64,000 bases of DNA from a virus (taxonomy: Duplodnaviria; Caudoviricetes), in IMG/VR virus record IMGVR_UViG_3300020049_010822, positions 35,852-99,851 of that record; one strand, given 5' to 3'. Within the stretch, counting starts at the first letter, position 1, and each line of letters opens with the position of its first letter. The notes beneath the pieces were generated by a model. It worked only from the letters and a program-made list of their open reading frames with translations. It searched no databases and was not told the origin of the DNA. The position numbers and the translations under genes were made by a program. Of this stretch, positions 1 through 64,000 are shown in pieces.

Positions 1-3
1 CTC

Positions 4-420
4 ATGTTATTTAATAAAGATTTACCGGAAAAACTTTCCGAATACTTACGAAACCATCAATCTTTCGTAGAAACATATGAACCGCATGAAGGTTACACTA
101 TGTTTGTATTCGCGCTACCAGAAAGCATAAAAGAAAGTTTTATTAATCCCGTGTTAGCTGGTAAATACTCTGAAGCGGATAAAGCTGTAGTTGACCTCTA
201 CTTTCCTAAGGATCCAAATCATGCCCGTTACGGGAATCGTTTAGTCTTTGACAAAAGCGATCTTTGGAGAACAGAATGGGAAAAAAAGATTGGTATTTCC
301 CTACCTGAAGAAGCAGAGGTTTGGTCGAAAGCTACTAAAAACACTGAAAATTATGGATATGTTGACCCAACTGAACTCGGCCTGGACGAACCTACTGACC
401 AATTGAAGGTCGGCGAGTAG
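4..420 (+). CDS. hypothetical phage protein (may extend upstream of window)
   Basis: 138-aa ORF ending in TAG, co-oriented with neighbours. Confidence 0.7.
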   Translation: MLFNKDLPEKLSEYLRNHQSFVETYEPHEGYTMFVFALPESIKESFINPVLAGKYSEADKAVVDLYFPKDPNHARYGNRLVFDKSDLWRTEWEKKIGISLPEEAEVWSKATKNTENYGYVDPTELGLDEPTDQLKVGE

Positions 421-451
421 ATACTCTAAAGTCGTATCAGATACAAATTTA

Positions 452-817
452 GTGAAGAAAATTGCGGAGCAGCCTTCTTTGGAGGCGTTTGCTCTTTCCG
501 TCTTGGGACTCACTGAAAAAGACCTTAATTCTATTAAGGTAGAAAAAGAAGATAAGCGTGAATATATCCGGTTGATGATTGAAACGTCTGACCCTTCATT
601 CGGAAGATTCATGACCCAAGCGTATCAGTTCTACCAAGGACTCCGCACTAGCGGCAGAGGGGACCGTAAAAAGTTGTTGAAGCTAGTTGACGCAGATGCA
701 ATATTGAAAACATTGCAAAAAAAGGCAGCCGCATTAAAAGTAGATTCGGATCTAGATGATGCCGCCGTCGAACTTTGTGTACTCCTTTACCGTTTAACTA
801 GAGCCAAAGCAGTATAG
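452..817 (+). CDS. hypothetical protein
   Basis: 121-aa ORF, GTG start, TAG stop. Confidence 0.65.
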   Translation: MKKIAEQPSLEAFALSVLGLTEKDLNSIKVEKEDKREYIRLMIETSDPSFGRFMTQAYQFYQGLRTSGRGDRKKLLKLVDADAILKTLQKKAAALKVDSDLDDAAVELCVLLYRLTRAKAV

Positions 818-849
818 CACCTGAAATGCGGCTTATTCAATATAAAACC

Positions 850-1400
850 CTAGCGATAGTGAAGTCGAAGAAATTATTGTTTTGGTGAATGAAAAGGAAC
901 CCGCTGGTCTACAACTATGTCAGAAAACACACGCCTTACTTCGTGTAAGAGTGAAAGAGTTAGATATCTAGGACCAGCGGAATCTCCTTTGCTTAAACAA
1001 AACAACCATAACCAAAATCCAGTAAGACGTTAGTTCCCTAACAATGTGTGAAGTAATAGTAGCCATAAATACTTCGGTGGAGGTATAGTTACGGAACGCT
1101 CCATTATTCAAAATAACATACTCTATGTAGCAAGCCAGTGTCCGTTCCCGATATGTAGGTTTGGAGTTAGCAGTAGCCAGAACTCACCCTTACTTTTTGT
1201 ATGTAGTGTTGTATCCGGAAGGATAGATAGGTATCACCTTTACCAGGAAGTAGCGAGAGGTAAGCCCGGTGGTTTTACACAAGTTGCTGTACTATAAAGG
1301 TATAAGTTAAAAACGATAGGGACTGGAGCATCTCTATTCACTCTGCAGAATGTTTTCTCAGAGGTAGCCACAACACGAGTTTTGAACAAGAAACTTTAAC
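850..1400 (+). ncRNA. candidate large structured non-coding RNA, family unassigned
   Basis: ~630 nt without a credible ORF; helices CCGCTGGTC(901-909)/GACCAGCGG(972-980) and AAAGGA(893-898)/TCCTTT(985-990); cUUCGg (1071-1078) and TATCC-GGAA-GGATA (1212-1225) tetraloop hairpins; followed by an intrinsic terminator. Confidence 0.4.
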
Positions 1401-1402
1401 AC

Positions 1403-1443
1403 CCTCGTCTAGCTTAACAGCTGGGCGGGGGTTTTTTATTTTT
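1403..1443 (+). terminator. intrinsic terminator
   Basis: CCCTCGTCTAGC-TTAACA-GCTGGGCGGGG hairpin followed by TTTTTTATTTTT. Confidence 0.75.
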
Positions 1444-1446
1444 AAC

Positions 1447-1851
1447 ATGAATCCTACGTATACTCTTGAAGAAGTAAAATTTGCCAAAAAAATATTATTT
1501 TCTCTAAGAGAAAAGCATGTTGTCTGGCCAAGAATCAAATTTGTTGAAACCGCTTTTTATGTTCGTCTTGACGATGAAATGTGGTTAGATATCTCCAAAG
1601 ATAAAAATTCTGCTTATGTGACTATTGATTGGGGGTTGTATAAACCTTTAATGATTCATCAACATATTACAATTCATAATCATCCCTCAGGTAAGATTAG
1701 TCCTTCTAACGGAGATTGGTTATATGCCAGGCATATAGACAACCATTTAAATTGTAATTGTTTATTTCATTTAATCATAGGTGCCAATTTTTCTCATCTT
1801 TGTATGTTTCAATATGGGAGAGGCATCTTACACATTTTCAATCCATGATAA
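1447..1851 (+). CDS. RadC-like JAB/MPN domain protein
   Basis: HNHPSG-x5-S-x2-D motif (IHNHPSGKISPSNGD); ends TGA-TAA, so it terminates under either genetic code. Confidence 0.7.
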
Positions 1852-2063
1852 TACCATTAAATAGTACGCAGGAACAAGAAATAGCTTTAATTCCAGAAAA
1901 AGGAAAGGGTTATCACTATGTCTACATATATCTTCGAGGTCCGATTCCTTCAAGGCAATTGTTTCGGTTTAAAACACTTGTTTTTGGAGGTCAGAAAATG
2001 CCTTGGCCAGTGCAGATAGGGCAGCCAAAAGAATATTCGTTTGAAAAATTCACCAAAATTTAG
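1845..2063 (+). CDS. hypothetical protein
   Basis: ATG at 1845 overlaps the previous stop (ATGATAA); in frame with track ORF 1758..2063. Confidence 0.5.
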   Translation: MIIPLNSTQEQEIALIPEKGKGYHYVYIYLRGPIPSRQLFRFKTLVFGGQKMPWPVQIGQPKEYSFEKFTKI

Positions 2064-2071
2064 AATACATC

Positions 2072-2473
2072 ATGAGCAAGAACAAAAAAGGATTAGGAAC
2101 CCCAGAAGAAATCGCCAAAAGAGATATCAATTCGTATACTTACGAAATGGTACTTCCCGCAAAGCCAAGACTACGTCGAGATGTGCGTAGATCTGTTGTA
2201 AAGCTTAAAAAGGAAACACAAGCAATTCTTAATAAGGAGTTGTTTAACCATCGTCGAGCTTTAAATTGGCAGTACGACGGGATTTTTCCGGCAGAAGCGT
2301 ACAATACGCCCACAGCTAAGAAAGAAGGAAAGATGCGTCCTTCTATTGTGAATCTTCATCAGCTAGCTCGTACCGGTTCGCGGAACACTTCCGAAATCAA
2401 CCGTCTTGCCCGCATTGAGCGTCGTCGTAAATGGGAACAAATGAATGCTGAAGTAATGGGCTTAATTGCGTAA
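2072..2473 (+). CDS. basic hypothetical protein
   Basis: 133-aa K/R-rich ORF with ATG start. Confidence 0.65.
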   Translation: MSKNKKGLGTPEEIAKRDINSYTYEMVLPAKPRLRRDVRRSVVKLKKETQAILNKELFNHRRALNWQYDGIFPAEAYNTPTAKKEGKMRPSIVNLHQLARTGSRNTSEINRLARIERRRKWEQMNAEVMGLIA

Positions 2474-2477
2474 TCAA

Positions 2478-2765
2478 ATGGAGAAAAAGCTTTATATAGT
2501 TTCAATCCATTCTCATGGAGGTAGCTTTTGGGAAGCCTCTGGAACTCATCATCTCGTTGAACTCACTGAAAAGGAACACAAGCGACTTGCTGAAAAATAT
2601 CAGTACAAAGAGATTGGTCCAGAGCGATTCGTATGTATAACTCCCATTGAAGAGATATACACAGCCCCTGAAATATTAGACGTGATAATGACTGATATTA
2701 AGGAGCATGAATACGAAGATGATGAAGACGACAACAATGAAACCGTACACGAATCAATAACTTAA
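2478..2765 (+). CDS. hypothetical protein, paralog A
   Basis: MEKKLYIVSIHSHGGS..., similar to the next ORF, acidic tail. Confidence 0.65.
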   Translation: MEKKLYIVSIHSHGGSFWEASGTHHLVELTEKEHKRLAEKYQYKEIGPERFVCITPIEEIYTAPEILDVIMTDIKEHEYEDDEDDNNETVHESIT

Positions 2766-2769
2766 CATC

Positions 2770-3030
2770 ATGAGTCAAAAAAAGAAAGTTTATTTAATCT
2801 CTCTACACAGTTTTCAGGGTAGTATGAGAGAATCTACCGGCGATCATTTTGTTGCTTCTCTTTCAGAGGAAGAGGTAATAAAATTAGAAAAAGAAGTAGC
2901 AGGGATGCACGAAGAGAAAGAAATGTTTATTGAACCGGTGACTGAATTACTGCAATTTTCTGATGTTTTAGTTAAAGCACGTGAGTTTATGAACGAAGGC
3001 TTTGAAGAAAATACCGAGTTAGAAGAGTAA
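2770..3030 (+). CDS. hypothetical protein, paralog B
   Basis: MSQKKKVYLISLHSFQGS..., similar to the previous ORF. Confidence 0.65.
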   Translation: MSQKKKVYLISLHSFQGSMRESTGDHFVASLSEEEVIKLEKEVAGMHEEKEMFIEPVTELLQFSDVLVKAREFMNEGFEENTELEE

Positions 3031-3032
3031 AA

Positions 3033-3080
3033 ACAAAAAAGGGACAGTGACCGTTATGGCCGCTGTCCCTAATTTTTTCT
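3033..3080. terminator. bidirectional intrinsic terminator between convergent modules
   Basis: A-run, GGGACAGTGACC-GTTAT-GGCCGCTGTCCC, T-run. Confidence 0.85.
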
Positions 3081-3086
3081 ATACTC

Positions 3087-6000
3087 TTATCTGACTGGAA
3101 TTATCCCAAAGATAAATTCTTGATCTTGCTCTTCGTTGTTGAAGGCGTCTTGCATTTGTAACGCTCCAGATCCCCAAGGAGTAGCTCTAAGAACTGTCTT
3201 AGCTCCTGTAGGCCATCCATCTGAGTTCCGTTCTCCAGTAACACCGGCAGCCATTAACTCAAAAAAAGCTTTACCTGTTTTAGCTACTTTCTCTAAAGCT
3301 ACTACTGGTTTTTCAATAGTACCTAAAAGATCATATGGAGAGGCTCCACGAGTTAAGTCATCAATTGTTCTACGAATAGATTTTCCGATGTATGATTTTT
3401 CATCATCGTCGTCTAAGGAAATGTAGAATATACTTAACAACATTGCAAACCATAGTCCAGTATTGATTGCAGCTCCTAATGCTCTTGCTCTATGTCCTTT
3501 TAAAGTGTTGGCTCCAAACTTATCTGTATCTTGTAAATACTTTCTTAATTCTTTTATAGAACGTTTTGAAGCTAGTGTACCTATCGATCCTGCTAGTACT
3601 CTTAGCTGCCCTTCCATGATATCCGAGTGCCATTGATATACAGGCATTCCATCTGGACGTTTACCTATCATTACATTCTTACCTACTGTAATATCTTTGT
3701 AAGGGTCGGCGTAAAGCACTTTGAGATATTGATAAAAGTACTTATGAAATTGAAGTATAAAATCACCTATTACGGTAGATTCTATAGCTGTCTTCTCTTC
3801 TTTACGATAGGAACCGTTAAGCTTCTCATAAGCACGCTTCATAGATTTTATTTCAAGCGGTGTAAGATCTGTAAGTTCTTCTACTATACCATTACCTTTA
3901 TCTAAAACACCCCTTACTCCTAATTTCCAATTACCTTTTTCATCATAAGCATCCCACATAGATACTTCCTTACCATCTTTATCTTGGATTTTAGTACCTT
4001 GCATTATACCAGCAAGTTGCCACATCGCTCCAAAAGTTTCCCCTATGTTATAGAACATAAAGGCGTGTGAGGTAGGAGATAATTGGATAGCTTTAGAAAG
4101 TAATCTATCATTATTAACTTCATAAGGATAGTTATCAGGTAACCAATCGAATTTTTTAGCTATATTCCACAACTTAGACTCATCTTCTCTACCAGTCATC
4201 TTATATTGGATATAATCTTTAAGAGCAACTGAAGCTCCTCTAGCATCTATACCTTCAAAGGTTTCTGGAGGTACACCTATAATACGAGACATTCCACTGT
4301 TAACTAGGTTTCTAGTGGATTGAGTCATGTTAGCTAACGAAATCATGACTGCGTTACGAAGTGGTGCAAATACTTTAAACGACATTACAGAATAAGTAAC
4401 CGAAGATTTAATAGCTCTAACCACCTTATCTTGAGAAACTATGTACGGAGTTCCTGCAGCTATACCAGTAAGCTTAGATCCAATCACCCCCATCTTTCTA
4501 TTCCAACGTTTAGAGGTAACTTTAACCTCTTTATTCTTATCTAGAATTTGAGTGTAAATTTCATCATCTAACCATTGAGTAAGATTAGGATATCTAGGAT
4601 TACCATCTTCATCAAACTCTTCTCTAAGCGCATTAGAAGTACCTACTGCAATGTCGTAGATTGGATCCATATTCTCTTTATATGCCATAGAAGCCATAAA
4701 GCTTTTAAATGAAGCTTCTACATTCCAAGAGTGATTACCTTCTTTTACTGCCATAGATCCTGAATGCTTGAAGTACTTAAGTGGTATAGGAGAATCTGTA
4801 CTAGAGTAAGTATCTTCCAAGAAGGATGTTAAGTTTCTCTTTATGGAATCGCCTAGAACAGTCTTTATTCCTGCAAAGTTGGCTAGGAAAGCTTCTTCTT
4901 CTCGCACTTCAGATATGTCCTTAGGAATACGAGGCATAAAATCTTCAGGAAGTGTTTGAGGTAGATTTAAATCCATATACCTATAAATAGGAAAGTTTTC
5001 ATCTCCGTTTTTGTATCCCACTACTGTATTAGCAAACCTCTCATATTCTTTAGACATAGATACTCGAATGAAATCTCTATATGCTTTTTGAGCAGGAGTC
5101 ATTTCAGATATCACTCCATCTGACTCATAAGTATTAGAAGTGTTTAAGAAGTACCCTGGGTTAGCTATATCTTCAGACTTTCTCCACATGAATGCAAAGT
5201 GTTGCCTTGTAGTCTTATTTAAATATCTCTGTGCTACTTTATGAGCCACCAATGTTACTCCTAAGCCCACAAAACTAAATGTGAATAAACTCGAAGTAAG
5301 CGCAATTAAAGCCGCAAAATCAAGTGTCTTTCTTAAAGCTGGATTCTCTGATATAACTAAATCTTTGTAAAGTTTATCATGCTGTTCGTTGAAGGATAAA
5401 TTTGATTTGACAATTTTATCTTTTGCATCCATAAGTAATTTATGGAGTGTCTGCACTTTAGTGTTAGATATGTCAGAGAAGTTTTTAAAGCCTCCAATAA
5501 AAGGATAGGTAGGAATGTCTCCTAACTTAGCATTAAGATCTGTACCTACAAGCTTCTCAAGTTCTAAGAGTGCATTAGTATACACAGCGGAAAGAGTAGA
5601 AATATTACTATCTCTTTCAATCTGAGCTTTTGTTTTACCCTTATGAAGAGCAGATATCTTTGTCTTTAAATATAGTATTTGATCTGGATATTCAAGATGG
5701 GCTATCCTATCCATTACAGAATCTAAAGAAGCATCTGTTCCTTCATATGTAGTAGCGTCTAACAGCTTCTTATCTAATAAAGTCTTGTAAACATCTGGAA
5801 AGTTTTGCTTGTAGAAATCTCCTATAGTGTATAGATAAGGTTGTAGATCTAGAGTCATCGCAGTTGCTTGACCTTTGTGGTCTAAACGTATCAGTTTTAT
5901 AGACCTGAATCCCATATCTGGATATTGAGATTTTAGGATCAGTGCTCTAAACGCTAGTTCCAAATAACCGCGAGATAATTTAGAATCTTGTATATCGTAC

Positions 6001-7658
6001 TTCTCTCCATACTGCATAAGATAAGGAGTGTTGTTATCAGAAGTGATGCCTCCAGTCTTCCAGTCTAAAAGAGTCATATCTCCATTCGCGTGCTGAACAA
6101 TACCATCCGCAGTAGTAGCAATAGGCTTGCCATTTGTGTCTACAAGTAGATCAGATTTCAAAATAATCTCTGATGCTATTCGATCTTGTTTAGCTTTAGG
6201 AATACCTAGAGTACCATCTACATCTATCTTAAGACCCGCCACCTTGATAATGTCTGAAAGATTCTCTACAAAGTTTTTAAGATTAGGATGGGTTTCTAAA
6301 GTGTAGAAGGACTCCCCGTATTGCTTTGCGTATTGTAGTGCAATCTCTTTAGCTTGTTTTCTAGTAGCTACATCTGTTTCGAGTAGGTATTGCATAAAGG
6401 CGTGCACCATCTTACCAAATACTCTACCCTTACCTAAGATTAATTCTTCAAGCTCTACAACTTCATTAAATGTCTTTGGAACACCTTCAAGTAAAACAGT
6501 TTCAGTAATTTGTTCTGCTTTCTTGTTCTTAACATCTATACCTCTAGAAGCGAAGAAGTCCCTAGCTTTAGCAGTGGCATAAGATTCTTTAAAACGACGT
6601 GCCTTAGTAGAGAAAGCTCCATGCTCCTTATCTCCTACAAAAACAGTAAGACGTGTAGCTACTTCCTTTCCATCTAAATCCTTATAATAATTAGAATCAT
6701 CGTCCGTAACCAGTTTTGGGTTATCGGACCTAATTTTTTCTATATAATCAATAGGCTTCTCTTTCTTTCTAGATATCTTATTCTCTATGTCGTCTATTAG
6801 AATATCTACTTTCTTATAAGCAGAAGTAAGCGTATTTTCTTTAGATAGATCTAATCCTTTCTCCGCTACTTTAAAAAGATCAGCAAGTGTGGTAGCCGAG
6901 TCTATAGTAACGTTAGAAGATATGTTTAATATTCTACGAATAAACTCAAAGAACTGTTGTAGATAAGAACTAAACGTTCTCTTTGTAGATTGAGATTCTA
7001 AGTAATCAGTGACTACCTCTTCTTCATCTTCTCTGCGATCTCCTAGATTCCTAGCTTGTTCTAATATTGATTGGTATAGAACATTATTTCTAATCCGAAG
7101 CGTTCTAACGAAAGGGTGAAAGTATTCGTGGATTGGAGTACTCTCTGTAGCAAAAGCTGTATTGATATAGACTATCTTATTACCCCCATCGTTTACATAT
7201 CTACCTGCCCATTTTTGATTAGGTTCATGTATTACTCTAAAGGGAATGTTAAACTTCTTGGATAAAACATTTAACATCTTATCCATAGAGGTAGGAATAG
7301 AATCGGCATTAATATAATCTGCAGAAGCCTCCGGAAACAATAGCATATTACCTGCTGGAGTTTCTACTAAATCTCCTTTAAGTGTTGCCTCAATACCTGC
7401 AAACCTTAATGCAAATGCCTCTACCATACTTGGGATAGAATTATCTCCTCCCGTTATAGGATTTAGATAAGTAGCATATTTAATCGAATAGTGCTCTGGA
7501 TTTTCTGCTATTGCTAATTTTAATGCTAGCTTGATCTGCGTATTGGTTTGCGCTGTTATAGTATCAGATTTAAAATAGTGTATAGTAGCTAAAGTTTCAT
7601 TTTGATACTGCGCCATCAAGTCCTTTCAGAGTTGACTAGATTTTAGTGGGCATTGCAT
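3087..7658 (-). CDS. giant virion cargo / polyvalent protein (~1523 aa) with zincin-like HExxH and PD-(D/E)xK nuclease domains; TGA=Trp at codon 11
   Basis: Start MQCPLKSSQL[TGA 7626-7628]KDLMAQ is in frame with track ORF 3087..7619; PIHEYFH; GKMVHAF...TADGIV...LLDWKTG nuclease motifs; hydrophobic segment FAALIALTSSLFTFSFVGLGVTLVA. Confidence 0.85.
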
Positions 7659-7661
7659 ATT

Positions 7662-10600
7662 TTAACATTTTATAGTTGTTTCGTATATCTTTAAGAAGTC
7701 TTCTAGTGACATATTATCAGATTGGATAAGATTAAAAACTTCAGGTCCAAATTCTATTAAATTTAAAAATTTGTCTTGAATTTCAGTAACAAAGAAATAC
7801 TTACCATTACCAGCACTAACAAAGTCTCCAGCTTGTATATTTTTATTTCTCATCTCCCCTTTTATTTTCGCAGTGTGGGTATGAGTAGTATTAATAGACG
7901 GAATTATTTCAGCCCCATTATTAAACACCCAAGAGAGCAGTTCTTGTTCCTTAAGAGCAGTCTTTAATGCTCCTATCTTTTCATTCATCTCTTCCTCCCT
8001 TTCTCTAAATGGTTCTAAGAAACCTATCTTATCTCTAAGCGCCTTAGCGATTTTATTTCTAAGGGTAGGATTACTATTTAAAGGATTTAAGATGCTGCCA
8101 TCTACATAATAGTTTAGATTCTTATCAAGCTTCTCAACTGCAGATAATATATGGTTAGTAATCCCAGTTAATTCTTCCATTGTAGCATTTGGAGGCAGTT
8201 CAGCTATGGGTAATTTTATAGCCGTGCTTTCATCTGTACCCTCGTTAGAAAGAAGTCTGGCTCTTTTATTTTTAAATTGTATATCTCTATACTCTTTTAA
8301 ATTACTAACAGTTACCACTGTACCAAGATTTTCGTTTAGAAACTTAGCCATAAAGTTCTTTAAATCTACTGCTTCATCTGTCTTAGTAATTGGAAAAGAA
8401 CCTTTATAAGTTAGAGCGTATACTATCTTATCTGGCAACTTTGAAACTTTATCCACAGCGTAGTATCTTATAGTATTAGCAGAGGCTGAACTTTTAGGAA
8501 AGGCATATATTACTTGTCCTTTTTCAAACTCGTGAGTTCTATAATCAGTAGTTAGTTTACCTTGAATTATATTAGACGTATTTACTATGGGGTACTTTCC
8601 AGATTGAAGCGCCCCTAAATCTAAGGAAGCGTCTAGTTCTGAAGGCTCAAAATGATAAAATCTACTGCCAGAGTTTTCAGTTAATTTTGTATAGTATGAA
8701 AAAGGCGAGCCAGGTGTTTTTATTAACAAATAAATACTATCATCATACCTACGTAAAAACTTAGCACTAGTATCAGAGTAAGGTTTCTCGTACTTTAAAT
8801 CAAAGTATATATCAGTTCCATCTACATTATCAACACCAGCAAAAGATTCTTGAGTTCTGTCAGCTGTCTTTGTGCTTCTTTGTAAGACCGGTTTTAACTT
8901 AGTAGTTTTAGATACTAAAGAAGGATTATTCTTTAAAAACTGAAACATAAATCTATCCTTAAGTATTGCTAAGTTTAGATCTGTTTTAGATTCCCCCTTA
9001 GGTATTACACTATTTAATCTTTGGTCTAATGCTACCCCATATTTAACTACCCAGTGAGCCGGGAATATTAAAGCGAAGCCTGTCTTTTCGTAATACATGG
9101 CTTCTCCCATTAAGGCATACTTAAACAAATCTTGAGCTCAATCGGCACGAGTATATCCAGAAGATATCTCTGTAGAATCCTGCGTTAATTTCAAAAACGC
9201 ATCTCTAATCTCTTCTAATACTTCCTCATCATTAACTTTATCGCCTATAATCTGAAGTTTAGATAATCCATTATTCTCTATACTTGGTTCCAAAGCTCTA
9301 ACAAAAGAGTTAGTTTCTAGATCAGGAGAATCTATTAAAGTAATAGCTTTATTTACAAAGATTTGAGCCCAAGCTTCTTTGCCTCTTAGCATCTGAGAGG
9401 CCGTAGTATACTCTATCGTGTCTGGTATGTTAGTAGTGAAAGTCTTATTTTCTAATTCAAAAGTCAGATTAGAAGCTAAAAATTTAATAAGTTCCTTACT
9501 AACTATATCCACTTTCTCTAGCTCATCTGTTCCAGTATAAATATTAGCTTCTTTTAGAAGAGCCTTTATGAAGTTCTGAACTACAGGATTATACACAGCA
9601 AAACTGTTCTCAAGTATAGATTTAAGTTGTAATAAAGATTTGTAAGTAGCAAATACGTGTGGTATTCTTAGTATGGCTACATTACTAAACACACTGTTTG
9701 CTCGCTCAACAGTTCGATTAACTCCTCCTCTAAGAACCCTGTTTACAAAAGAGGCTCTAATAGAAGCAGAGAGAGTTCCAAAAAGCTTGCTGTTCTTTCC
9801 GCTTGTGGCTGTACTCACTTCTGCTTCAGCCATCTTATCAGCTTCTTCTGCGTTCTCTTCAAATTTAAGTTTATAATCTTCACTTTGAGTTTTGTAATTA
9901 TTCAGCAGTTCCGCCTTTACAGCCGCTTTAATATTAGACGATGTGTTTACTTCATCCCTAAATTGGTTATGTTTCTCAATCTTGTCGATTAAAGAATCCA
10001 CTTTCCATTTCTTATTCGGAAGACTTCTTAAAGCTCCAAATATTTGCGCGTATTCAAACAACTCTTCTCCCACAGGAATAATCTTATGTATAGAAGCCAT
10101 TACTACAGCATTGGATAACAAAGTAAGATCATCACTAGCTTTACCTACATAAATCTTATCTAAAATTTCTGTTTTAATATCTAGATTTTCTAGTACATCC
10201 ATCAACTTTCCTTCCTTTATATCGGATAGTATACTTGCCACACTGTTCTTGCCTGTATATTCTTTTAAAACTTCCGTTAAAGCTTCATCAGATAGAGCAG
10301 ATATAGACTTTAGTAAATCGTCTATATAATTTTCTTTTATAATTTTGGCGCTCCATCTAGAATTCTCATTTGCCTCCATTAGCAGCGGAGTCTTAAATAT
10401 TTTAGAGACTGTGTTAAGAGGTACCCCCATGCCTAACATAGTTAAATAGGTGTTAGCATTAACTCCAGTGATACCTAGAACAGATAACTTTTGTTCTTTT
10501 ACGTTATCTATGGCAAGGTTAATAACAGTATCAATAGTCTCGAAGTTGTTTATCTCTTTTCCATTAGGACTTAACTCCTTAATGGTAGTCCTTCTCATAG

Positions 10601-11183
10601 TATTAGCTTTAACGCCATCTATAGAAAGGGAGTTCTTTGGTGTCAATTCCACCACTTCTCTTGCGTGTACTTTATATCTATTAGACTTTTCTAGTAGGGC
10701 TTCAGCAGAGTAAACACCCTCTTCTTTTAGAAGTGTTTTAAAATCATCTAATTTGGTTTCAATGATGTCTCCTGTTTTAGTATCCAATACCGCAGATATG
10801 GTAGCTCCATCTAAAACATATCCAAATGTTTTACCAAAGTTAGCGGATATGCCTGTAAGATCAATACCTGCATAAGTATTATATCTAATCTCTTCTTGTA
10901 CTGAATAGTCAGTAAGTTGTCCTGAAGGATTCAATTGCTCTTCTACTTCTTCAGCACTTAATAATCCTTGAGTGATTATACCTTTTTTTTCACGTTCCAA
11001 TCTAGCCCACATCTCGGATAGGGATTCTGGAGATTGTTCTGTATTATATTTAGAAACTATATCCAAGGCAAGTTTGGTGGGAGAATCTCCTAAGAGACTC
11101 CCCACACCGTTTACCAATACATAGTCTTTAAATTCTTCTTGAGTGTATTCTACACCCTTAAAAATTATTTTACAATTTAACAT
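7662..11183 (-). CDS. virion RNA polymerase, C-terminal subunit (~1173 aa); TGA=Trp at 9138-9140
   Basis: Track ORFs 9138..11183 and 7662..9128 join in frame (GAT TGA GCT CAA GAT TTG TTT); carries GIDLTGISAN and LAIDNVKE blocks typical of the region after the catalytic loop in crAss-type RNAPs. Confidence 0.75.
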
Positions 11184-14100
11184 ACTAATTGTATTAAACC
11201 TGCTTTTTGTAAATCGTTTATAAATTCTTCATTAGATAACAACTTACCTAATTCTTCTAGTGTTTCACTCCTTAATCCTTTTACAGCCTTGAAGCTAATA
11301 GGAGTTAAAAGATCCTGTCTGTTTTTAAAATCTAACATATTCTTTGAGAAAAGATCTATGATATGATTCTTAGCTGAAGATTCAGCAGCATCTGCAAGAG
11401 TGTTTAACTGTTCATTTAAAGCTTCTATTTGCTTTCTAATTTCCGTTTGTTTAGGTATAGAAAGTTTTAAAGCCGGATCGGAAACACTTAACTGATTAGT
11501 GAGAGTCTCTATCTTTTTAGAGACCTGATTCATTACCTTCTCTAAATACTGATGTAGATATAAACCATCAATAACTACCGCTCCATTCTCCCCAAAGCCA
11601 GGCATATTAGAACTAGTTAATACTAATCCATTATCATACTCATGGCTATCTAAATACGAAGATACTAAATCATTCAAGTCCATGTCTTTTCCTGCATGTT
11701 TTTCTTTACGTATTACAAAGAGTGAATCGACATCATACTTTATTGTTCATGTGGTTTCGTTAATCTCACACCGTTAATTACAGCTGCATTTTGCAATGCA
11801 GAACAGACTATATCTTCATCCTTGTCGGATGCTTCCCATTTCGAACCACTTGGCCCTACCGGACGTTTCCGCCCGTCTATATTATATGAAATCTTATACA
11901 TCATTTCTGGTATTTGTGATACATAAGGTTTAACTAAATCAATAAATTTAATAGCATTTGAAGTTCCGCAACAAAGTGAAAAGGTGCCTTTCCCTTCAGA
12001 AATAGCATAGAATTTAATATCCCATACTTCATTGAAATAATCTATAATAATTTGCAATTGTTCTTTTGGTAAACAAGTGGCAATTCTTACATAAATTCCA
12101 AAGTTGCCTCTGTGGTTTAAACAACCATCGTCCATAAACCAGATAGCCAGACCTTGTGCGTCTAATCTATTTAGCATTTTTCTATTTGCTATTACTTTTC
12201 GCGTACTCTTATAAAAGACCCTTCTTAATACTTTTATAAATGGATTTATATTTAATCGGGTATAATAATAGGTTTCTCCTATTTTATAACCTTTTGTACT
12301 AATATATGAATTTACTCCAGAATTTCTAATTCCGTTGTTATTCAGTAGATCAACTTTTCATTGTAAATATTCTTTTTGTTTTTCACAATGTGTCATTCTA
12401 TATCCATTCGTTGAACTGATAGAGCCGTCTCCTAAGAGCATAGCAATCATTAAATTTCTTGATTCTTTATTAAATTTTGTTTTCATATTTTTATCGTTAC
12501 ATTATAGAACAATATTCTAGATTAGTCGTTGAACCGTCCTCTAAAATTTAGAGGCTTGGCTGCTGATTACCCTCGTGGGGCTTCCCAGCAATTAAAGAAG
12601 TTTTAATCCGACAATGATATTTATCGGAACCGTGATAGTAAACCACAAGAGAAGGCGCAATAACTATGTTACCTTTAGATCCTTTAGGTACTGGGTAGAA
12701 ACCTACTACTTTTAATGGTAATAAAGAGTGATAGTTAGTAGAAGGTATACGGAAACCTACTAGTCCATTTTCAGAACCAAAGGTAAAGGCATCGCCTTCT
12801 TTCATAAACTCTCTATAAGTCTCTGGAAGTATAATCTCGCAGTAGCCATCTTTATCTCTAAACTCTAGCTTACGTTTCGTCCATCTTCCAGTACTTTCAT
12901 TATAAAGCTCTTGCAATCCCAAGTCTGCTTGTAACACTAACTTGGAACCTTGGAATTTAAATCCAGTAGTAGCCTTAGTCATGAAAGACGCAATTGTGCT
13001 CACAACCCGTTCTGAAATCAAAGGTAAGTTTAACGACGCTTTTTGTTTAGTTTCTGGATCTACTGCCTGCAACATCTCTAACACGTCTCTACCTCCTGGT
13101 AATCCTTCAAGAGAGCTGATAACCCTTTTAGTTAACATGGCTTTAGAAGCTGAAGAAGCTCCTCCTTTTCTTGTTAACCGTAAGGCTCTAGATACTCTGC
13201 GAAGTCCGTTTGTTATTAGGAACGAGTTTAGCTTATGTAGATCAAAAGACTCCGCGAAGTTAGCACCATTGGTATTCATAAACGCAGTTCCTTGTGAAGG
13301 ATTAGCTACATCTTTATCTGTATCAGCAGCAGGGTTTAATTGAAATCTAAGATTGCCGTTATTTATATTTAAGAATGTAGAATCGTTTACGGAGTCTAAA
13401 AGTAGATTGCCATCTTTTTGATTTAACTTGGCTAGTTTAGAAGGAAGACCAACTTTAACTGCCGACTTAAACACCATTTGATCCGCCTTAGCTTTTCTCA
13501 TAGTATCCCGGTAAGTACCTAAGTGTGGATATCTTTCAACAAGTTCGTCTGTTAGAACCTTTACAGAATATTTTACAGCCGTAGGTATACCATTCTCTAT
13601 AGAGAAATATACCGGCTTCATTACTATATCCGTAAGAGATTCTATACCGTAAGTTCTGGCTACCTTTTCATAAAATTCTGGTAACATAAAACCTTCAGCA
13701 TCTGAAGCGTCATAAGTATCACGATACGAATCAGCAAGTACTCCTTCCATATCCTGAGGTATATTTAACTGCAGGTCATCTACAACAAGTATTCTAGAAG
13801 TAAGAGGGATGCCGTAGACAGAATCTGTAAGAAGTGTATCCCCAGTAGCAGTGACAATTTGTATCCGTTTAGTTTGGTCCTCTTTGTTCTTGTAGAATGT
13901 TTCATCACCATATAACAATTGCGAAGCTGAATATTGATTTATAATAGAATTATAATAGAACATCTCTATTGCTGCCCCTATTATTTTATTACGTTTATCA
14001 ATTGCCTCTTGTTTTACTTCATCAGTAGCATCTTTAGCTGCAAGAGGAGTTACCACACCTAAATTAAAGTACTTGGCAGTTCTTTTTAAATCTGCTTCTG

Positions 14101-17100
14101 CTATTCTGATTTTAGCTGGTTTAGTTAAAGAGTGCTGTTGGAAATCTTTCGCTATTTCAGCTGCTTGTTTCTTCACATGCTCTCTCACTGCTTTCAAAGC
14201 TTGAGCTTCAGTCATAGAATCTACACTACCAGAAAGTCCCGCAAGTTTCCATTGTTTCCAATTAGGAACTCCATTTTTATCTTTAGCTAAATAAACTTTA
14301 GTGTTAGCTAAATCTGGATTATCTTTTGGGTCGGGTCTATTTTTCTGGGCTTTAATGATGCTAGCTAGAGCTTTTGAAATCTCTTGATCTTTTTCTGTCT
14401 GTCTTAAAGCTGTAACCTCTACTGCCTGTATTGTGGTACGATTAGAAGGTATGGGCAAGAACTGAAAATAGGAAGAACCAAAACCAACCTTAGTGAAGAA
14501 TCCAAATACTATATTACGTTTTCTAAAGTCTTTTAAGTTCTCTTTAGTTAGGTATTTAGCGTCTGAATCGTTACCCTTAGTTTTTAAACCATCGTGATCT
14601 ATAAATCCAGTAATGTTATTAATACCATTAAAGAATATGTTATCTTTTAAGAATCTATCATTAGAAGTTAATTTCTTTCTGTCTTTATTAAACTCGAAAG
14701 TAGAAAACTTTTTATGAGGTAGATTCTTACTAGTCTTATCTAAGGCCCTCATTATAGAGGTTAATAACTGTGACTGATAGGAACCATCTATCCAACCATA
14801 AGCTTTTTTACCATCCGCTCTAGTGTAAGAGTGAGTTTCAGATAATTGATAGTGGTTATTAAGAACATCTACTAGATTACGTAATAACTTAGTTTCTGAT
14901 TTTAATAGATTACTACCTCTTCTCTCATCATTGTATTCCTCTATACTCTGATTCTCTTTAACCCCGGCTTTATACTTTGCTTGCATTTCCTCTAAAGCGG
15001 GATGAAAGCCTTCAAACATAATGTCTAACTGAGCACTAGTAACTTCAGTAATTTTTCTCTTAATCCCTACTACATTAATAAAGTCTTTTAATGCTTCTCG
15101 TTTAGCTTCTACATCACTAGTAGACGCCTCACGTATTTTACGTAAAAGAGCGTCTGTAAATAGTGTATTACCTCCCAAGCTGTTTGTATACTTATCAAAC
15201 TTATTAGCTACGTAGCTTTCATGGATTTGTTTACCCCCACCTGTTTTAACTCGTATATACCTAGATTTGTACTCACCATAGCTGTACTCATCTATACCCA
15301 CATGAGGTAAATTCTCTCTTAAAGAAGATACCGCTGCAAGTAACGATCTGACAAAATCTAAATCTTCAAATAAGAAGTACGCTTTAGAGACACTAGTATA
15401 ATCTGTTTTAGTAACAGCAGCTATACTTTTTATTAAATCATCCATACTTCCCCCTTCTATTTGGTGAAGAGTTCTGTATTTAGTTGGGTTCAACTCAACG
15501 TCTCTAGTCGTTGCTTCTCCTACAGGAGAACCATCTGTAGATACTAAAGCATATAAACTTTTGTTTGAAGCGTCCTTTCTAAACGCAATGTCTTTACGTA
15601 ATGCGGGGTCATTAAATTGATTTTGTATTCTTCTTACAGTGGAGAGCATGAATCTTCCAGTTGCTGTCCTAATATTAGGAGATAACTTGGAAGACTTGGC
15701 TGAGAAAGAACTGAATGCTTGTTCCAGAGCGTCTAATGCTGTCTGCATAGAATCTACTGGAATAGAAGCCACTCTAGGGAGTATAATAGAGAAAGCCTCT
15801 CCTAATGCAGCATAATCTTCTTCTCCATCTTTTAAATACTTAATAGATATAAGACGTTGCTTAACATTACCAGTAAGTTTAATTGAAGGATCAGAGAGCT
15901 CTGTATCGAAGGTCTCAGCTGAAAGGGCTGACATCTCACTGTCCAGAGCTGCTAATTCTTTATCTAATTTTTCTCCAGCTTCAATTCTAGTATTTAATTC
16001 CTCTTGCTGTTCTAATAAAGCATCCAACTTTTGTTGTTGCCGTTCGTCGTATAGACGTCTAAGTGTATCTCTAGTTTGTGCTTGTCCAAAGAAAGTATCA
16101 ACAAAAGACTTGGATAACTTAACATTATCCAGAACCTTACTTAAAGCTCTCTTACGAAAAGCTAGTTGTTCTCCAGTATCTTCTGGAAAGAATTTCTCTG
16201 GAGTTCTACGCATCTCTGCAAGACGTTCAAAAGTAGCGGTTATAACTTCTGAAAAAGACATTACTTTACCATCTCGTCTAGAAAATTCGATATCAGTAAA
16301 GTTAGAGATGATAGCTGCCTTAACAAACTTGTATTCGGCTAAGTTATCAAAGTTAGCTGCTATGTTTATCTGAGCTCTTTCTACTTGTCCGTTCTGGATT
16401 TTTCTATTATAAACTCCACCTTGAATGGAACTAAAGAATTTTTCTAAAGAAGATAAGTTATTAAATGTAAACCCAAGTAGACGTAACAGCTTTTGCCAAA
16501 ACACTTGAAACACATTAGGCTTCTTTGTTATAGAGTAGGTCTCAAAATCAACAGCCAGTTTTTCTTCTAAAGCTACTTCATCTAAATTACCCCATTTCTC
16601 TTTAGCTAGAGATAATACTTGAACTTGTTCAGCAGGAGTTAAATATTCCCAGAAGATTTTGTGGAACATCTCGTGCCTAACTGTTCTAGATCCTATCTTA
16701 CCGTTAGTATTTAGTGCATAGTTTATGACCCCATTTTTATACAGACCCCAAAGTGTTTCTCCTCGGTTATTTACAAGCTCGCCGAATTTAAACATTCTAA
16801 ACACTTCAGAGCCACTTTTCTTTTTAAAGAAAGATTTAAAGAGTTGGAAAGTACTAGGAGGATTAATTCTAGTCATTAACTCTTCTACTTCTTGAGGTGA
16901 TAGATCTTCTCCAAGATCTTGGTCTACACCTTGGAATATTTGAGCTCTTTCAAATTCACCTGCCTCTACTACTTTCGCAGCAGCATCATAATAGTCTTCT
17001 TCCTCGGTAAGCTTTTGTAATTCTGCTTTGAAAGCTACGTTATCAGGATGTTCTAACAGAGCATTGAATTCTTCTTCGTTATCCGCAGATTCTAATAATC

Positions 17101-20100
17101 GTTTAGCGAAATCAAAAAGTGCTCCTTTAGGTGCTGGTATTGCTGGATCATCGGTATTCTTTAACAATTTCCTTACTTTAGAGGATAGGCTAACAATTTC
17201 AGCTAGTGTAGGAAATATATCCTCCATGATGTTTACTTCATGTACAGGATTTTGTGTCTTATAAGAATTATTTATGTCATTATAAGCTTGAACTACTTGG
17301 TTAAAACGTACCATTAATTCATCATCCGACATGCCTAAATCTTCCGCAATAAATTGTACTGTGTCTAAAAAGTCTTTTTCACTTCTATTTTTACCCGAAT
17401 AATAATCTAACCGAGCTAGATCGGAAACCATCATTAAATACTTAGGGGCACTAACCCCAAAGATTTTAACAAATACAGCTCCTCTGATGTAATCTCTAGA
17501 AGCCAAGATCCCAGCGCTTCTGCCTACACCCTCCACTTTAAGTGAGGTTACAAGCTCAGCTTCAAGTTGTTCACGAAGAGTTAAAGAACTTTCTCCTACA
17601 TCTTTCAGAGCTTGGTAAATATTCTTATTATTAGTAGTAACTTGAGCCTTCTTAGTATTTTGTCTATACGACATTACTGCACCTTCAAAAGTAGCTTCAT
17701 TCATGAATAACATAAATTCAGCAACTACTTCTAACGGATACTTAGTTCTTAGTGTCTTAGGTAAGACTTTAGTGTCTCTAACATCTCTAATTAGTTGTTG
17801 GAGTGGGGAAATCTTTTGAACTTCTACCTCTTGCGGAACATCAGGAGCTAGCATATCGGGAGAAGTTCCTACTACGATCTTAGTAGGTACTGCCTTTACG
17901 AAATTAGTTTGTAAGATATCTTTAACTCTTACTCCGCTAGTTGTAGATTCTGCTGAAGCATCAAACTCAGCTCCAAGTGGAGTTCTAATTCCAAATCCGT
18001 CAGAAAGATTGGAAAGTCTGCCAGAAGAGTCTAATCCATCTACAAGTAATCCTTGAAGATCTTTTGTAGTTATAGGATTTAAATGTACAATACTTTCTTC
18101 TCCTGCCTTGATAATCTCTTTTACAAACGTAGCTCTAGATGTGTTGCCCAAACCTCTTTTCTCTAAACTATCATTATAAACTTTAAGTCTATTGATAAGT
18201 TTATCTTTCATCTCCGCGTTATAAGCTAAGCCTTTTTTACGAACAAACTTAATAGGACCTAAAAGACTTACACCAGAAGAGTGTGTAACTGTTCTTTTCT
18301 CTGTAGATTTATAGTCAGATTTTCTATAATCTCTAAGTATTACATTAGTCCCGTCCGGAAGAGTGGTTATAAAGTTTTGCTTACCTATAGCATCAATAGC
18401 TTTTTGGGCAGCTCCTTTGTATTGTCTAACTTCTCCCTCTCCTACATCTCCGTGTACTAGAATATCCATTTCGTAAGCTAACTGCATCAATTCCTTAGGA
18501 ATTTTATCACTGCTTACTGGAGGAAAAACACCAATTAAATTCTCACTGTTAAACAACAGCACATCTTCTACCTTACCTCCTTGCGAAGCTCTGTAAGCTT
18601 TTGCTAAAGATATAACAAGAGAATGAAAAGGGTAATAAGATTCTCTACCTATAACAACAGGTTTACCATTTCTAAGCTCAGAAAGTTTTCCGGGTAATCC
18701 TGAAGTAGCTAATAAAGTCTCAAATCTCTTTAGCTTATCTAGAAAAGCGTATAATTGAGATAACTGAAAGTCCGGTCTGTCCGGGGTGTTTTTATTAAGA
18801 ATGGTAGGCACTAATCTAATAAACTGATTTTTCATAGGTTGTCCACTTCTTGTCTTCATATTATATATGATAAGATATGGAGGCCCTAATCTAGGTCTTT
18901 GTTTATCTGACTTAGCACTTGCAAACCACTGGCGTACTTGCTTTTTAGTTTTAAAGGATACAATCTTAGTGTGGTTGTCAAAGTTATTTATAATATCCGC
19001 ATAGTTTTCAATGTAATCCCCAGGATTTTCCCCGTAAAGAGTTTTGAAATATGTGGTTAGGATAGATAGCTTTTCTAACTTACCTTCTCCATCTACATCC
19101 GCTGTAAAATCATCAGTAGGTTGCGGAGAATAGATATATTTAATATCTGCTGTAGTTGGCTGTATAAATAATTTATACGAAGATTCAATTGTTTCATTAG
19201 GATTTATTAAACCTGAAAGTCCCGTTTCAGAATTTTGAAAGGTGTACCCTTTTAAAGTAGCTAAAGAAGGGATCTTTAAATTGGTTTCAAACTGCCCAAC
19301 TTCATCTTCACTAAGTATAGCAATCTTTCTAAAAGCAAACGGAGCACCATCCTCTAAGATGGGTTGTAATATTAAATATCTAGTAGCTGCAGATCCATCT
19401 CTTTTTGGAGTTACATCTTTTACAACTATAACTTCATCACCAGATTGAAGCGCTGGTAAATCTTCATCTAAATTAGAAGAGGCTAATACATTAGAATCTG
19501 GATTTCAAAGACTATGAGTGCCTTCTGGAACTAATATTTCTCCGCCTTCATCTACATCTTGTTCATTACCTTCATCAGCAGTTTCCTGCTCATCTTCTGT
19601 ATTGGTCTCTTCTTCCTCAAGCTCTTCTTCTACTGCTTCTATTTCCTCTTCTTCAGTAACAACATCCTCAGTAATCTTAGATAGGATATCTATTTGAGTA
19701 GTTAAAGTTTCTATAGCAGTAGTATTCTTGGTTTCCTTAGCAGCCATTACTTTCTCTAAAGTTTGAGGGATACCTCTGTCCTCTTTAAAGGTAGAATCTG
19801 GAATATTAGCTACATGTACAAAGGTAGTTGCTCGTGAAATAGCAGTATACATCCAGGCATTAAATACCTTGGACACACCTAAAGCCCCACCATCTGTCAC
19901 TTCTACATCTATGTATACTTCATCTCTAGTGATACCTTGAGCTTCTGGAACAGTTAGAATTTCGGCATGAGGGAATTGAGCTTGATACTTTTGTTTCTTT
20001 TCTTGTGATCCAACTAATATAGCTCGACTTCTAGAAGGATTAGATAATTCGCTACTTCTATAAACATTAGCTATGTTGTTTTCTTTCTCGGTAAAGCTAC

Positions 20101-23100
20101 CTATTATATTTGTTGTAGATATAATAGGATTAAGACTAGCCGCAGATTGAATATCTTCTACTTTATTAATTGATTTAAAAGCATTCTGAAGATCTACTAT
20201 CTCAGCTACATCTGAACGGTACGTTACAGAAAGAGGAGATATAGTTTGTATGTTCTCTATGAATGGAAGAGTAGCGTGGTCATTAGACATCCGTACTCCT
20301 TTCCTATACTCTAGTTTTGTAGCTTCAGATCCTTCCCAATAAGCCCTTTCAGATATTGCAGGTTCAGCACTAAAGTTATTATCTATAGGGGCTTCAGATA
20401 CATTCCCTGGTGTGATCTGATTTGGGTCATAAAGAAATATAAACTTAAGCCCAGCATCTGGATTCTCTCTGTTGTACTTGGCGAATGCTGCTGCAAATTT
20501 ATTGATAGGCTCATTTAAGAGAGCACCAACTTCATCTACAACAATAAGTTTTACTCCTTTAGCAAGACCGTTTGTGTTTAGGATATTTGTAAGTTCTTCT
20601 ACAGTGAAAGGACCTACTGGTGAGTCCAGAGACTCCTTGATATTCTTAGCTGCTAAAGGTTGCGGAGCTGCTGTTACAATCTCTTCTCCGGACAGTTTTA
20701 ATACATGCTTTAACAGTTTTGATACTACTAAAGATTTACCCGCTCCTGCAGGAGCTTTTAATGCAGCTCCATTTTGATATAATTCATTCTGTACTTTATT
20801 TGGAGCCATCGTAAAGAGAGCTAACTCTCTAACAACCCGAATTTGGGAAGTAGATGGTGTAGGTGCAGTAGGATTCTTTTTTAGATAATCTCTAACCGAA
20901 TTAAGGAACGACACATTATTGAAACCTGCAGCTTTAGTTTGTGCAATTTGTTCTAACGCTATCAGTTGTGTCTGAAGTAATAATAACTGTTGTAGTTGTT
21001 CTGCAGTTGTTACTCCTACGAAAGAATCTAAATTCCTTGTAAACCTTACGACATCATAATCTTTTACAAAGTTCTCAAGTGCTAATAAATTCTTTGAGTT
21101 AGCATCCGCAGTAGCAGATTCCTTTTTTAATATTAACTGAAACAATCCCCCAAAACCTCTGGTAGGATGTGTTAATATTATGTTAATATCTTCTGGAGTT
21201 AATTTATAATTAGCAGGACTGGTAGTTAAATCGAATACAGAAAGAGCGGCTAATTGTTCTTTAGCAGAAGTCATTACACGAATCTTTATCGCGTTATAGT
21301 CTTCCTCTGTTCCTTGTGCTATCAAATCTGCTGTAGCCATAGATCCTAACACTGGATCTAGTTCTATGAGCTTATTCAACTCTGCATTCTCTGGAGCTAA
21401 TGAATTAACACCAGCAGCATAGTGAAGATCTTCCAGCTTATTTTTTAGATCTTTGTTAGCTCTATTTTCCTTTGCTTTAACTAATATTTGTTTTAACGTT
21501 TGATGTAGTTTTTTAGCTTCTGTAAGAGCTGGTTTATAAGCTGCATCTTTCTTAGCTAAAGGTATTAACCCTTTATTAATTAAAATCTCTAATTTAGCTA
21601 TCTCAGTTTCAACGCCAATAACATTATCATACTCTGGAGAAATATTTTCCCCATCCCATTGTGAAGCGTTTAGAATCCTATTAGGTGCATTCAATAAACC
21701 TTCTACAGCTCTAACTTTAAATACCTTATCATTAGTATTTATTTCAGGGAAACCTTCTAGATCTTTTAGCTTCTGTAGCACGTTTACAGTATCAGTATCA
21801 AGATTACCTAAGGCATCTTTTATTGCTTTCAATCTTTCCCATTCGGCATAAGCAGCTTCTTGGTCAGCATCAAAAGCTTCATAGTACTCTAATTCTGATT
21901 CACTCCAACCTTCGGATTCAAACTGTGCAAGCAAAGCTCTATAAGGAGTATTAATTCCATCTAGATAAGATATTATAATATCTCTCAGCTTAGCTACTTC
22001 ATCTGGATAGAGTGTGTATTCGTTATCTAAAATTCTATTAGTTAATGTTCTAAGAGAGTCTGCAGATTCTGGAGTGTATCCAGTTTTGGTTAGATACTTA
22101 ATAAACAGATTTATAGCATCAGCAAAGAAAGCGGTTTTAGCTACTTTTACTTTATCTTGATGTTGTAGCAACTGCCCATTCTTGTCCGCATAAGTTTCTA
22201 GATCTGCTTCAGTAAATTTATCATTAAGAAATATTTCTCTAGACTTTTCTCTAGAGGTTTTACCGTAAGATAAAATACCTTTTGATACAGCTTCTTTATA
22301 CGCATTAAAACCTTTTTTAGGTTCCAGCATCTTAGTGTAAAGCCCGCCTAGTTCTTCTCTAGCCTGTACTAAATCTTTACGTTTTGTAGAGAGCTCCGCT
22401 ACTAATGTTTCTTCTACAGAATTTTCCTCTGTAGTCTTATAAGGAAATAGTGAATCTAGTTGATCCGTTTCTTGGAAAGCCGTTTGTATTGTACGAAGAC
22501 GCTCATAATTAGAACTATTAGTAATAACATTATTTATCTCTTTATCTACATCTTCTATTAAAGTATCTAAGTTAACTATTCTACCACCAACTTCAGCTGC
22601 AGTGTCTCTGAATCTTCTTAGAGCTTCATCTGTCTTTGGAGCAATAATAGCATTATTAGTAGATAGATAATTTGCTTCTAATCTTTCTATATGTTTTTTC
22701 CAACGTTCTACAGTAGTTTCTATTTCTTCTGGATTCTCAATGCCCGCAGCTTGTAACTTCTCTGGAGAGAGTTTCTTGTAAGAATCTAGCTTTTGAAGGA
22801 GAAGATCAGTAGAGCCATGCTTGAAAGCCTTTTGAGCTAAGTTGTTTAGTTTAGATAATTGAAATAAAGAAATCTTAAGATTATCCGATCTATCTTTAGA
22901 AGCTTCAGATTCAATGAAATTGTCAAACTCAGAATGCAGCTTAGCATCAGCTGCAAATTCTGTCGCTTTGGACTTATCGATTAGAGGAGCCCCATTCTCA
23001 TCTACTGGAAGTTCTCCGGGAACAGTATACTCCCCTTTCTCATTAGCATTATAAGTTTCTTTAATTCTTTGATAGGTTTCAGGATTAATTTCTTGTACAA

Positions 23101-24544
23101 TCTCTTCTGACTCATCAAAATATTTAGTAACTCCATCCTCTGTTTTTATAACTAACTTACCTTTCTTATCTTTAGTCTTAGACATTATACTAGAAGACAT
23201 AAAGTCAGTGTAGGACTTTTGAAGTTCGTTAGTAGCTAATTCCCTAGCTTCACGAATAGTTCTAGCCTCTCTTATGGCTCCGTGTCCTGCCGCAGCAGTA
23301 AGTGCCGTTTGTCCCGCACCTATTAAAGATCCTAAAGCGGTAGACTCTAAACGAGCATCATCTGAAAAGTCTAATCCGTGTAACAAGAAATCTTGCGCTA
23401 AATCTTTACCGCTTTCTAAGAAAGATCTGTGTAGATTAGAAGCATCGTTTACTTTTTGTATAGAGTATTGTAGATCCTCTTCAAAACCTTCTGATAAACC
23501 TTGTTCTAAGAACCTTTTAGTAAACATTCCTGCGGCATGCCCTTCATCAAATAAAAATTTATCGAATCCAGAAGCGTAGGTAGGTTTCTCCGCCATGTTC
23601 TCAATACCATTCATTATCTTCAAACCTTGTTTGTTAGTTCTAGTAGCTACAGACGAGGGAGCGTAGATGGGTTTAACAAGCTTGGTGAAGAATCCATTAG
23701 TTGCAGCACCAGTCAACATATTTAACCAAAACACATTAGTTAAAGAGTTCTCTGCAGCCTTTTCTATTTCTTGGTCAGACATGTTATTCTTGCCCTCCAT
23801 CCTATCCCTATGGAGTTTATCTGCAACAGTCTTCTTAGAGTCCATTGCCTCCATAGCAGCTTCATTAGTAGTCAAGAATACGTTAAGAGCAACCTCGTCA
23901 ATGTTACCTGCTATCTTAGCTAGATTAGGAGCAGCAAGCTCACTAAATACAGCTGTAAAATCTTTACCTTTAGCTAGCTGGTTTACTAATCTAGTACCCA
24001 TTTGAGCTTTACCTAGGAGACCTGCTAAGCCGAATGACTGTGCTAAGAATCCTATTGTCTCTACATTGGCTGTGGCGAGTTGCCCCGGAGCAGTGAACAG
24101 TTTTTGTGCAAAGCCCATATCTTGATACTTGGCTTCTTGAAAGTGTGGAAACACCTCATCTCCATAAGCATTAATGGATTCCGCCATGTTCATGAATGGA
24201 TTGTCATCGAAACCATCAGAGAAATTACCTCCAGTTAAAGCGGAGAAGGTTCCTTTACCTAATCCTGTGATTCCACCTACAATCGCTGGAACTCCGGATA
24301 CAGTCTTTACACCCACATCTCCAGCAAAGTTTCCGAACGCATCTAACCAGGATTGATTCTGATAACGAACATCGGTCTGATCTGCAAAGTCTTGAAGACC
24401 TTTATCATAGTATCCGGCTCCTGTTAGATTTCTTGCTACCCAACTACCTTTGGTACTGTCATAGTATCCTCCTCTTTCTGAGGTAACAGGATTTGTGTAT
24501 TGCCTATCTTTTAGGCCGCTGGATATTGTACTTAAATCTGGCAT
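11177..24544 (-). CDS. giant virion protein (~4160 aa): N-terminal cargo region + SF1 helicase + zincin-like motif + RNA polymerase N-terminal/catalytic part; join(24544..12623,11737..11177); TGA=Trp at 19505-19507
   Basis: Frame stays open for 215 codons from the TGA at 19505 to the track start at 18859; helicase motifs APAGAGKS, VVDEVG, YDPNQ, TVPEAQGIT, YTAISRA; RHEMFH; FRIPS...GSD|YDVD catalytic motif after splicing. Confidence 0.8.
11738..12622 (-). mobile_element. group I intron (885 nt) in the RNAP catalytic motif
   Basis: Exon ends ...TCCGAT and pairs with intron GTCGGA (P1, U-G at splice site); core words AATTGCTGGGAA, AATCAGCAGCCAAG, GTTCAACGACTA, AAGATATAGTCT; terminal G at 11738; P10 ATATCAT/ATGATGT; splicing restores GSDYDVDSLF. 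Confidence 0.92.
11740..12486 (-). CDS. intron-encoded LAGLIDADG homing endonuclease (248 aa), TGA=Trp at 12358-12360
   Basis: MIAMLLGDGSI...QKEYLQ[TGA]KV...GLAIWFMDDG: two LAGLIDADG-type motifs joined only by TGA readthrough. Confidence 0.88.
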
Positions 24545-24547
24545 ATT

Positions 24548-26479
24548 TTATTGTGTTAATTCTTCATTCTCTAAATCTGCTTTCCGCTTATGGGGCATCC
24601 AACTATTTACTTCTTCCCAAGGTAAAAGCATTCTTTCCATCTCTGAAGTGGTGGCAGCGCCTCCCCCTACAGTAAAGGGATCTCCATAATCAGTAAGTTG
24701 TGTACCATTTTGTCCTTGTTTCACAGGATAATAAACTATGTGCATTCTACCATCTACATATTCTTTTCTTCCCTTAGCATAAGTTACTCCACCGGTTTTA
24801 TTATTTCTAACGGGAAATACTTCACCTTCATCCATTGCTGGATCTTGGATAAATCTAAAGGCTTTGTTAAGCACTTCATCTTGATAGTTCTTAACGTCTA
24901 CCCTGTTAGGAGCTACAAAATAATAATCTCCTTTACCATATGGATCTGGCATTACTACAGATCCTGAAGGAACATGTCCTGTATGACCTCTAGCTCTACC
25001 CAAAGCACCATAGTCAGCTTTTAAAGGATTCTTTTCATTAGCTAGTTTATTAGCAAAAGATATTCGGTCCTCAGCATCTATTACTTTTTCTATTTTGCCC
25101 GTTTCATTATTCTTCTTATATATCTCATAAGTTCCTTGTAATAATCCAGGCATTAATCTATTAGCTTCTTCTTGTTGAACTGGAGTAGTGTTATAAGCAT
25201 CATAATCTATCCTACCGTATTCTCTTACTCCTGAATCTTTAGATGTTACCTCATTATACTTACGAATAATATCTGAATCTGCCATATTAGGGTTAGCTTT
25301 CTTTATGGATTCTAACCTATCATAGTTATAATTAGGATTAGTTCTATTTGCTAACAAAGCAGAAACATTAGTTGGTACTTTTTTAGATGTTAATCCTAAA
25401 GCTTGTGTTATACCTAGTGGGTCAAAAGCGGGCATCGGAGCATCAATAGCTTCTGGTATAGGAGAGAATTTACTATTTGCATCTCCAGCTACCGTAAGAT
25501 ACGAAGACTGGCCTCCATTTGTAGTTCCAGCGTTATCTAATTCGTCTTTAAACTTGACTCTCTTCAAAGCATCTTGATGGCGCTTTTCAGCTAAAGACCA
25601 TTGTTGTTTAAACTCATAATCAGATTTTGTTTTCCAATCTAATTTGTAATCTAGTTCCTGAGAGTCTTCTAAAATTCCAGTACGAGTAGGTATCACAAAA
25701 TCTTTGTAATCTTGTATTTGATCGGCGAACATCTTTCCAGGATCTTCTCCATACAATTCGGCCATTTGATATACATACCCTCTAAGAGCGTCGTTGTTAT
25801 AGGCAGCAGCCTCAAAAGCGGACGCAACTTCGTTAGGATCAATATATTGTTTTTTGGTAGTAATGGATTCTATCTCTCCATTAATTATACGCCCAGTTCT
25901 TTGGGCTCTCTCTATTGTTCTTGGTTTTATTTTAGCTAATACATCTTCAAACTCTTTATGAAAATCTTGATACTTTGCTAAATCTAAAGGCCTTATTTGA
26001 GAATAAATTCCTGTAGCAGGATCTAATTTAGTAGGTCCTTGTTTTTGATAGAAACCTTCCAAACCTGAAATTTGCTGTTGTGTAACTTCTCCTTTAGCTA
26101 GACGCTCTCTTTCCCTTTTAAGAGAATCTTGTTGTAAAGCAAAATTGTTTTGTATGGCAGCAGCCTCTCCTCCCGGCCCGTACAACTTAGCCATATCAGC
26201 TTGAAGTTTATAAAGATCCTTTCCCGCTTGAGAATAGTCTCCATTATATTTAGAAGCTACCTGATCTATTCGAGATTCAAACTGACTCTGTAATTCATTA
26301 GCTCTGGCCCTATCCTGTACACGAGCTTGGATGTATTTATTCTTCATCCCCTGTGCAGTAGCAAAATTAACATCATACTGCTTCTGCGCTTGCTCTAAAG
26401 CTGCCCCAATAAATTGTACTGGAGGAGCATAAAGTTCTGGCCTATATTCAGACCCTCTATAGAAACGATTAACCGGCAT
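24548..26479 (-). CDS. virion cargo/ejection protein
   Basis: 643 aa, position directly upstream of the giant RNAP gene, coiled-coil-like N-terminus. Confidence 0.6.
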   Translation of the reverse strand: MPVNRFYRGSEYRPELYAPPVQFIGAALEQAQKQYDVNFATAQGMKNKYIQARVQDRARANELQSQFESRIDQVASKYNGDYSQAGKDLYKLQADMAKLYGPGGEAAAIQNNFALQQDSLKRERERLAKGEVTQQQISGLEGFYQKQGPTKLDPATGIYSQIRPLDLAKYQDFHKEFEDVLAKIKPRTIERAQRTGRIINGEIESITTKKQYIDPNEVASAFEAAAYNNDALRGYVYQMAELYGEDPGKMFADQIQDYKDFVIPTRTGILEDSQELDYKLDWKTKSDYEFKQQWSLAEKRHQDALKRVKFKDELDNAGTTNGGQSSYLTVAGDANSKFSPIPEAIDAPMPAFDPLGITQALGLTSKKVPTNVSALLANRTNPNYNYDRLESIKKANPNMADSDIIRKYNEVTSKDSGVREYGRIDYDAYNTTPVQQEEANRLMPGLLQGTYEIYKKNNETGKIEKVIDAEDRISFANKLANEKNPLKADYGALGRARGHTGHVPSGSVVMPDPYGKGDYYFVAPNRVDVKNYQDEVLNKAFRFIQDPAMDEGEVFPVRNNKTGGVTYAKGRKEYVDGRMHIVYYPVKQGQNGTQLTDYGDPFTVGGGAATTSEMERMLLPWEEVNSWMPHKRKADLENEELTQ

Positions 26480-29400
26480 TTGTTGATTTTGTTTTTTGTT
26501 GTTCGGCCATTATTCTAGCGTATACATCTGGATACATTTTCTGTAATACTGCTAGTGAGTCATAGGCGATTTTCTTTTCATTTAATCCTTTACCAAAGTT
26601 ACCTAAACTATTGGACGCTACGTCTACAGCTTCTTTATAAGCAGCTCTATTTCTAGCATTAATATCATTAGTACCTACAGTTTGTCCTATATTATATCTA
26701 CGTTGATCCGATTGTCTTGCTTCCTGTTGTGTTCTAGCAGATTGATTCATCTGATTGTACTTAGTTAGGATATCAGAATCTTGATTCAATTTACCTACAT
26801 ACAGATTATTTAGGAAAGATCTGTTTTGATTTATAGAAGAGTTTTGTAAAGTATTAAGTCCTTGTTGGAAATTTCTGTTAGCTTGGTATAAAGGATTAGA
26901 AGGATCGAAATTCTCTTTAGTTATATTTGTAGTATCGTAATAAGGTTTTTCTACTTCTGCTCCTCCTGCCAACTGTCCAAACTTAGAAGCTACTGTTAGT
27001 GCTTGTAATCCATCTCCAATAGTAAATTGAGATCCCAAACCTGCAAGAGGACTCGTAACTGAATTAGTGCTATTTTGTCCAAAGGTAGCGGCACTAGCAA
27101 TATTAGGTAAAGCTCTTGCTGGAGCAGTAGATGTTACTGGTTGTGTAACTGGACCAGTTCCTACTCCAGAATCAAATTCTCCTCTGTAAAGAGGTAAATC
27201 GCCAGCATTAGCAGAAGCTAACATTTGTTCATATGTAGATATATCATTAGCTATTTCACCAGGAGCAGGTGGAGGAGCTGTAGGATTTGTTTTAGAAGCT
27301 TTGGCAGCACCCGGACCCCTTCTTTTATTAATGGCAACAGGTGAAATAACTGGTGCAGGAGCAATAGGAGGAGCTACCACTGGACGAGGGAAAGCTCCTA
27401 AACTTGGATCTTCTGGTGTGTTAGTTAACACATTAGATGGAGTCTCTAATCTTGGCCCAGGAGCTCCTGAGCTTTCTATTTTCGGAGAACTCATAAATCT
27501 TAAATGTTCATCCACATTGTAAGATCTATTATTGGTTAAATCTCTGATGTTAGATCCGTTTACTTCAAATTGGCCTGCGTTAGGTTGTACTCCTACGTAT
27601 TCACCTTTTGAATTTCTTACAGTAAATTTCTTAGAATACGGGTCGTAAAACAACCCATCTCTACCTAAATCTATGGCCGCTTGCCCTGCTCCCAATCTTG
27701 AACCTATAAAAGTATCTGGACCTATCGGTCTACGCCTTTTTCCTGTTGCTGGATTAAAAGGATTAGTGATATCCAACCATTGAGTTGGAGATATATTAGC
27801 AATAGGTAATTTGTTATTATTTGTTTCCCCAATAAAAGTATAAGGAGGATCTGTAGGGTCATCTGCATACCCTCCATAAGCAAAATCTCTAGTAGGTTTT
27901 CTTAACCCTTTAGCTGTAGCTATAGTTTCTTGAAGTGTAGCCAAAGACTGCATAGCGGATTCATTCATCTTTATAGTGTTTTTAGCTGATTCATCCTGAG
28001 GATTGGTCATCAGTTTTTTCTGAGCTTTACCTGTGGAGTTCTCAATCTTAGCAGCCTCAAATGAAAATGGTTTACCGTTAGGGGCTTTAAGCTTAGTAGA
28101 ATAAACAAAGTTTTTCTTAACCACTTCATTATGATCTAAATTAGCATTTAACTCTGGATAAGAATTACCATCTGTAACATTGGGGGCTCCTTTTACTTGG
28201 AATGCACTATTGGATAACATTTCATCTGGCATCTGTCCTCCAGACGCATATCCTATTCTAGTGCCATAAGATGAAGGGGTTTTAGGTGCGAAGGATCTAC
28301 CTCCTGTTCTACCCACAGTGTTTTTAACGGTGTTGCCTAAGAAGTTAACTTGTTCTGGAAGATTAAGTTTACTCACACCTTGAGATAACATATTACTAGT
28401 AACTTCAGCTCCAACAGTAGCCGCTCCTCTAGTAGCCATAGCAGTTCCTATTCCCGTAGCTTCTGGTACCATCATAGCTAATCCTAGCATTTCAAGTCCT
28501 CCCGCATAATTCATGGGGGAATCGGGGAAGTTATTAGGAGTATAATCTGAAGTTTGATATTTAACCAATCGTTCCCCCATTGGAAATTCAGGTGTGGGGG
28601 ATTCAACTTTCTTATCATTAGTAGGTTTAGAGCGTTCTCTATACATTAGAGCTGTTCTAGTTTGGTCGCCTACAATTCCATCTTCTTTAATTTTCTTCCC
28701 GCCCTTGCCTATAAGTTCTGATTTTTTAGAATCTTTAGCATAAGACATGGCATACTCGGCTTCTTTATTAAAATTCTTTTGATAAGCCTTTACTGCAGCT
28801 TCTGTTTGAGGACCATAAATACCATCAGTATTTCCTTTATAGTACCCTTGGTTTCTAAGAAACTGTTGTAACTGAGTTATCTCTCCAGGAGCTTCTTCCC
28901 TCATTCCTCTACGTAGTGTTTTTCTTCCAGAAGAGTCCGAGCCTTTAGCCTTATCCTTAGAATACATGGTGTATTCGCTTTGTGCTGTAGTAGGTACTAA
29001 AGGTCCTCCAGAATCCCTTTCTCTGAACCTATCTCTCGATTTAGATTTAGATGATCCTCCCACGGCTTCATTTATCATTAATGGTTTTACATATCCAGGT
29101 AGTTGAACTGGAGTAGGCATAAGACCAGGTATCATCAATTGATCCATCACGTTGATTTGTGGAGTTGGAGCTACCCCCATATTAGGCAAATAGTGAGAAG
29201 GTCTAGATCCTCGGCTAACCAATACGGGAGTTGGTTGGATAGGACCACCTTGTTGATAATTACCGGGTGTAGCCGAAGCTACGTAAGCACTTCTGCCCTT
29301 CTTATCTTTAGAAGCTTTAATTAATTCTGGAATCATCCCAACCAATCCCGATGTATAAGCTTTAGACCAGTCTGCTTTGTAAGCAGGGCCATTGGGATTA

Positions 29401-29510
29401 AATTCATACTGAGCAGCATTAACAAAATCTCCCGAAAGCTTAGTAGCGTAATCCATTAACATGGAGATTTCACCACCGGAAAAATAATTCTTTTTTCTTT
29501 GTTTTTTCAT
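26469..29510 (-). CDS. cargo protein with peptidoglycan-binding domain and repeated xxGG motifs
   Basis: LQQFLRNQGYYKGNTDGIYGPQTEAAVKAYQK and DGIVGDQT (PG_binding_1 signature); NYFSGG, NYQQGG, RDSGG, GYASGG, FAYGG. Confidence 0.7.
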   Translation of the reverse strand: MKKQRKKNYFSGGEISMLMDYATKLSGDFVNAAQYEFNPNGPAYKADWSKAYTSGLVGMIPELIKASKDKKGRSAYVASATPGNYQQGGPIQPTPVLVSRGSRPSHYLPNMGVAPTPQINVMDQLMIPGLMPTPVQLPGYVKPLMINEAVGGSSKSKSRDRFRERDSGGPLVPTTAQSEYTMYSKDKAKGSDSSGRKTLRRGMREEAPGEITQLQQFLRNQGYYKGNTDGIYGPQTEAAVKAYQKNFNKEAEYAMSYAKDSKKSELIGKGGKKIKEDGIVGDQTRTALMYRERSKPTNDKKVESPTPEFPMGERLVKYQTSDYTPNNFPDSPMNYAGGLEMLGLAMMVPEATGIGTAMATRGAATVGAEVTSNMLSQGVSKLNLPEQVNFLGNTVKNTVGRTGGRSFAPKTPSSYGTRIGYASGGQMPDEMLSNSAFQVKGAPNVTDGNSYPELNANLDHNEVVKKNFVYSTKLKAPNGKPFSFEAAKIENSTGKAQKKLMTNPQDESAKNTIKMNESAMQSLATLQETIATAKGLRKPTRDFAYGGYADDPTDPPYTFIGETNNNKLPIANISPTQWLDITNPFNPATGKRRRPIGPDTFIGSRLGAGQAAIDLGRDGLFYDPYSKKFTVRNSKGEYVGVQPNAGQFEVNGSNIRDLTNNRSYNVDEHLRFMSSPKIESSGAPGPRLETPSNVLTNTPEDPSLGAFPRPVVAPPIAPAPVISPVAINKRRGPGAAKASKTNPTAPPPAPGEIANDISTYEQMLASANAGDLPLYRGEFDSGVGTGPVTQPVTSTAPARALPNIASAATFGQNSTNSVTSPLAGLGSQFTIGDGLQALTVASKFGQLAGGAEVEKPYYDTTNITKENFDPSNPLYQANRNFQQGLNTLQNSSINQNRSFLNNLYVGKLNQDSDILTKYNQMNQSARTQQEARQSDQRRYNIGQTVGTNDINARNRAAYKEAVDVASNSLGNFGKGLNEKKIAYDSLAVLQKMYPDVYARIMAEQQKTKSTNAG

Positions 29511-32500
29511 TATCGGTTTTTGTTTTGATGGGTGTTAGTGGACAAATCCGTTACTAACTTAAAGTCTTCGTTTTCAGGCAAATTTAAAATCATCCTTGCT
29601 CCTAGATAATGGTCTTTTAATCTTGAAGTTTCAAATAGAGATTTATCGTAATTTACATTGAGTATGTTGGGCTCTTTGTCTATAAAGAAATACGGATTAG
29701 AAGCCTTAGCATTCCATGAATAATCCCATATTGATTCAGAGGAATCAATTGTTAGATCTCGTAAGTTATTTAATCTCCACTGAGAATCAGTTAGCTTTAT
29801 CAAAGATAGATTAGAGATGTTATCGGATTGGTAGGGTGTATCCTTTATAACGAGATCCTGATATCCAGTTGTTTGATTTGTGTTATAACCAATAAATCCT
29901 GTATATGTTTTAGGCACTACTTTCCAGGTTTTGTTATTTAAATCTGAAACATAAGCCTTCGTATTAAATGTAATAGAAGAAGCGGTCTTTTGTTCTAGTG
30001 GATTTTGAGGGAATACCATATCTACAATGTGTGGATATTTAATCCCATAGAACATTTGATGACCTGCTTGATTATGCTTATAGATCAGTCCATCATTATT
30101 TTTAGTACTAAAGAAAGTACTAGACGTATTGAATATATACTTAGGTAGATATGAGTGAAAAGATACCCAGTGCTTTGTTAAAAAAGAATAAGACAGCGTG
30201 AAGGATAAGTTCTCAAAGAAATCTATAGATTCAAAATCAATTAGCTCATATCCAGAGCTTGTGTTGTAATAGAAATTAAATCCGTTAAATCATACATTAT
30301 CAACAGTGGTATGTCCTGTAGCTGGATCATCAGTTGCTTGTGGGAAATATACAAATTTAGTCTCTCATTGAGGCAAAAGTTTGAAATCTCTCTTGTGTAC
30401 TAGTATCCGCTTAAACCTAGGATCATATGATGATATATACCCAACACCAGAAGTAGATGAGGTAGATTTAAATGGGAAAGCCGTGGAAGTTAAATTGAAG
30501 AATTGGTTAATGAACTGCACTTCTCCGTTCTCTTGCCAGAATGTTCTAAGTCCTGAAAGGGAAGTGTCCTCTAAATTATCAGTTAAAAAGAGCGGTCTTT
30601 TAGAGAGGGAATCTACAAAGAAAGTACCGTACTCTGTATTAACACGAGATTTGAAGTACTGCTGTCCACCAAAGGCATATGCTGTATTCTTAAGCTCTCT
30701 GGGAGGAACAGACAAGACTTGTCCAGTACCTATATACACATCATTTACATCTGTTTGAAATACTTGAGCATTTACTGGAAGTATATATGTGGAGTTGGTA
30801 GTGGTAGCGTAGATGTTATCAAAGTTAACAAACAAATCTGTAATTGGTCCAGAAAGACCATTCAGATCTTTATAATTGTTTGGGAGAACGATTCTAGATT
30901 TATCTTCTAGTGTTTCTTGAGTATCTTGCTCTGAATAGTAAATACGATAAGGATGATCGTTTACACAGAGATTACAATACTGATAGGCAAAAGGGAGTGG
31001 ATAATTTATCTCTATACCGTCTAAGAAAGAGAAAGAGTTATTGTAGTTATAAACCTCAGGATATAATCCTACAACAGCCTCATCTATCTCGTATTTCTTT
31101 CTATCTAGATATTGAGAGAATAACAGATGATCTTTAACTGTTCCTGCTTGTCGATATTTAAAGTACTCATACTTAGCTTCAGTGGCAGAACCGTGGCGAA
31201 ACTCATAGTTTACCCATGAATCTTGAGAAGGAAATGAGAAGTAAACTGCGTTAGTTTCTAAAGTTATAGATGCTGGAGAAACTCCTGTTTGTTTATAATC
31301 AAACTCTACAAAGGAAACTCTATTTAAAGCTGTGTCTCCTCCATACCTAGTAAACTTCTGACTTAAGGAAGTTGCTACATCTGTACAGTTATTCATCCTT
31401 TTATACTGGATGGAGAATAGATCTGTGAATACTTTTCTAGTCTGGCGAATAGATCCGTAGTAGGCTTTACCTTCCCAGTTACCTCCATTGTTTACTATCG
31501 AATTAGATAAGGTTCTATTAAGATGTAAAAACTGATAGGAATGGTTTACGCTTTGATTTACCAATTCCTTGTTGGAAATAGGCTCATAAGACTCAGTACC
31601 AGTAAGAGCTCCTGAGTATGTCTTATCTACTTTGATAGAAGACATTATAGTGGCTATAATCTCGTTCTTTTCTGGGATAGCGTATTTAGTGAAATATCTA
31701 ATAGTGGTGTTATTAGTAGAAGCTACATTACCGCCAGAAGGTTCATCTGTAATTATCGTAGAAGTATTAGATTGTTGTATACCAGGCAACCCATCAGTTT
31801 CGTAAGTGACGTCTCTAAGAACTTTTTCTATCTTAACATAGTCTCCGGTAACAAACTTTTCAGTTAACAGGGTTTCAGCTGAAACGAATAGGTAGTTAAA
31901 ATCAGATAAAGCTACACCAGGTAATACCGGTACCGAATAATTTTTAGGTAAGAAATCTTCAGTGTCAAAAAAGTAAGTAGAGAGGGGGATAAATACTCCT
32001 TTAGCCTGTACTGTTTTGTTATAAGATCTATCTCCATAAACAAAGTAGTGTCCTACAATGTCTTGATCTGGCGGATATTCTACATTTGAAAATTGAAAAG
32101 CTGTTCTATGATTTTCATTTAAAGAAGCTGTATCTTTGAATTCGGCTCCAGGCATGCGGTGATGACGTATCTTTGTAGTTCCAGGAACTATCAAATTACC
32201 CTCAAAGTCTCTGCCCCAATATCCATCAGTAATATTTTCACAGGTTTCTATCATAGGATATGTTTCTGTATCACATTCATAGAATCCCATACGTCCTTCT
32301 AGAGGAGCAGCGGACGTGTAAGAATAGGCAGTGGAGATTGATTTCCATCTGTTGGGCACCGCCACTCCAGGTATGAACCCTCCATATGCTTCTAATCCTG
32401 TATCCCAAGCAGCGCCTCCTGATGTTGGAACACCGCCTGTCCCTATTAAAGGATTAAAAGCTGTAGCTTCTACCGAGGTGTCCGCAGCCCGACCTGGAAT

Positions 32501-33757
32501 ATGAAAAACTGGAGAAGTTCTTCCGTTAGAGAATATGTACACAATGCCTGCTGCATATATCTCATCTTCCATGAAGGAACCTTCTAAGAAATAATAATTG
32601 GGCTTTCTTGGCGTACCGCTTATAGAAGTAGTAACCGAAGTCTTTGCCCATTCAGTTTTAATCTTAGAAGCGTATTGTTGATATTTGGAGTAATCTCTAT
32701 ATTCATAAGAAATGCCTGCTGGAAATACTCGATCGTTCTTAATTGCTTGAGCAGCCACTTTATCTATAGGTTGTCTACCTATAAGAATTTCTTCTATAGT
32801 CCCTTCTCTTTCTACAGCGGACGGATCCCCATTATAAATAAAAGGAGCTAGTAGCCCATTACCTACAAAGAATCCTTGGAAGGGTTTTGGTTTTAATATC
32901 TCAACCCCTGTAAAAGCTCCAGAATCCGATGTTCTTTTTATTACGGCTACTTGATATAAAGGAAAAACATCCTCTTCACCTATCACTCCTAAAGATATAG
33001 CTTTGTCTGTTTTAGGTACAAAATACGGTGATGTTTCTGTATTGGAACCTCCATCATATAAATTAATTAACCCAGTATTAAAAAGATCTGCAGTGGGTTC
33101 ATCTGCAATTGCAAAGCCTCTAGTAATTATTGTCCACTCTGTAGTATTATATTCGGAGTCTAAAAATCTAACCGCAAAGTAATAGACACCTATTTCTAAA
33201 TTACCGCCAGCATTGTCTTCAACTCCAGAGTTTTGAACTCCACGATAAGCTACTATACAAGGCTTAAAGTATTCTTTTGTATAAAGTAATTTGGAGCATT
33301 GTAAAGCTCCGGAATCTGGATGTAGTACATTAGATAAATTATCTATATTAAGCACTCGATATTTATTGTAGTTGTCTGTAAAGTATACTACTCTATCGCA
33401 TCCATTTCTAATTTTAACTATGGCGTTAATGGGATATTTATCGGAAAAGTTCAGACAGCTACCGTGTATTAATTGAGTATAGCCACAATTGTTAGGATTA
33501 AAAAGACCTATTTCATGATCTCCTGCTGGATCATAATAAAATAATATTGTTTCGTCTGTGTCTGTAAGAGTTGATCCTATAATAGTCTTACCAGCAGGAG
33601 TATTGTTTGAACAAACGTTATTCGCAAGTTCATTTGCTATTGAAGGGGATTGTCCTATTTCATTCTCAAGGACAGCGTTAAGGGCGAATCTGTACGTACC
33701 TTCTTCCTGATATTTAGGTAAGATATCTTGATTCATCCCCTTAGTAAAATTATTCAT
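29510..33757 (-). CDS. tail stabilisation / muzzle protein (~1415 aa); TGA=Trp at 30365-30367 and 30290-30292
   Basis: MNNFTKGMNQD N-terminus; frame continues through two TGAs to FTLSYSFLTKHWVSFHSYLP and into track ORF 29510..30055. Confidence 0.85.
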
Positions 33758-33763
33758 AGGCGA

Positions 33764-34483
33764 TTAAAATGAAATATCTTCCCTAGAATTTAATTCTTGG
33801 AAGAAAGATTGAAATTGATTAGTTCTAGGCACTAGTCTATTCCAGTTATTTTTTATAGATTCTAGTTGATTTATATCTGGAAGATTAGCATTGAGTGCTT
33901 TTTTAGATAAAGTGTTCCACATGCTTAAATGAAAAGCCATTCTTTGAGAGGCTCCTTCTTCTTTCATTAGGTCTTTTTGCATCCAGTATCTATAAAAAAC
34001 ATAATGTATGAGCGCTTCTTTTACGTTCTCATCGTCTATAATCATGGGCACTCCATCTTCATCTTCTGGATAAGTTAAGTAAGACAACAGTAACTTTCCT
34101 TCTTTTATATTCGTAGTTAATACGCCGCTAGAACTAATTGAGTATTCATACTTACAATTGGTACAAGTAGCAAAACAACTTTCTAGACAGATAGAATTAT
34201 GAAAAGAATTTGAAGTTATTTTCAAAGGTATTAACTTATCGTATGAAAAAGTGTCTTTGTCTGATATATAACCTACTTGTACTATGTATTTTAAACTAGT
34301 AGGTAAAGTTACTTTGTGATTGAATATCTCCAGTTCAGCAACCTTTTGCTCTAGTTTTGATTCTAAATTCATTTGTCTGTAAGCTCTTGAAGCATGCTCT
34401 AGAACTGCGGTTTCGTTTCAGTAACGATCATCGAGTACTAATGCTATTTGAGCTAAAACAGATTTAATCGAAATATGCTTCAT
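33764..34483 (-). CDS. tail ring/tubular protein (239 aa); TGA=Trp at 34418-34420
   Basis: ATG at 34483 (MKHISIKSVL) is in frame with the track ORF via one TGA; LSYLTYPEDEDGVPMI motif of crAss ring proteins. Confidence 0.75.
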
Positions 34484-34904
34484 AACTGAAGTATTTTTTT
34501 ATGTAGTTTTGGTGTTTGATTAATTGGGCTAGTTTGCGAGCGGGATCTCTAGCTACTCTAAATCTGTAGACTGTTCCTGTTATAGGACTGTTTATAGCTT
34601 GTCTAAATCGAACTTGAGCTACTAATTCATCTGCATGTAGATTAGCCATATTTCTTTTCTCCCCCGTTAATTTAAAATGTTGATAGTCAAATTGCTTATA
34701 ACTTGGAAAAGTAAACACTCCTAAATATCCAAAAGCTGTTCCTAATTTATAAACCTTTCCGGTTTCTATCATAGAGTTAAGAAGTAAGTTATTGAACATT
34801 TTTAAGATTATGCGGAAAGAATCTTTGCTAATCTTATCTTTTTGAGGAAACGTTTCATATAGATTAACGAAGTTCCACAGATACTTGGGAGTCTTTCGCG
34901 TCAT
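34464..34904 (-). CDS. IHF/HU-like protein of the crAss tail module
   Basis: Basic; SMIETGKVYKLGTAFGYLGV resembles the HU/IHF fold; syntenic position between ring genes. Confidence 0.55.
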   Translation of the reverse strand: MTRKTPKYLWNFVNLYETFPQKDKISKDSFRIILKMFNNLLLNSMIETGKVYKLGTAFGYLGVFTFPSYKQFDYQHFKLTGEKRNMANLHADELVAQVRFRQAINSPITGTVYRFRVARDPARKLAQLIKHQNYIKKYFSYEAYFD

Positions 34905-35553
34905 TTTCAGAATCTTTAAATGGTAGCCTTATAGAGTAAGAAAGTAAATCCAGAACTTTCTTGTAAGCTGGTTCAATTAAATCGGGATCAATAGGGTATT
35001 CTGTGTCCATATAATCAGGACAAGTATCAGTATTTGTAGTGCTACAATTTAATTGTTCAATCTCGATAGGATTGTCAAAAAGACAATTAAGAAGAACAAT
35101 CTCTAAATCTGTATTGCTTTGTACAAACAAATGATTATCATGAATAAACCATGAAGGTTTTGAGGGATTATTAGTGATTGTGTACTGACTGTAGTAATTA
35201 GAAGTAGTAGATCCTTTTGAAAGAACTTCTCCATTTAAAGTCATTACTTTAGCAAAGTCTCCCCATCTAGCATTTAAAAACTTAGGTAAAGGGGATATTG
35301 ATTTTAATACTTTACAAGTAGCATTAGGATAATCACAGCAATTATGAAATGATCCTAATTGAAGTGGAACGCAAAGAGATTGAAATCCTTGTTCAGAGAT
35401 ATAATTATATTTATCTGCTTTTTGTTCTGTTAACAATGCTCTTGCCACATTCAGAAAATGCGCAATTAATCTCAAAGAATATTGCGTATCATCAGAAGCA
35501 ATGCCCTTAGAAAGTAAATTTCTAATTGCAAAAACATGATATTTTAGTGTCAT
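34864..35553 (-). CDS. tail ring/tubular protein
   Basis: 229 aa; SDD...SLRLI, LFDNP, EYPID motifs of crAss ring proteins. Confidence 0.7.
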   Translation of the reverse strand: MTLKYHVFAIRNLLSKGIASDDTQYSLRLIAHFLNVARALLTEQKADKYNYISEQGFQSLCVPLQLGSFHNCCDYPNATCKVLKSISPLPKFLNARWGDFAKVMTLNGEVLSKGSTTSNYYSQYTITNNPSKPSWFIHDNHLFVQSNTDLEIVLLNCLFDNPIEIEQLNCSTTNTDTCPDYMDTEYPIDPDLIEPAYKKVLDLLSYSIRLPFKDSENDAKDSQVSVELR

Positions 35554-35596
35554 AAGGTAAATTTAGGTTAAAGATACAAAAATAAATTTATTATTA

Positions 35597-36052
35597 TTAT
35601 ACTTTATTAGTAGATTCTTTATAAGGTAAAATAGAAACAAATACTTTTTCCTGTTTTATTCGCTTCTGTATCAAAGAGAACAACTTATCAAATGTTACTT
35701 TTGATTTCAACACCTTCTTACCGCTTTTTATTCCTGGACAAAGGCACCCGCTAGTATCCGCTTCAGTATTCCCAGGATGTATTCTAATCCCCGCATAACC
35801 TGGAACATCTAGAAGTTCCGGCAAATATTTTTGAAAACGATTAGAGTAAGAAAGTACTACTTGATAAGTACCATAAGGAATAGCAGTTTCATGTTTTACT
35901 TTAACAGATTGTATATATTGTAAGGTATCTGTTTGGTAAAGACCTCGGTCTCTATCTTCAACTACATTAGAAAAAAAAGAACCATCTATAGAGAGATCGC
36001 TGACAGTGCTAGAAGAGTCAGTAATTGGCGGACGTGTAATTGTTATGTTCAT
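35597..36052 (-). CDS. DUF5675-family L,D-peptidase-like protein, candidate endolysin
   Basis: TAIPYGTY...LLDVPGYAGIRIHPGNTEADTSGCL; probable start at ATG 36052 after a terminator hairpin. Confidence 0.75.
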   Translation of the reverse strand: MNITITRPPITDSSSTVSDLSIDGSFFSNVVEDRDRGLYQTDTLQYIQSVKVKHETAIPYGTYQVVLSYSNRFQKYLPELLDVPGYAGIRIHPGNTEADTSGCLCPGIKSGKKVLKSKVTFDKLFSLIQKRIKQEKVFVSILPYKESTNKV

Positions 36053-36055
36053 AGT

Positions 36056-36092
36056 ATAAAAAAAGCCCCCATGCTTATGGGCACAGGGGCTA
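36056..36092 (-). terminator. intrinsic terminator-like hairpin
   Basis: AGCCCC...GGGGCT followed by TTTTTT on the minus strand. Confidence 0.55.
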
Positions 36093-36099
36093 TTGTTTT

Positions 36100-37431
36100 T
36101 TAAATAATTGTAAAAGGTTTGTCTATAACGCATCCAGAATCAAGAGTGACTCTACATGTATAGTTACCTGGAGTATCTTCTTCAAAAGTGTATCCAGTCC
36201 CTACTATAGTAAGAACAGAATTTAACCACTGTACAGAAACTACTTCTCGACTACTTATAACTGTAGCTGTAAATAAATTAGTAGTACAATCTACCGGAGT
36301 TGTATCTACAATGCTAACAGCTTGTGGTGGGCGATTAGAAGTCAAAACAATTTCATTAAACTCCGAATTAGTAAAATGTACTGGAAGTGTAATATTTTGA
36401 TTAGCTACTTCTGTAGTTTTAGTTATTCCACAAGGAGTAGATAAATAATTAATACCGTACATGTTTCCAGAATCTCCAAAAAATGTAGGTGTTGCAGTAC
36501 TTTGGTTTGTCACTGTAAATTTAGCTCCATTGAAGTATTCTACTTGAAGATCTTTATGTCTTAGTCCACACCACGTAGAGCTAGGTTTATGTTTAGTTTC
36601 CGATAACATAATAACTCTATCCGCATTTACAGCTTTAGAAGCAAAAAAGGAAATGTTTACAGCTCCGGTTAGATCTCTAATAGCATTGTCTACTACCGTT
36701 TTTATGGCTGTAGTTCAATTAGGAGAGGCTAAAAAAAGATCTGTTGGTGATACTGGAGTACAAGTACCACACGCTAAATAAGGAGAATCTACTGGTGACA
36801 CATTTATATCCCAAAACTGTCCTGGAACGTACTGGCCTATACTATTCGTATAGTATATTCGAATTCTTCTTATATAAGCGTTAACTACTTCAGAATGTCC
36901 ATCAATACCAAATTGAGTAATTGCTTGCATGGAATAGTTAGAACTGGTTACTACCGAAACACCTACCTTAGCTTTTCCAGTACTTATTACAGCATCTCCT
37001 AGCAATTCTAAGTTTTCATTCACTAAAGTATTATTTATATAAGCGTCTTGGTCTATAGAATTAGGCAGTAATACTATATAAGGTTGAGTAGTAGTTAAAA
37101 TCTCTTCAAAAGGAAGTTGATTATTGTAAAGGGAAGGGGTATAAATACTACCACTACCTAAATCTTTTATCGCTATAGCAGCTTGAGATGTGCATGGTAT
37201 TTCCGTATTACAAGTAACTACTAAGCTGGGTTCAACAGCATTTACTAATCTACAGTTATCAGTTTCTCCTAAAGTACAATCACTGGATGCTAATTTATAA
37301 TTTAAAAAGTCTTGTTTTGACTCTTCTAAATTGCATCTTATAGAATATTTTTTACATTGGAAATAACTAAAAATAGAATGTACAAAAGCACATCTAAGAG
37401 CAGCCACATCCGCAGCTTGTAGTTGTATCAT
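36100..37431 (-). CDS. Cys-rich tail/fibre-associated protein (443 aa) with C-terminal Ig-like region; TGA=Trp at 36715-36717
   Basis: Track ORFs 36715..37431 and 36100..36609 join in frame (35 open codons between); PGNYTCRVT Ig-like motif. Confidence 0.7.
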
Positions 37432-37849
37432 TAGAAAGAGAATTAAATAGTGTTAACATTAAAGAACAACTACATGTTTCACAATTTGCTGCTGCTTTAA
37501 TGCCTTCTAGAGCCAATACTTTTTCAATTTGTGTTTTATCAGAATACCAAAGTAAAGTGGAATCTTGACACAAAAGATCGCAAAGAACATAAGCACAGCC
37601 TTGGTCAGTAGCAACGGAATTATCTAGAAGTACAGATGTCAAAGTGATATCATAAACACCTTCTGTAAAGGTTGTTAAGTCTAGATCTCCCGGAGTAAGT
37701 GTGTAGCTAGTAATGTTAGAAAGAAGTACTACTTCTAGAGCAGTTCCTCCATTTACTTTGATAGAAAGAATATTAGAACTATTTGTTATTGAAAAGAGTT
37801 CAGAATTAATTAATATCTCAGTACAATCAGAATTAACAGTTAGAGTCAT
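37394..37849 (-). CDS. tail hub-like protein
   Basis: EGVYDITL and C-terminal CGCGC Cys cluster, as in crAss hub proteins. Confidence 0.55.
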   Translation of the reverse strand: MTLTVNSDCTEILINSELFSITNSSNILSIKVNGGTALEVVLLSNITSYTLTPGDLDLTTFTEGVYDITLTSVLLDNSVATDQGCAYVLCDLLCQDSTLLWYSDKTQIEKVLALEGIKAAANCETCSCSLMLTLFNSLSNDTTTSCGCGCS

Positions 37850-38439
37850 TAGTTTCTATTGTTGAAAGTTGCACGCCCGCCAAGAGCCGTTATAGTAGTA
37901 GTTGCAGTACCAATAGAAGCGGTACAAGTTAATTTCAAATCGTAGTCGCCAGCCAAAGTAGCTCCTGTAACTAATGGAGATTGTTTGTTAACTACTGTTA
38001 CAGTAGACACATCAGCACTAGCAGAAGTAGCCAAAGGTACAGCCTGTATGCTAGCTACATATTCTAAAGTCCCAGCATTATTACGTGAGTATAACACTGT
38101 TCCTACTAAACGAACAGAAAACAATGTGTTTAAGGCGTCTGGAACTGTAACAACAGAAGTAGCCACCTCTGTTCCCCCTAGATACATTTTATAAGTAAAA
38201 GTTTGTATTCCTGTTACATTAGATGTCAAATTACAAATAGCATCTACGGTAGCAAATAATTTTTCCTTGCTTACAAAACCTGTAGTTTCTAACAAAGTGC
38301 GCTCTGTAGTTCCAGGATTAGCAAAAGTTGAATAAGCAACATTTACTAAGGATGATGTTTCATTTTCTAGCGCTTTAATTTTAGACGCTACTTTTTTATC
38401 TTTAAATGGCTTTCCTGTAGTAATATTTATGTTTTGCAT
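37849..38439 (-). CDS. virion structural protein (Thr-rich)
   Basis: 196 aa within the tail cluster. Confidence 0.6.
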   Translation of the reverse strand: MQNINITTGKPFKDKKVASKIKALENETSSLVNVAYSTFANPGTTERTLLETTGFVSKEKLFATVDAICNLTSNVTGIQTFTYKMYLGGTEVATSVVTVPDALNTLFSVRLVGTVLYSRNNAGTLEYVASIQAVPLATSASADVSTVTVVNKQSPLVTGATLAGDYDLKLTCTASIGTATTTITALGGRATFNNRN

Positions 38440-38458
38440 TTTATTTAAGTATTTAATT

Positions 38459-40705
38459 TTATTTCCAAATTGCGTAAGAAGATGTAGAGTGAATATCTAC
38501 TGTCCTTGCTGCTGTTCCTATTGCTTTTTGTATTGATATTCTAGTGCCCATTGCAACTGTTGCACTAGGCATATTTGTATTTATTCGAGCCTTGTATACC
38601 CCATTTATATAAAATAAAGCTTCAGTGCGATCTTTGTTATAAACTATATCTAAAACATACATGGTGTCTGCCGCAACAGCTATACCAGTATCTACCTGTG
38701 TAACTACTCCTGCATTGCTTTTCGAATACGCTGTCCAATTACCCGCATTTAATCCGTGGGTATATCTAAACCCTACAGAGTTATTATTCTCTCCAGAACC
38801 GTTAGGAGTGCTATCAATGCTTGAATAAACACTAAAGTTATCAGTAGCATCTGAAAGTACATCTATAGATAACATTGCGGTATGCTTGGAAAGTGCTTCA
38901 CTAGTTCTAAAAAAATGAGTAGATGTTTTTGAAGGATGAAAATATCCAGAACCTGTGGAAGTAGTTCCTGTAGAACATCTCATTCTACTGCCTGTATTGG
39001 CTGATGCCGCAACTCCTGTGAAAGCAGCTCCTGTACCAGTAGCTAACCAGTTATAATCTCTGGAGTCCGCAAGAGTTATTGATCCTGCAGAAAGATCATA
39101 CACCATAGCCTTTTTACCTATTGGCCATTCTGATTGGGTTGTAATTCTCCATCGAGATGATGTTCCGTCATATCTTATATCAACTGATTGTTTCCCATAT
39201 AGTAAATAAGCAGAAGGCCCATCTACCCTGTTAGCAGCAGTTCCATCTGGGTGTTCCGCTGGAATATACGCTGTATTATCAGATATATTAATTAGCGTTT
39301 TAATATCTCCATCAAATGTAGCAGCAAAAGAAGTAATTGCTCTAATCTCAGTATCAAAATCTAATCGAACAATATTAGCGTCCGCCCATCCAGTAGGATT
39401 ATAATCATCCTGATCTGCTGTGATTTGCGCTGGAGATATGATTTTCGGTCCCCATCTTAATCCAGTAGAAGCCGCAGAGTCAGCAAATATACCTTGTCCG
39501 TTTGTTCCCACAGTAAGTTTAGCTGCTGTATCAGCACCAGTACCTACTGCTAAATCACCTTTAGCATCCCAGATAGCATCAGTAGCTACTGCACCGCCTC
39601 CACCGCCAACGCCTAGTTCAACCCAAGCTCCGTTAGCTCTAACCGTTAGAGCATCAGTAGTTAAGTTATAAAGAACACCGCCATCATTTGGGGTCGCTAT
39701 TGCATTTCTTTCTGTGGTTGTCATACGTGGAACGTACAACAATTTAGTAACAGAAGCTACATCTAACGCTGCATTAGCATCTATAGTAGCTCCATTGGTA
39801 GTTATAATAGTAGATTGATTAATACTAACTCCTCCTGTAGTTTCCATCAATATCTGTCCGGCTCCACCATCAGAGAACATTCTAACACCAGTAGCAGTCA
39901 TCTGAACGCCATATTCAGCAGTTTTATCTTTCATGTAGATGGCTCCAGTGGTATCATCAAATACAAACCCATCTTGACCTCCAAAATATTCAAACTTAAA
40001 AGATCCTGCGGTTTGCAGTGTTGCTGCTACGTTACCTGGAATTGTACCTGATCCGCCATATATACCTGCAGCTGCCGTGGTTTGGAATGTTGGAGCATTT
40101 CCAGTGCCGTTGGACGTTAAAACCTGACCAGAAGTACCTGTAGTCACTACTGCAGGCGCACCGCCGGTTGCCCATGTTATAAGTTGTCCTGCAGTTCCGT
40201 TTGCTAAATCAGATACGGCTACTTTAGAGAAACTCAATAAACTACCTCCATCAGAGTGTAGTACACCAGCCGCATCTACGTTTGGTAAGATAAAACTAAC
40301 GTTACCTGCTAGGGCTCCAGAAACAAATTCAACATAGTTAGTACCACTTCCAGAAGGCTCATAAAATCTAAGAGATGAAGCAGCTGTGCCACCACCGATA
40401 TATACTTGTCCTCCATTTGGGTTTAGTATAATATCACCTCTAGTCGCATTTGAAGTACTAGATAAGATCAAGTCATCTCCAGCACCAGTACCACCGATTA
40501 AAGTTTGTCCACCAACTCTTCCTACTAATAATGGATATTGAGTATGGTCGTCATCTGTTAGTCCTGTTAAGGCCCCATGATCGGTTACTCCAGTAACTGG
40601 TGTTACTGGTTTATAAACACCTAGACCATTGTCCCATGTAATTACTTGTCCATCCGTCGCACCATCTTGGATAAACTGATTTAATTTTACTTTTGATTGT
40701 GCCAT
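38459..40705 (-). CDS. tail fibre protein 3
   Basis: G/T/A-rich fibre motifs (DHGALTGLTDDDH, GQVLTSNG, PRMTTTERNAI, AKGDLAVG). Confidence 0.75.
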   Translation of the reverse strand: MAQSKVKLNQFIQDGATDGQVITWDNGLGVYKPVTPVTGVTDHGALTGLTDDDHTQYPLLVGRVGGQTLIGGTGAGDDLILSSTSNATRGDIILNPNGGQVYIGGGTAASSLRFYEPSGSGTNYVEFVSGALAGNVSFILPNVDAAGVLHSDGGSLLSFSKVAVSDLANGTAGQLITWATGGAPAVVTTGTSGQVLTSNGTGNAPTFQTTAAAGIYGGSGTIPGNVAATLQTAGSFKFEYFGGQDGFVFDDTTGAIYMKDKTAEYGVQMTATGVRMFSDGGAGQILMETTGGVSINQSTIITTNGATIDANAALDVASVTKLLYVPRMTTTERNAIATPNDGGVLYNLTTDALTVRANGAWVELGVGGGGGAVATDAIWDAKGDLAVGTGADTAAKLTVGTNGQGIFADSAASTGLRWGPKIISPAQITADQDDYNPTGWADANIVRLDFDTEIRAITSFAATFDGDIKTLINISDNTAYIPAEHPDGTAANRVDGPSAYLLYGKQSVDIRYDGTSSRWRITTQSEWPIGKKAMVYDLSAGSITLADSRDYNWLATGTGAAFTGVAASANTGSRMRCSTGTTSTGSGYFHPSKTSTHFFRTSEALSKHTAMLSIDVLSDATDNFSVYSSIDSTPNGSGENNNSVGFRYTHGLNAGNWTAYSKSNAGVVTQVDTGIAVAADTMYVLDIVYNKDRTEALFYINGVYKARINTNMPSATVAMGTRISIQKAIGTAARTVDIHSTSSYAIWK

Positions 40706-40711
40706 ATATAA

Positions 40712-40748
40712 ATTGTGGGGGAAGATTCTACTCCTCCCCCTTTATTTT
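40712..40748 (-). terminator. hairpin, possible terminator or processing site
   Basis: GGGGGAGGA...TCTTCCCCC inverted repeat between fibre genes. Confidence 0.45.
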
Positions 40749-43103
40749 TTAAACTATTTTATAAACCATTAAACTTTCATCTGAAGTCATAGCATAAGCT
40801 AAGACTAACACCCCTGTTCCAGTATTAAGAGTGTAATCTCTTGATACAGTACCAGATTGAGAAAGAGTGACACCATTACGAACTACGAAGATCTTATCTG
40901 CAGAAATACCAGAAGTGGTAAATGTAACGTTAGTTCCGTCAATATCTGTAACAGCAGTACCTGAATCTAAGTCAAACGTATCTGTAGTAGCACCTGTTTT
41001 ATAAGCTCTAGTTACAGTTACTCCACCAGCAGCAGCTTGATAAGTAGGAGCTGCTCCAGCACCGTTAGATGTTAATACATGGCCAGCGGTTGAGCCAGCA
41101 GCAAGTCTTTCCAAGTTACCACCAGAACCTCTAACTAACAAGTCACCTTGTGCATCAGATCCTAAATCAAATCTTACTTTACCAGCAGTTGTCCAAAGAG
41201 CGTAGTGAGCAGCAGAAGCTGTAATCTCTAAACCTCTAAAATCAGCAGCAGCCGTAAGAGTTGGATGAATCCACAAACCTCTAGTAATACCGTTAGCACC
41301 ACCAGTTTGGTTAACTGTAGCATTTATATCAGCAAAGGTGTACGTACCAGTACCACTGGTTGGACTAAATGCTCCGGTAATACCAAGATTTATACCAGAG
41401 CTAGAGGTAAACATTCTAGTTGCGTCAACAATTAAGTTAGTTGCTGTATTAGAAGTGCCTCCAGATTGCATAATTACACTTGAAGCTCCAGCGATAGTAA
41501 TGTTATTACCAGTACCAGCTACAATAGAAGTTCTATCAATAATCAATGGAGTTGTTGCCCCAATTTGTAAAGTACCATCATCTGCAACTCTATACACTTG
41601 TGCAGCAGAAGAGTTATTATGCTGGTAACCATATGTTCCACTACCAGTACCGGTACCTTGAGTAGTAAACACCGCATTAGTAGCTGGTGTCGCTGTTCCT
41701 ACTGCAAGTTGTGTACCATTGAAATGAAAGTTTGTCGTCGAGGTTAAAGAGTCTGTATCTGACCAGTAAGCCACTTTGTTTGCTGCCCCTGATCCATCTA
41801 CACCCGATCCAGCAGCTCTCCACTTAGACCAAGTGATTGCTGTTGTTCCTAACGTACCTCCAGCATTTGAAGTACACAACCACACCGTATCAGCGTTAGC
41901 AGTTCCTTCTTCAACAGCTACAAAAGCTCCGGGAACTTCTACCCAAGCGTCCATATCAGTAGCCCGCACAGGAGCGCCAGTAGCCTGTACAGTATATATA
42001 CCGTTCTCTGCCGGAGCAGCTTGATTCTTAATTAAGATCCGATCATTAGTCGCAAGTACAATACCATCAACCGTGTCTCCATTTTCAAATGATGTAGCCA
42101 ATGTACCTGCTGCATCGGTAGCAACACGAACAGAAGCTTTACCATCCATTCCAGTAATATAGGTTTTTAATACACCTAAATTTACAGCATGTGAATCTAA
42201 AGAAGCCGTACCATTTAATATAACATTATTAGAAAATGTTTTATCTCCACCAACAGTCTGATTAGTTGATAAATCTACAAAGTTTTGAGTAGATGAGCCT
42301 GTACCGCCATTTGCAATTGGAAGTATCCCAGAAACGTGAGTAGTTAGTCCAATTTTACCATAACTAGGAGCTACGCCGACACCGCCTGAAATAAGTGCAT
42401 TACCAGTAGCAACGTCAGCTAATTTAGATAATGCTGTAGTAGTAGACGCATAAAGAATATCACCTACTGCATAAGAAGATTGGCCAGTACCACCATTAAT
42501 TGCTGGAAGTACGCCAGTTACAGCATCAGTATCAGCTAGATCTAGGGCTCCCCAAGCATATGTGGATGCTCCAGTTACTCTAAGAACTTGTCCTACAGTA
42601 GAAGAGTTTGTGATAGCTGTAACAGCAGATGTACCATTACCTTGAAGTAATCCAGTTAAGGTAATAGCTCCAGTACCACCATTAGCGACAGGAAGAGTTC
42701 CTGTTACAACAGTAGCTAAGTTAATATTACCAGCTGTTGCTAGTGTATTTAAAAAAGTATTCATGGTTACAGAAGTAACACCTGCACCAGCGTCTGCTGC
42801 AGTGATACCTGAACCAATAAAGTTTATAGTTGTATTTGATGCTCCAACAGTAGAACCTTCTTCTTGAACAGTTGCGTATCCGCCAGCACCTGCAGTAGCA
42901 TTAAGCGTAGTACCCGAAATGGATAAATTTGTACCTAATGTAAGGTATGCGATAGCTGTAGCAGAATCATCATAAAATGGAATTTTATCTGATCCTGTAG
43001 CTGGAGCATTTATAACGAAAACGTTTGACGCATCCGAGGTTATTAATGAACCAGGAGTAGTCGAGTTAACGAATTGATTTTGTTTAATTTTAGTTTGTGC
43101 CAT
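40749..43103 (-). CDS. tail fibre protein 2
   Basis: Repeated GTLPVANGGTG-like motifs; KASVRVAT...DRILIKNQAAPAENGIY fibre motif. Confidence 0.8.
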   Translation of the reverse strand: MAQTKIKQNQFVNSTTPGSLITSDASNVFVINAPATGSDKIPFYDDSATAIAYLTLGTNLSISGTTLNATAGAGGYATVQEEGSTVGASNTTINFIGSGITAADAGAGVTSVTMNTFLNTLATAGNINLATVVTGTLPVANGGTGAITLTGLLQGNGTSAVTAITNSSTVGQVLRVTGASTYAWGALDLADTDAVTGVLPAINGGTGQSSYAVGDILYASTTTALSKLADVATGNALISGGVGVAPSYGKIGLTTHVSGILPIANGGTGSSTQNFVDLSTNQTVGGDKTFSNNVILNGTASLDSHAVNLGVLKTYITGMDGKASVRVATDAAGTLATSFENGDTVDGIVLATNDRILIKNQAAPAENGIYTVQATGAPVRATDMDAWVEVPGAFVAVEEGTANADTVWLCTSNAGGTLGTTAITWSKWRAAGSGVDGSGAANKVAYWSDTDSLTSTTNFHFNGTQLAVGTATPATNAVFTTQGTGTGSGTYGYQHNNSSAAQVYRVADDGTLQIGATTPLIIDRTSIVAGTGNNITIAGASSVIMQSGGTSNTATNLIVDATRMFTSSSGINLGITGAFSPTSGTGTYTFADINATVNQTGGANGITRGLWIHPTLTAAADFRGLEITASAAHYALWTTAGKVRFDLGSDAQGDLLVRGSGGNLERLAAGSTAGHVLTSNGAGAAPTYQAAAGGVTVTRAYKTGATTDTFDLDSGTAVTDIDGTNVTFTTSGISADKIFVVRNGVTLSQSGTVSRDYTLNTGTGVLVLAYAMTSDESLMVYKIV

Positions 43104-45442
43104 TATATATAATATATTGCAGTTATTTTATCAGCAGGAACCAGTGCCATTACCATTGTAACAGATGTCCCAACTATTGAATAGTCATCAGTATCGTCTA
43201 AGTATTGCCCATTACGGAATATTAGAATTTGCATGTCAGCTAAAGGAGTAACAGCTAAGTTAAATCCTGTGCCAGTAATCCCAGAAATCTTTTCTTTAAG
43301 AGGGGTTCCTGAAACCCAAGATCCACCGGAATAAACTAGGATGTCTCCATTAGTACCTCCGGGTAAAGATCCTGCTGTGGTTGTCCATACAGGAATAGTT
43401 CCATTAGATCCTAATACTTCCATAGAAGTTCCTACAGGTAATCTCTCCCAATCTCCAGAAGCATTTCTATAAATAATATCTCCAGTAGCATTCGTAGGAA
43501 AATCTACCCTTACTTTACCTGAGTTTATATATAGTGCGTGTTCTGTTGATGGAGCGTCTAATTCAAGTGCTCGATAATTATTAACTGTTGTAATAACAGG
43601 TTTAATATGAACAGATCTAATTATACCAGTGTGAAGACCTTGATCTATATGAGTATCAATTAAGAGATCTGTATAAGTATTTGTACCGCCAGTTGCTACA
43701 TTTACATTACCTTGAATTTGCGCATTATACATCGCACCTACGTTAGTAGAGCGAGTAGCAACGGATTTAAAAGATGGTGTATTAGTAGCTGTACCACCAG
43801 CTTCTACTATAACAGTTGAATCAGAATTTAGATACAAATCTCCACCTGATACTTGGATGGGATATGTTCCTCCAGTAGATATGTTGAATGAATCTGGATG
43901 TATATATACCTCTTGAAGTGCTCCTATAGTTATAGCTCCATTATCAGCAACTTTAAACACTTCTGTACCAGCTGAACTCTGATGAACATAACCATATGTA
44001 GAGAGAGTTGTACCTGTTCCTTTAGATGTAATACGGGATATAGAACCAGCAGATGGATTTCCTACAGAGAGGTAAGTCCCGTCAAAAATCAAGTTTGTGT
44101 TGTAGGTCAACGTATCTGCATCAATCCAATAAGCTACTCTGTTAGTATCCCCGGAACCATCTATTGGGGAAGCAGTAGAGTTTATTGTTAATGTGTTAGC
44201 TACATCATTATACGTTAAACTTATATTTGTACCTGCAACGAGAAGAGAACTAACTCTATCATCTACTGCTTCAGAAAAGTTAGAAACAGAAGAAGAAGGT
44301 ATACTTATTGTTGTTGAATTAGCCGCTGTTAATCTTCCCTTTGAATCTACAGTAAAAGTAGCCACTGCAGTAGGAGAACCATATGAAGAAGCGATAACGC
44401 CTGTATCTGTAAGATCAGCAGTAATTATAGGGGCTGTAGTAGGATTAGTTACAGTAAAATCTATATTTAAAGAGTCGGTAGCAGTAACCGAAGATACTCC
44501 GGTAAGAGCTGCGGCATCTAACCATCCTTTTATACCCGAACCGTCCGTACCGTAAAATTTATTATTACCAGGAGTAACGTTATCATTATTTAATCTGATA
44601 GTACCTGCAGCAACTACCAAAGATCCACCAACAGCTAGAGACTCTATTTCTCCTGTGCCTATTCCTCTACCTAAAACAGTAGTGGTAGTAGCTGCAGTTA
44701 TTTTATTGTAAGCCGTTTGGGGTAAGTGATAATATTGAGAAACTGTTCCTCCTTGAAGTCCAGTTAAATTATTATGAACTTGTGTGGGAGGTGTATATGT
44801 AGCTGGAGCCCAAGCTGTACCATTAAAAGTTAATATTTGATTTGTGCTTGCTCCAGTAATTGAAAGTTGAGAGTACCCTAATGTTCCTCCTAGAGAAGAA
44901 AGTAGTACTAACGATGGATTGAAGGTTAAAGTAGTCCCGGAACCTATAATAGCTCCAGTTCCATTTGTAATTGTAATTGGGGTACTAGCAGAAACTAAAT
45001 TTCCAGTAGACAAAATTGGTATACTACCTAAGGATGTTTCAAGTGCTTGAAGAGCCGCTTTTATTGTAAGATTGTCTGCAATTATTGTGCCAGTAAAAGT
45101 GCCTAGATTAGTAGAAGCAGCAGCTACTCCGGAAAGAGTAACTAATGAGTTAAGGGCAATTTTATCTGCAGCAGACATGACACCAGCTAAAGAAATGGTG
45201 GCAGCTGGAATATTGGCATCTGTTCCTGTTGAAGAAAGAATATCAACGCTAGTTAAATTCAATGTTCTGCTAAGATCCGTAGGGGATGAAGAAGATCCTC
45301 CCGAAATTAGTTCTATAGCTTCTGCGAGGTTGACGCTATCATTATACAGCTGAATCCCTTTAGAGGCATCTTTTAAATTGTTAGGTTTATTATATACATT
45401 TATAGGTATATTAACCTTTCTTATTTGTTCTAAAGTCAGCAT
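43103..45442 (-). CDS. tail fibre protein 1
   Basis: HNNLTGLQGG, AGVMSAADK, TVDSKGRLTAA fibre motifs; C-terminal half paralogous to fibre 2. Confidence 0.8.
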   Translation of the reverse strand: MLTLEQIRKVNIPINVYNKPNNLKDASKGIQLYNDSVNLAEAIELISGGSSSSPTDLSRTLNLTSVDILSSTGTDANIPAATISLAGVMSAADKIALNSLVTLSGVAAASTNLGTFTGTIIADNLTIKAALQALETSLGSIPILSTGNLVSASTPITITNGTGAIIGSGTTLTFNPSLVLLSSLGGTLGYSQLSITGASTNQILTFNGTAWAPATYTPPTQVHNNLTGLQGGTVSQYYHLPQTAYNKITAATTTTVLGRGIGTGEIESLAVGGSLVVAAGTIRLNNDNVTPGNNKFYGTDGSGIKGWLDAAALTGVSSVTATDSLNIDFTVTNPTTAPIITADLTDTGVIASSYGSPTAVATFTVDSKGRLTAANSTTISIPSSSVSNFSEAVDDRVSSLLVAGTNISLTYNDVANTLTINSTASPIDGSGDTNRVAYWIDADTLTYNTNLIFDGTYLSVGNPSAGSISRITSKGTGTTLSTYGYVHQSSAGTEVFKVADNGAITIGALQEVYIHPDSFNISTGGTYPIQVSGGDLYLNSDSTVIVEAGGTATNTPSFKSVATRSTNVGAMYNAQIQGNVNVATGGTNTYTDLLIDTHIDQGLHTGIIRSVHIKPVITTVNNYRALELDAPSTEHALYINSGKVRVDFPTNATGDIIYRNASGDWERLPVGTSMEVLGSNGTIPVWTTTAGSLPGGTNGDILVYSGGSWVSGTPLKEKISGITGTGFNLAVTPLADMQILIFRNGQYLDDTDDYSIVGTSVTMVMALVPADKITAIYYI

Positions 45443-45451
45443 AATTAGAGA

Positions 45452-45721
45452 TTACTTTGCCACTCAGCCAGTGTTACCAGTGCCAGATTCTTTTACATAA
45501 AATGAAGTGCCTGTACCCCCATCTGTTCTTGAGTAGAAAGATCCTATTGGAGCAGTCACTGCTCCTTCTGGACTTCCTGCTCCTGAAAACATAAATGGGT
45601 TAGCTACGACACGTAGGGGATTTTTTCTTGTACCATCACCATAAAGAGTGGTATCGTGAAACACTTTGGTTAAGAAGGATGGATCTGGCCAAAGTGGAGT
45701 AGGGACGTTGTTAAAAGTCAT
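45452..45721 (-). CDS. small fibre/spike-associated protein (89 aa); TGA=Trp at 45464-45466
   Basis: GSPEGAVTAPIGSFYSRTDGG...YVKESGTGNTG[TGA]VAK-TAA matches the common phage module ending GNTGW. Confidence 0.8.
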
Positions 45722-45730
45722 AACAAGTAG

Positions 45731-45770
45731 AAAAAAGAAAGGGGAGCCAAGAATTTATATCCGGCTCCCC
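45731..45770 (-). terminator. intrinsic terminator
   Basis: GGGGAGCC...GGCTCCCC followed by TTTCTTTTTT. Confidence 0.85.
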
Positions 45771-45776
45771 CTAGGG

Positions 45777-47150
45777 TTATACTATTGTCGCGATTAGCGG
45801 ATTACCAGTAGTAGGCAACCACGTATTTAGCGCAGTATCAAATAATGCGATAAGCGGATTGGTAGTAGTTCCAGTAGAGTACCTAGGAATTAAAACAATC
45901 TCACGTTTTGGAGAATAAGACAATGTAGTTGGATCAGGTTGGTTGGTAGTTCCATGCAATATGTTATAAGTAACATACTGTTGACCATCAACAACCGGTG
46001 AAGGGAAATTGATGATTGGGTCTTCAACGTGACGCTGATTGTATTTACGTTGTCCTTGAGTAGCTTGATACCAAAGATCAAGCGGGCGAGAGTATCCTTG
46101 ACCTTCATCAGCTCCAACACGCTCTACATTAGATACAGTTGAGTAATCAAAACCTGAAGGCAACCCTACAAACAAACGATTTTTTACTTCTGGAATACGA
46201 TCGATGTAAGCAATTTTAGAATCTAAGGCCATAATGAAAAGACCAGTAGCAGTACCGCCAGTAGCAGTTCCAGCATTAGCCAAGTCAATGGTGAATAGAT
46301 GTGTAAAACCAGAAGCAGCTCCAGCAGCTACAATAGAAGCCAACATTTCTGCGGTTATTGTGATGCTACGAAGAACGCCTTTGTAATTAAATACAGCGAA
46401 AGAATCACCAGCAGCAATTCCAGAAATCGCAGTACCGGCAGCAGCGCCACCAGGACCAGAAAGAGCGATACCTACGGCAAAAGCTACAACTGGATCAGTA
46501 CCAGTAAAGCGATTGGTTTGTAAGAAAGCGTTGGAATTACGATTGATTTCATAACCGAATTGAGTTACTATGTAATCTCTAGCAAGAAGATTAGTCATAC
46601 CCAAATCAGTGAAATTAGGTGTAGTTTTAGAAAGCGGTAGATTTGCAGTTTGACGTCCAGTAGACATAAACTCATCGTACCGGCGAGAAGAGAAACCGAT
46701 GTTAAGACGATATTCAGTCTCATCAAGTACGTTTATCTCTCCAGTAGTTGAAGAAGAAGGAACACCAATGCTCCAAACGTTATGAGAGGCAAGACGGAAA
46801 GGCTGCTTAGTAACAAGAATATTATTATTCCTGCCATCTATATCCTGAGTCTTCTCGAAAGGACGGACCCACAGCGGATAAGTAGCAGTGGACCCGGCAA
46901 CATTAGCTGAACTTGAAGTTCCTTGGTAAATTGAGATTACAGCATTTTCAGCCAAGGTAGGAGTAGCATCCATGAAAGTAAGAGGAGCTACAGTACCAAA
47001 GTGAGAAGCAGAAGCAATACCCAATTGACCGTTGGCCAAGTTCACATTACCTGTAGCAGAGTCAGAGACAGTGCCAGAGGTTGGCATGGCACTTTGGCCA
47101 GCGATAGCCACGACGAAAGATTCGACGGGGCGCTTAGTATTCGAAATCAT
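45777..47150 (-). CDS. abundant virion protein, probable auxiliary capsid protein
   Basis: 457 aa, downstream of MCP and ring gene, followed by a terminator. Confidence 0.55.
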   Translation of the reverse strand: MISNTKRPVESFVVAIAGQSAMPTSGTVSDSATGNVNLANGQLGIASASHFGTVAPLTFMDATPTLAENAVISIYQGTSSSANVAGSTATYPLWVRPFEKTQDIDGRNNNILVTKQPFRLASHNVWSIGVPSSSTTGEINVLDETEYRLNIGFSSRRYDEFMSTGRQTANLPLSKTTPNFTDLGMTNLLARDYIVTQFGYEINRNSNAFLQTNRFTGTDPVVAFAVGIALSGPGGAAAGTAISGIAAGDSFAVFNYKGVLRSITITAEMLASIVAAGAASGFTHLFTIDLANAGTATGGTATGLFIMALDSKIAYIDRIPEVKNRLFVGLPSGFDYSTVSNVERVGADEGQGYSRPLDLWYQATQGQRKYNQRHVEDPIINFPSPVVDGQQYVTYNILHGTTNQPDPTTLSYSPKREIVLIPRYSTGTTTNPLIALFDTALNTWLPTTGNPLIATIV

Positions 47151-47162
47151 TTTGTATAATTG

Positions 47163-47885
47163 TTATTCGTGTATAAGGAGCTTTTGGTTCCTTAGTTGTA
47201 GATACTCTGGACTTTGCGTATTTTGTGCCGCTAGTAAACAGGCTATGTCTACTATTTCTTTGTGCGTATGTTCTGCTGTTTCCAAAGTGTTTTGTGGGTA
47301 GACAACACCATCTATATAAGTATAAGTACCTAGGGAAACTCTAGAAGGAATTTTTATGTATTCTATGTATACATTGGGAATTACCTGGCTAGTATAAATA
47401 TAGAGGGACTGGCCTGTGTTTGAAGAACTTCTTCCTATGTTGTAGGGAATGAATTCTTGAGAGTCATTATTAAATGGATCCCTAAAGGTTTCAGTATAGT
47501 CGTCATGTTGTACAAATTTTAGCGGAGTCTTTTTAAGACAATCCGGAGAGATTTCTACATCAGTTCAGGCGTTTAACAAAAACATATAGGGGTATAAGGT
47601 ATTTTTTAAACTTACTTCAAAAACACCGGTTGAAACTTCGGTTGGAGTTATAGCTGTTTGTAGTGGAAATTTTATTACAAGATTACCCAAATCATCTATT
47701 CTCTTCTGTGAAGTTTCAAAACCGGATCGTTTTTGATTATTCATACCCATACGTTGCTTTATAAAAATTAACTGAGCTTCATTTAAAAGCCAGTCAATCT
47801 CTACAGCATTTAAATCTGGATTTGCTAAAGAATCCACTCTATCTAAATTCAACTTAAATTGATAATGTAATTCAGATGTGGACAT
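47163..47885 (-). CDS. head-proximal tail ring protein (240 aa); TGA=Trp at 47565-47567
   Basis: EIDWLLNEAQ...GFETSQKRIDDL; frame continues past the TGA to YIKIP...HKEIVDIA and TAA at 47163. Confidence 0.85.
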
Positions 47886-47891
47886 GTTTTT

Positions 47892-48872
47892 TTAAGCTTT
47901 TTCCTTAATTTGCTGACGGATTTCGTCGAACTCTTCTTTCTTTTTAGGGTTTAAGAAGAAGTCAACAGCCTCCGAATATTTATCTCCTATAACCAGAGTA
48001 GCTCCAGAACTACGTATCCAGGTCCAAGTATCTTGTTTTTGGAATACAATTCTATAATCTTCTGCTGTTTTTAACATAAACATTATTTCGAATTGAGCTC
48101 TTCCATCTGCTGTCTTTAAAAGATTTCCAATACCATTGAGTTTTTCAATGTTGGAATTAGAAAGATACGTAGAGGAATCAATCCATTCGGTTAATAGATT
48201 ATGTGTTTGTTCTTCAGACAGTTTAGTTCTAGCAGGAGCAATACCTAATAGACAAACCACTTTTTTCTTAACTGCTTCAGTAAAGTCTGAAGAGTGAAGC
48301 ATAGCAAAAGCTTTAGATTTCATTTGAGATCTTTTGTATTTAATCTCTTCTGATTCGTTTTCTAATGCAATGTAGTGCGTGGCTTTTGGGAATTTATGTT
48401 CGCGCCATTCTTTTTCTGAGTTAGCTACTTTAGAAGATGCTAGCATTACGTAATAACCTAGTTCATCTTCCATACGATCTAAATCTAGAACGGTGGAACC
48501 ATCTTTTAATTCCCATGAATGTTGGTAATAAAATCCTAGATCAGAACCATCTCCTCTATAACGAGTAGAGACAGCTTGATTAGAAAAATATCCTGCGGGC
48601 TTATTCCACTTCTTCTCAAGATGAGCTTGTAGTGTAATAGGTTCTCCCTTTTCATCTACTTCTGGAAGTCCTGTTTTAGGGTCTGTTTTATAATTGTAAG
48701 AAATATAATTAGCAAGTCCCCCAACTTTAGCGGAATACATAGCGATAAGTCTGTCACCTGCTCTACCTACTTTGGTTTTTTGGAGTTTAAGTCCTGAGGT
48801 TTGAGATGTCCAGTTGTGTATACCTGTTGCTGTTTCTCTGGGTATGCTTTTGATAAATATTAGTCTACTCAT
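47892..48872 (-). CDS. conserved crAss-like capsid-module protein
   Basis: Long ORF downstream of MCP; probable start MSRLIF at 48872. Confidence 0.6.
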   Translation of the reverse strand: MSRLIFIKSIPRETATGIHNWTSQTSGLKLQKTKVGRAGDRLIAMYSAKVGGLANYISYNYKTDPKTGLPEVDEKGEPITLQAHLEKKWNKPAGYFSNQAVSTRYRGDGSDLGFYYQHSWELKDGSTVLDLDRMEDELGYYVMLASSKVANSEKEWREHKFPKATHYIALENESEEIKYKRSQMKSKAFAMLHSSDFTEAVKKKVVCLLGIAPARTKLSEEQTHNLLTEWIDSSTYLSNSNIEKLNGIGNLLKTADGRAQFEIMFMLKTAEDYRIVFQKQDTWTWIRSSGATLVIGDKYSEAVDFFLNPKKKEEFDEIRQQIKEKA

Positions 48873-48926
48873 AGTTTTACTTCTTAATGCTTGACGGAAG
48901 TCTAACAATAATAATTGTTATATTTT

Positions 48927-49190
48927 TTAAAAATGTTTTAGTGAAAAGAACGCTGTGCTGGCTAATGTTAAATTAGCAAAAACAGTAGCGATCGTGGGAG
49001 GATACATCAGTGTAAAGATTGAAGACCCTGCAAGTAAGGCAACGGAGAATCTTAGTCCTGTTATAGATCACGTGTGTGAATCATGTTTTGTGGGAACGGC
49101 CATAAACTTCTCTTGCAAAAGATAAACAATGCCAACGACACTACTTATCACTGCTATTGGGTTTACTACCTTTAGTAGTTCTTCCACCAT
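48927..49190 (-). CDS. small membrane protein (87 aa), lysis-associated candidate; TGA=Trp at 49068-49070; absent from the track
   Basis: MVEELLKVVNPIAVISSVVGIVYLL...HT[TGA]SITGLRFSVALLAGSSIFTL...; three hydrophobic segments. Confidence 0.6.
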
Positions 49191-49479
49191 CTTGTAAATG
49201 CTTTTGTAGTGTTCCCTCAGTATACTGCATTATAAAATGGATTACTTTCATGGACACTAGCCCTAAGATGAATCCTAATGCGGTAGAGAATTTCTCTGGT
49301 AGATTCAATCAATGCTCTGCTAAGGGCTGTAAATACGCAGCTACAGAAGCCCCACTAATAATAAGTAGTAGAGCCCTGTAGAACGTTATCTTTGTTTCGT
49401 AGGTTAGGGAAACAACCCCACCTATTAAGCCTGCTAGCAAAACTGAAAGTTTTATCCCAAATTGTTGTTCAAAATCCAT
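49141..49479 (-). CDS. putative holin (112 aa); TGA=Trp at 49309-49311; absent from the track
   Basis: LSVLLAGLIGGVVSL / LLLIISGASVAAYL / ALGFILGLVSM hydrophobic helices and a hydrophilic C-tail. Confidence 0.7.
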
Positions 49480-49522
49480 ACAGTTTTTTAGGGAAATGTT
49501 TTGATGGAGAGTTTATTCTCGA

Positions 49523-51825
49523 TTATCCTTCGTAGTCGTAGATGAATTCGCCGCAAGAAGTAACGTCACGGATGACGGCTCCAAGTGTACCTTCGATTGC
49601 TACTGAGTAAGCAGCTTCTGAAGAACCAGCAAGTCCGTTACCAGTGATTGGTCCGGTTGGAGAAATGCTACCATTTACGTGGAAATAACGGAAAGTATCT
49701 TTAACTTTAAGAAGTTCGATATTACGACCTAAGCCTTTACCGCGAGATTCGAAGTCCAAGAATGTCATACGAGCTGAATCGATAGGCATATTTGGATACT
49801 GTGGGTGGAAGCGTTTGCAGTAACGAAGATCGTCATAAAGAGGATTCATCATCAAGCGAACTTTGATACCCAAAGGACCAGTATATTCTACGAACTGAGC
49901 ACCGTAAGCAAGACCTGGAGTTGAAGAAGCTGGATTAGAAGCAGAACGAATGAAGTGAGAATCAACAGTAAGGAATCCGTTTGCCACTGCAGCAAGTGCG
50001 TTGTGGAAAAGAATTGCACCAAGTTGACCAGTCATGATGGTTACACCACGATTCGATTCGTCAGTACGGCCAAAGAAAATGTTCAAGAGATAGTCTTGAA
50101 GCATAGATACTGAAAGAGGACCAGAGAAATACTGGCAATTATATTCAACTAAACTCGTTAGGTTTAGCCCGTTAACCTTGGCCCCAGAGGTTAACCGCTG
50201 CATATTTCTATGCAGATTAGATCATATCATTCTCCTTAGTAAGATGTTTAGCTAAGGAGATTTCCCATTTCGACTCACTTGAGTCTACGAGCTTCCGCTC
50301 TGATCGTTGAACATTAAAATTATAAATTTTCTCTATGTGTTGCATGAATTCTTTGGGAGTTTTCATATATTTTGCGACATTGCAACACTGACAACATGGA
50401 ACTACATTATCTATTTCATAACCTCTCGAAGGATCTAGGCGATCCATGCCTGTATAGTTATAAGTAATTAATTTTGTTCTAATCATTGTATTGTCCGGAG
50501 AAGCTCCGCAATAAGTACATCTAGCTGAGAAAAGTTCCGAAGCTTGGTCTATAGTTAGATCAAAATTCAAACCTCTTTGTTTAGCACTTTTTCTATATCT
50601 GTAATATATAGTGCTATACTTATCGGAAGAAGTCATCTTCTTATTTCTAAGAAAATTATAATTACAAATTTGACAACCCACATACCCATATTTAAGTAGG
50701 CGTTTAATTGCTCTATCTGGAACTGCAGAATGTCCTTGTGTACTCTTTCCGCATTTACAAGTTAAGGTGTAGTTACCTTTTCCAGATGTATAATTTGTAA
50801 TTGTTAAATCTCCGATGTTTGTACCTATTGGATATTTCATATTTATAATAATCTTTGCTGCTGATTTCCCTCGACTTTACGTTAGGGGGTCCCAGCAATT
50901 AGAGAAATTTTTCGAATCGCATTACTACGATAAGGGACCCAAATTTTATTTCAATCCAAGAATCTTTCAGTTGTTGGCGAATACCAGGACCTGTCTTCTG
51001 TGAATATCCATCTGGACCAGGCATAGTAGATTTCTCACCATATACAAGGGCGTATTCCATACCTTGATACAGCTCATCCACCATAGCACCTTCGTAGTAA
51101 GACATGAACTTATTTACGGTAGAAACTTTACCGTTGTAATCAGTGTGCATGAACTCAAAACCAAGACGACCTTGTTGACGCTGTGCTTTGTCAGTTACAT
51201 TAATTTTCTGAGCGAAAGCTCCGATTTGAGATTCCAACATGAATACGTTAGGAACCTGTTGGGTACCGAACCATTTGTTAAGTTCAGAAGGAACAGCGGT
51301 AGTTACTTTAGAGAACTCACGACCTACACCCAAGTAAATTGGATCAAGGTATTTTTGTGGGTTGTCAGTAAGGATCTTAAGAGTATAGATTGTACCAGTA
51401 CCGTCAGAAAGTTTGTCTACAACTTGAAGTTGATATTCATTATCTTCAGAAACCAAAACGTCTGGATAGTGATAGTAATCAAGGTCCAACTTAACACGGA
51501 AAGTTCCGTTGTTCAGACCTGGGGTTGTGTTTGCGGTTTCGATAAGTTCTACTACGCGCGCGCAACGATATTCCGCACCTTGAAGTCTCCAGCGTACTAT
51601 TTCAGATTCAATCTCCATACCACCATTAGTACCTTGGCCAGCAAGATTCATAAATGGTTTTACTTTGAAGAACTCAGATTGTGAGGAGTAGACTTTCATC
51701 AACATACCAGGAAGGTATGTAGGCTTACCACCTTCGAAGGCAGCAGCTAAGTAATCGGAATCAACAAAATTACCACCAAAACCTTCGTAATGTTTGATGA
51801 TAAGAGATGATTGAGGATTTGACAT
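49523..51825 (-). CDS. major capsid protein (494 aa), join(51825..50954,50135..49523)
   Basis: crAss-type MCP motifs (QKTGPGIRQQL, MTGQLG, MNPLYDD); splicing gives DSWIQYFSGPL; located after portal and scaffold. Confidence 0.9.
50136..50953 (-). mobile_element. group I intron (818 nt) in MCP
   Basis: P1 exon GGAT / intron GTCC with U-G at splice site; AATTGCTGGGA, AATCAGCAGC, GTTCAACGATCA, ATGATATGATCT core words; terminal G at 50136 restores the frame. Confidence 0.88.
50217..50840 (-). CDS. intron-encoded HNH homing endonuclease
   Basis: CTYCG...GMDRLDPSRGYEIDNVVPCCQCCN. Confidence 0.85.
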   Translation of the reverse strand: MKYPIGTNIGDLTITNYTSGKGNYTLTCKCGKSTQGHSAVPDRAIKRLLKYGYVGCQICNYNFLRNKKMTSSDKYSTIYYRYRKSAKQRGLNFDLTIDQASELFSARCTYCGASPDNTMIRTKLITYNYTGMDRLDPSRGYEIDNVVPCCQCCNVAKYMKTPKEFMQHIEKIYNFNVQRSERKLVDSSESKWEISLAKHLTKENDMI

Positions 51826-51832
51826 AAATTAA

Positions 51833-52876
51833 TTATTGTTTGAGATAAGTTTCCCAGTCAAGCTTATTAGAATTGGGAGATTTTGAAGTTGAAGCTCTTT
51901 GAGCTTGTTTCGGATTTAAGGTTTTGTTTAAAAGCTCATGGAATTGATCCGTGGCCTTTGTCTTTGCTCTTTTTTCAAAACGTTCTGTTGAGAACCCTGA
52001 ATTAGGGTTATACTCCAACAGAATATCTGCCAGCTGAGCTTGATGTTCTGGATTTGCGAGAATTGATTGTATAGCGTAATTAAAACCCGTGGTGTTATTG
52101 CCCGCAATATTAACTGGATCGAAAAAGAAACTACGCACTTTTTGTTTTCTTTGTGGATGAATTGCTGTAGTGGTTTCTACTGCTTTTGCAAGAGCCATAG
52201 TCTGGGCTTCAGCTTGTGCTTGCGCTGCTGCTCTGGCCTGCTCTGTTTGAATTAAAAGATTCTTTTGATCTTCTAAGCGCATTTCAGTAAGCTCTTTAAA
52301 GCAATCTTCAGCCTCTATTTTAAGATCATCTTCATCTGTAATGAGAGAGACAAGTCTAGCTATCTTTTCATCCGTGTAATTAGATGTAGCTTTATAGTGT
52401 TGAGCTATAACTTTACGTTGATCTTCTACCTTAGTAAGATCTACATTTTGTAGTGGATCTGCTCCGTATACGGATAAGAACTCATCTAAAGATGACCCAC
52501 CCTTTAGAGCGTAATCTAAAAGAGGTTTGAAATCTTCTGGAAGAGCTTGGAATATTTTATCTACAGCAGCAGCTTCTTTGGCTGCTTTTGTATGTTCAAA
52601 TATCTTTTGTAGTTCCTCTGAAGTACCAGTAAACTGTAGATCTTCAGGAATTTCTATAAGATCGTTTTGTTTTAAGAAGTCAACATATCCTACTAAAACC
52701 TCATCTACTACCTCCACTTCTTCGTGTTCAGGTTCTGTAGATTCTACCTCTTCTTTGTGTTCTTCTTCTTTATGAATGTTGTCTATAGTGGAGAATTGTG
52801 GTTCTTGTGGAGTGTCAATAGTGCTAGCGGTAGTACCTGCAAACATCTCTGCGAGGAAGTCATCTTGTGTGTTCAT
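51833..52876 (-). CDS. capsid scaffolding/assembly protein
   Basis: Acidic, helical 347-aa protein between portal and MCP. Confidence 0.65.
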   Translation of the reverse strand: MNTQDDFLAEMFAGTTASTIDTPQEPQFSTIDNIHKEEEHKEEVESTEPEHEEVEVVDEVLVGYVDFLKQNDLIEIPEDLQFTGTSEELQKIFEHTKAAKEAAAVDKIFQALPEDFKPLLDYALKGGSSLDEFLSVYGADPLQNVDLTKVEDQRKVIAQHYKATSNYTDEKIARLVSLITDEDDLKIEAEDCFKELTEMRLEDQKNLLIQTEQARAAAQAQAEAQTMALAKAVETTTAIHPQRKQKVRSFFFDPVNIAGNNTTGFNYAIQSILANPEHQAQLADILLEYNPNSGFSTERFEKRAKTKATDQFHELLNKTLNPKQAQRASTSKSPNSNKLDWETYLKQ

Positions 52877-52910
52877 GTAAATATAATATTTTTTTTATTA
52901 AATGTCAACT
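52877..52910 (-). promoter_or_regulatory. Bacteroidota-type promoter with near-leaderless transcript
   Basis: TTGACA...TATATTTA immediately before the ATG (variant of TTG-N19/21-TAnnTTTG). Confidence 0.5.
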
Positions 52911-52941
52911 TTTTTTGCATTTATTTTGCCCTGCTAATAGC

Positions 52942-55368
52942 CTATGAACTTGTTTTTGGCTTCCTAGCTTTGATTTTTAGGTCTTTTTCTTTAAGCTCCT
53001 TGTCTTGCTGAAGCTTCTTTTCTTCTAGTGAAAGTTTCCTTTCTGCCAGCTTATTTTCCATTAAAAACTTCTGAACCTCGAACTGATCCGGTGTTCCGTT
53101 ATCATTAACGTCTTGATCTTTTTGAAACTTGAAAGACTCAATATTAGCGATCAGAACTTCATGTTCAAACTCTCTTGCTTGTTTCTCAAGTTCAAAAGCT
53201 TGTTGAGATTGTTGAGCCTCGGCTTGAGCTTGTAATTCAGCTTGTGCTTGTTCGTTTTGTTGCTTCTGGAAATTCTCTTCTGAAGTCTTAATTGCCGTCT
53301 TAAGTTCAGCAGCAGAAGTAGCTTCATAAAGAGTAATAAGATCTGAGAAAGTGGCGCGGTTTGTGTTAAGAAGACCGTCAGAAATACCTTTCAATGCTTG
53401 GAACATTTCGTGCTCTCTACCAGAATCAGTAACAAAAATACCTAAATCGCAATCGAGGAGATCATCCTCAGAAAGTTCTAAAGTGGCTAGGGAAGAATCA
53501 TCAAGAACAAATTGTTTTATTACGGATTTGCCTTTCCAAGTGGTTCTTGCGACTTGAAGAAGAGAGGTTAAACACTTCTCCCAAAGTTTATTATGAAGAT
53601 GAAAGTATATCTCGGTGATTAAAGCCGACATCTGTATGTTAGCTTGCGCGTTAGTAACCGCTTCAGTAGGAGCAGTCTGACCTTCACGTTGACGAGATAC
53701 TCCAGCAACCTCTGAAATCTGTGCGTCTATGGCTGAAAGTACATTAACATAATTTAGAATGTACTGCATATTAGACATGTCTATCGAGGTAGATACAGTA
53801 GATCTTTGGTTCTGTCCTGGCTGATCTGCGTTAGCTAAAGGATTAAAGAAGTTGATGTTCATCTCTTTAAGATAATACAGCGTCTTCTCTACTCCGACTT
53901 TCGGATCTACCATAGAGACGTCGAAGGGGAATACTTTACCTTGGTCTTGTGCAATGAGTTTCTTTAGCTTGTGCATCACTATGAAGTACAAATATTGAAA
54001 AGGCTTCATCCTATCCATAAGTGAAACAGGTGTAGCATTCATGGCATTGTACACCACTCCATGATATCCTAAGGAAACTTCATATGGATTATCCTTAGGT
54101 CTAAACTGTTCTTCTTTAGGCCCAATCATACAGTATATATCCTGTCCTATCTTAGTTCCAGTCCATACCTCAGGAATATAGTCCCAAGTTAGTTTAAATA
54201 CTTTATCTTCTAACTGCCAAGTATAATACGTTACCTTGCGTTTAAACTCTTTTAGTTCTATAACTTTTTCAGCTTCTTCTGGAACTAAGAATTCTTCTGA
54301 AACCATAATAGTTTCCTCATCCTCAAACTCATTAATGAATGTAAGGAATCCTATCTTCTTTTGAGACACCCACTCCACGTGCTGCACTAGAATATCTTCA
54401 GTATGAGACTTTCCATAAGAACCGTGTTCGTTAGTGAACATAGATTGAAAAAGCGGATCTGGATTTTGATGTCCGTATTTCATAGTGCCTGACATGGTAT
54501 AATCCCGCATCGCAGTATTTATAGGAGAAGAAGAATCTATCTTATTAACGTCTGCATCAGAGAGATATCTACCATACCTATCTAGTACTTCACCTGGATT
54601 CATGTATACCGTACATCCAGCATAAAGGGATTTTTGTATCCACTTCTCCTCTCCTGATTTATGGTAGAAAGCGCCAAGGGAGTTTACCGGAGCGATGTAA
54701 GGTTCACCATTTGTTACTCCTACATACACTATCTCTTCTCCTGATATAAGCCCGTGCTTAAAAGCATCATTCTTTAAATCTCGGATGTCTAGTTTCTTCT
54801 GTAGATACTGAAGAATTTTCTCGCCTAGAATCTCTCTACGTTCGCGGTAGTTATACTTCATGTACTTCTGAGTCTCTTCGGGTGGGAGTATATCGGTGGA
54901 TATATCCTCTAAAAGATCTGGAGTATAAAGTTGAGATACATTCTTAATAGTCTCTTGCAACTGCGCGTAAATGTAATTCCTTATCATAGAATCACGATAC
55001 TGCAGTTTAGAACGGATTCCTTCAGCATTAGTAAGTACTGTTCTAAAGTTAAATGGACGTTTTGATTCATCTGATAGAAGTACTTGGATCTTATTATATG
55101 TCTTGTTATAAGGCTGAATAGAATCTTGAAATTGTCCTATCTCTAATCCTAAGGAATTACAGTCGCGTTCAAAGTCTTTTTGGTCTAGCTGATTATTATA
55201 GAGTCTATAATTAGAAAGCTTTCTTCCGTATTCAGAATTGTAGTTATTAACTATATCCTGTTGCTGAGGAGAACTAACCAAAATAGAATCTATAACTTCC
55301 TTAGCCCATTTAAAATCCTCTGCTGACTTCTTAGTATAAGATAGTCTTTGTTTGGGAAAATTGTGCAT
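52942..55368 (-). CDS. portal protein
   Basis: 808 aa after TerL; crAss portal motifs (FPKQRL, SLMDRMKPFQYLY, GVSRQREGQ). Confidence 0.92.
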   Translation of the reverse strand: MHNFPKQRLSYTKKSAEDFKWAKEVIDSILVSSPQQQDIVNNYNSEYGRKLSNYRLYNNQLDQKDFERDCNSLGLEIGQFQDSIQPYNKTYNKIQVLLSDESKRPFNFRTVLTNAEGIRSKLQYRDSMIRNYIYAQLQETIKNVSQLYTPDLLEDISTDILPPEETQKYMKYNYRERREILGEKILQYLQKKLDIRDLKNDAFKHGLISGEEIVYVGVTNGEPYIAPVNSLGAFYHKSGEEKWIQKSLYAGCTVYMNPGEVLDRYGRYLSDADVNKIDSSSPINTAMRDYTMSGTMKYGHQNPDPLFQSMFTNEHGSYGKSHTEDILVQHVEWVSQKKIGFLTFINEFEDEETIMVSEEFLVPEEAEKVIELKEFKRKVTYYTWQLEDKVFKLTWDYIPEVWTGTKIGQDIYCMIGPKEEQFRPKDNPYEVSLGYHGVVYNAMNATPVSLMDRMKPFQYLYFIVMHKLKKLIAQDQGKVFPFDVSMVDPKVGVEKTLYYLKEMNINFFNPLANADQPGQNQRSTVSTSIDMSNMQYILNYVNVLSAIDAQISEVAGVSRQREGQTAPTEAVTNAQANIQMSALITEIYFHLHNKLWEKCLTSLLQVARTTWKGKSVIKQFVLDDSSLATLELSEDDLLDCDLGIFVTDSGREHEMFQALKGISDGLLNTNRATFSDLITLYEATSAAELKTAIKTSEENFQKQQNEQAQAELQAQAEAQQSQQAFELEKQAREFEHEVLIANIESFKFQKDQDVNDNGTPDQFEVQKFLMENKLAERKLSLEEKKLQQDKELKEKDLKIKARKPKTSS

Positions 55369-57571
55369 TGAAAAGTTTTTTGTTGTTTACTATAAATTTA
55401 TCCATATCTTTGGAAAGCTGACTCTCCTCAGAGAAGAATTCTTGTCTTCGTTTATTTAAGTTTTGGGTTTCTTGTAGACCTATTATACATCCGGTGAACC
55501 CCATAACACGGTCAAAGTTACCATCCATGTTAAATGATATGAGCTCCTGTATTAGTGCCGGATCTGATATTAAGTCTAAATTTCTTACGTTTTCTGATCG
55601 CTCTTCAAGGAGCCACATTCTAAGATACTGTAGTGCTTCCCATTTAACCTTGTCGTTTGACATTGGATATCCATACACGACTTGAGGTCCGGAATCATAG
55701 GAGGCTTTTTTGTTGAAGATAGTCACAGGTTGGCGAGCCAAGAGGTCGAGTCGTCGTATCCGCTCGAAATAGTCTTTAACGTTACCGACCGCATTTTCAA
55801 AGTATATTTTTGCGTTTCCATAAAAGAGTGAAAGTTTATACATTATTTCATTAACCTCATTCTTACCGAGATAAGGTCTGCCTATATAAGAAGCTACAAT
55901 TTCATCGTATCCAATTGTGGAGGGATGTTTGGAAGTCTTCACTACATATATAGCAGCAAGAGACTGTCCTGTTTCAGAATCATCTTTAAATGGGTCACAA
56001 CCAATAATATAACCTCCTTCTGGAACTTGGTCATTAATAAGCTTTGGAAACTCATAAATAACTACTGAACCTTCTCTATCATCTCCATCATAAGGAAATG
56101 TAGATATGGCAGTTCTAGCCGCATCTATCTCGTAGTTAACTCCATTGTACACTTTAGAAGTAGGATCAAAGAATAAATTTACTTTCTTCTCTAAGAGATC
56201 ATATATCTTGTGTGTCTGTATTTCAGAGAGTCTTCTACGTAGTTCAGTAGTAGGAAAGATGTTAGCTGTCTTAGTTAAGAACATCTCGGAAGGAACTAGC
56301 GGTCGATATTGAATCTCCTTGTTTAGAGCTTCAGAACCCTTAGAGGCTCCCCCTTTAACTTTCCTAGTTTTAATGAGCTCATTCTTGGCAGCCTCGATGT
56401 CTGACATCCCTAGTTTATCCTTATACTCGTTAAGAGCAAGATAAGCGGGAATGAAATATCCTATTTGTCCTCTACCTTCCCACACATCATTGAATGCGAG
56501 TATATCATACTTATCAGGCTCATAGAACATCTCTGAAGCATCTAGAGTACCAGCAGCCATGTCACCACCAGTACCTAGCATCATAAGCATTCCAATCTTA
56601 CGTAGACCGTCTCTAAAGTTATCCACCGTATTGGTATATACTTCTTTAAGATTACCAAAGTGACCCGCTTCTTCTAAGACCATAAGCAGTGGACGAGTAC
56701 CTTGAGCAGCAAAGGCGTTAGCTGAGAACGATCGATGTTTTATAGCTGATTTAGACCCGGCAGTTACCCAGGCTCCTTCGTGTTTCTTTTTGTACTCAGC
56801 TACAAGTTCCTTGTTTACTTCCCAAGATCCCCTAGTCTGTTTAAAGAAAGGAGAAGGATATGTTCTATCTTGAAGAACTCGTTTACCTGGAAGAAGATCA
56901 AAGGATTCCCGAACCTTCTTTAAGATATCCGCAGATCTATCTGACTTCTCAGCACCTACAAGTATCTCCACTGGATTGGGATTACGTATTGAATCTTCGT
57001 TGTACGCGGTAGCCCCATCAAATAGAAAGTTATGTCCTATCACCCCAGAAACAAGGAACGATTTACCAAGACCACGAGATCCTAACATCATGAAGTTCTT
57101 AAGCGGATTCTCAAATAGTGGGGATCCAAGTGAGTTATTCCATTTAGAGCGCATGAGTTTCCCAGCAGGCATATATAGCTTGCGGGAACCAGAAGTGGAT
57201 ATCGTATTAGGATAATACTTAAGTAGGAACTCATCCGTAACCTCCTCTAAGAGAACCCTATTAGCGGAGTAAACTTCATCATCAGAGAAACCAGAAAAAC
57301 CTCGTGCTTCAGTGTAGTTGTAGAAGAAATCTCATTCAATGTCTCTAAGCCAGGGCCTTGAGAAAACTTTTGGTAAATGTGGTTTGGGATTAAGACGTAT
57401 GGTATGAAAGTTCACATAATAGTAAAGGGCTGGAGGAACCCACGTCCCCCCAACCCAAAAACCTTCAACACATCTTCTTTTCTGCTCTCTTCACCATGAT
57501 TTATAATCCATCGAGAGTGGATGGAGTATCGGTATGTCTTTAATTACTAAACTATCATAATTATCCAGCAT
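55331..57571 (-). CDS. terL: terminase large subunit (746 aa); TGA=Trp at 57491-57493 and 57332-57334
   Basis: SRGLGKS Walker A, LEEAG Walker B, GTGG, GCDPF, NFDRV; N-terminus YKSW[TGA]REQKRRCVEG and RPWLRDIE[TGA] recovered only by readthrough; ATG overlaps the groEL stop. Confidence 0.92.

Positions 57572-64000: not shown

Follow-up and report, generated by a model that had tools for sequence, protein, structure and literature searches.

In phage phi14:2, the three consecutive genes gp078-gp077-gp076 encode virion proteins, of which the central gp077 is the two-barrel RNA polymerase called 'gp66' in PDB 6VR4 (Drobysheva et al.), with the catalytic motif DFDID at 1361, and the last is a zincin protein that may activate the polymerase, as suggested in the phi14:2 paper (10.1101/2020.03.07.982082). 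In crAss001, gp47, gp50, and gp49 were detected as virion proteins and placed in the cargo zone of the capsid, and this cargo must partly unfold for passage through constrictions of <50 Å; several inter-subunit disulfides were also described in these virions (Bayfield et al. 2023, PMC10172136). Cysteines are unmentioned in the phi14:2 preprint (10.1101/2020.03.07.982082), and the word 'cysteine' has 0 occurrences in the crAss001 paper, which does not mention those of the cargo proteins (PMC10172136). Coliphage N4 and the Schitoviridae carry within the capsid a giant RNA polymerase, which is ejected and transcribes the early genes (PMC13434306).

Here, we analyzed a window (the whole stretch of DNA, 64,000 nucleotides) from a Crassvirales phage with TGA recoded to Trp, in which Pfam detected CrAss_Ring_1 (1e-34), CrAss_Ring_2 (7e-23), and Crass_capsid (1e-36). 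The cargo block consists of three genes, all on the minus strand, encoding 4160 + 1173 + 1523 aa (6,856 residues; Table 1), and resembles that of phi14:2 in comprising three consecutive proteins with the two-barrel polymerase in the center and the zincin protein last. To judge from the phi14:2 and crAss001 homologues, these proteins are likely packaged in the virion and ejected. Many ORFs of the window fuse via a single odd codon when translated under code 4, and the tRNA with anticodon UCA, which was not called by ARAGORN, is the reader of the recoded TGA and is required for both the MQC head of protein 3 and an unbroken subunit 2. TGA 7626-7628 lies at the invariant Trp11 column of protein 3 and is read as Trp, because relatives (L001, L002, L009, and L016) have TGG there and the window has the UCA tRNA, i.e., an in-frame TGA at a conserved Trp column occurs together with a cognate suppressor tRNA. 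The TGA at 9138-9140 in subunit 2 is in a Leu/Phe column, not a Trp one; subunit 2 seems broken at 9138 under code 11, and no relative has a gene break at this place.

Table 1 Coordinates of the cargo genes, the intron, and the tRNA within the window
Feature	Coordinates	Strand	Product	Basis or remarks
Exon 1 of cargo subunit 1	12623..24544	(-)	3974 aa	ORFs under codes 11 and 4
Group I intron	11738..12622	(-)	885 nt	RF00028 match below gathering score and exon junction from alignment
LAGLIDADG homing endonuclease ORF within intron	11740..12486			own TGA at 12358
Exon 2 of cargo subunit 1	11177..11737	(-)	186 aa + TAA	YDVDSLF start, AGLIQLVC end
Cargo subunit 2, C-terminal part of virion RNA polymerase (by predicted fold)	7662..11183	(-)	1173 aa	TGA 9138-9140 as sense
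Cargo protein 3, zincin-bearing	3087..7658	(-)	1523 aa	TGA 7626-7628 as Trp11
tRNA, anticodon UCA	60532..60604	(-)		Rfam tRNA 42.9 bits; anticodon loop CT-TCA-AA read from sequence

Subunit 1 (4160 aa) is encoded by two exons with a group I intron between them in the catalytic loop. Exon 1 contains a helicase-like region (AAA_30 matches on relatives), an HExxH motif at residue 2624, and one in-frame TGA (at 19505), and it ends on the first Asp of the DYDVD catalytic motif, which is restored at residue 3974 upon intron removal. The exons join in frame as YYHGSD/YDVDSLF, matching intron-less relatives, in which DYDVD aligns with YYHGSD[YNF]D[VIL]D[TS]LF, and the restored loop is of the DFDxD type. 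The Rfam match of the intron to RF00028 (E 8.5e-9) scored 42 bits, short of the gathering threshold of 50; the endonuclease ORF splits the core, and P7'/P9 are matched by a second piece; P1 is formed by UCCGAU/GUCGGA with a U.G pair at 12623 (5' splice site), and G 11738 stands directly before exon 2. The endonuclease ORF (248 aa under code 4) matches Pfam LAGLIDADG_2 over residues 12-180 (6e-23).

For subunit 2, an AF2 model was obtained with a pLDDT of 81.7, and its sole significant match in the PDB was 6VR4_A (Foldseek E 8.8e-8; VIA Z 17.3, rmsd 4.7, 532 residues aligned, versus Z 6.0 for the runner-up), with the alignment covering residues 45-884 of the model and 950-2122 of the chain, so that subunit 2 residues 885-1173 are outside it. 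By this predicted fold, subunit 2 is the C-terminal part of a phi14:2-like virion RNA polymerase; at the sequence level, the similarity of phi14:2 to the window is below phmmer detection. In the same model, Cys4 is placed in a coil ahead of a beta-hairpin, and Cys1173 three residues beyond the last helix. Protein 3 has a gluzincin-like motif, HEYFH at residues 177-181 and EE at 213-214.

An earlier note on this DNA had claimed that the polymerase breaks ~186 aa past the catalytic loop into overlapping ORFs (LQKAGLIQLVC-stop and MLNCKIIFKG). With the intron placed, this figure proved exact (exon 2 is 186 aa), and the overlap is as described, with ORF 11177..11683 ending in LVC-TAA, ORF 9138..11183 starting with ATG at 11183, and the two genes sharing 7 nt (ATGTTAA), the downstream one in the -1 frame. 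Among 1.84 billion representatives searched with phmmer, ~18 proteins of 1100-1340 aa (25-44% identity) have the same start point as subunit 2, and the gene order of the window is common to 12 loci; at junction 1, relatives start the downstream gene at an ATG of their own, and the spacing varies, with an in-frame stop in L016 and a non-overlapping stop-start in L031. The split at junction 1 is real and old, because the start is shared by these ~18 relatives and the alignment columns of Cys4 and Cys1173 in subunit 2 are invariant. A further detail of the earlier note needs correction: the blocks NRQDLLTPISF and GIDLTGISAN, given there as adjacent in unsplit polymerases, are 74-142 residues apart in 10 fused relatives and 147 apart in the window, and the split sits in a variable linker of 74-142 residues that is also present in fused forms.

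At both junctions, a C-terminal Cys faces an N-terminal M-x(1-2)-C (LVC/MLNC and IKC/MQC), as the note had pointed out. At junction 2, subunit 2 ends in YETTIKC-TAA (7662-7667), followed by ATG CAA TGC at 7658; the claimed MQC start of the next gene is thus present as codons, and it continues into MQCPLKSSQL-W-KDL only if TGA 7626-7628 is Trp. There are five Cys in the whole cargo block, four of which lie 0-3 residues from junction termini: Cys4160, the last residue of subunit 1 (TGT, 11180-11182); Cys4 (11172-11174) and the final Cys1173 (7665-7667), with no other Cys in subunit 2; and Cys3 (7650-7652), the sole cysteine of protein 3, in its M-Q-C-P head. The outer ends of the block, i.e., the start of subunit 1 (MPDLST..) and the end of protein 3 (..IIPVR), are without Cys. 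We refer to this pattern, which we defined in the present analysis and did not take from the literature, as the terminal-Cys rule (a Cys within ~9 residues of each chain end that faces a neighboring cargo protein, with the outer ends free of Cys); we found no paper describing it for crassvirus cargo proteins. The junction cysteines exceed chance expectation, with a rough estimate for 12 such proteins of four phages giving a summed log10 p of ~ -32.

Conservation of the terminal cysteines extends well beyond the window. The tail of subunit 1, [AS]G[LI]Ixx.C, is conserved in the loci of 11 relatives, and all 14 of 14 protein 3 homologues with an intact start have the head M[IQV]C[PS] and exactly one Cys, at position 3. 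The same terminal pattern was detected in phi14:2, crAss001, DAC15, IAS virus, cr116_1, and three Suoliviridae, with extra internal Cys in DAC15 gp076 and IAS gp056; in the Steigviridae crAss001, DAC15, IAS virus, and cr116_1, the gene for the first protein lies on the other strand, yet its product is still Cys-ended. A weak motif common to both junctions, Y-[ST]-x-E-E-F, is the one hint that the two might carry homologous, 'portable' modules.

We then compared the cysteines with the state of the junctions in relatives. Both junction cysteines are missing where the junction is a peptide bond, and this was found for junction-1, junction-2, and full fusions. In relatives with a junction-1 fusion (4885-5618 aa), the only Cys is C-terminal (P0018, at 5618/5618, and P0031, P0033, P0035, P0047, P0048, P0042, and P0044), and the junction-1 position is without Cys in all; P0071, fused at junction 2, starts with MKGC and has Cys4 as its sole Cys. 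No Cys at all is present in the junction-2 fusions P0068, P0080, and P0083 or in the fully fused polyprotein P0055 (6403 aa); P0056 and P0058, whose ends lie close to the C-terminus of the polymerase, have no Cys there. A tree of 30 sequences requires at least 3 changes (about 3-4) of the junction-1 state, with the fused P0018 nested among split forms and the SPLIT label relying on the N-terminal Cys itself (an alternative label by alignment coordinates agrees only once N-truncated gene calls are removed); the comparison therefore comprises few independent events. Overall, these data support that the Cys pairs belong to polypeptide junctions and come and go with them, and that the pair at junction 2 is ancestral and the one at junction 1 sits at a derived split within the polymerase. 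The proposal that a junction module allows new split sites in the giant gene fits these observations, since the pairs track junctions both in the relatives and across the order, with one at the derived junction-1 split that is absent in fused relatives.

Because relatives keep the Cys rule and lose it in fusions, these comparisons suggest an end-to-end tether that was not described before. We consider it probable, from the sequence patterns, that the facing Cys pairs are inter-chain links joining the three cargo proteins head to tail, most likely as disulfides; we infer that each Cys has the facing one as its partner, that the chemistry is that of a disulfide, and that the link has a role in packaging and ejection. 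Mechanistically, three polypeptides would be made, each inward-facing end with one Cys, and the facing pairs would form disulfides within the particle, giving one linear thread of ~6,900 residues in which the link stands in for the peptide bond of the fused relatives. As the link is end to end, the partly unfolded chain could traverse the tail as a single thread. Such a tether would fix the stoichiometry and order of the cargo, and the reducing host cytoplasm could then part the proteins. Speaking against a disulfide, the cytoplasm in which the cargo is synthesized is reducing, many hosts are anaerobes of the gut, and no sulfhydryl oxidase was found among the 8 Cys-rich ORFs of the window that were scanned. 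Also weighing against the proposal are the small number of junction-1 changes, the Cys-less ends of P0056 and P0058, the position of the C-terminal Cys of crAss001 gp50, and the extra internal Cys of some proteins.

The same junction-tracking pattern would be accounted for if the facing cysteines shared a metal ion (e.g., Zn or Cu(I)) with nearby ligands as a non-covalent, specific head-to-tail dock. One Cys per terminus is also compatible with a metal bridge or other thiol chemistry, the redox problem would disappear because thiolate-metal sites can assemble under the reducing conditions of the cytoplasm, and HExxH zinc sites occur in two of the three cargo proteins; however, there is only that one Cys per terminus, the head and tail alignments show no conserved adjoining His, Cys, or Asp, two-coordinate sites are uncommon and specialized, and crAss001 virions are known to use disulfides, and we thus consider a metal dock unlikely. 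There is a similarly small chance that the AGLIxx.C tail docks non-covalently with the beta-hairpin of the head and that the cysteines are packing or capping residues not bonded to each other. Conserved motifs indeed flank the Cys in the tail ([AS]G[LI]I), in the head (C-x-[IV]-x-[IVF]..G..Y[ST]xEEF), and in the head of protein 3 (C-P-N-K-N-S..W-K-x-L-V), and the modelled hairpin directly follows Cys4, but the Cys is invariant although Ser, Ala, or Val would pack equally, and the remaining sequence is purged of Cys, which is sensible if stray thiols are harmful. In addition, the spacing to the chain end varies (M-x(0-4)-C and C + 0-8 residues), which favors a flexible reactive group over a fixed packing contact. 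We regard as improbable that the terminal cysteines act singly, e.g., as a cysteine-switch ligand of the zincin, a modification site, or an anchor to the portal or the inside of the capsid, and would be seen at termini because free ends can reach such partners. Cys3 of protein 3 is ~170 residues ahead of its own HEYFH motif, and the suggested activation of the polymerase by the zincin protein (10.1101/2020.03.07.982082) would suit such a switch; against this, outer ends never have a Cys and the cysteines occur solely as facing pairs, the fully fused P0055 retains the zincin region with zero Cys, and subunit 2 has both cysteines without a zincin motif.

Explanations at the nucleotide level have far less in their favor. 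The cysteines could be a by-product of gene-boundary signals (an ATG over a TGY codon, or a motif for coupling or re-initiation), as the downstream ATG and the upstream TGY share letters (A-TG-Y) in 7 of 11 junction-1 geometries and ATGTTAAA is present at both junctions of the window. This very unlikely reading is already contradicted by the other four geometries (L016, L030, L031, and L032), which have both cysteines with the upstream Cys codon free of ATG overlap, as well as by the junction-2 Cys codons, which are never overlapped, by the junction-1-fused giants, which are still Cys-ended, and by the four Steigviridae, which keep the Cys end with the first gene on the other strand. That no boundary exists at 11177-11183, and the polymerase is made as one chain owing to a programmed -1 frameshift, a second intron, or an indel in the assembly, has next to no chance of being correct: the downstream frame is open for 14 codons ahead of the ATG at 11183 and the frames differ by -1, but the last 15 codons before the junction-1 stop have no slippery X XXY YYZ heptamer, Rfam gave no intron signal at the junction, and ~18 relatives, assembled independently, retain the boundary with start codons of their own and differing spacing. 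A disulfide tether between the facing cysteines remains our preferred reading.

Compared with known systems, the window agrees closely with phi14:2, which has the identical cysteine pattern: the final residue of gp078 (TIC) is its one Cys, gp077 has solely C3 and C2179, and gp076 solely C3. Unlike in phi14:2, the window lineage has the first protein joined to the N-terminal two thirds of the polymerase (4160 aa), the polymerase is cut 186 aa past the catalytic loop with a new Cys pair, and there are a catalytic-loop intron and TGA recoding. In crAss001, gp47 has its sole Cys at 2339/2341, gp50 has C5 and C2404 of 2412 residues (9 residues from the end) plus one internal Cys, and gp49 has C5 alone; here, in contrast to the window, gp47 is on the strand opposite to gp50/gp49, and the polymerase is unsplit past the catalytic loop. 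N4 shares a giant packaged and ejected polymerase with the window, which in N4 is a single ~3500-aa chain of another (T7-like) family and for which terminal-Cys chaining is not described. Split inteins are also encoded by separate genes, with rejoined products and a Cys at the start of the downstream piece; they were rejected as a candidate, with 0-3 residues past the upstream Cys and 1-4 ahead of the downstream one versus the ~100 + 35 of split-intein halves (the first starting with Cys, the second ending in HN before a Cys/Ser/Thr), no Hint/intein domain match in Pfam, and fused relatives that lack a Cys at the junction site. In two-chain (AB) toxins, a single inter-chain disulfide holds the chains together in translocation, and reduction in the target cytoplasm frees them. 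This parallel is a functional analogy only, with no homology: the toxin chains arise by cleavage of one precursor and their bond is not end to end, whereas the window chains are separately translated and have their cysteines at the very termini.

Crassvirales are the most abundant human gut phages, and their infection starts with a giant polymerase that has to be packaged in the capsid and driven down a narrow tail. The window encodes three consecutive cargo proteins, namely subunit 1, subunit 2 and the zincin-bearing protein 3 (4160, 1173 and 1523 aa), and the split between the first two (junction 1; the subunit 2/protein 3 border is junction 2) is real and lies within the polymerase, as the earlier note had read from the overlapping ORFs. 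When 1.84 billion representatives were searched by phmmer with subunit 2 as query, 98 hits were obtained, including many homologues of 1100–1340 aa that align from residue 1–3 to the end at 25–44% identity, and the three-gene order was the same in relatives' loci from Logan assemblies and IMG/VR. The AF2 model of subunit 2 (pLDDT 81.7, pTM 0.72) had one significant solved relative, the phi14:2 virion RNA polymerase 6VR4 (Foldseek E 8.8e-8; VIA Z 17.3, rmsd 4.7 Å, 532 residues aligned; next hit Z 6), so subunit 2 represents the polymerase's C-terminal part; the beta-rich domains of its final ~290 residues fall outside this match. This kinship was found only by fold search, as a profile of subunit 2 matched no PDB sequence. 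Likewise, blastn and tblastn of the junction region gave no match among 50,697 phage records, PHROGs gave none for any of the four large proteins, and Pfam gave none for subunit 2 or protein 3. The window belongs to Crassvirales by its Pfam matches to CrAss_Ring_1, CrAss_Ring_2 and Crass_capsid. Related loci were recovered with an alignment as query; the same search from a single window protein returned nothing.

The window genes considered here are all on the minus strand, and most code-11 ORFs of the cargo region merge when TGA is read as Trp (code 4), with one odd codon per merger (see table). We consider TGA recoded because the window carries a tRNA with anticodon UCA, one TGA falls in an invariant Trp column of protein 3 (TGG in several relatives), and at the TGA of subunit 2 the gene is unbroken in every aligned relative, the column there being Leu/Phe/Ile/Met in 16 relatives and not Trp. 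The invariant Trp11 of protein 3, ten codons past the start, is a TGA in three independent recoded relatives (the window, locus L005 at ~13679 and locus L010 at ~5981), and the Cys-bearing head is therefore lost in code-11 gene calls (homologues P0099, P0100, P0110 and P0112).

The catalytic loop is interrupted by a group I intron, which RF00028 matches at E 8.5e-9; the score of 42 bits is under the gathering score of 50, and P7'/P9 is covered by a separate piece. Inside the intron is a LAGLIDADG_2 endonuclease ORF (Pfam 6e-23). The 5' splice site, placed by the P1 helix, follows GAT at 12623, and alignment with intron-less relatives (YYHGSDYDVDTLF...) puts the first nucleotide of exon 2 at 11737, immediately behind G 11738; joining the exons restores the DYDVD catalytic motif. 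A 3' splice site after 11672, suggested by an apparent P10 pairing, was rejected, as it leaves the motif without its third Asp and the intron-less alignment gives 11738. With the intron so placed, exon 2 is exactly 186 aa and ends in ...LIQLVC, which turns the earlier estimate of a break ~186 aa past the catalytic loop into an exact figure, and exon 1 adds 3974 aa; subunit 1 is therefore 4160 aa, close to the 4102–4282 aa of its relatives. The intron and its LAGLIDADG endonuclease lie exactly behind the first Asp of the DxDxD loop, an observation that also takes in locus L026 (11680-12327). Several distant homologues (P0029, P0063, P0081) have xDxDSLF as their start, which would fit an intron at this site in other lineages too, and in cr116_1 an endonuclease with the same N-terminus (MKTKFNKESRNL) separates two pieces of the polymerase gene.

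The start of subunit 2 at 11183 falls within the final codons of exon 2 (overlap ATGTTAA, frame -1). A frameshift or a second intron at this place was rejected, since no slippery heptamer was found at the overlap and no Rfam signal at junction 1. The break lies in a variable linker: the TPISF and GIDLTGISAN blocks, which the earlier note took to be adjacent in unsplit polymerases, are not so, as ..TPISF and G[IV][SA]AN are 74–142 residues apart in fused relatives and 147 in the window.

Features of the window and positions of its cargo cysteines
Feature	Position	Strand	Remark
Code-11 ORF	19505..24544	-	cargo region
Code-11 ORF, 2103 aa	12548..18859	-	extends beyond catalytic loop into group I intron
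Code-11 ORF	11740..12177	-	cargo region
Code-11 ORF	11177..11683	-	cargo region
Code-11 ORF	9138..11183	-	cargo region
Code-11 ORF	7662..9128	-	cargo region
Code-11 ORF	3087..7619	-	cargo region
Code-4 ORF	12548..24544	-	TGA read as Trp
Code-4 ORF, 248 aa	11740..12486	-	TGA read as Trp
Code-4 ORF, subunit 2, 1173 aa	7662..11183	-	TGA read as Trp
Code-4 ORF, protein 3, 1523 aa	3087..7658	-	TGA read as Trp
Group I intron	11738-12622	-	subunit 1
TGA codon	9138-9140	-	subunit 2
TGA codon	7626-7628	-	protein 3, Trp11
tRNA, anticodon UCA	60532..60604
PG_binding_1 protein, 1013 aa	26469-29510	-	upstream of cargo block
Tail ring proteins R1, R2	33764-35553	-
Capsid region	49523-50840	-	capsid ORF 49523..50230
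C3902	subunit 1		internal
C4160	subunit 1		last residue
C4	subunit 2		N-terminal
C1173	subunit 2		last residue
C3	protein 3		N-terminal

Counted under code 4 with subunit 1 spliced, the three cargo proteins contain five cysteines in 6,856 residues, four of them at the junctions. Those of subunit 2, on whose conservation the docking chain of the earlier note depended, are invariant in alignments with 13–16 relatives. Subunit 2 heads follow M-x(1-4)-C (MLNC, MRRC, MSC, MAC, MKAC, MNKC, MLNQNC) and its tails end in C or C plus 1–2 residues, while the upstream protein ends in ..[AS]G[LI]Ixx.C plus 0–3 residues in 11 distinct relatives' loci. Protein 3 heads read M-x(0-1)-C-P-[NIL]-[KR]-.., and all 14 homologues with an intact start in a second search hold a single Cys, at position 3. 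A rough chance estimate for the terminal pattern (12 proteins, four phages) gave a summed log10 p near -32. In the AF2 model, both cysteines of subunit 2 sit on exposed terminal coil, Cys4 immediately ahead of a beta-hairpin and Cys1173 3 residues beyond the last helix. Facing cysteines occur at both junctions, which fits the junction module of the earlier note; as for common descent of the two modules, a Y-[ST]-x-E-E-F motif near both head and tail of subunit 2 hints faintly that they may be homologous copies.

The Cys-less starts of six homologues (P0012, P0021, P0007, P0099, P0100, P0110) were rejected as real splits, being calls shortened by in-frame TGA in recoded relatives. Two distant homologues, P0056 and P0058, end near the polymerase C-terminus with zero Cys; they either break the rule or are ORFs truncated at a recoded stop. 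In the IMG/VR loci L007 (14262-15790) and L014 (13797-14509), a stretch of 0.7–1.5 kb without similarity to the window protein breaks up the gene of protein 3 past about residue 98 and may be another intron or insertion. For annotation, the Cys rule flags true starts of cargo genes, and the window contributes a case in point, as the N-terminal Cys head of its protein 3 (MQC) is visible only with TGA read as Trp.

The cysteines go with the junctions, not with the genes. Relatives fused at junction 1 lack the cysteines of that junction, and eight of ten such giants (4885–5618 aa) have a single Cys, as last or second-to-last residue. Both pairs are present in the window; P0018 and similar giants, fused at junction 1, retain only the junction 2 pair (one Cys, at the C-terminus); P0071, which begins MKGC and joins subunit 2 to protein 3, retains only the junction 1 pair (one Cys, Cys4); and the fully fused P0055 (6403 aa) has neither pair and zero Cys, so all four pair combinations exist in nature. 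P0068, P0080 and P0083, whose state is given for junction 2 only, are fused there, lack its pair and have zero Cys. In a FastTree phylogeny of 30 subunit-2 regions, the junction 1 state changed at least three times on well-supported branches, with fused P0018 nested inside a split clade; the split label used the N-terminal Cys itself, and labeling by alignment coordinates gave the same partition once N-truncated gene calls were set aside. The window adds to this picture a derived break internal to the polymerase, where a Cys pair was newly acquired, together with repeated split and fusion events tracked by that pair and all four states of the two junctions.

Gene overlap might by itself produce such cysteines, as the upstream TGY codon overlaps the downstream ATG in 7 of 11 junction 1 geometries and could force Cys. 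This explanation was rejected, because four loci keep both cysteines without that overlap (L016 with an in-frame stop and then the start, L031 with stop-T-ATG, and L030 and L032, whose ATGA overlap involves the stop and spares the Cys codon) and the junction 2 cysteines are overlapped in no case. A split intein was also rejected. A linear chain of three proteins with two bonds would need just such a pattern, the first having a C-terminal Cys only, the middle one both, and the last an N-terminal Cys only; no outer chain end has a Cys, and the interiors have been purged of Cys. The facing cysteines would be joined end to end by a disulfide that forms inside the particle and is reduced once in the host. 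A metal common to the facing cysteines, plain docking of the termini, or each terminal Cys working singly are all possible in place of this bond. We favor the end-to-end disulfide because crAss001 virions have inter-subunit disulfides in the tail and at the portal vertex and their cargo proteins must partially unfold to pass constrictions under 50 Å (PMC10172136), and because of the Cys pattern and the exposed coils. There is about an even chance that the giant cargo proteins, virion RNA polymerase included, make up one covalent thread through terminal Cys-Cys disulfides, undone by the host cytoplasm. As a disulfide could replace a peptide bond, giant genes could then break or fuse at will (at least three times at junction 1).

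In what ratio several proteins of 150–450 kDa are loaded, and in what order they exit, is an open question in structural papers, to which a terminal-cysteine tether would supply a simple physical answer. It would also account for the near absence of Cys in cargo proteins and for the free fusion, splitting and interruption of cargo genes between lineages. No mention of cargo terminal cysteines was found in the phi14:2 polymerase preprint, the crAss001 atlas or full-text searches; if true, the tether would be a previously undescribed phage means of keeping the order and stoichiometry of injected proteins.

Several other features of the window were observed. The PG_binding_1 protein (domain match 3e-13) has zero Cys; it may bind the cell wall and be among the ejected proteins. 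In contrast to the cargo proteins, tail ring proteins R1 and R2 are rich in Cys (4 and 7), which fits the disulfide-stapled tail of crAss001. Of the major capsid protein, the capsid ORF encodes just the C-terminal half (295-495 of the 496 positions in the Pfam profile), and directly upstream lies a 207-aa ORF with 10 cysteines (CxC, CxxC, CCxCC); a mobile element may have broken up the capsid gene.

Facing C-terminal and N-terminal cysteines recur in named Crassvirales, and phi14:2 proteins had no phmmer match to those of the window or crAss002. In crAss002 (MN917146; loci L022/L024), gp32 ends in ..FVCS and the annotated gp33 start (MVLDYS..) lies 32 codons ahead of an internal M-S-C (Met33), which is probably the true start, facing the gp32 tail; the annotated start is probably wrong, and gp33 probably only looks like an exception to the head rule. 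The Suoliviridae cr4_1, cr118_1, cr50_1 and cr109_1 have ..C plus 1–3 residues followed by M-I-C-P, M-Q-C or M-Y-K-C-P. Among Steigviridae, crAss001 has a single Cys in gp47 (2339 of 2341), a single C5 in gp49, and C5 and C2404 of 2412 plus one internal Cys in gp50; the pattern is alike in DAC15, IAS virus and cr116_1, and in all four phages the first cargo gene is on the opposite strand. Finally, in phi14:2, the only Cys of gp078 (1797 aa) is its last residue, like the end of subunit 1 in the window, C3 and C2179 are the sole cysteines of the polymerase gp077 (2180 aa, with DFDID at 1361), which is the chain solved as 6VR4, and the zincin protein gp076 has only C3.

Follow-up and report, generated by a model that had tools for sequence, protein, structure and literature searches.

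A single gene of a crAss-like phage (order Crassvirales) very probably encodes a virion cargo polyprotein of 4,160 residues, with an in-frame TGA at codon 1680 read as Trp by a phage tRNA-Trp(UCA) and a group I intron lodged in the catalytic motif. The gene lies on the minus strand of the 64,000-nucleotide stretch of DNA analysed here (the window), in a block that also carries structural and packaging genes. From its N-terminus, the polyprotein would start with a gp67/gp47-like module, followed by an SF1 helicase insertion, an acidic linker and a middle region, then a zincin-like HExxH module and finally a two-barrel RNA polymerase of the phi14:2 gp66 type (Table 1). This reading builds on observations of several kinds: the protein's continuity and its homologues, the distribution of recoded TGAs, a tRNA gene, the make-up of the intron, and folds.

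Table 1. Features of the polyprotein gene and its proposed decoding tRNA (window positions).
Feature	Position	Strand	Basis
Whole gene, 4,160-aa virion cargo/RNA polymerase polyprotein (probable)	11177..24544	-	Exon 1, intron, exon 2 and stop; one frame, collinear with relatives
N-terminal cargo module, aa 1-1189	20978..24544	-	Homology to phi14:2 g067 and crAss001 gp47 N-terminus
SF1 (RecD/Dda-type) helicase domain, aa 1190-1650	19595..20977	-	Pfam, PHROG 325, alignment, Foldseek on a weak model
Acidic linker, aa 1626-1669; varies between relatives	19538..19669	-	Translation, alignment
In-frame TGA, codon 1680, within conserved EGTHxLxxPxS; probably read as Trp	19505..19507	-	Codons of relatives
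Startless stretch past the TGA (215 codons lacking ATG, GTG and TTG); coding, purifying selection	18860..19504	-	Translation, dN/dS
Zincin-like HExxH...EE module, HEMFH at aa 2624	16445..16810	-	hhalign and hmmsearch against crAss001 gp47
Two-barrel RNA polymerase (predicted), exon-1 part, aa 2961-3974, ending ...YYHGSD	12623..15664	-	Profile matches, orthologue model
Group I intron, 885 nt, inside catalytic motif GSD/YDVD	11738..12622	-	Rfam RF00028, splice-site reading, intronless relatives
Intron-encoded LAGLIDADG homing endonuclease, 248 aa, own in-frame TGA	11740..12486	-	LAGLIDADG_2 match
Exon 2, 186 codons and stop; begins YDVDSLF..., C-terminal Cys	11177..11737	-	Sequence, relatives
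Phage tRNA, anticodon UCA, tRNA-Trp-like acceptor end (A1-U72, G73); proposed TGA decoder	60532..60604	-	Rfam RF00005

Translated from 24544 towards 11177, the frame is open as far as 12548 except for the TGA at codon 1680, and the exons hold no other TGA. A preliminary description of this DNA had proposed a frame of about 4160 aa with one TGA, which translation confirms, with the proviso that this size is valid only once the 885-nt intron (12622-11738) is removed and exon 1 (3,974 codons) is joined to exon 2 (186 codons). Residues 1-4160 of the product are collinear with single, uninterrupted ORFs of 4,100-4,200 aa in relatives, which bears out the earlier placing of helicase and RNA polymerase in one polypeptide. 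In five related proteins (P0001, P0004, P0005, P0009 and P0010), the alignment to residues 1-3974 runs from end to end, and the extra ~186 residues match exon 2; the junction is spanned in 22 relatives of 2,400-5,700 aa.

The intron matches Rfam RF00028 at 42 bits (E = 6.9e-9), short of the gathering score of 50; since the ORF interrupts the core, the 3' core comes up as a match of its own, with 23.6 bits. Splice sites were read from the sequence as a U.G pair at the 5' splice site (P1) and a terminal G. The joined exons read GSDYDVDSLF... and restore the host frame exactly, intronless relatives have GSDYD[IV]D across the site, and one relative (L006) carries an intron at the same position. 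The homing endonuclease matches LAGLIDADG_2 with 82 bits over profile positions 3-167 when its TGA is taken as Trp, compared with 37 bits for the half ORF. For the active site to be restored, the intron would have to splice from the mRNA.

The catalytic motif GSDYDVD, at aa 3972-3978, is intact only after intron removal, and has counterparts in GSDFDID at residue 1361 of phi14:2 gp66 and GSDFDVD in crAss001 gp50. Searched against a 10-sequence database, a profile of 10 family members matched gp66 (E = 1.5e-16, with two domains at ~1e-9 each) and gp50 (5.5e-14); searches of the PDB, by single sequence and by profile, gave no match. The structure model is of L003, an orthologue without the intron and 76% identical to the window, rather than of the window's own spliced product. 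Foldseek places this model (pLDDT 77) closest to 6VR4_A (E = 2.2e-24, TM 0.51), followed by QDE-1, RDR2 and P23-45 gp96. The model thus points to a C-terminal part that folds like the phi14:2 virion RNA polymerase, and by analogy with its homologues it may be packaged in the virion and act as an early-gene RNA polymerase. Homology to the polymerase begins more than 1,000 residues past the TGA, beyond the zincin-like module; the segment right after the TGA is not polymerase.

The helicase is detected by Pfam AAA_30 (36.5 bits, cut-off 27, aa 1260-1356) and AAA_19 (26.3 bits, cut-off 25.1), with weak matches to UvrD_C_2 and Viral_helicase1 at aa 1494-1578. Together these cover window positions 20767-19813, where SF1 motifs had been recognized by eye at about 20760-19830, and PHROG 325, a Dda-like helicase, also matches (4.5e-12). 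Walker A, Walker B and SF1 motifs III-VI are present (GAGKS, DE, YDPNQ, YR.DV.EIV, EAQGITRDEVY, YTAISRA) and conserved in seven sequences 41-75% identical to the window's domain, with GAGKS, DE, YDPNQ and EAQGITRDEVY showing no variation and YTAxSRA varying at one position. The best Foldseek matches of the helicase model are RecD, nsp13, Dna2, Dda, RecD2 and Sen1, all of them SF1, at TM 0.25-0.36 for a weak model (mean pLDDT 56) that is confident only in its first RecA-like domain. The motifs and profile matches argue that the SF1 helicase domain in the polyprotein is real. The acidic linker that had been noticed before the TGA is likewise present. The helicase module was not found in phi14:2, crAss001 or cr1_1, and we found no paper on it in the literature.

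The N-terminal module aligns with residues 50-665 of phi14:2 g067 (hhalign probability 98%, E = 1.7e-13), and hmmsearch links it to g067 (2e-12) and crAss001 gp47 (1.9e-4). The zincin-like module matches residues 2114-2218 of gp47 (hhalign probability 95%, E = 2.4e-8; hmmsearch 1.3e-14) and also residues 2000-2100 of the cr1_1 protein.

Among named phages, Cellulophaga phage phi14:2 is the closest relative, and it also gives the best named match to the window's TerL (34.6% identity). The gp67-gp66-gp65 block of phi14:2 (gp66 is PDB 6VR4; Drobysheva et al., bioRxiv 10.1101/2020.03.07.982082) shares with the window the g067-like N-terminus, the gp66-like catalytic region with its motif GSD[FY]D[IV]D, and the placement after muzzle and cargo genes. 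However, it consists of three separate genes, lacks a helicase domain (searched with an HMM of 110 sequences), TGA recoding and an intron, and has its zincin motif in gp65 instead of upstream of the polymerase. After the catalytic motif, the window's polypeptide continues for 186 aa, whereas gp66 has about 815 aa more. In crAss001, the gp47 N-terminus and zincin module match window aa ~42-139 and ~2580-2700, and the gp50 catalytic region matches the polymerase part. The crAss001 proteins gp47, gp49 and gp50 are RNA-polymerase-associated cargo proteins seen in virions by mass spectrometry (Bayfield et al. 2023, PMC10172136), but they are encoded by separate genes on two strands, with no helicase, and the gp47 zincin motif lies ~480 residues nearer the N-terminus than the window's, about the size of the helicase insert. 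The giant CDS of the Suoliviridae phage cr1_1 (MT774380, QOR58537.1, 4,551 aa, annotated 'hypothetical protein') is, like the window's, a single collinear polypeptide, with its zincin HExxH at 2001 and DFDVD at 3445, although neither Pfam nor the helicase HMM finds a helicase domain in it, and it lacks an in-frame stop and an intron. Cargo-module-plus-polymerase fusions thus already exist in public crAss genomes, and they are mentioned in the phi14:2 preprint (bioRxiv 10.1101/2020.03.07.982082).

The phage genome has about 30 sparse in-frame TGAs in its middle and late genes. Five of the six window TGA codons that were compared have TGG or Trp in at least one relative; in the muzzle gene, each of the two TGAs has TGG as its counterpart in three of three relatives, and L003 has TGG opposite the TGA at 9138. 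For TerL, the muzzle protein and the homing endonuclease, the match to the family covers the full length only when TGA is read through. As a stop, TGA is confined to contig positions 1-20060 (about 10 genes, at ORF ends only); inside genes, it occurs from contig position 20061 onwards and in minus-strand genes. The tRNA gene scores 42.9 bits against Rfam RF00005 (cut-off 29) and encodes a 73-nt tRNA with the anticodon loop CUUCAAA and Trp-type identity elements, G73 being the discriminator. It was missed by ARAGORN, thermodynamic folding alone yielded no cloverleaf, and its T loop (CUCGAAC) and weak D arm are atypical, so suppression may be incomplete and the 1,679-aa truncated product could be abundant. 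This tRNA would read the TGA of codon 1680 and the sparse others as Trp, with the first 20 kb of the contig keeping TGA stops.

We identify this pattern with the TGA-to-Trp recoding, with suppressor tRNAs, described for crAss-like phages (Yutin et al. 2021, PMC7886860; Lera phage, PMC12386605). Common to both are a standard code in part of the genome with in-frame TGAs aligned to Trp elsewhere, a tRNA(UCA), and a transcription block whose introns carry LAGLIDADG genes. The window's genome differs in that its TGAs are sparse, usually 1-3 per affected gene, and in that replication genes from contig position 20061 are included. It is also about 100 kb in size with phi14:2-like affinity, whereas Zeta-group genomes measure 150-190 kb.

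Codon 1680 itself is TGG in L001 and L002, and GAG, AAG, AGC, CTT and ATG are among the codons found elsewhere, the two closest relatives having Glu (L003) and Lys (L004), not Trp. We predict Trp at this codon only from L001 and L002 and from the genome's other TGA sites. No stop stands here in any of 10 relatives at the DNA level or about 20 at the protein level, and the TGAs of relatives in the homologous gene are scattered over codons 67, 273, 2380, 2408, ~2678, 2789 and 3888. The conserved motif runs across the TGA, and the next in-frame ATG, GTG or TTG is at 18859. The 215 codons between, described earlier as free of ATG, are indeed so and lack GTG and TTG as well; their dN/dS of 0.06-0.14 against three relatives marks them as protein-coding and under purifying selection. 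This speaks against an independent start near 18859, which, together with a missing junction peptide, the preliminary description had named as grounds for abandoning a fusion. With no start in this stretch, and with AUA standing in the window where the split form of L015 starts, the polymerase half can be produced only by reading the TGA.

This bears directly on whether the TGA could be a true stop, with the polymerase part begun downstream by a non-canonical start or re-initiation. Table 11 gene callers do give a 1,679-aa ORF (P0023), and the gene is split in L015 and L016, but the startless coding stretch, the motif across the TGA and the many other genes of the genome that require read-through leave such a pair of genes only a slim chance. 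That the genome is defective and carries a nonsense mutation here, or that TGG became TGA through faulty sequencing or assembly, is very improbable, if marginally less so: a single transition would suffice and two relatives have TGG, yet in-frame TGAs in the same pattern run across essential genes with a matching tRNA(UCA) present, and the virion polymerase is indispensable in Crassvirales. Selenocysteine insertion would also use an in-frame TGA, but the tRNA(UCA) is a 73-nt Trp-like tRNA, relatives have Trp at most of the other window TGA sites, and the sequence after the TGA forms no hairpin beyond chance, so that we give this explanation almost no credence.

The preliminary description saw the TGA as a hinge between helicase and RNAP, and incomplete suppression could in principle be selected for a set ratio of an N-terminal-plus-helicase cargo protein to the full helicase-polymerase fusion. 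Parts of this picture stand. It had asked whether relatives have TGG or separate genes at this site. Besides the two with TGG, the distant L015 and L016 have genuinely divided the gene ~25 codons downstream, where a TAATG overlap couples the translation of the two resulting genes; the site thus lies close to a real boundary between modules, and a protein ending near the TGA is a natural form. The N-terminal module has a homologue, phi14:2 g067, that is a virion protein with a gene to itself, the suppressor tRNA has a non-canonical look, and no separate start exists for the polymerase half. Against a selected ratio, most relatives make the fusion only, with sense codons at the site and no conserved stop, and since the gene has 19 Trp codons, it is not unlikely that one of them should fall near some domain boundary. 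Nor is there readthrough-stimulating RNA structure beyond chance around or after the TGA (z = -0.28 for 81 nt and -0.38 for 141 nt). Cys makes up only 0.04% of residues but is found in the last five residues of 64 of 101 family proteins of at least 1,500 aa, compared with none of six ORFs cut at a recoded TGA, the window's included; the TGA end thus lacks the terminal-Cys signature that marks most true termini of the polyprotein family. Since the TGA would be read as Trp like the ~30 others in the genome, it is probably not a special switch. Sequence comparison does not support a dedicated or conserved hinge at codon 1680, and we consider a selected dual product unlikely.

With codon 1680 read as Trp, the main product would be the full-length fusion, packaged and ejected as are its phi14:2 and crAss001 homologues, and termination at the TGA would yield a 1,679-aa by-product with no dedicated role. 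A helicase in such a polyprotein makes sense given that single-stranded or denatured DNA is a good template for gp66 and double-stranded DNA a poor one, and that QDE-1, the eukaryotic relative of gp66, depends on the helicase QDE-3 (bioRxiv 10.1101/2020.03.07.982082). The parallel is one of function only: QDE-1, which is structurally related to gp66-type polymerases, works on DNA only with the help of a helicase and a single-strand-binding protein (RPA), but QDE-3 is a separate RecQ (SF2) protein whereas the window's SF1 domain is in the same chain, and we claim no homology. By analogy, the helicase of this phage would provide DNA in single-stranded form, the template favoured in vitro by gp66-type polymerases.

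The giant minus-strand gene at window positions 24544 to 11177, which encodes a helicase and RNA polymerase cargo polyprotein, has a frame that stays open in translation for 3,998 codons with a sole stop, the TGA at 19505-19507 (codon 1680). Upstream of this TGA lie an SF1 helicase domain at aa 1190-1650, for which AAA_30 and AAA_19 exceed the Pfam cut-offs and PHROG 325 gives a Dda-like match, and an acidic linker; downstream, the first in-frame ATG, GTG or TTG is at 18859, after 215 codons. The layout in the preliminary description (helicase, acidic linker, single TGA at 19505, 215 start-less codons) holds in full, and its length of about 4160 aa agrees with the 4,160 aa of the predicted spliced product. 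The junction region is covered by 22 proteins of 2,400-5,700 aa. The family protein P0001 (4,158 aa) is 74% identical to the giant gene product. Alignments of residues 1-3974 with P0001, P0004, P0005, P0009 and P0010 run end to end, and at the DNA level they take in all 4,160. Codon 1680 falls within a conserved motif, EGTHxLxxPxS, and the start-less codons have a dN/dS of 0.06-0.14 against the relatives' loci L003, L004 and L001. Judged from these alignments, the giant gene product is one protein, and the earlier claim that helicase and polymerase share a chain is borne out by relatives collinear over 4,160 residues. As a separate observation, family proteins (P0001-P0135) are almost free of Cys (mean 0.04%), this one having 2 in 4,160 aa, one of them the last residue; the next genes begin MxxC or MxC.

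Features of the giant gene and the recoding tRNA (nucleotide positions in the window; linker in residues)
Feature	Position	Strand or place	Details
Acidic linker	aa 1626-1669	upstream of TGA	
Group I intron core (probable)	12632-12416		Rfam 42 bits, E 6.9e-9
Intron 3' part	11818-11786		Rfam
Exon 2	11737-11180		begins YDVDSLF...
tRNA, anticodon UCA	60532-60604	-	anticodon loop CUUCAAA; Rfam 42.9 bits

The open frame stops at 12548, and the true end of exon 1 is earlier, at 12623 (...YYHGSD), where a probable group I intron of 885 nt interrupts the gene. Its 5' splice site has a U.G pair, and the intron's terminal G is placed by sequence at 11738. Given the first residues of exon 2, splicing would restore GSDYDVD; intronless relatives have GSDYD[IV]D at the exon junction. 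The intron contains a LAGLIDADG endonuclease gene, which matches its Pfam family over the full length (82 bits) only with its own in-frame TGA read as Trp, and one relative (L006) has an intron at the same site, also with a LAGLIDADG gene. In a wastewater metagenome run of short fragments, high-depth contigs match the intron core and have joints that skip ~710-730 nt (window 11694-12584); with flanks of only ~20 nt, these might perhaps be group I introns from other organisms, related to this one and lacking the endonuclease ORF. The same run gave no call at 19505-19507.

TGA is found only at ORF ends in contig positions 1-20060. ORFs beyond, starting at 20061, and the structural genes of the minus strand have it internally, in most affected genes one to three times. 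For both TGAs of the muzzle gene, three of three relatives have TGG; L003 has TGG opposite the TGA at 9138; and the TerL family match spans two TGAs. The tRNA with anticodon UCA shows two identity elements of bacterial tRNA-Trp, the A1-U72 pair and discriminator G73. It is atypical, with a T loop of CUCGAAC, a weak D arm, no call by ARAGORN and a minimum-energy fold that is not a cloverleaf (z = -0.84), and suppression by this tRNA-Trp(UCA) may be weak. In IMG/VR, its anticodon arm had no match in an exact-pattern scan. TGA-to-Trp recoding through phage suppressor tRNAs is known in crAss-like phages (PMC7886860, PMC12386605), and the recoding here is of the same type. On the evidence of codon usage and alignment, the TGA at codon 1680 is ordinary recoding for this phage. 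Selenocysteine at this codon and a readthrough hairpin after it were both considered and rejected, the RNA structure that follows being not beyond chance. Some ORFs of the recoded region end in TGA with a TAA or TAG 1-3 codons downstream (window 1447-1851 on the plus strand, 45452-45721 and 62689-63036 on the minus strand), and the second codon looks like a backup stop. In L005, two in-frame TGAs align to conserved Asp (GAT/GAC) and not to Trp, at codons 2380 (in five of the five other sequences) and 2789 (four of five), which could be misalignment or different decoding.

The preliminary description had the TGA as a hinge, at which one gene would yield both a stand-alone N-terminal and helicase cargo protein and the full fusion, in a ratio set by suppression efficiency. 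This is borne out in part. Codon 1680 is within ~25 codons of the boundary at which other lineages split the gene: in L015, a 1,612-aa helicase-bearing protein stops 13 residues past the EGTHxLxxPxS motif, and a TAATG overlap leads into a gene for 2,504 aa, whose start Met aligns to Ile1706 of the giant protein; L016 is similar. From these splits, the border after helicase and linker is a genuine boundary between modules, near which proteins end naturally. The window has AUA at codon 1706 and so no start there; with this and 215 codons devoid of ATG, GTG or TTG, the polymerase half depends on the TGA being read, and the tRNA that would read it is non-canonical and possibly weak. However, none of the relatives examined has a stop at codon 1680. 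Of the two states the preliminary description had looked to in relatives, TGG is found only in L001 and L002 among those listed (the others have GAG in L003, AAG in L004, AGC in L005, CTT in L009 and ATG in L010), and separate genes occur in L015 and L016, split near the site rather than at it.

Elsewhere in the gene, orthologues have TGAs at codons 67 and 273 (L001), 2408 and 3888 (L004), 2380 and 2789 (L005) and ~2678 (L006), and L002, L003, L009 and L010 have none. Since the giant gene has 19 Trp codons, one near some domain border is unremarkable. The TGA is followed by no RNA structure beyond chance. A terminal Cys lies within the last five residues of 64 of the 101 family proteins of at least 1,500 aa, but in none of the six ORFs known to be cut by a recoded TGA, the 1,679-aa one included. 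Nor is the stretch directly after the TGA polymerase: a zincin-like module at aa 2624 comes first, and polymerase homology lies further on. We regard a regulated pair of products as quite unlikely; if it were true, tRNA supply would set the ratio, and in either form the helicase would open double-stranded DNA as it comes in, to suit the polymerase's preference for single-stranded templates.

The remainder of the polyprotein follows a known scaffold. Its N-terminus is homologous to g067, a virion protein of Cellulophaga phage phi14:2, and to the crAss001 cargo protein gp47, whose C-terminus matches the zincin-like HExxH module. The profile of the polymerase part matches phi14:2 gp66, the virion RNA polymerase, at E 1.5e-16, and a model of the same part of a 76%-identical orthologue (pLDDT 77) has 6VR4, the gp66 structure, as its first hit (E 2.2e-24), ahead of QDE-1 and RDR2. 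PDB sequence and profile searches with both halves, and an ESM Atlas search with aa 1681-2480, gave no match. crAss001 gp49 was rejected as the catalytic subunit, as profile matches point to gp50, and P0125 is unrelated to crAss001 gp47 despite its same length. The giant polypeptide ends just 186 aa past the catalytic motif. The next gene (window 7662-11183, minus strand) encodes 1,173 aa when read through the TGA at 9138, and its profile weakly matches the trigger-loop region of gp66, residues 1593-1708 (E 5.6e-4 in a 10-sequence database); the polymerase may be split across the two genes.

In an exhaustive search, the helicase domain was found in 122 clusters, nearly all of 2,000-6,600-aa proteins, at about residues 1,100-1,900; in 56 of them it is followed by over 1,500 residues. 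It was not found in phi14:2 g065-g067, in crAss001 gp47, gp49 or gp50, or in the collinear 4,551-aa CDS of Suoliviridae phage cr1_1, and so looks like an insert of ~480-620 residues into the known scaffold. We found no mention of this module in the literature.

Of a 99.85-kb contig, the window makes up the right-hand 64 kb, with a crAss_MUZ gene, TerL and portal; crAss ring and muzzle genes are found at the relatives' loci. The top named match of TerL, at 34.6% identity and 97% coverage, is phi14:2; Flavobacterium phages come next. By tblastn, GenBank phages gave no match to the helicase domain, to the polymerase region or to any of three distant family members. With TerL and the crAss genes, this makes the source a crAss-like phage of a lineage missing from GenBank phage records. 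An IMG/VR scan with a single sequence found nothing; an alignment-based one found two loci. A phage-encoded GroEL-like chaperonin of 535 aa (window 57561-59168, minus strand; phrog_5725, E 7.9e-130) adjoins TerL. Upstream of the giant gene, a 1,013-aa cargo-block protein (26469-29510, minus strand) has peptidoglycan-binding domains (PG_binding_1, 3.4e-13), as would suit a protein that helps ejection through the cell wall.

In the mechanism we propose, the mRNA would self-splice, ribosomes would need the phage tRNA-Trp(UCA) to get past codon 1680, and the full polyprotein would be packaged and ejected by analogy with its homologues. It may be processed by its own zincin module, which the authors of the phi14:2 study proposed for fused forms (bioRxiv 10.1101/2020.03.07.982082). 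A role of the helicase may be to open DNA as it enters: purified gp66 makes good use of single-stranded or denatured DNA as template but hardly transcribes double-stranded DNA, and QDE-1, a relative of gp66, depends on the helicase QDE-3 (bioRxiv 10.1101/2020.03.07.982082). Three unusual layers of expression, code switching, an active-site self-splicing intron and polyprotein fusion, would meet in one essential gene, which standard annotation would cut into four unrelated ORFs. Giant virion RNA polymerases start infection in crAss-like phages, and an SF1 helicase that is conserved, seems to have all its motifs and is part of the injected polyprotein suggests a testable answer to how the polymerase is supplied with template.
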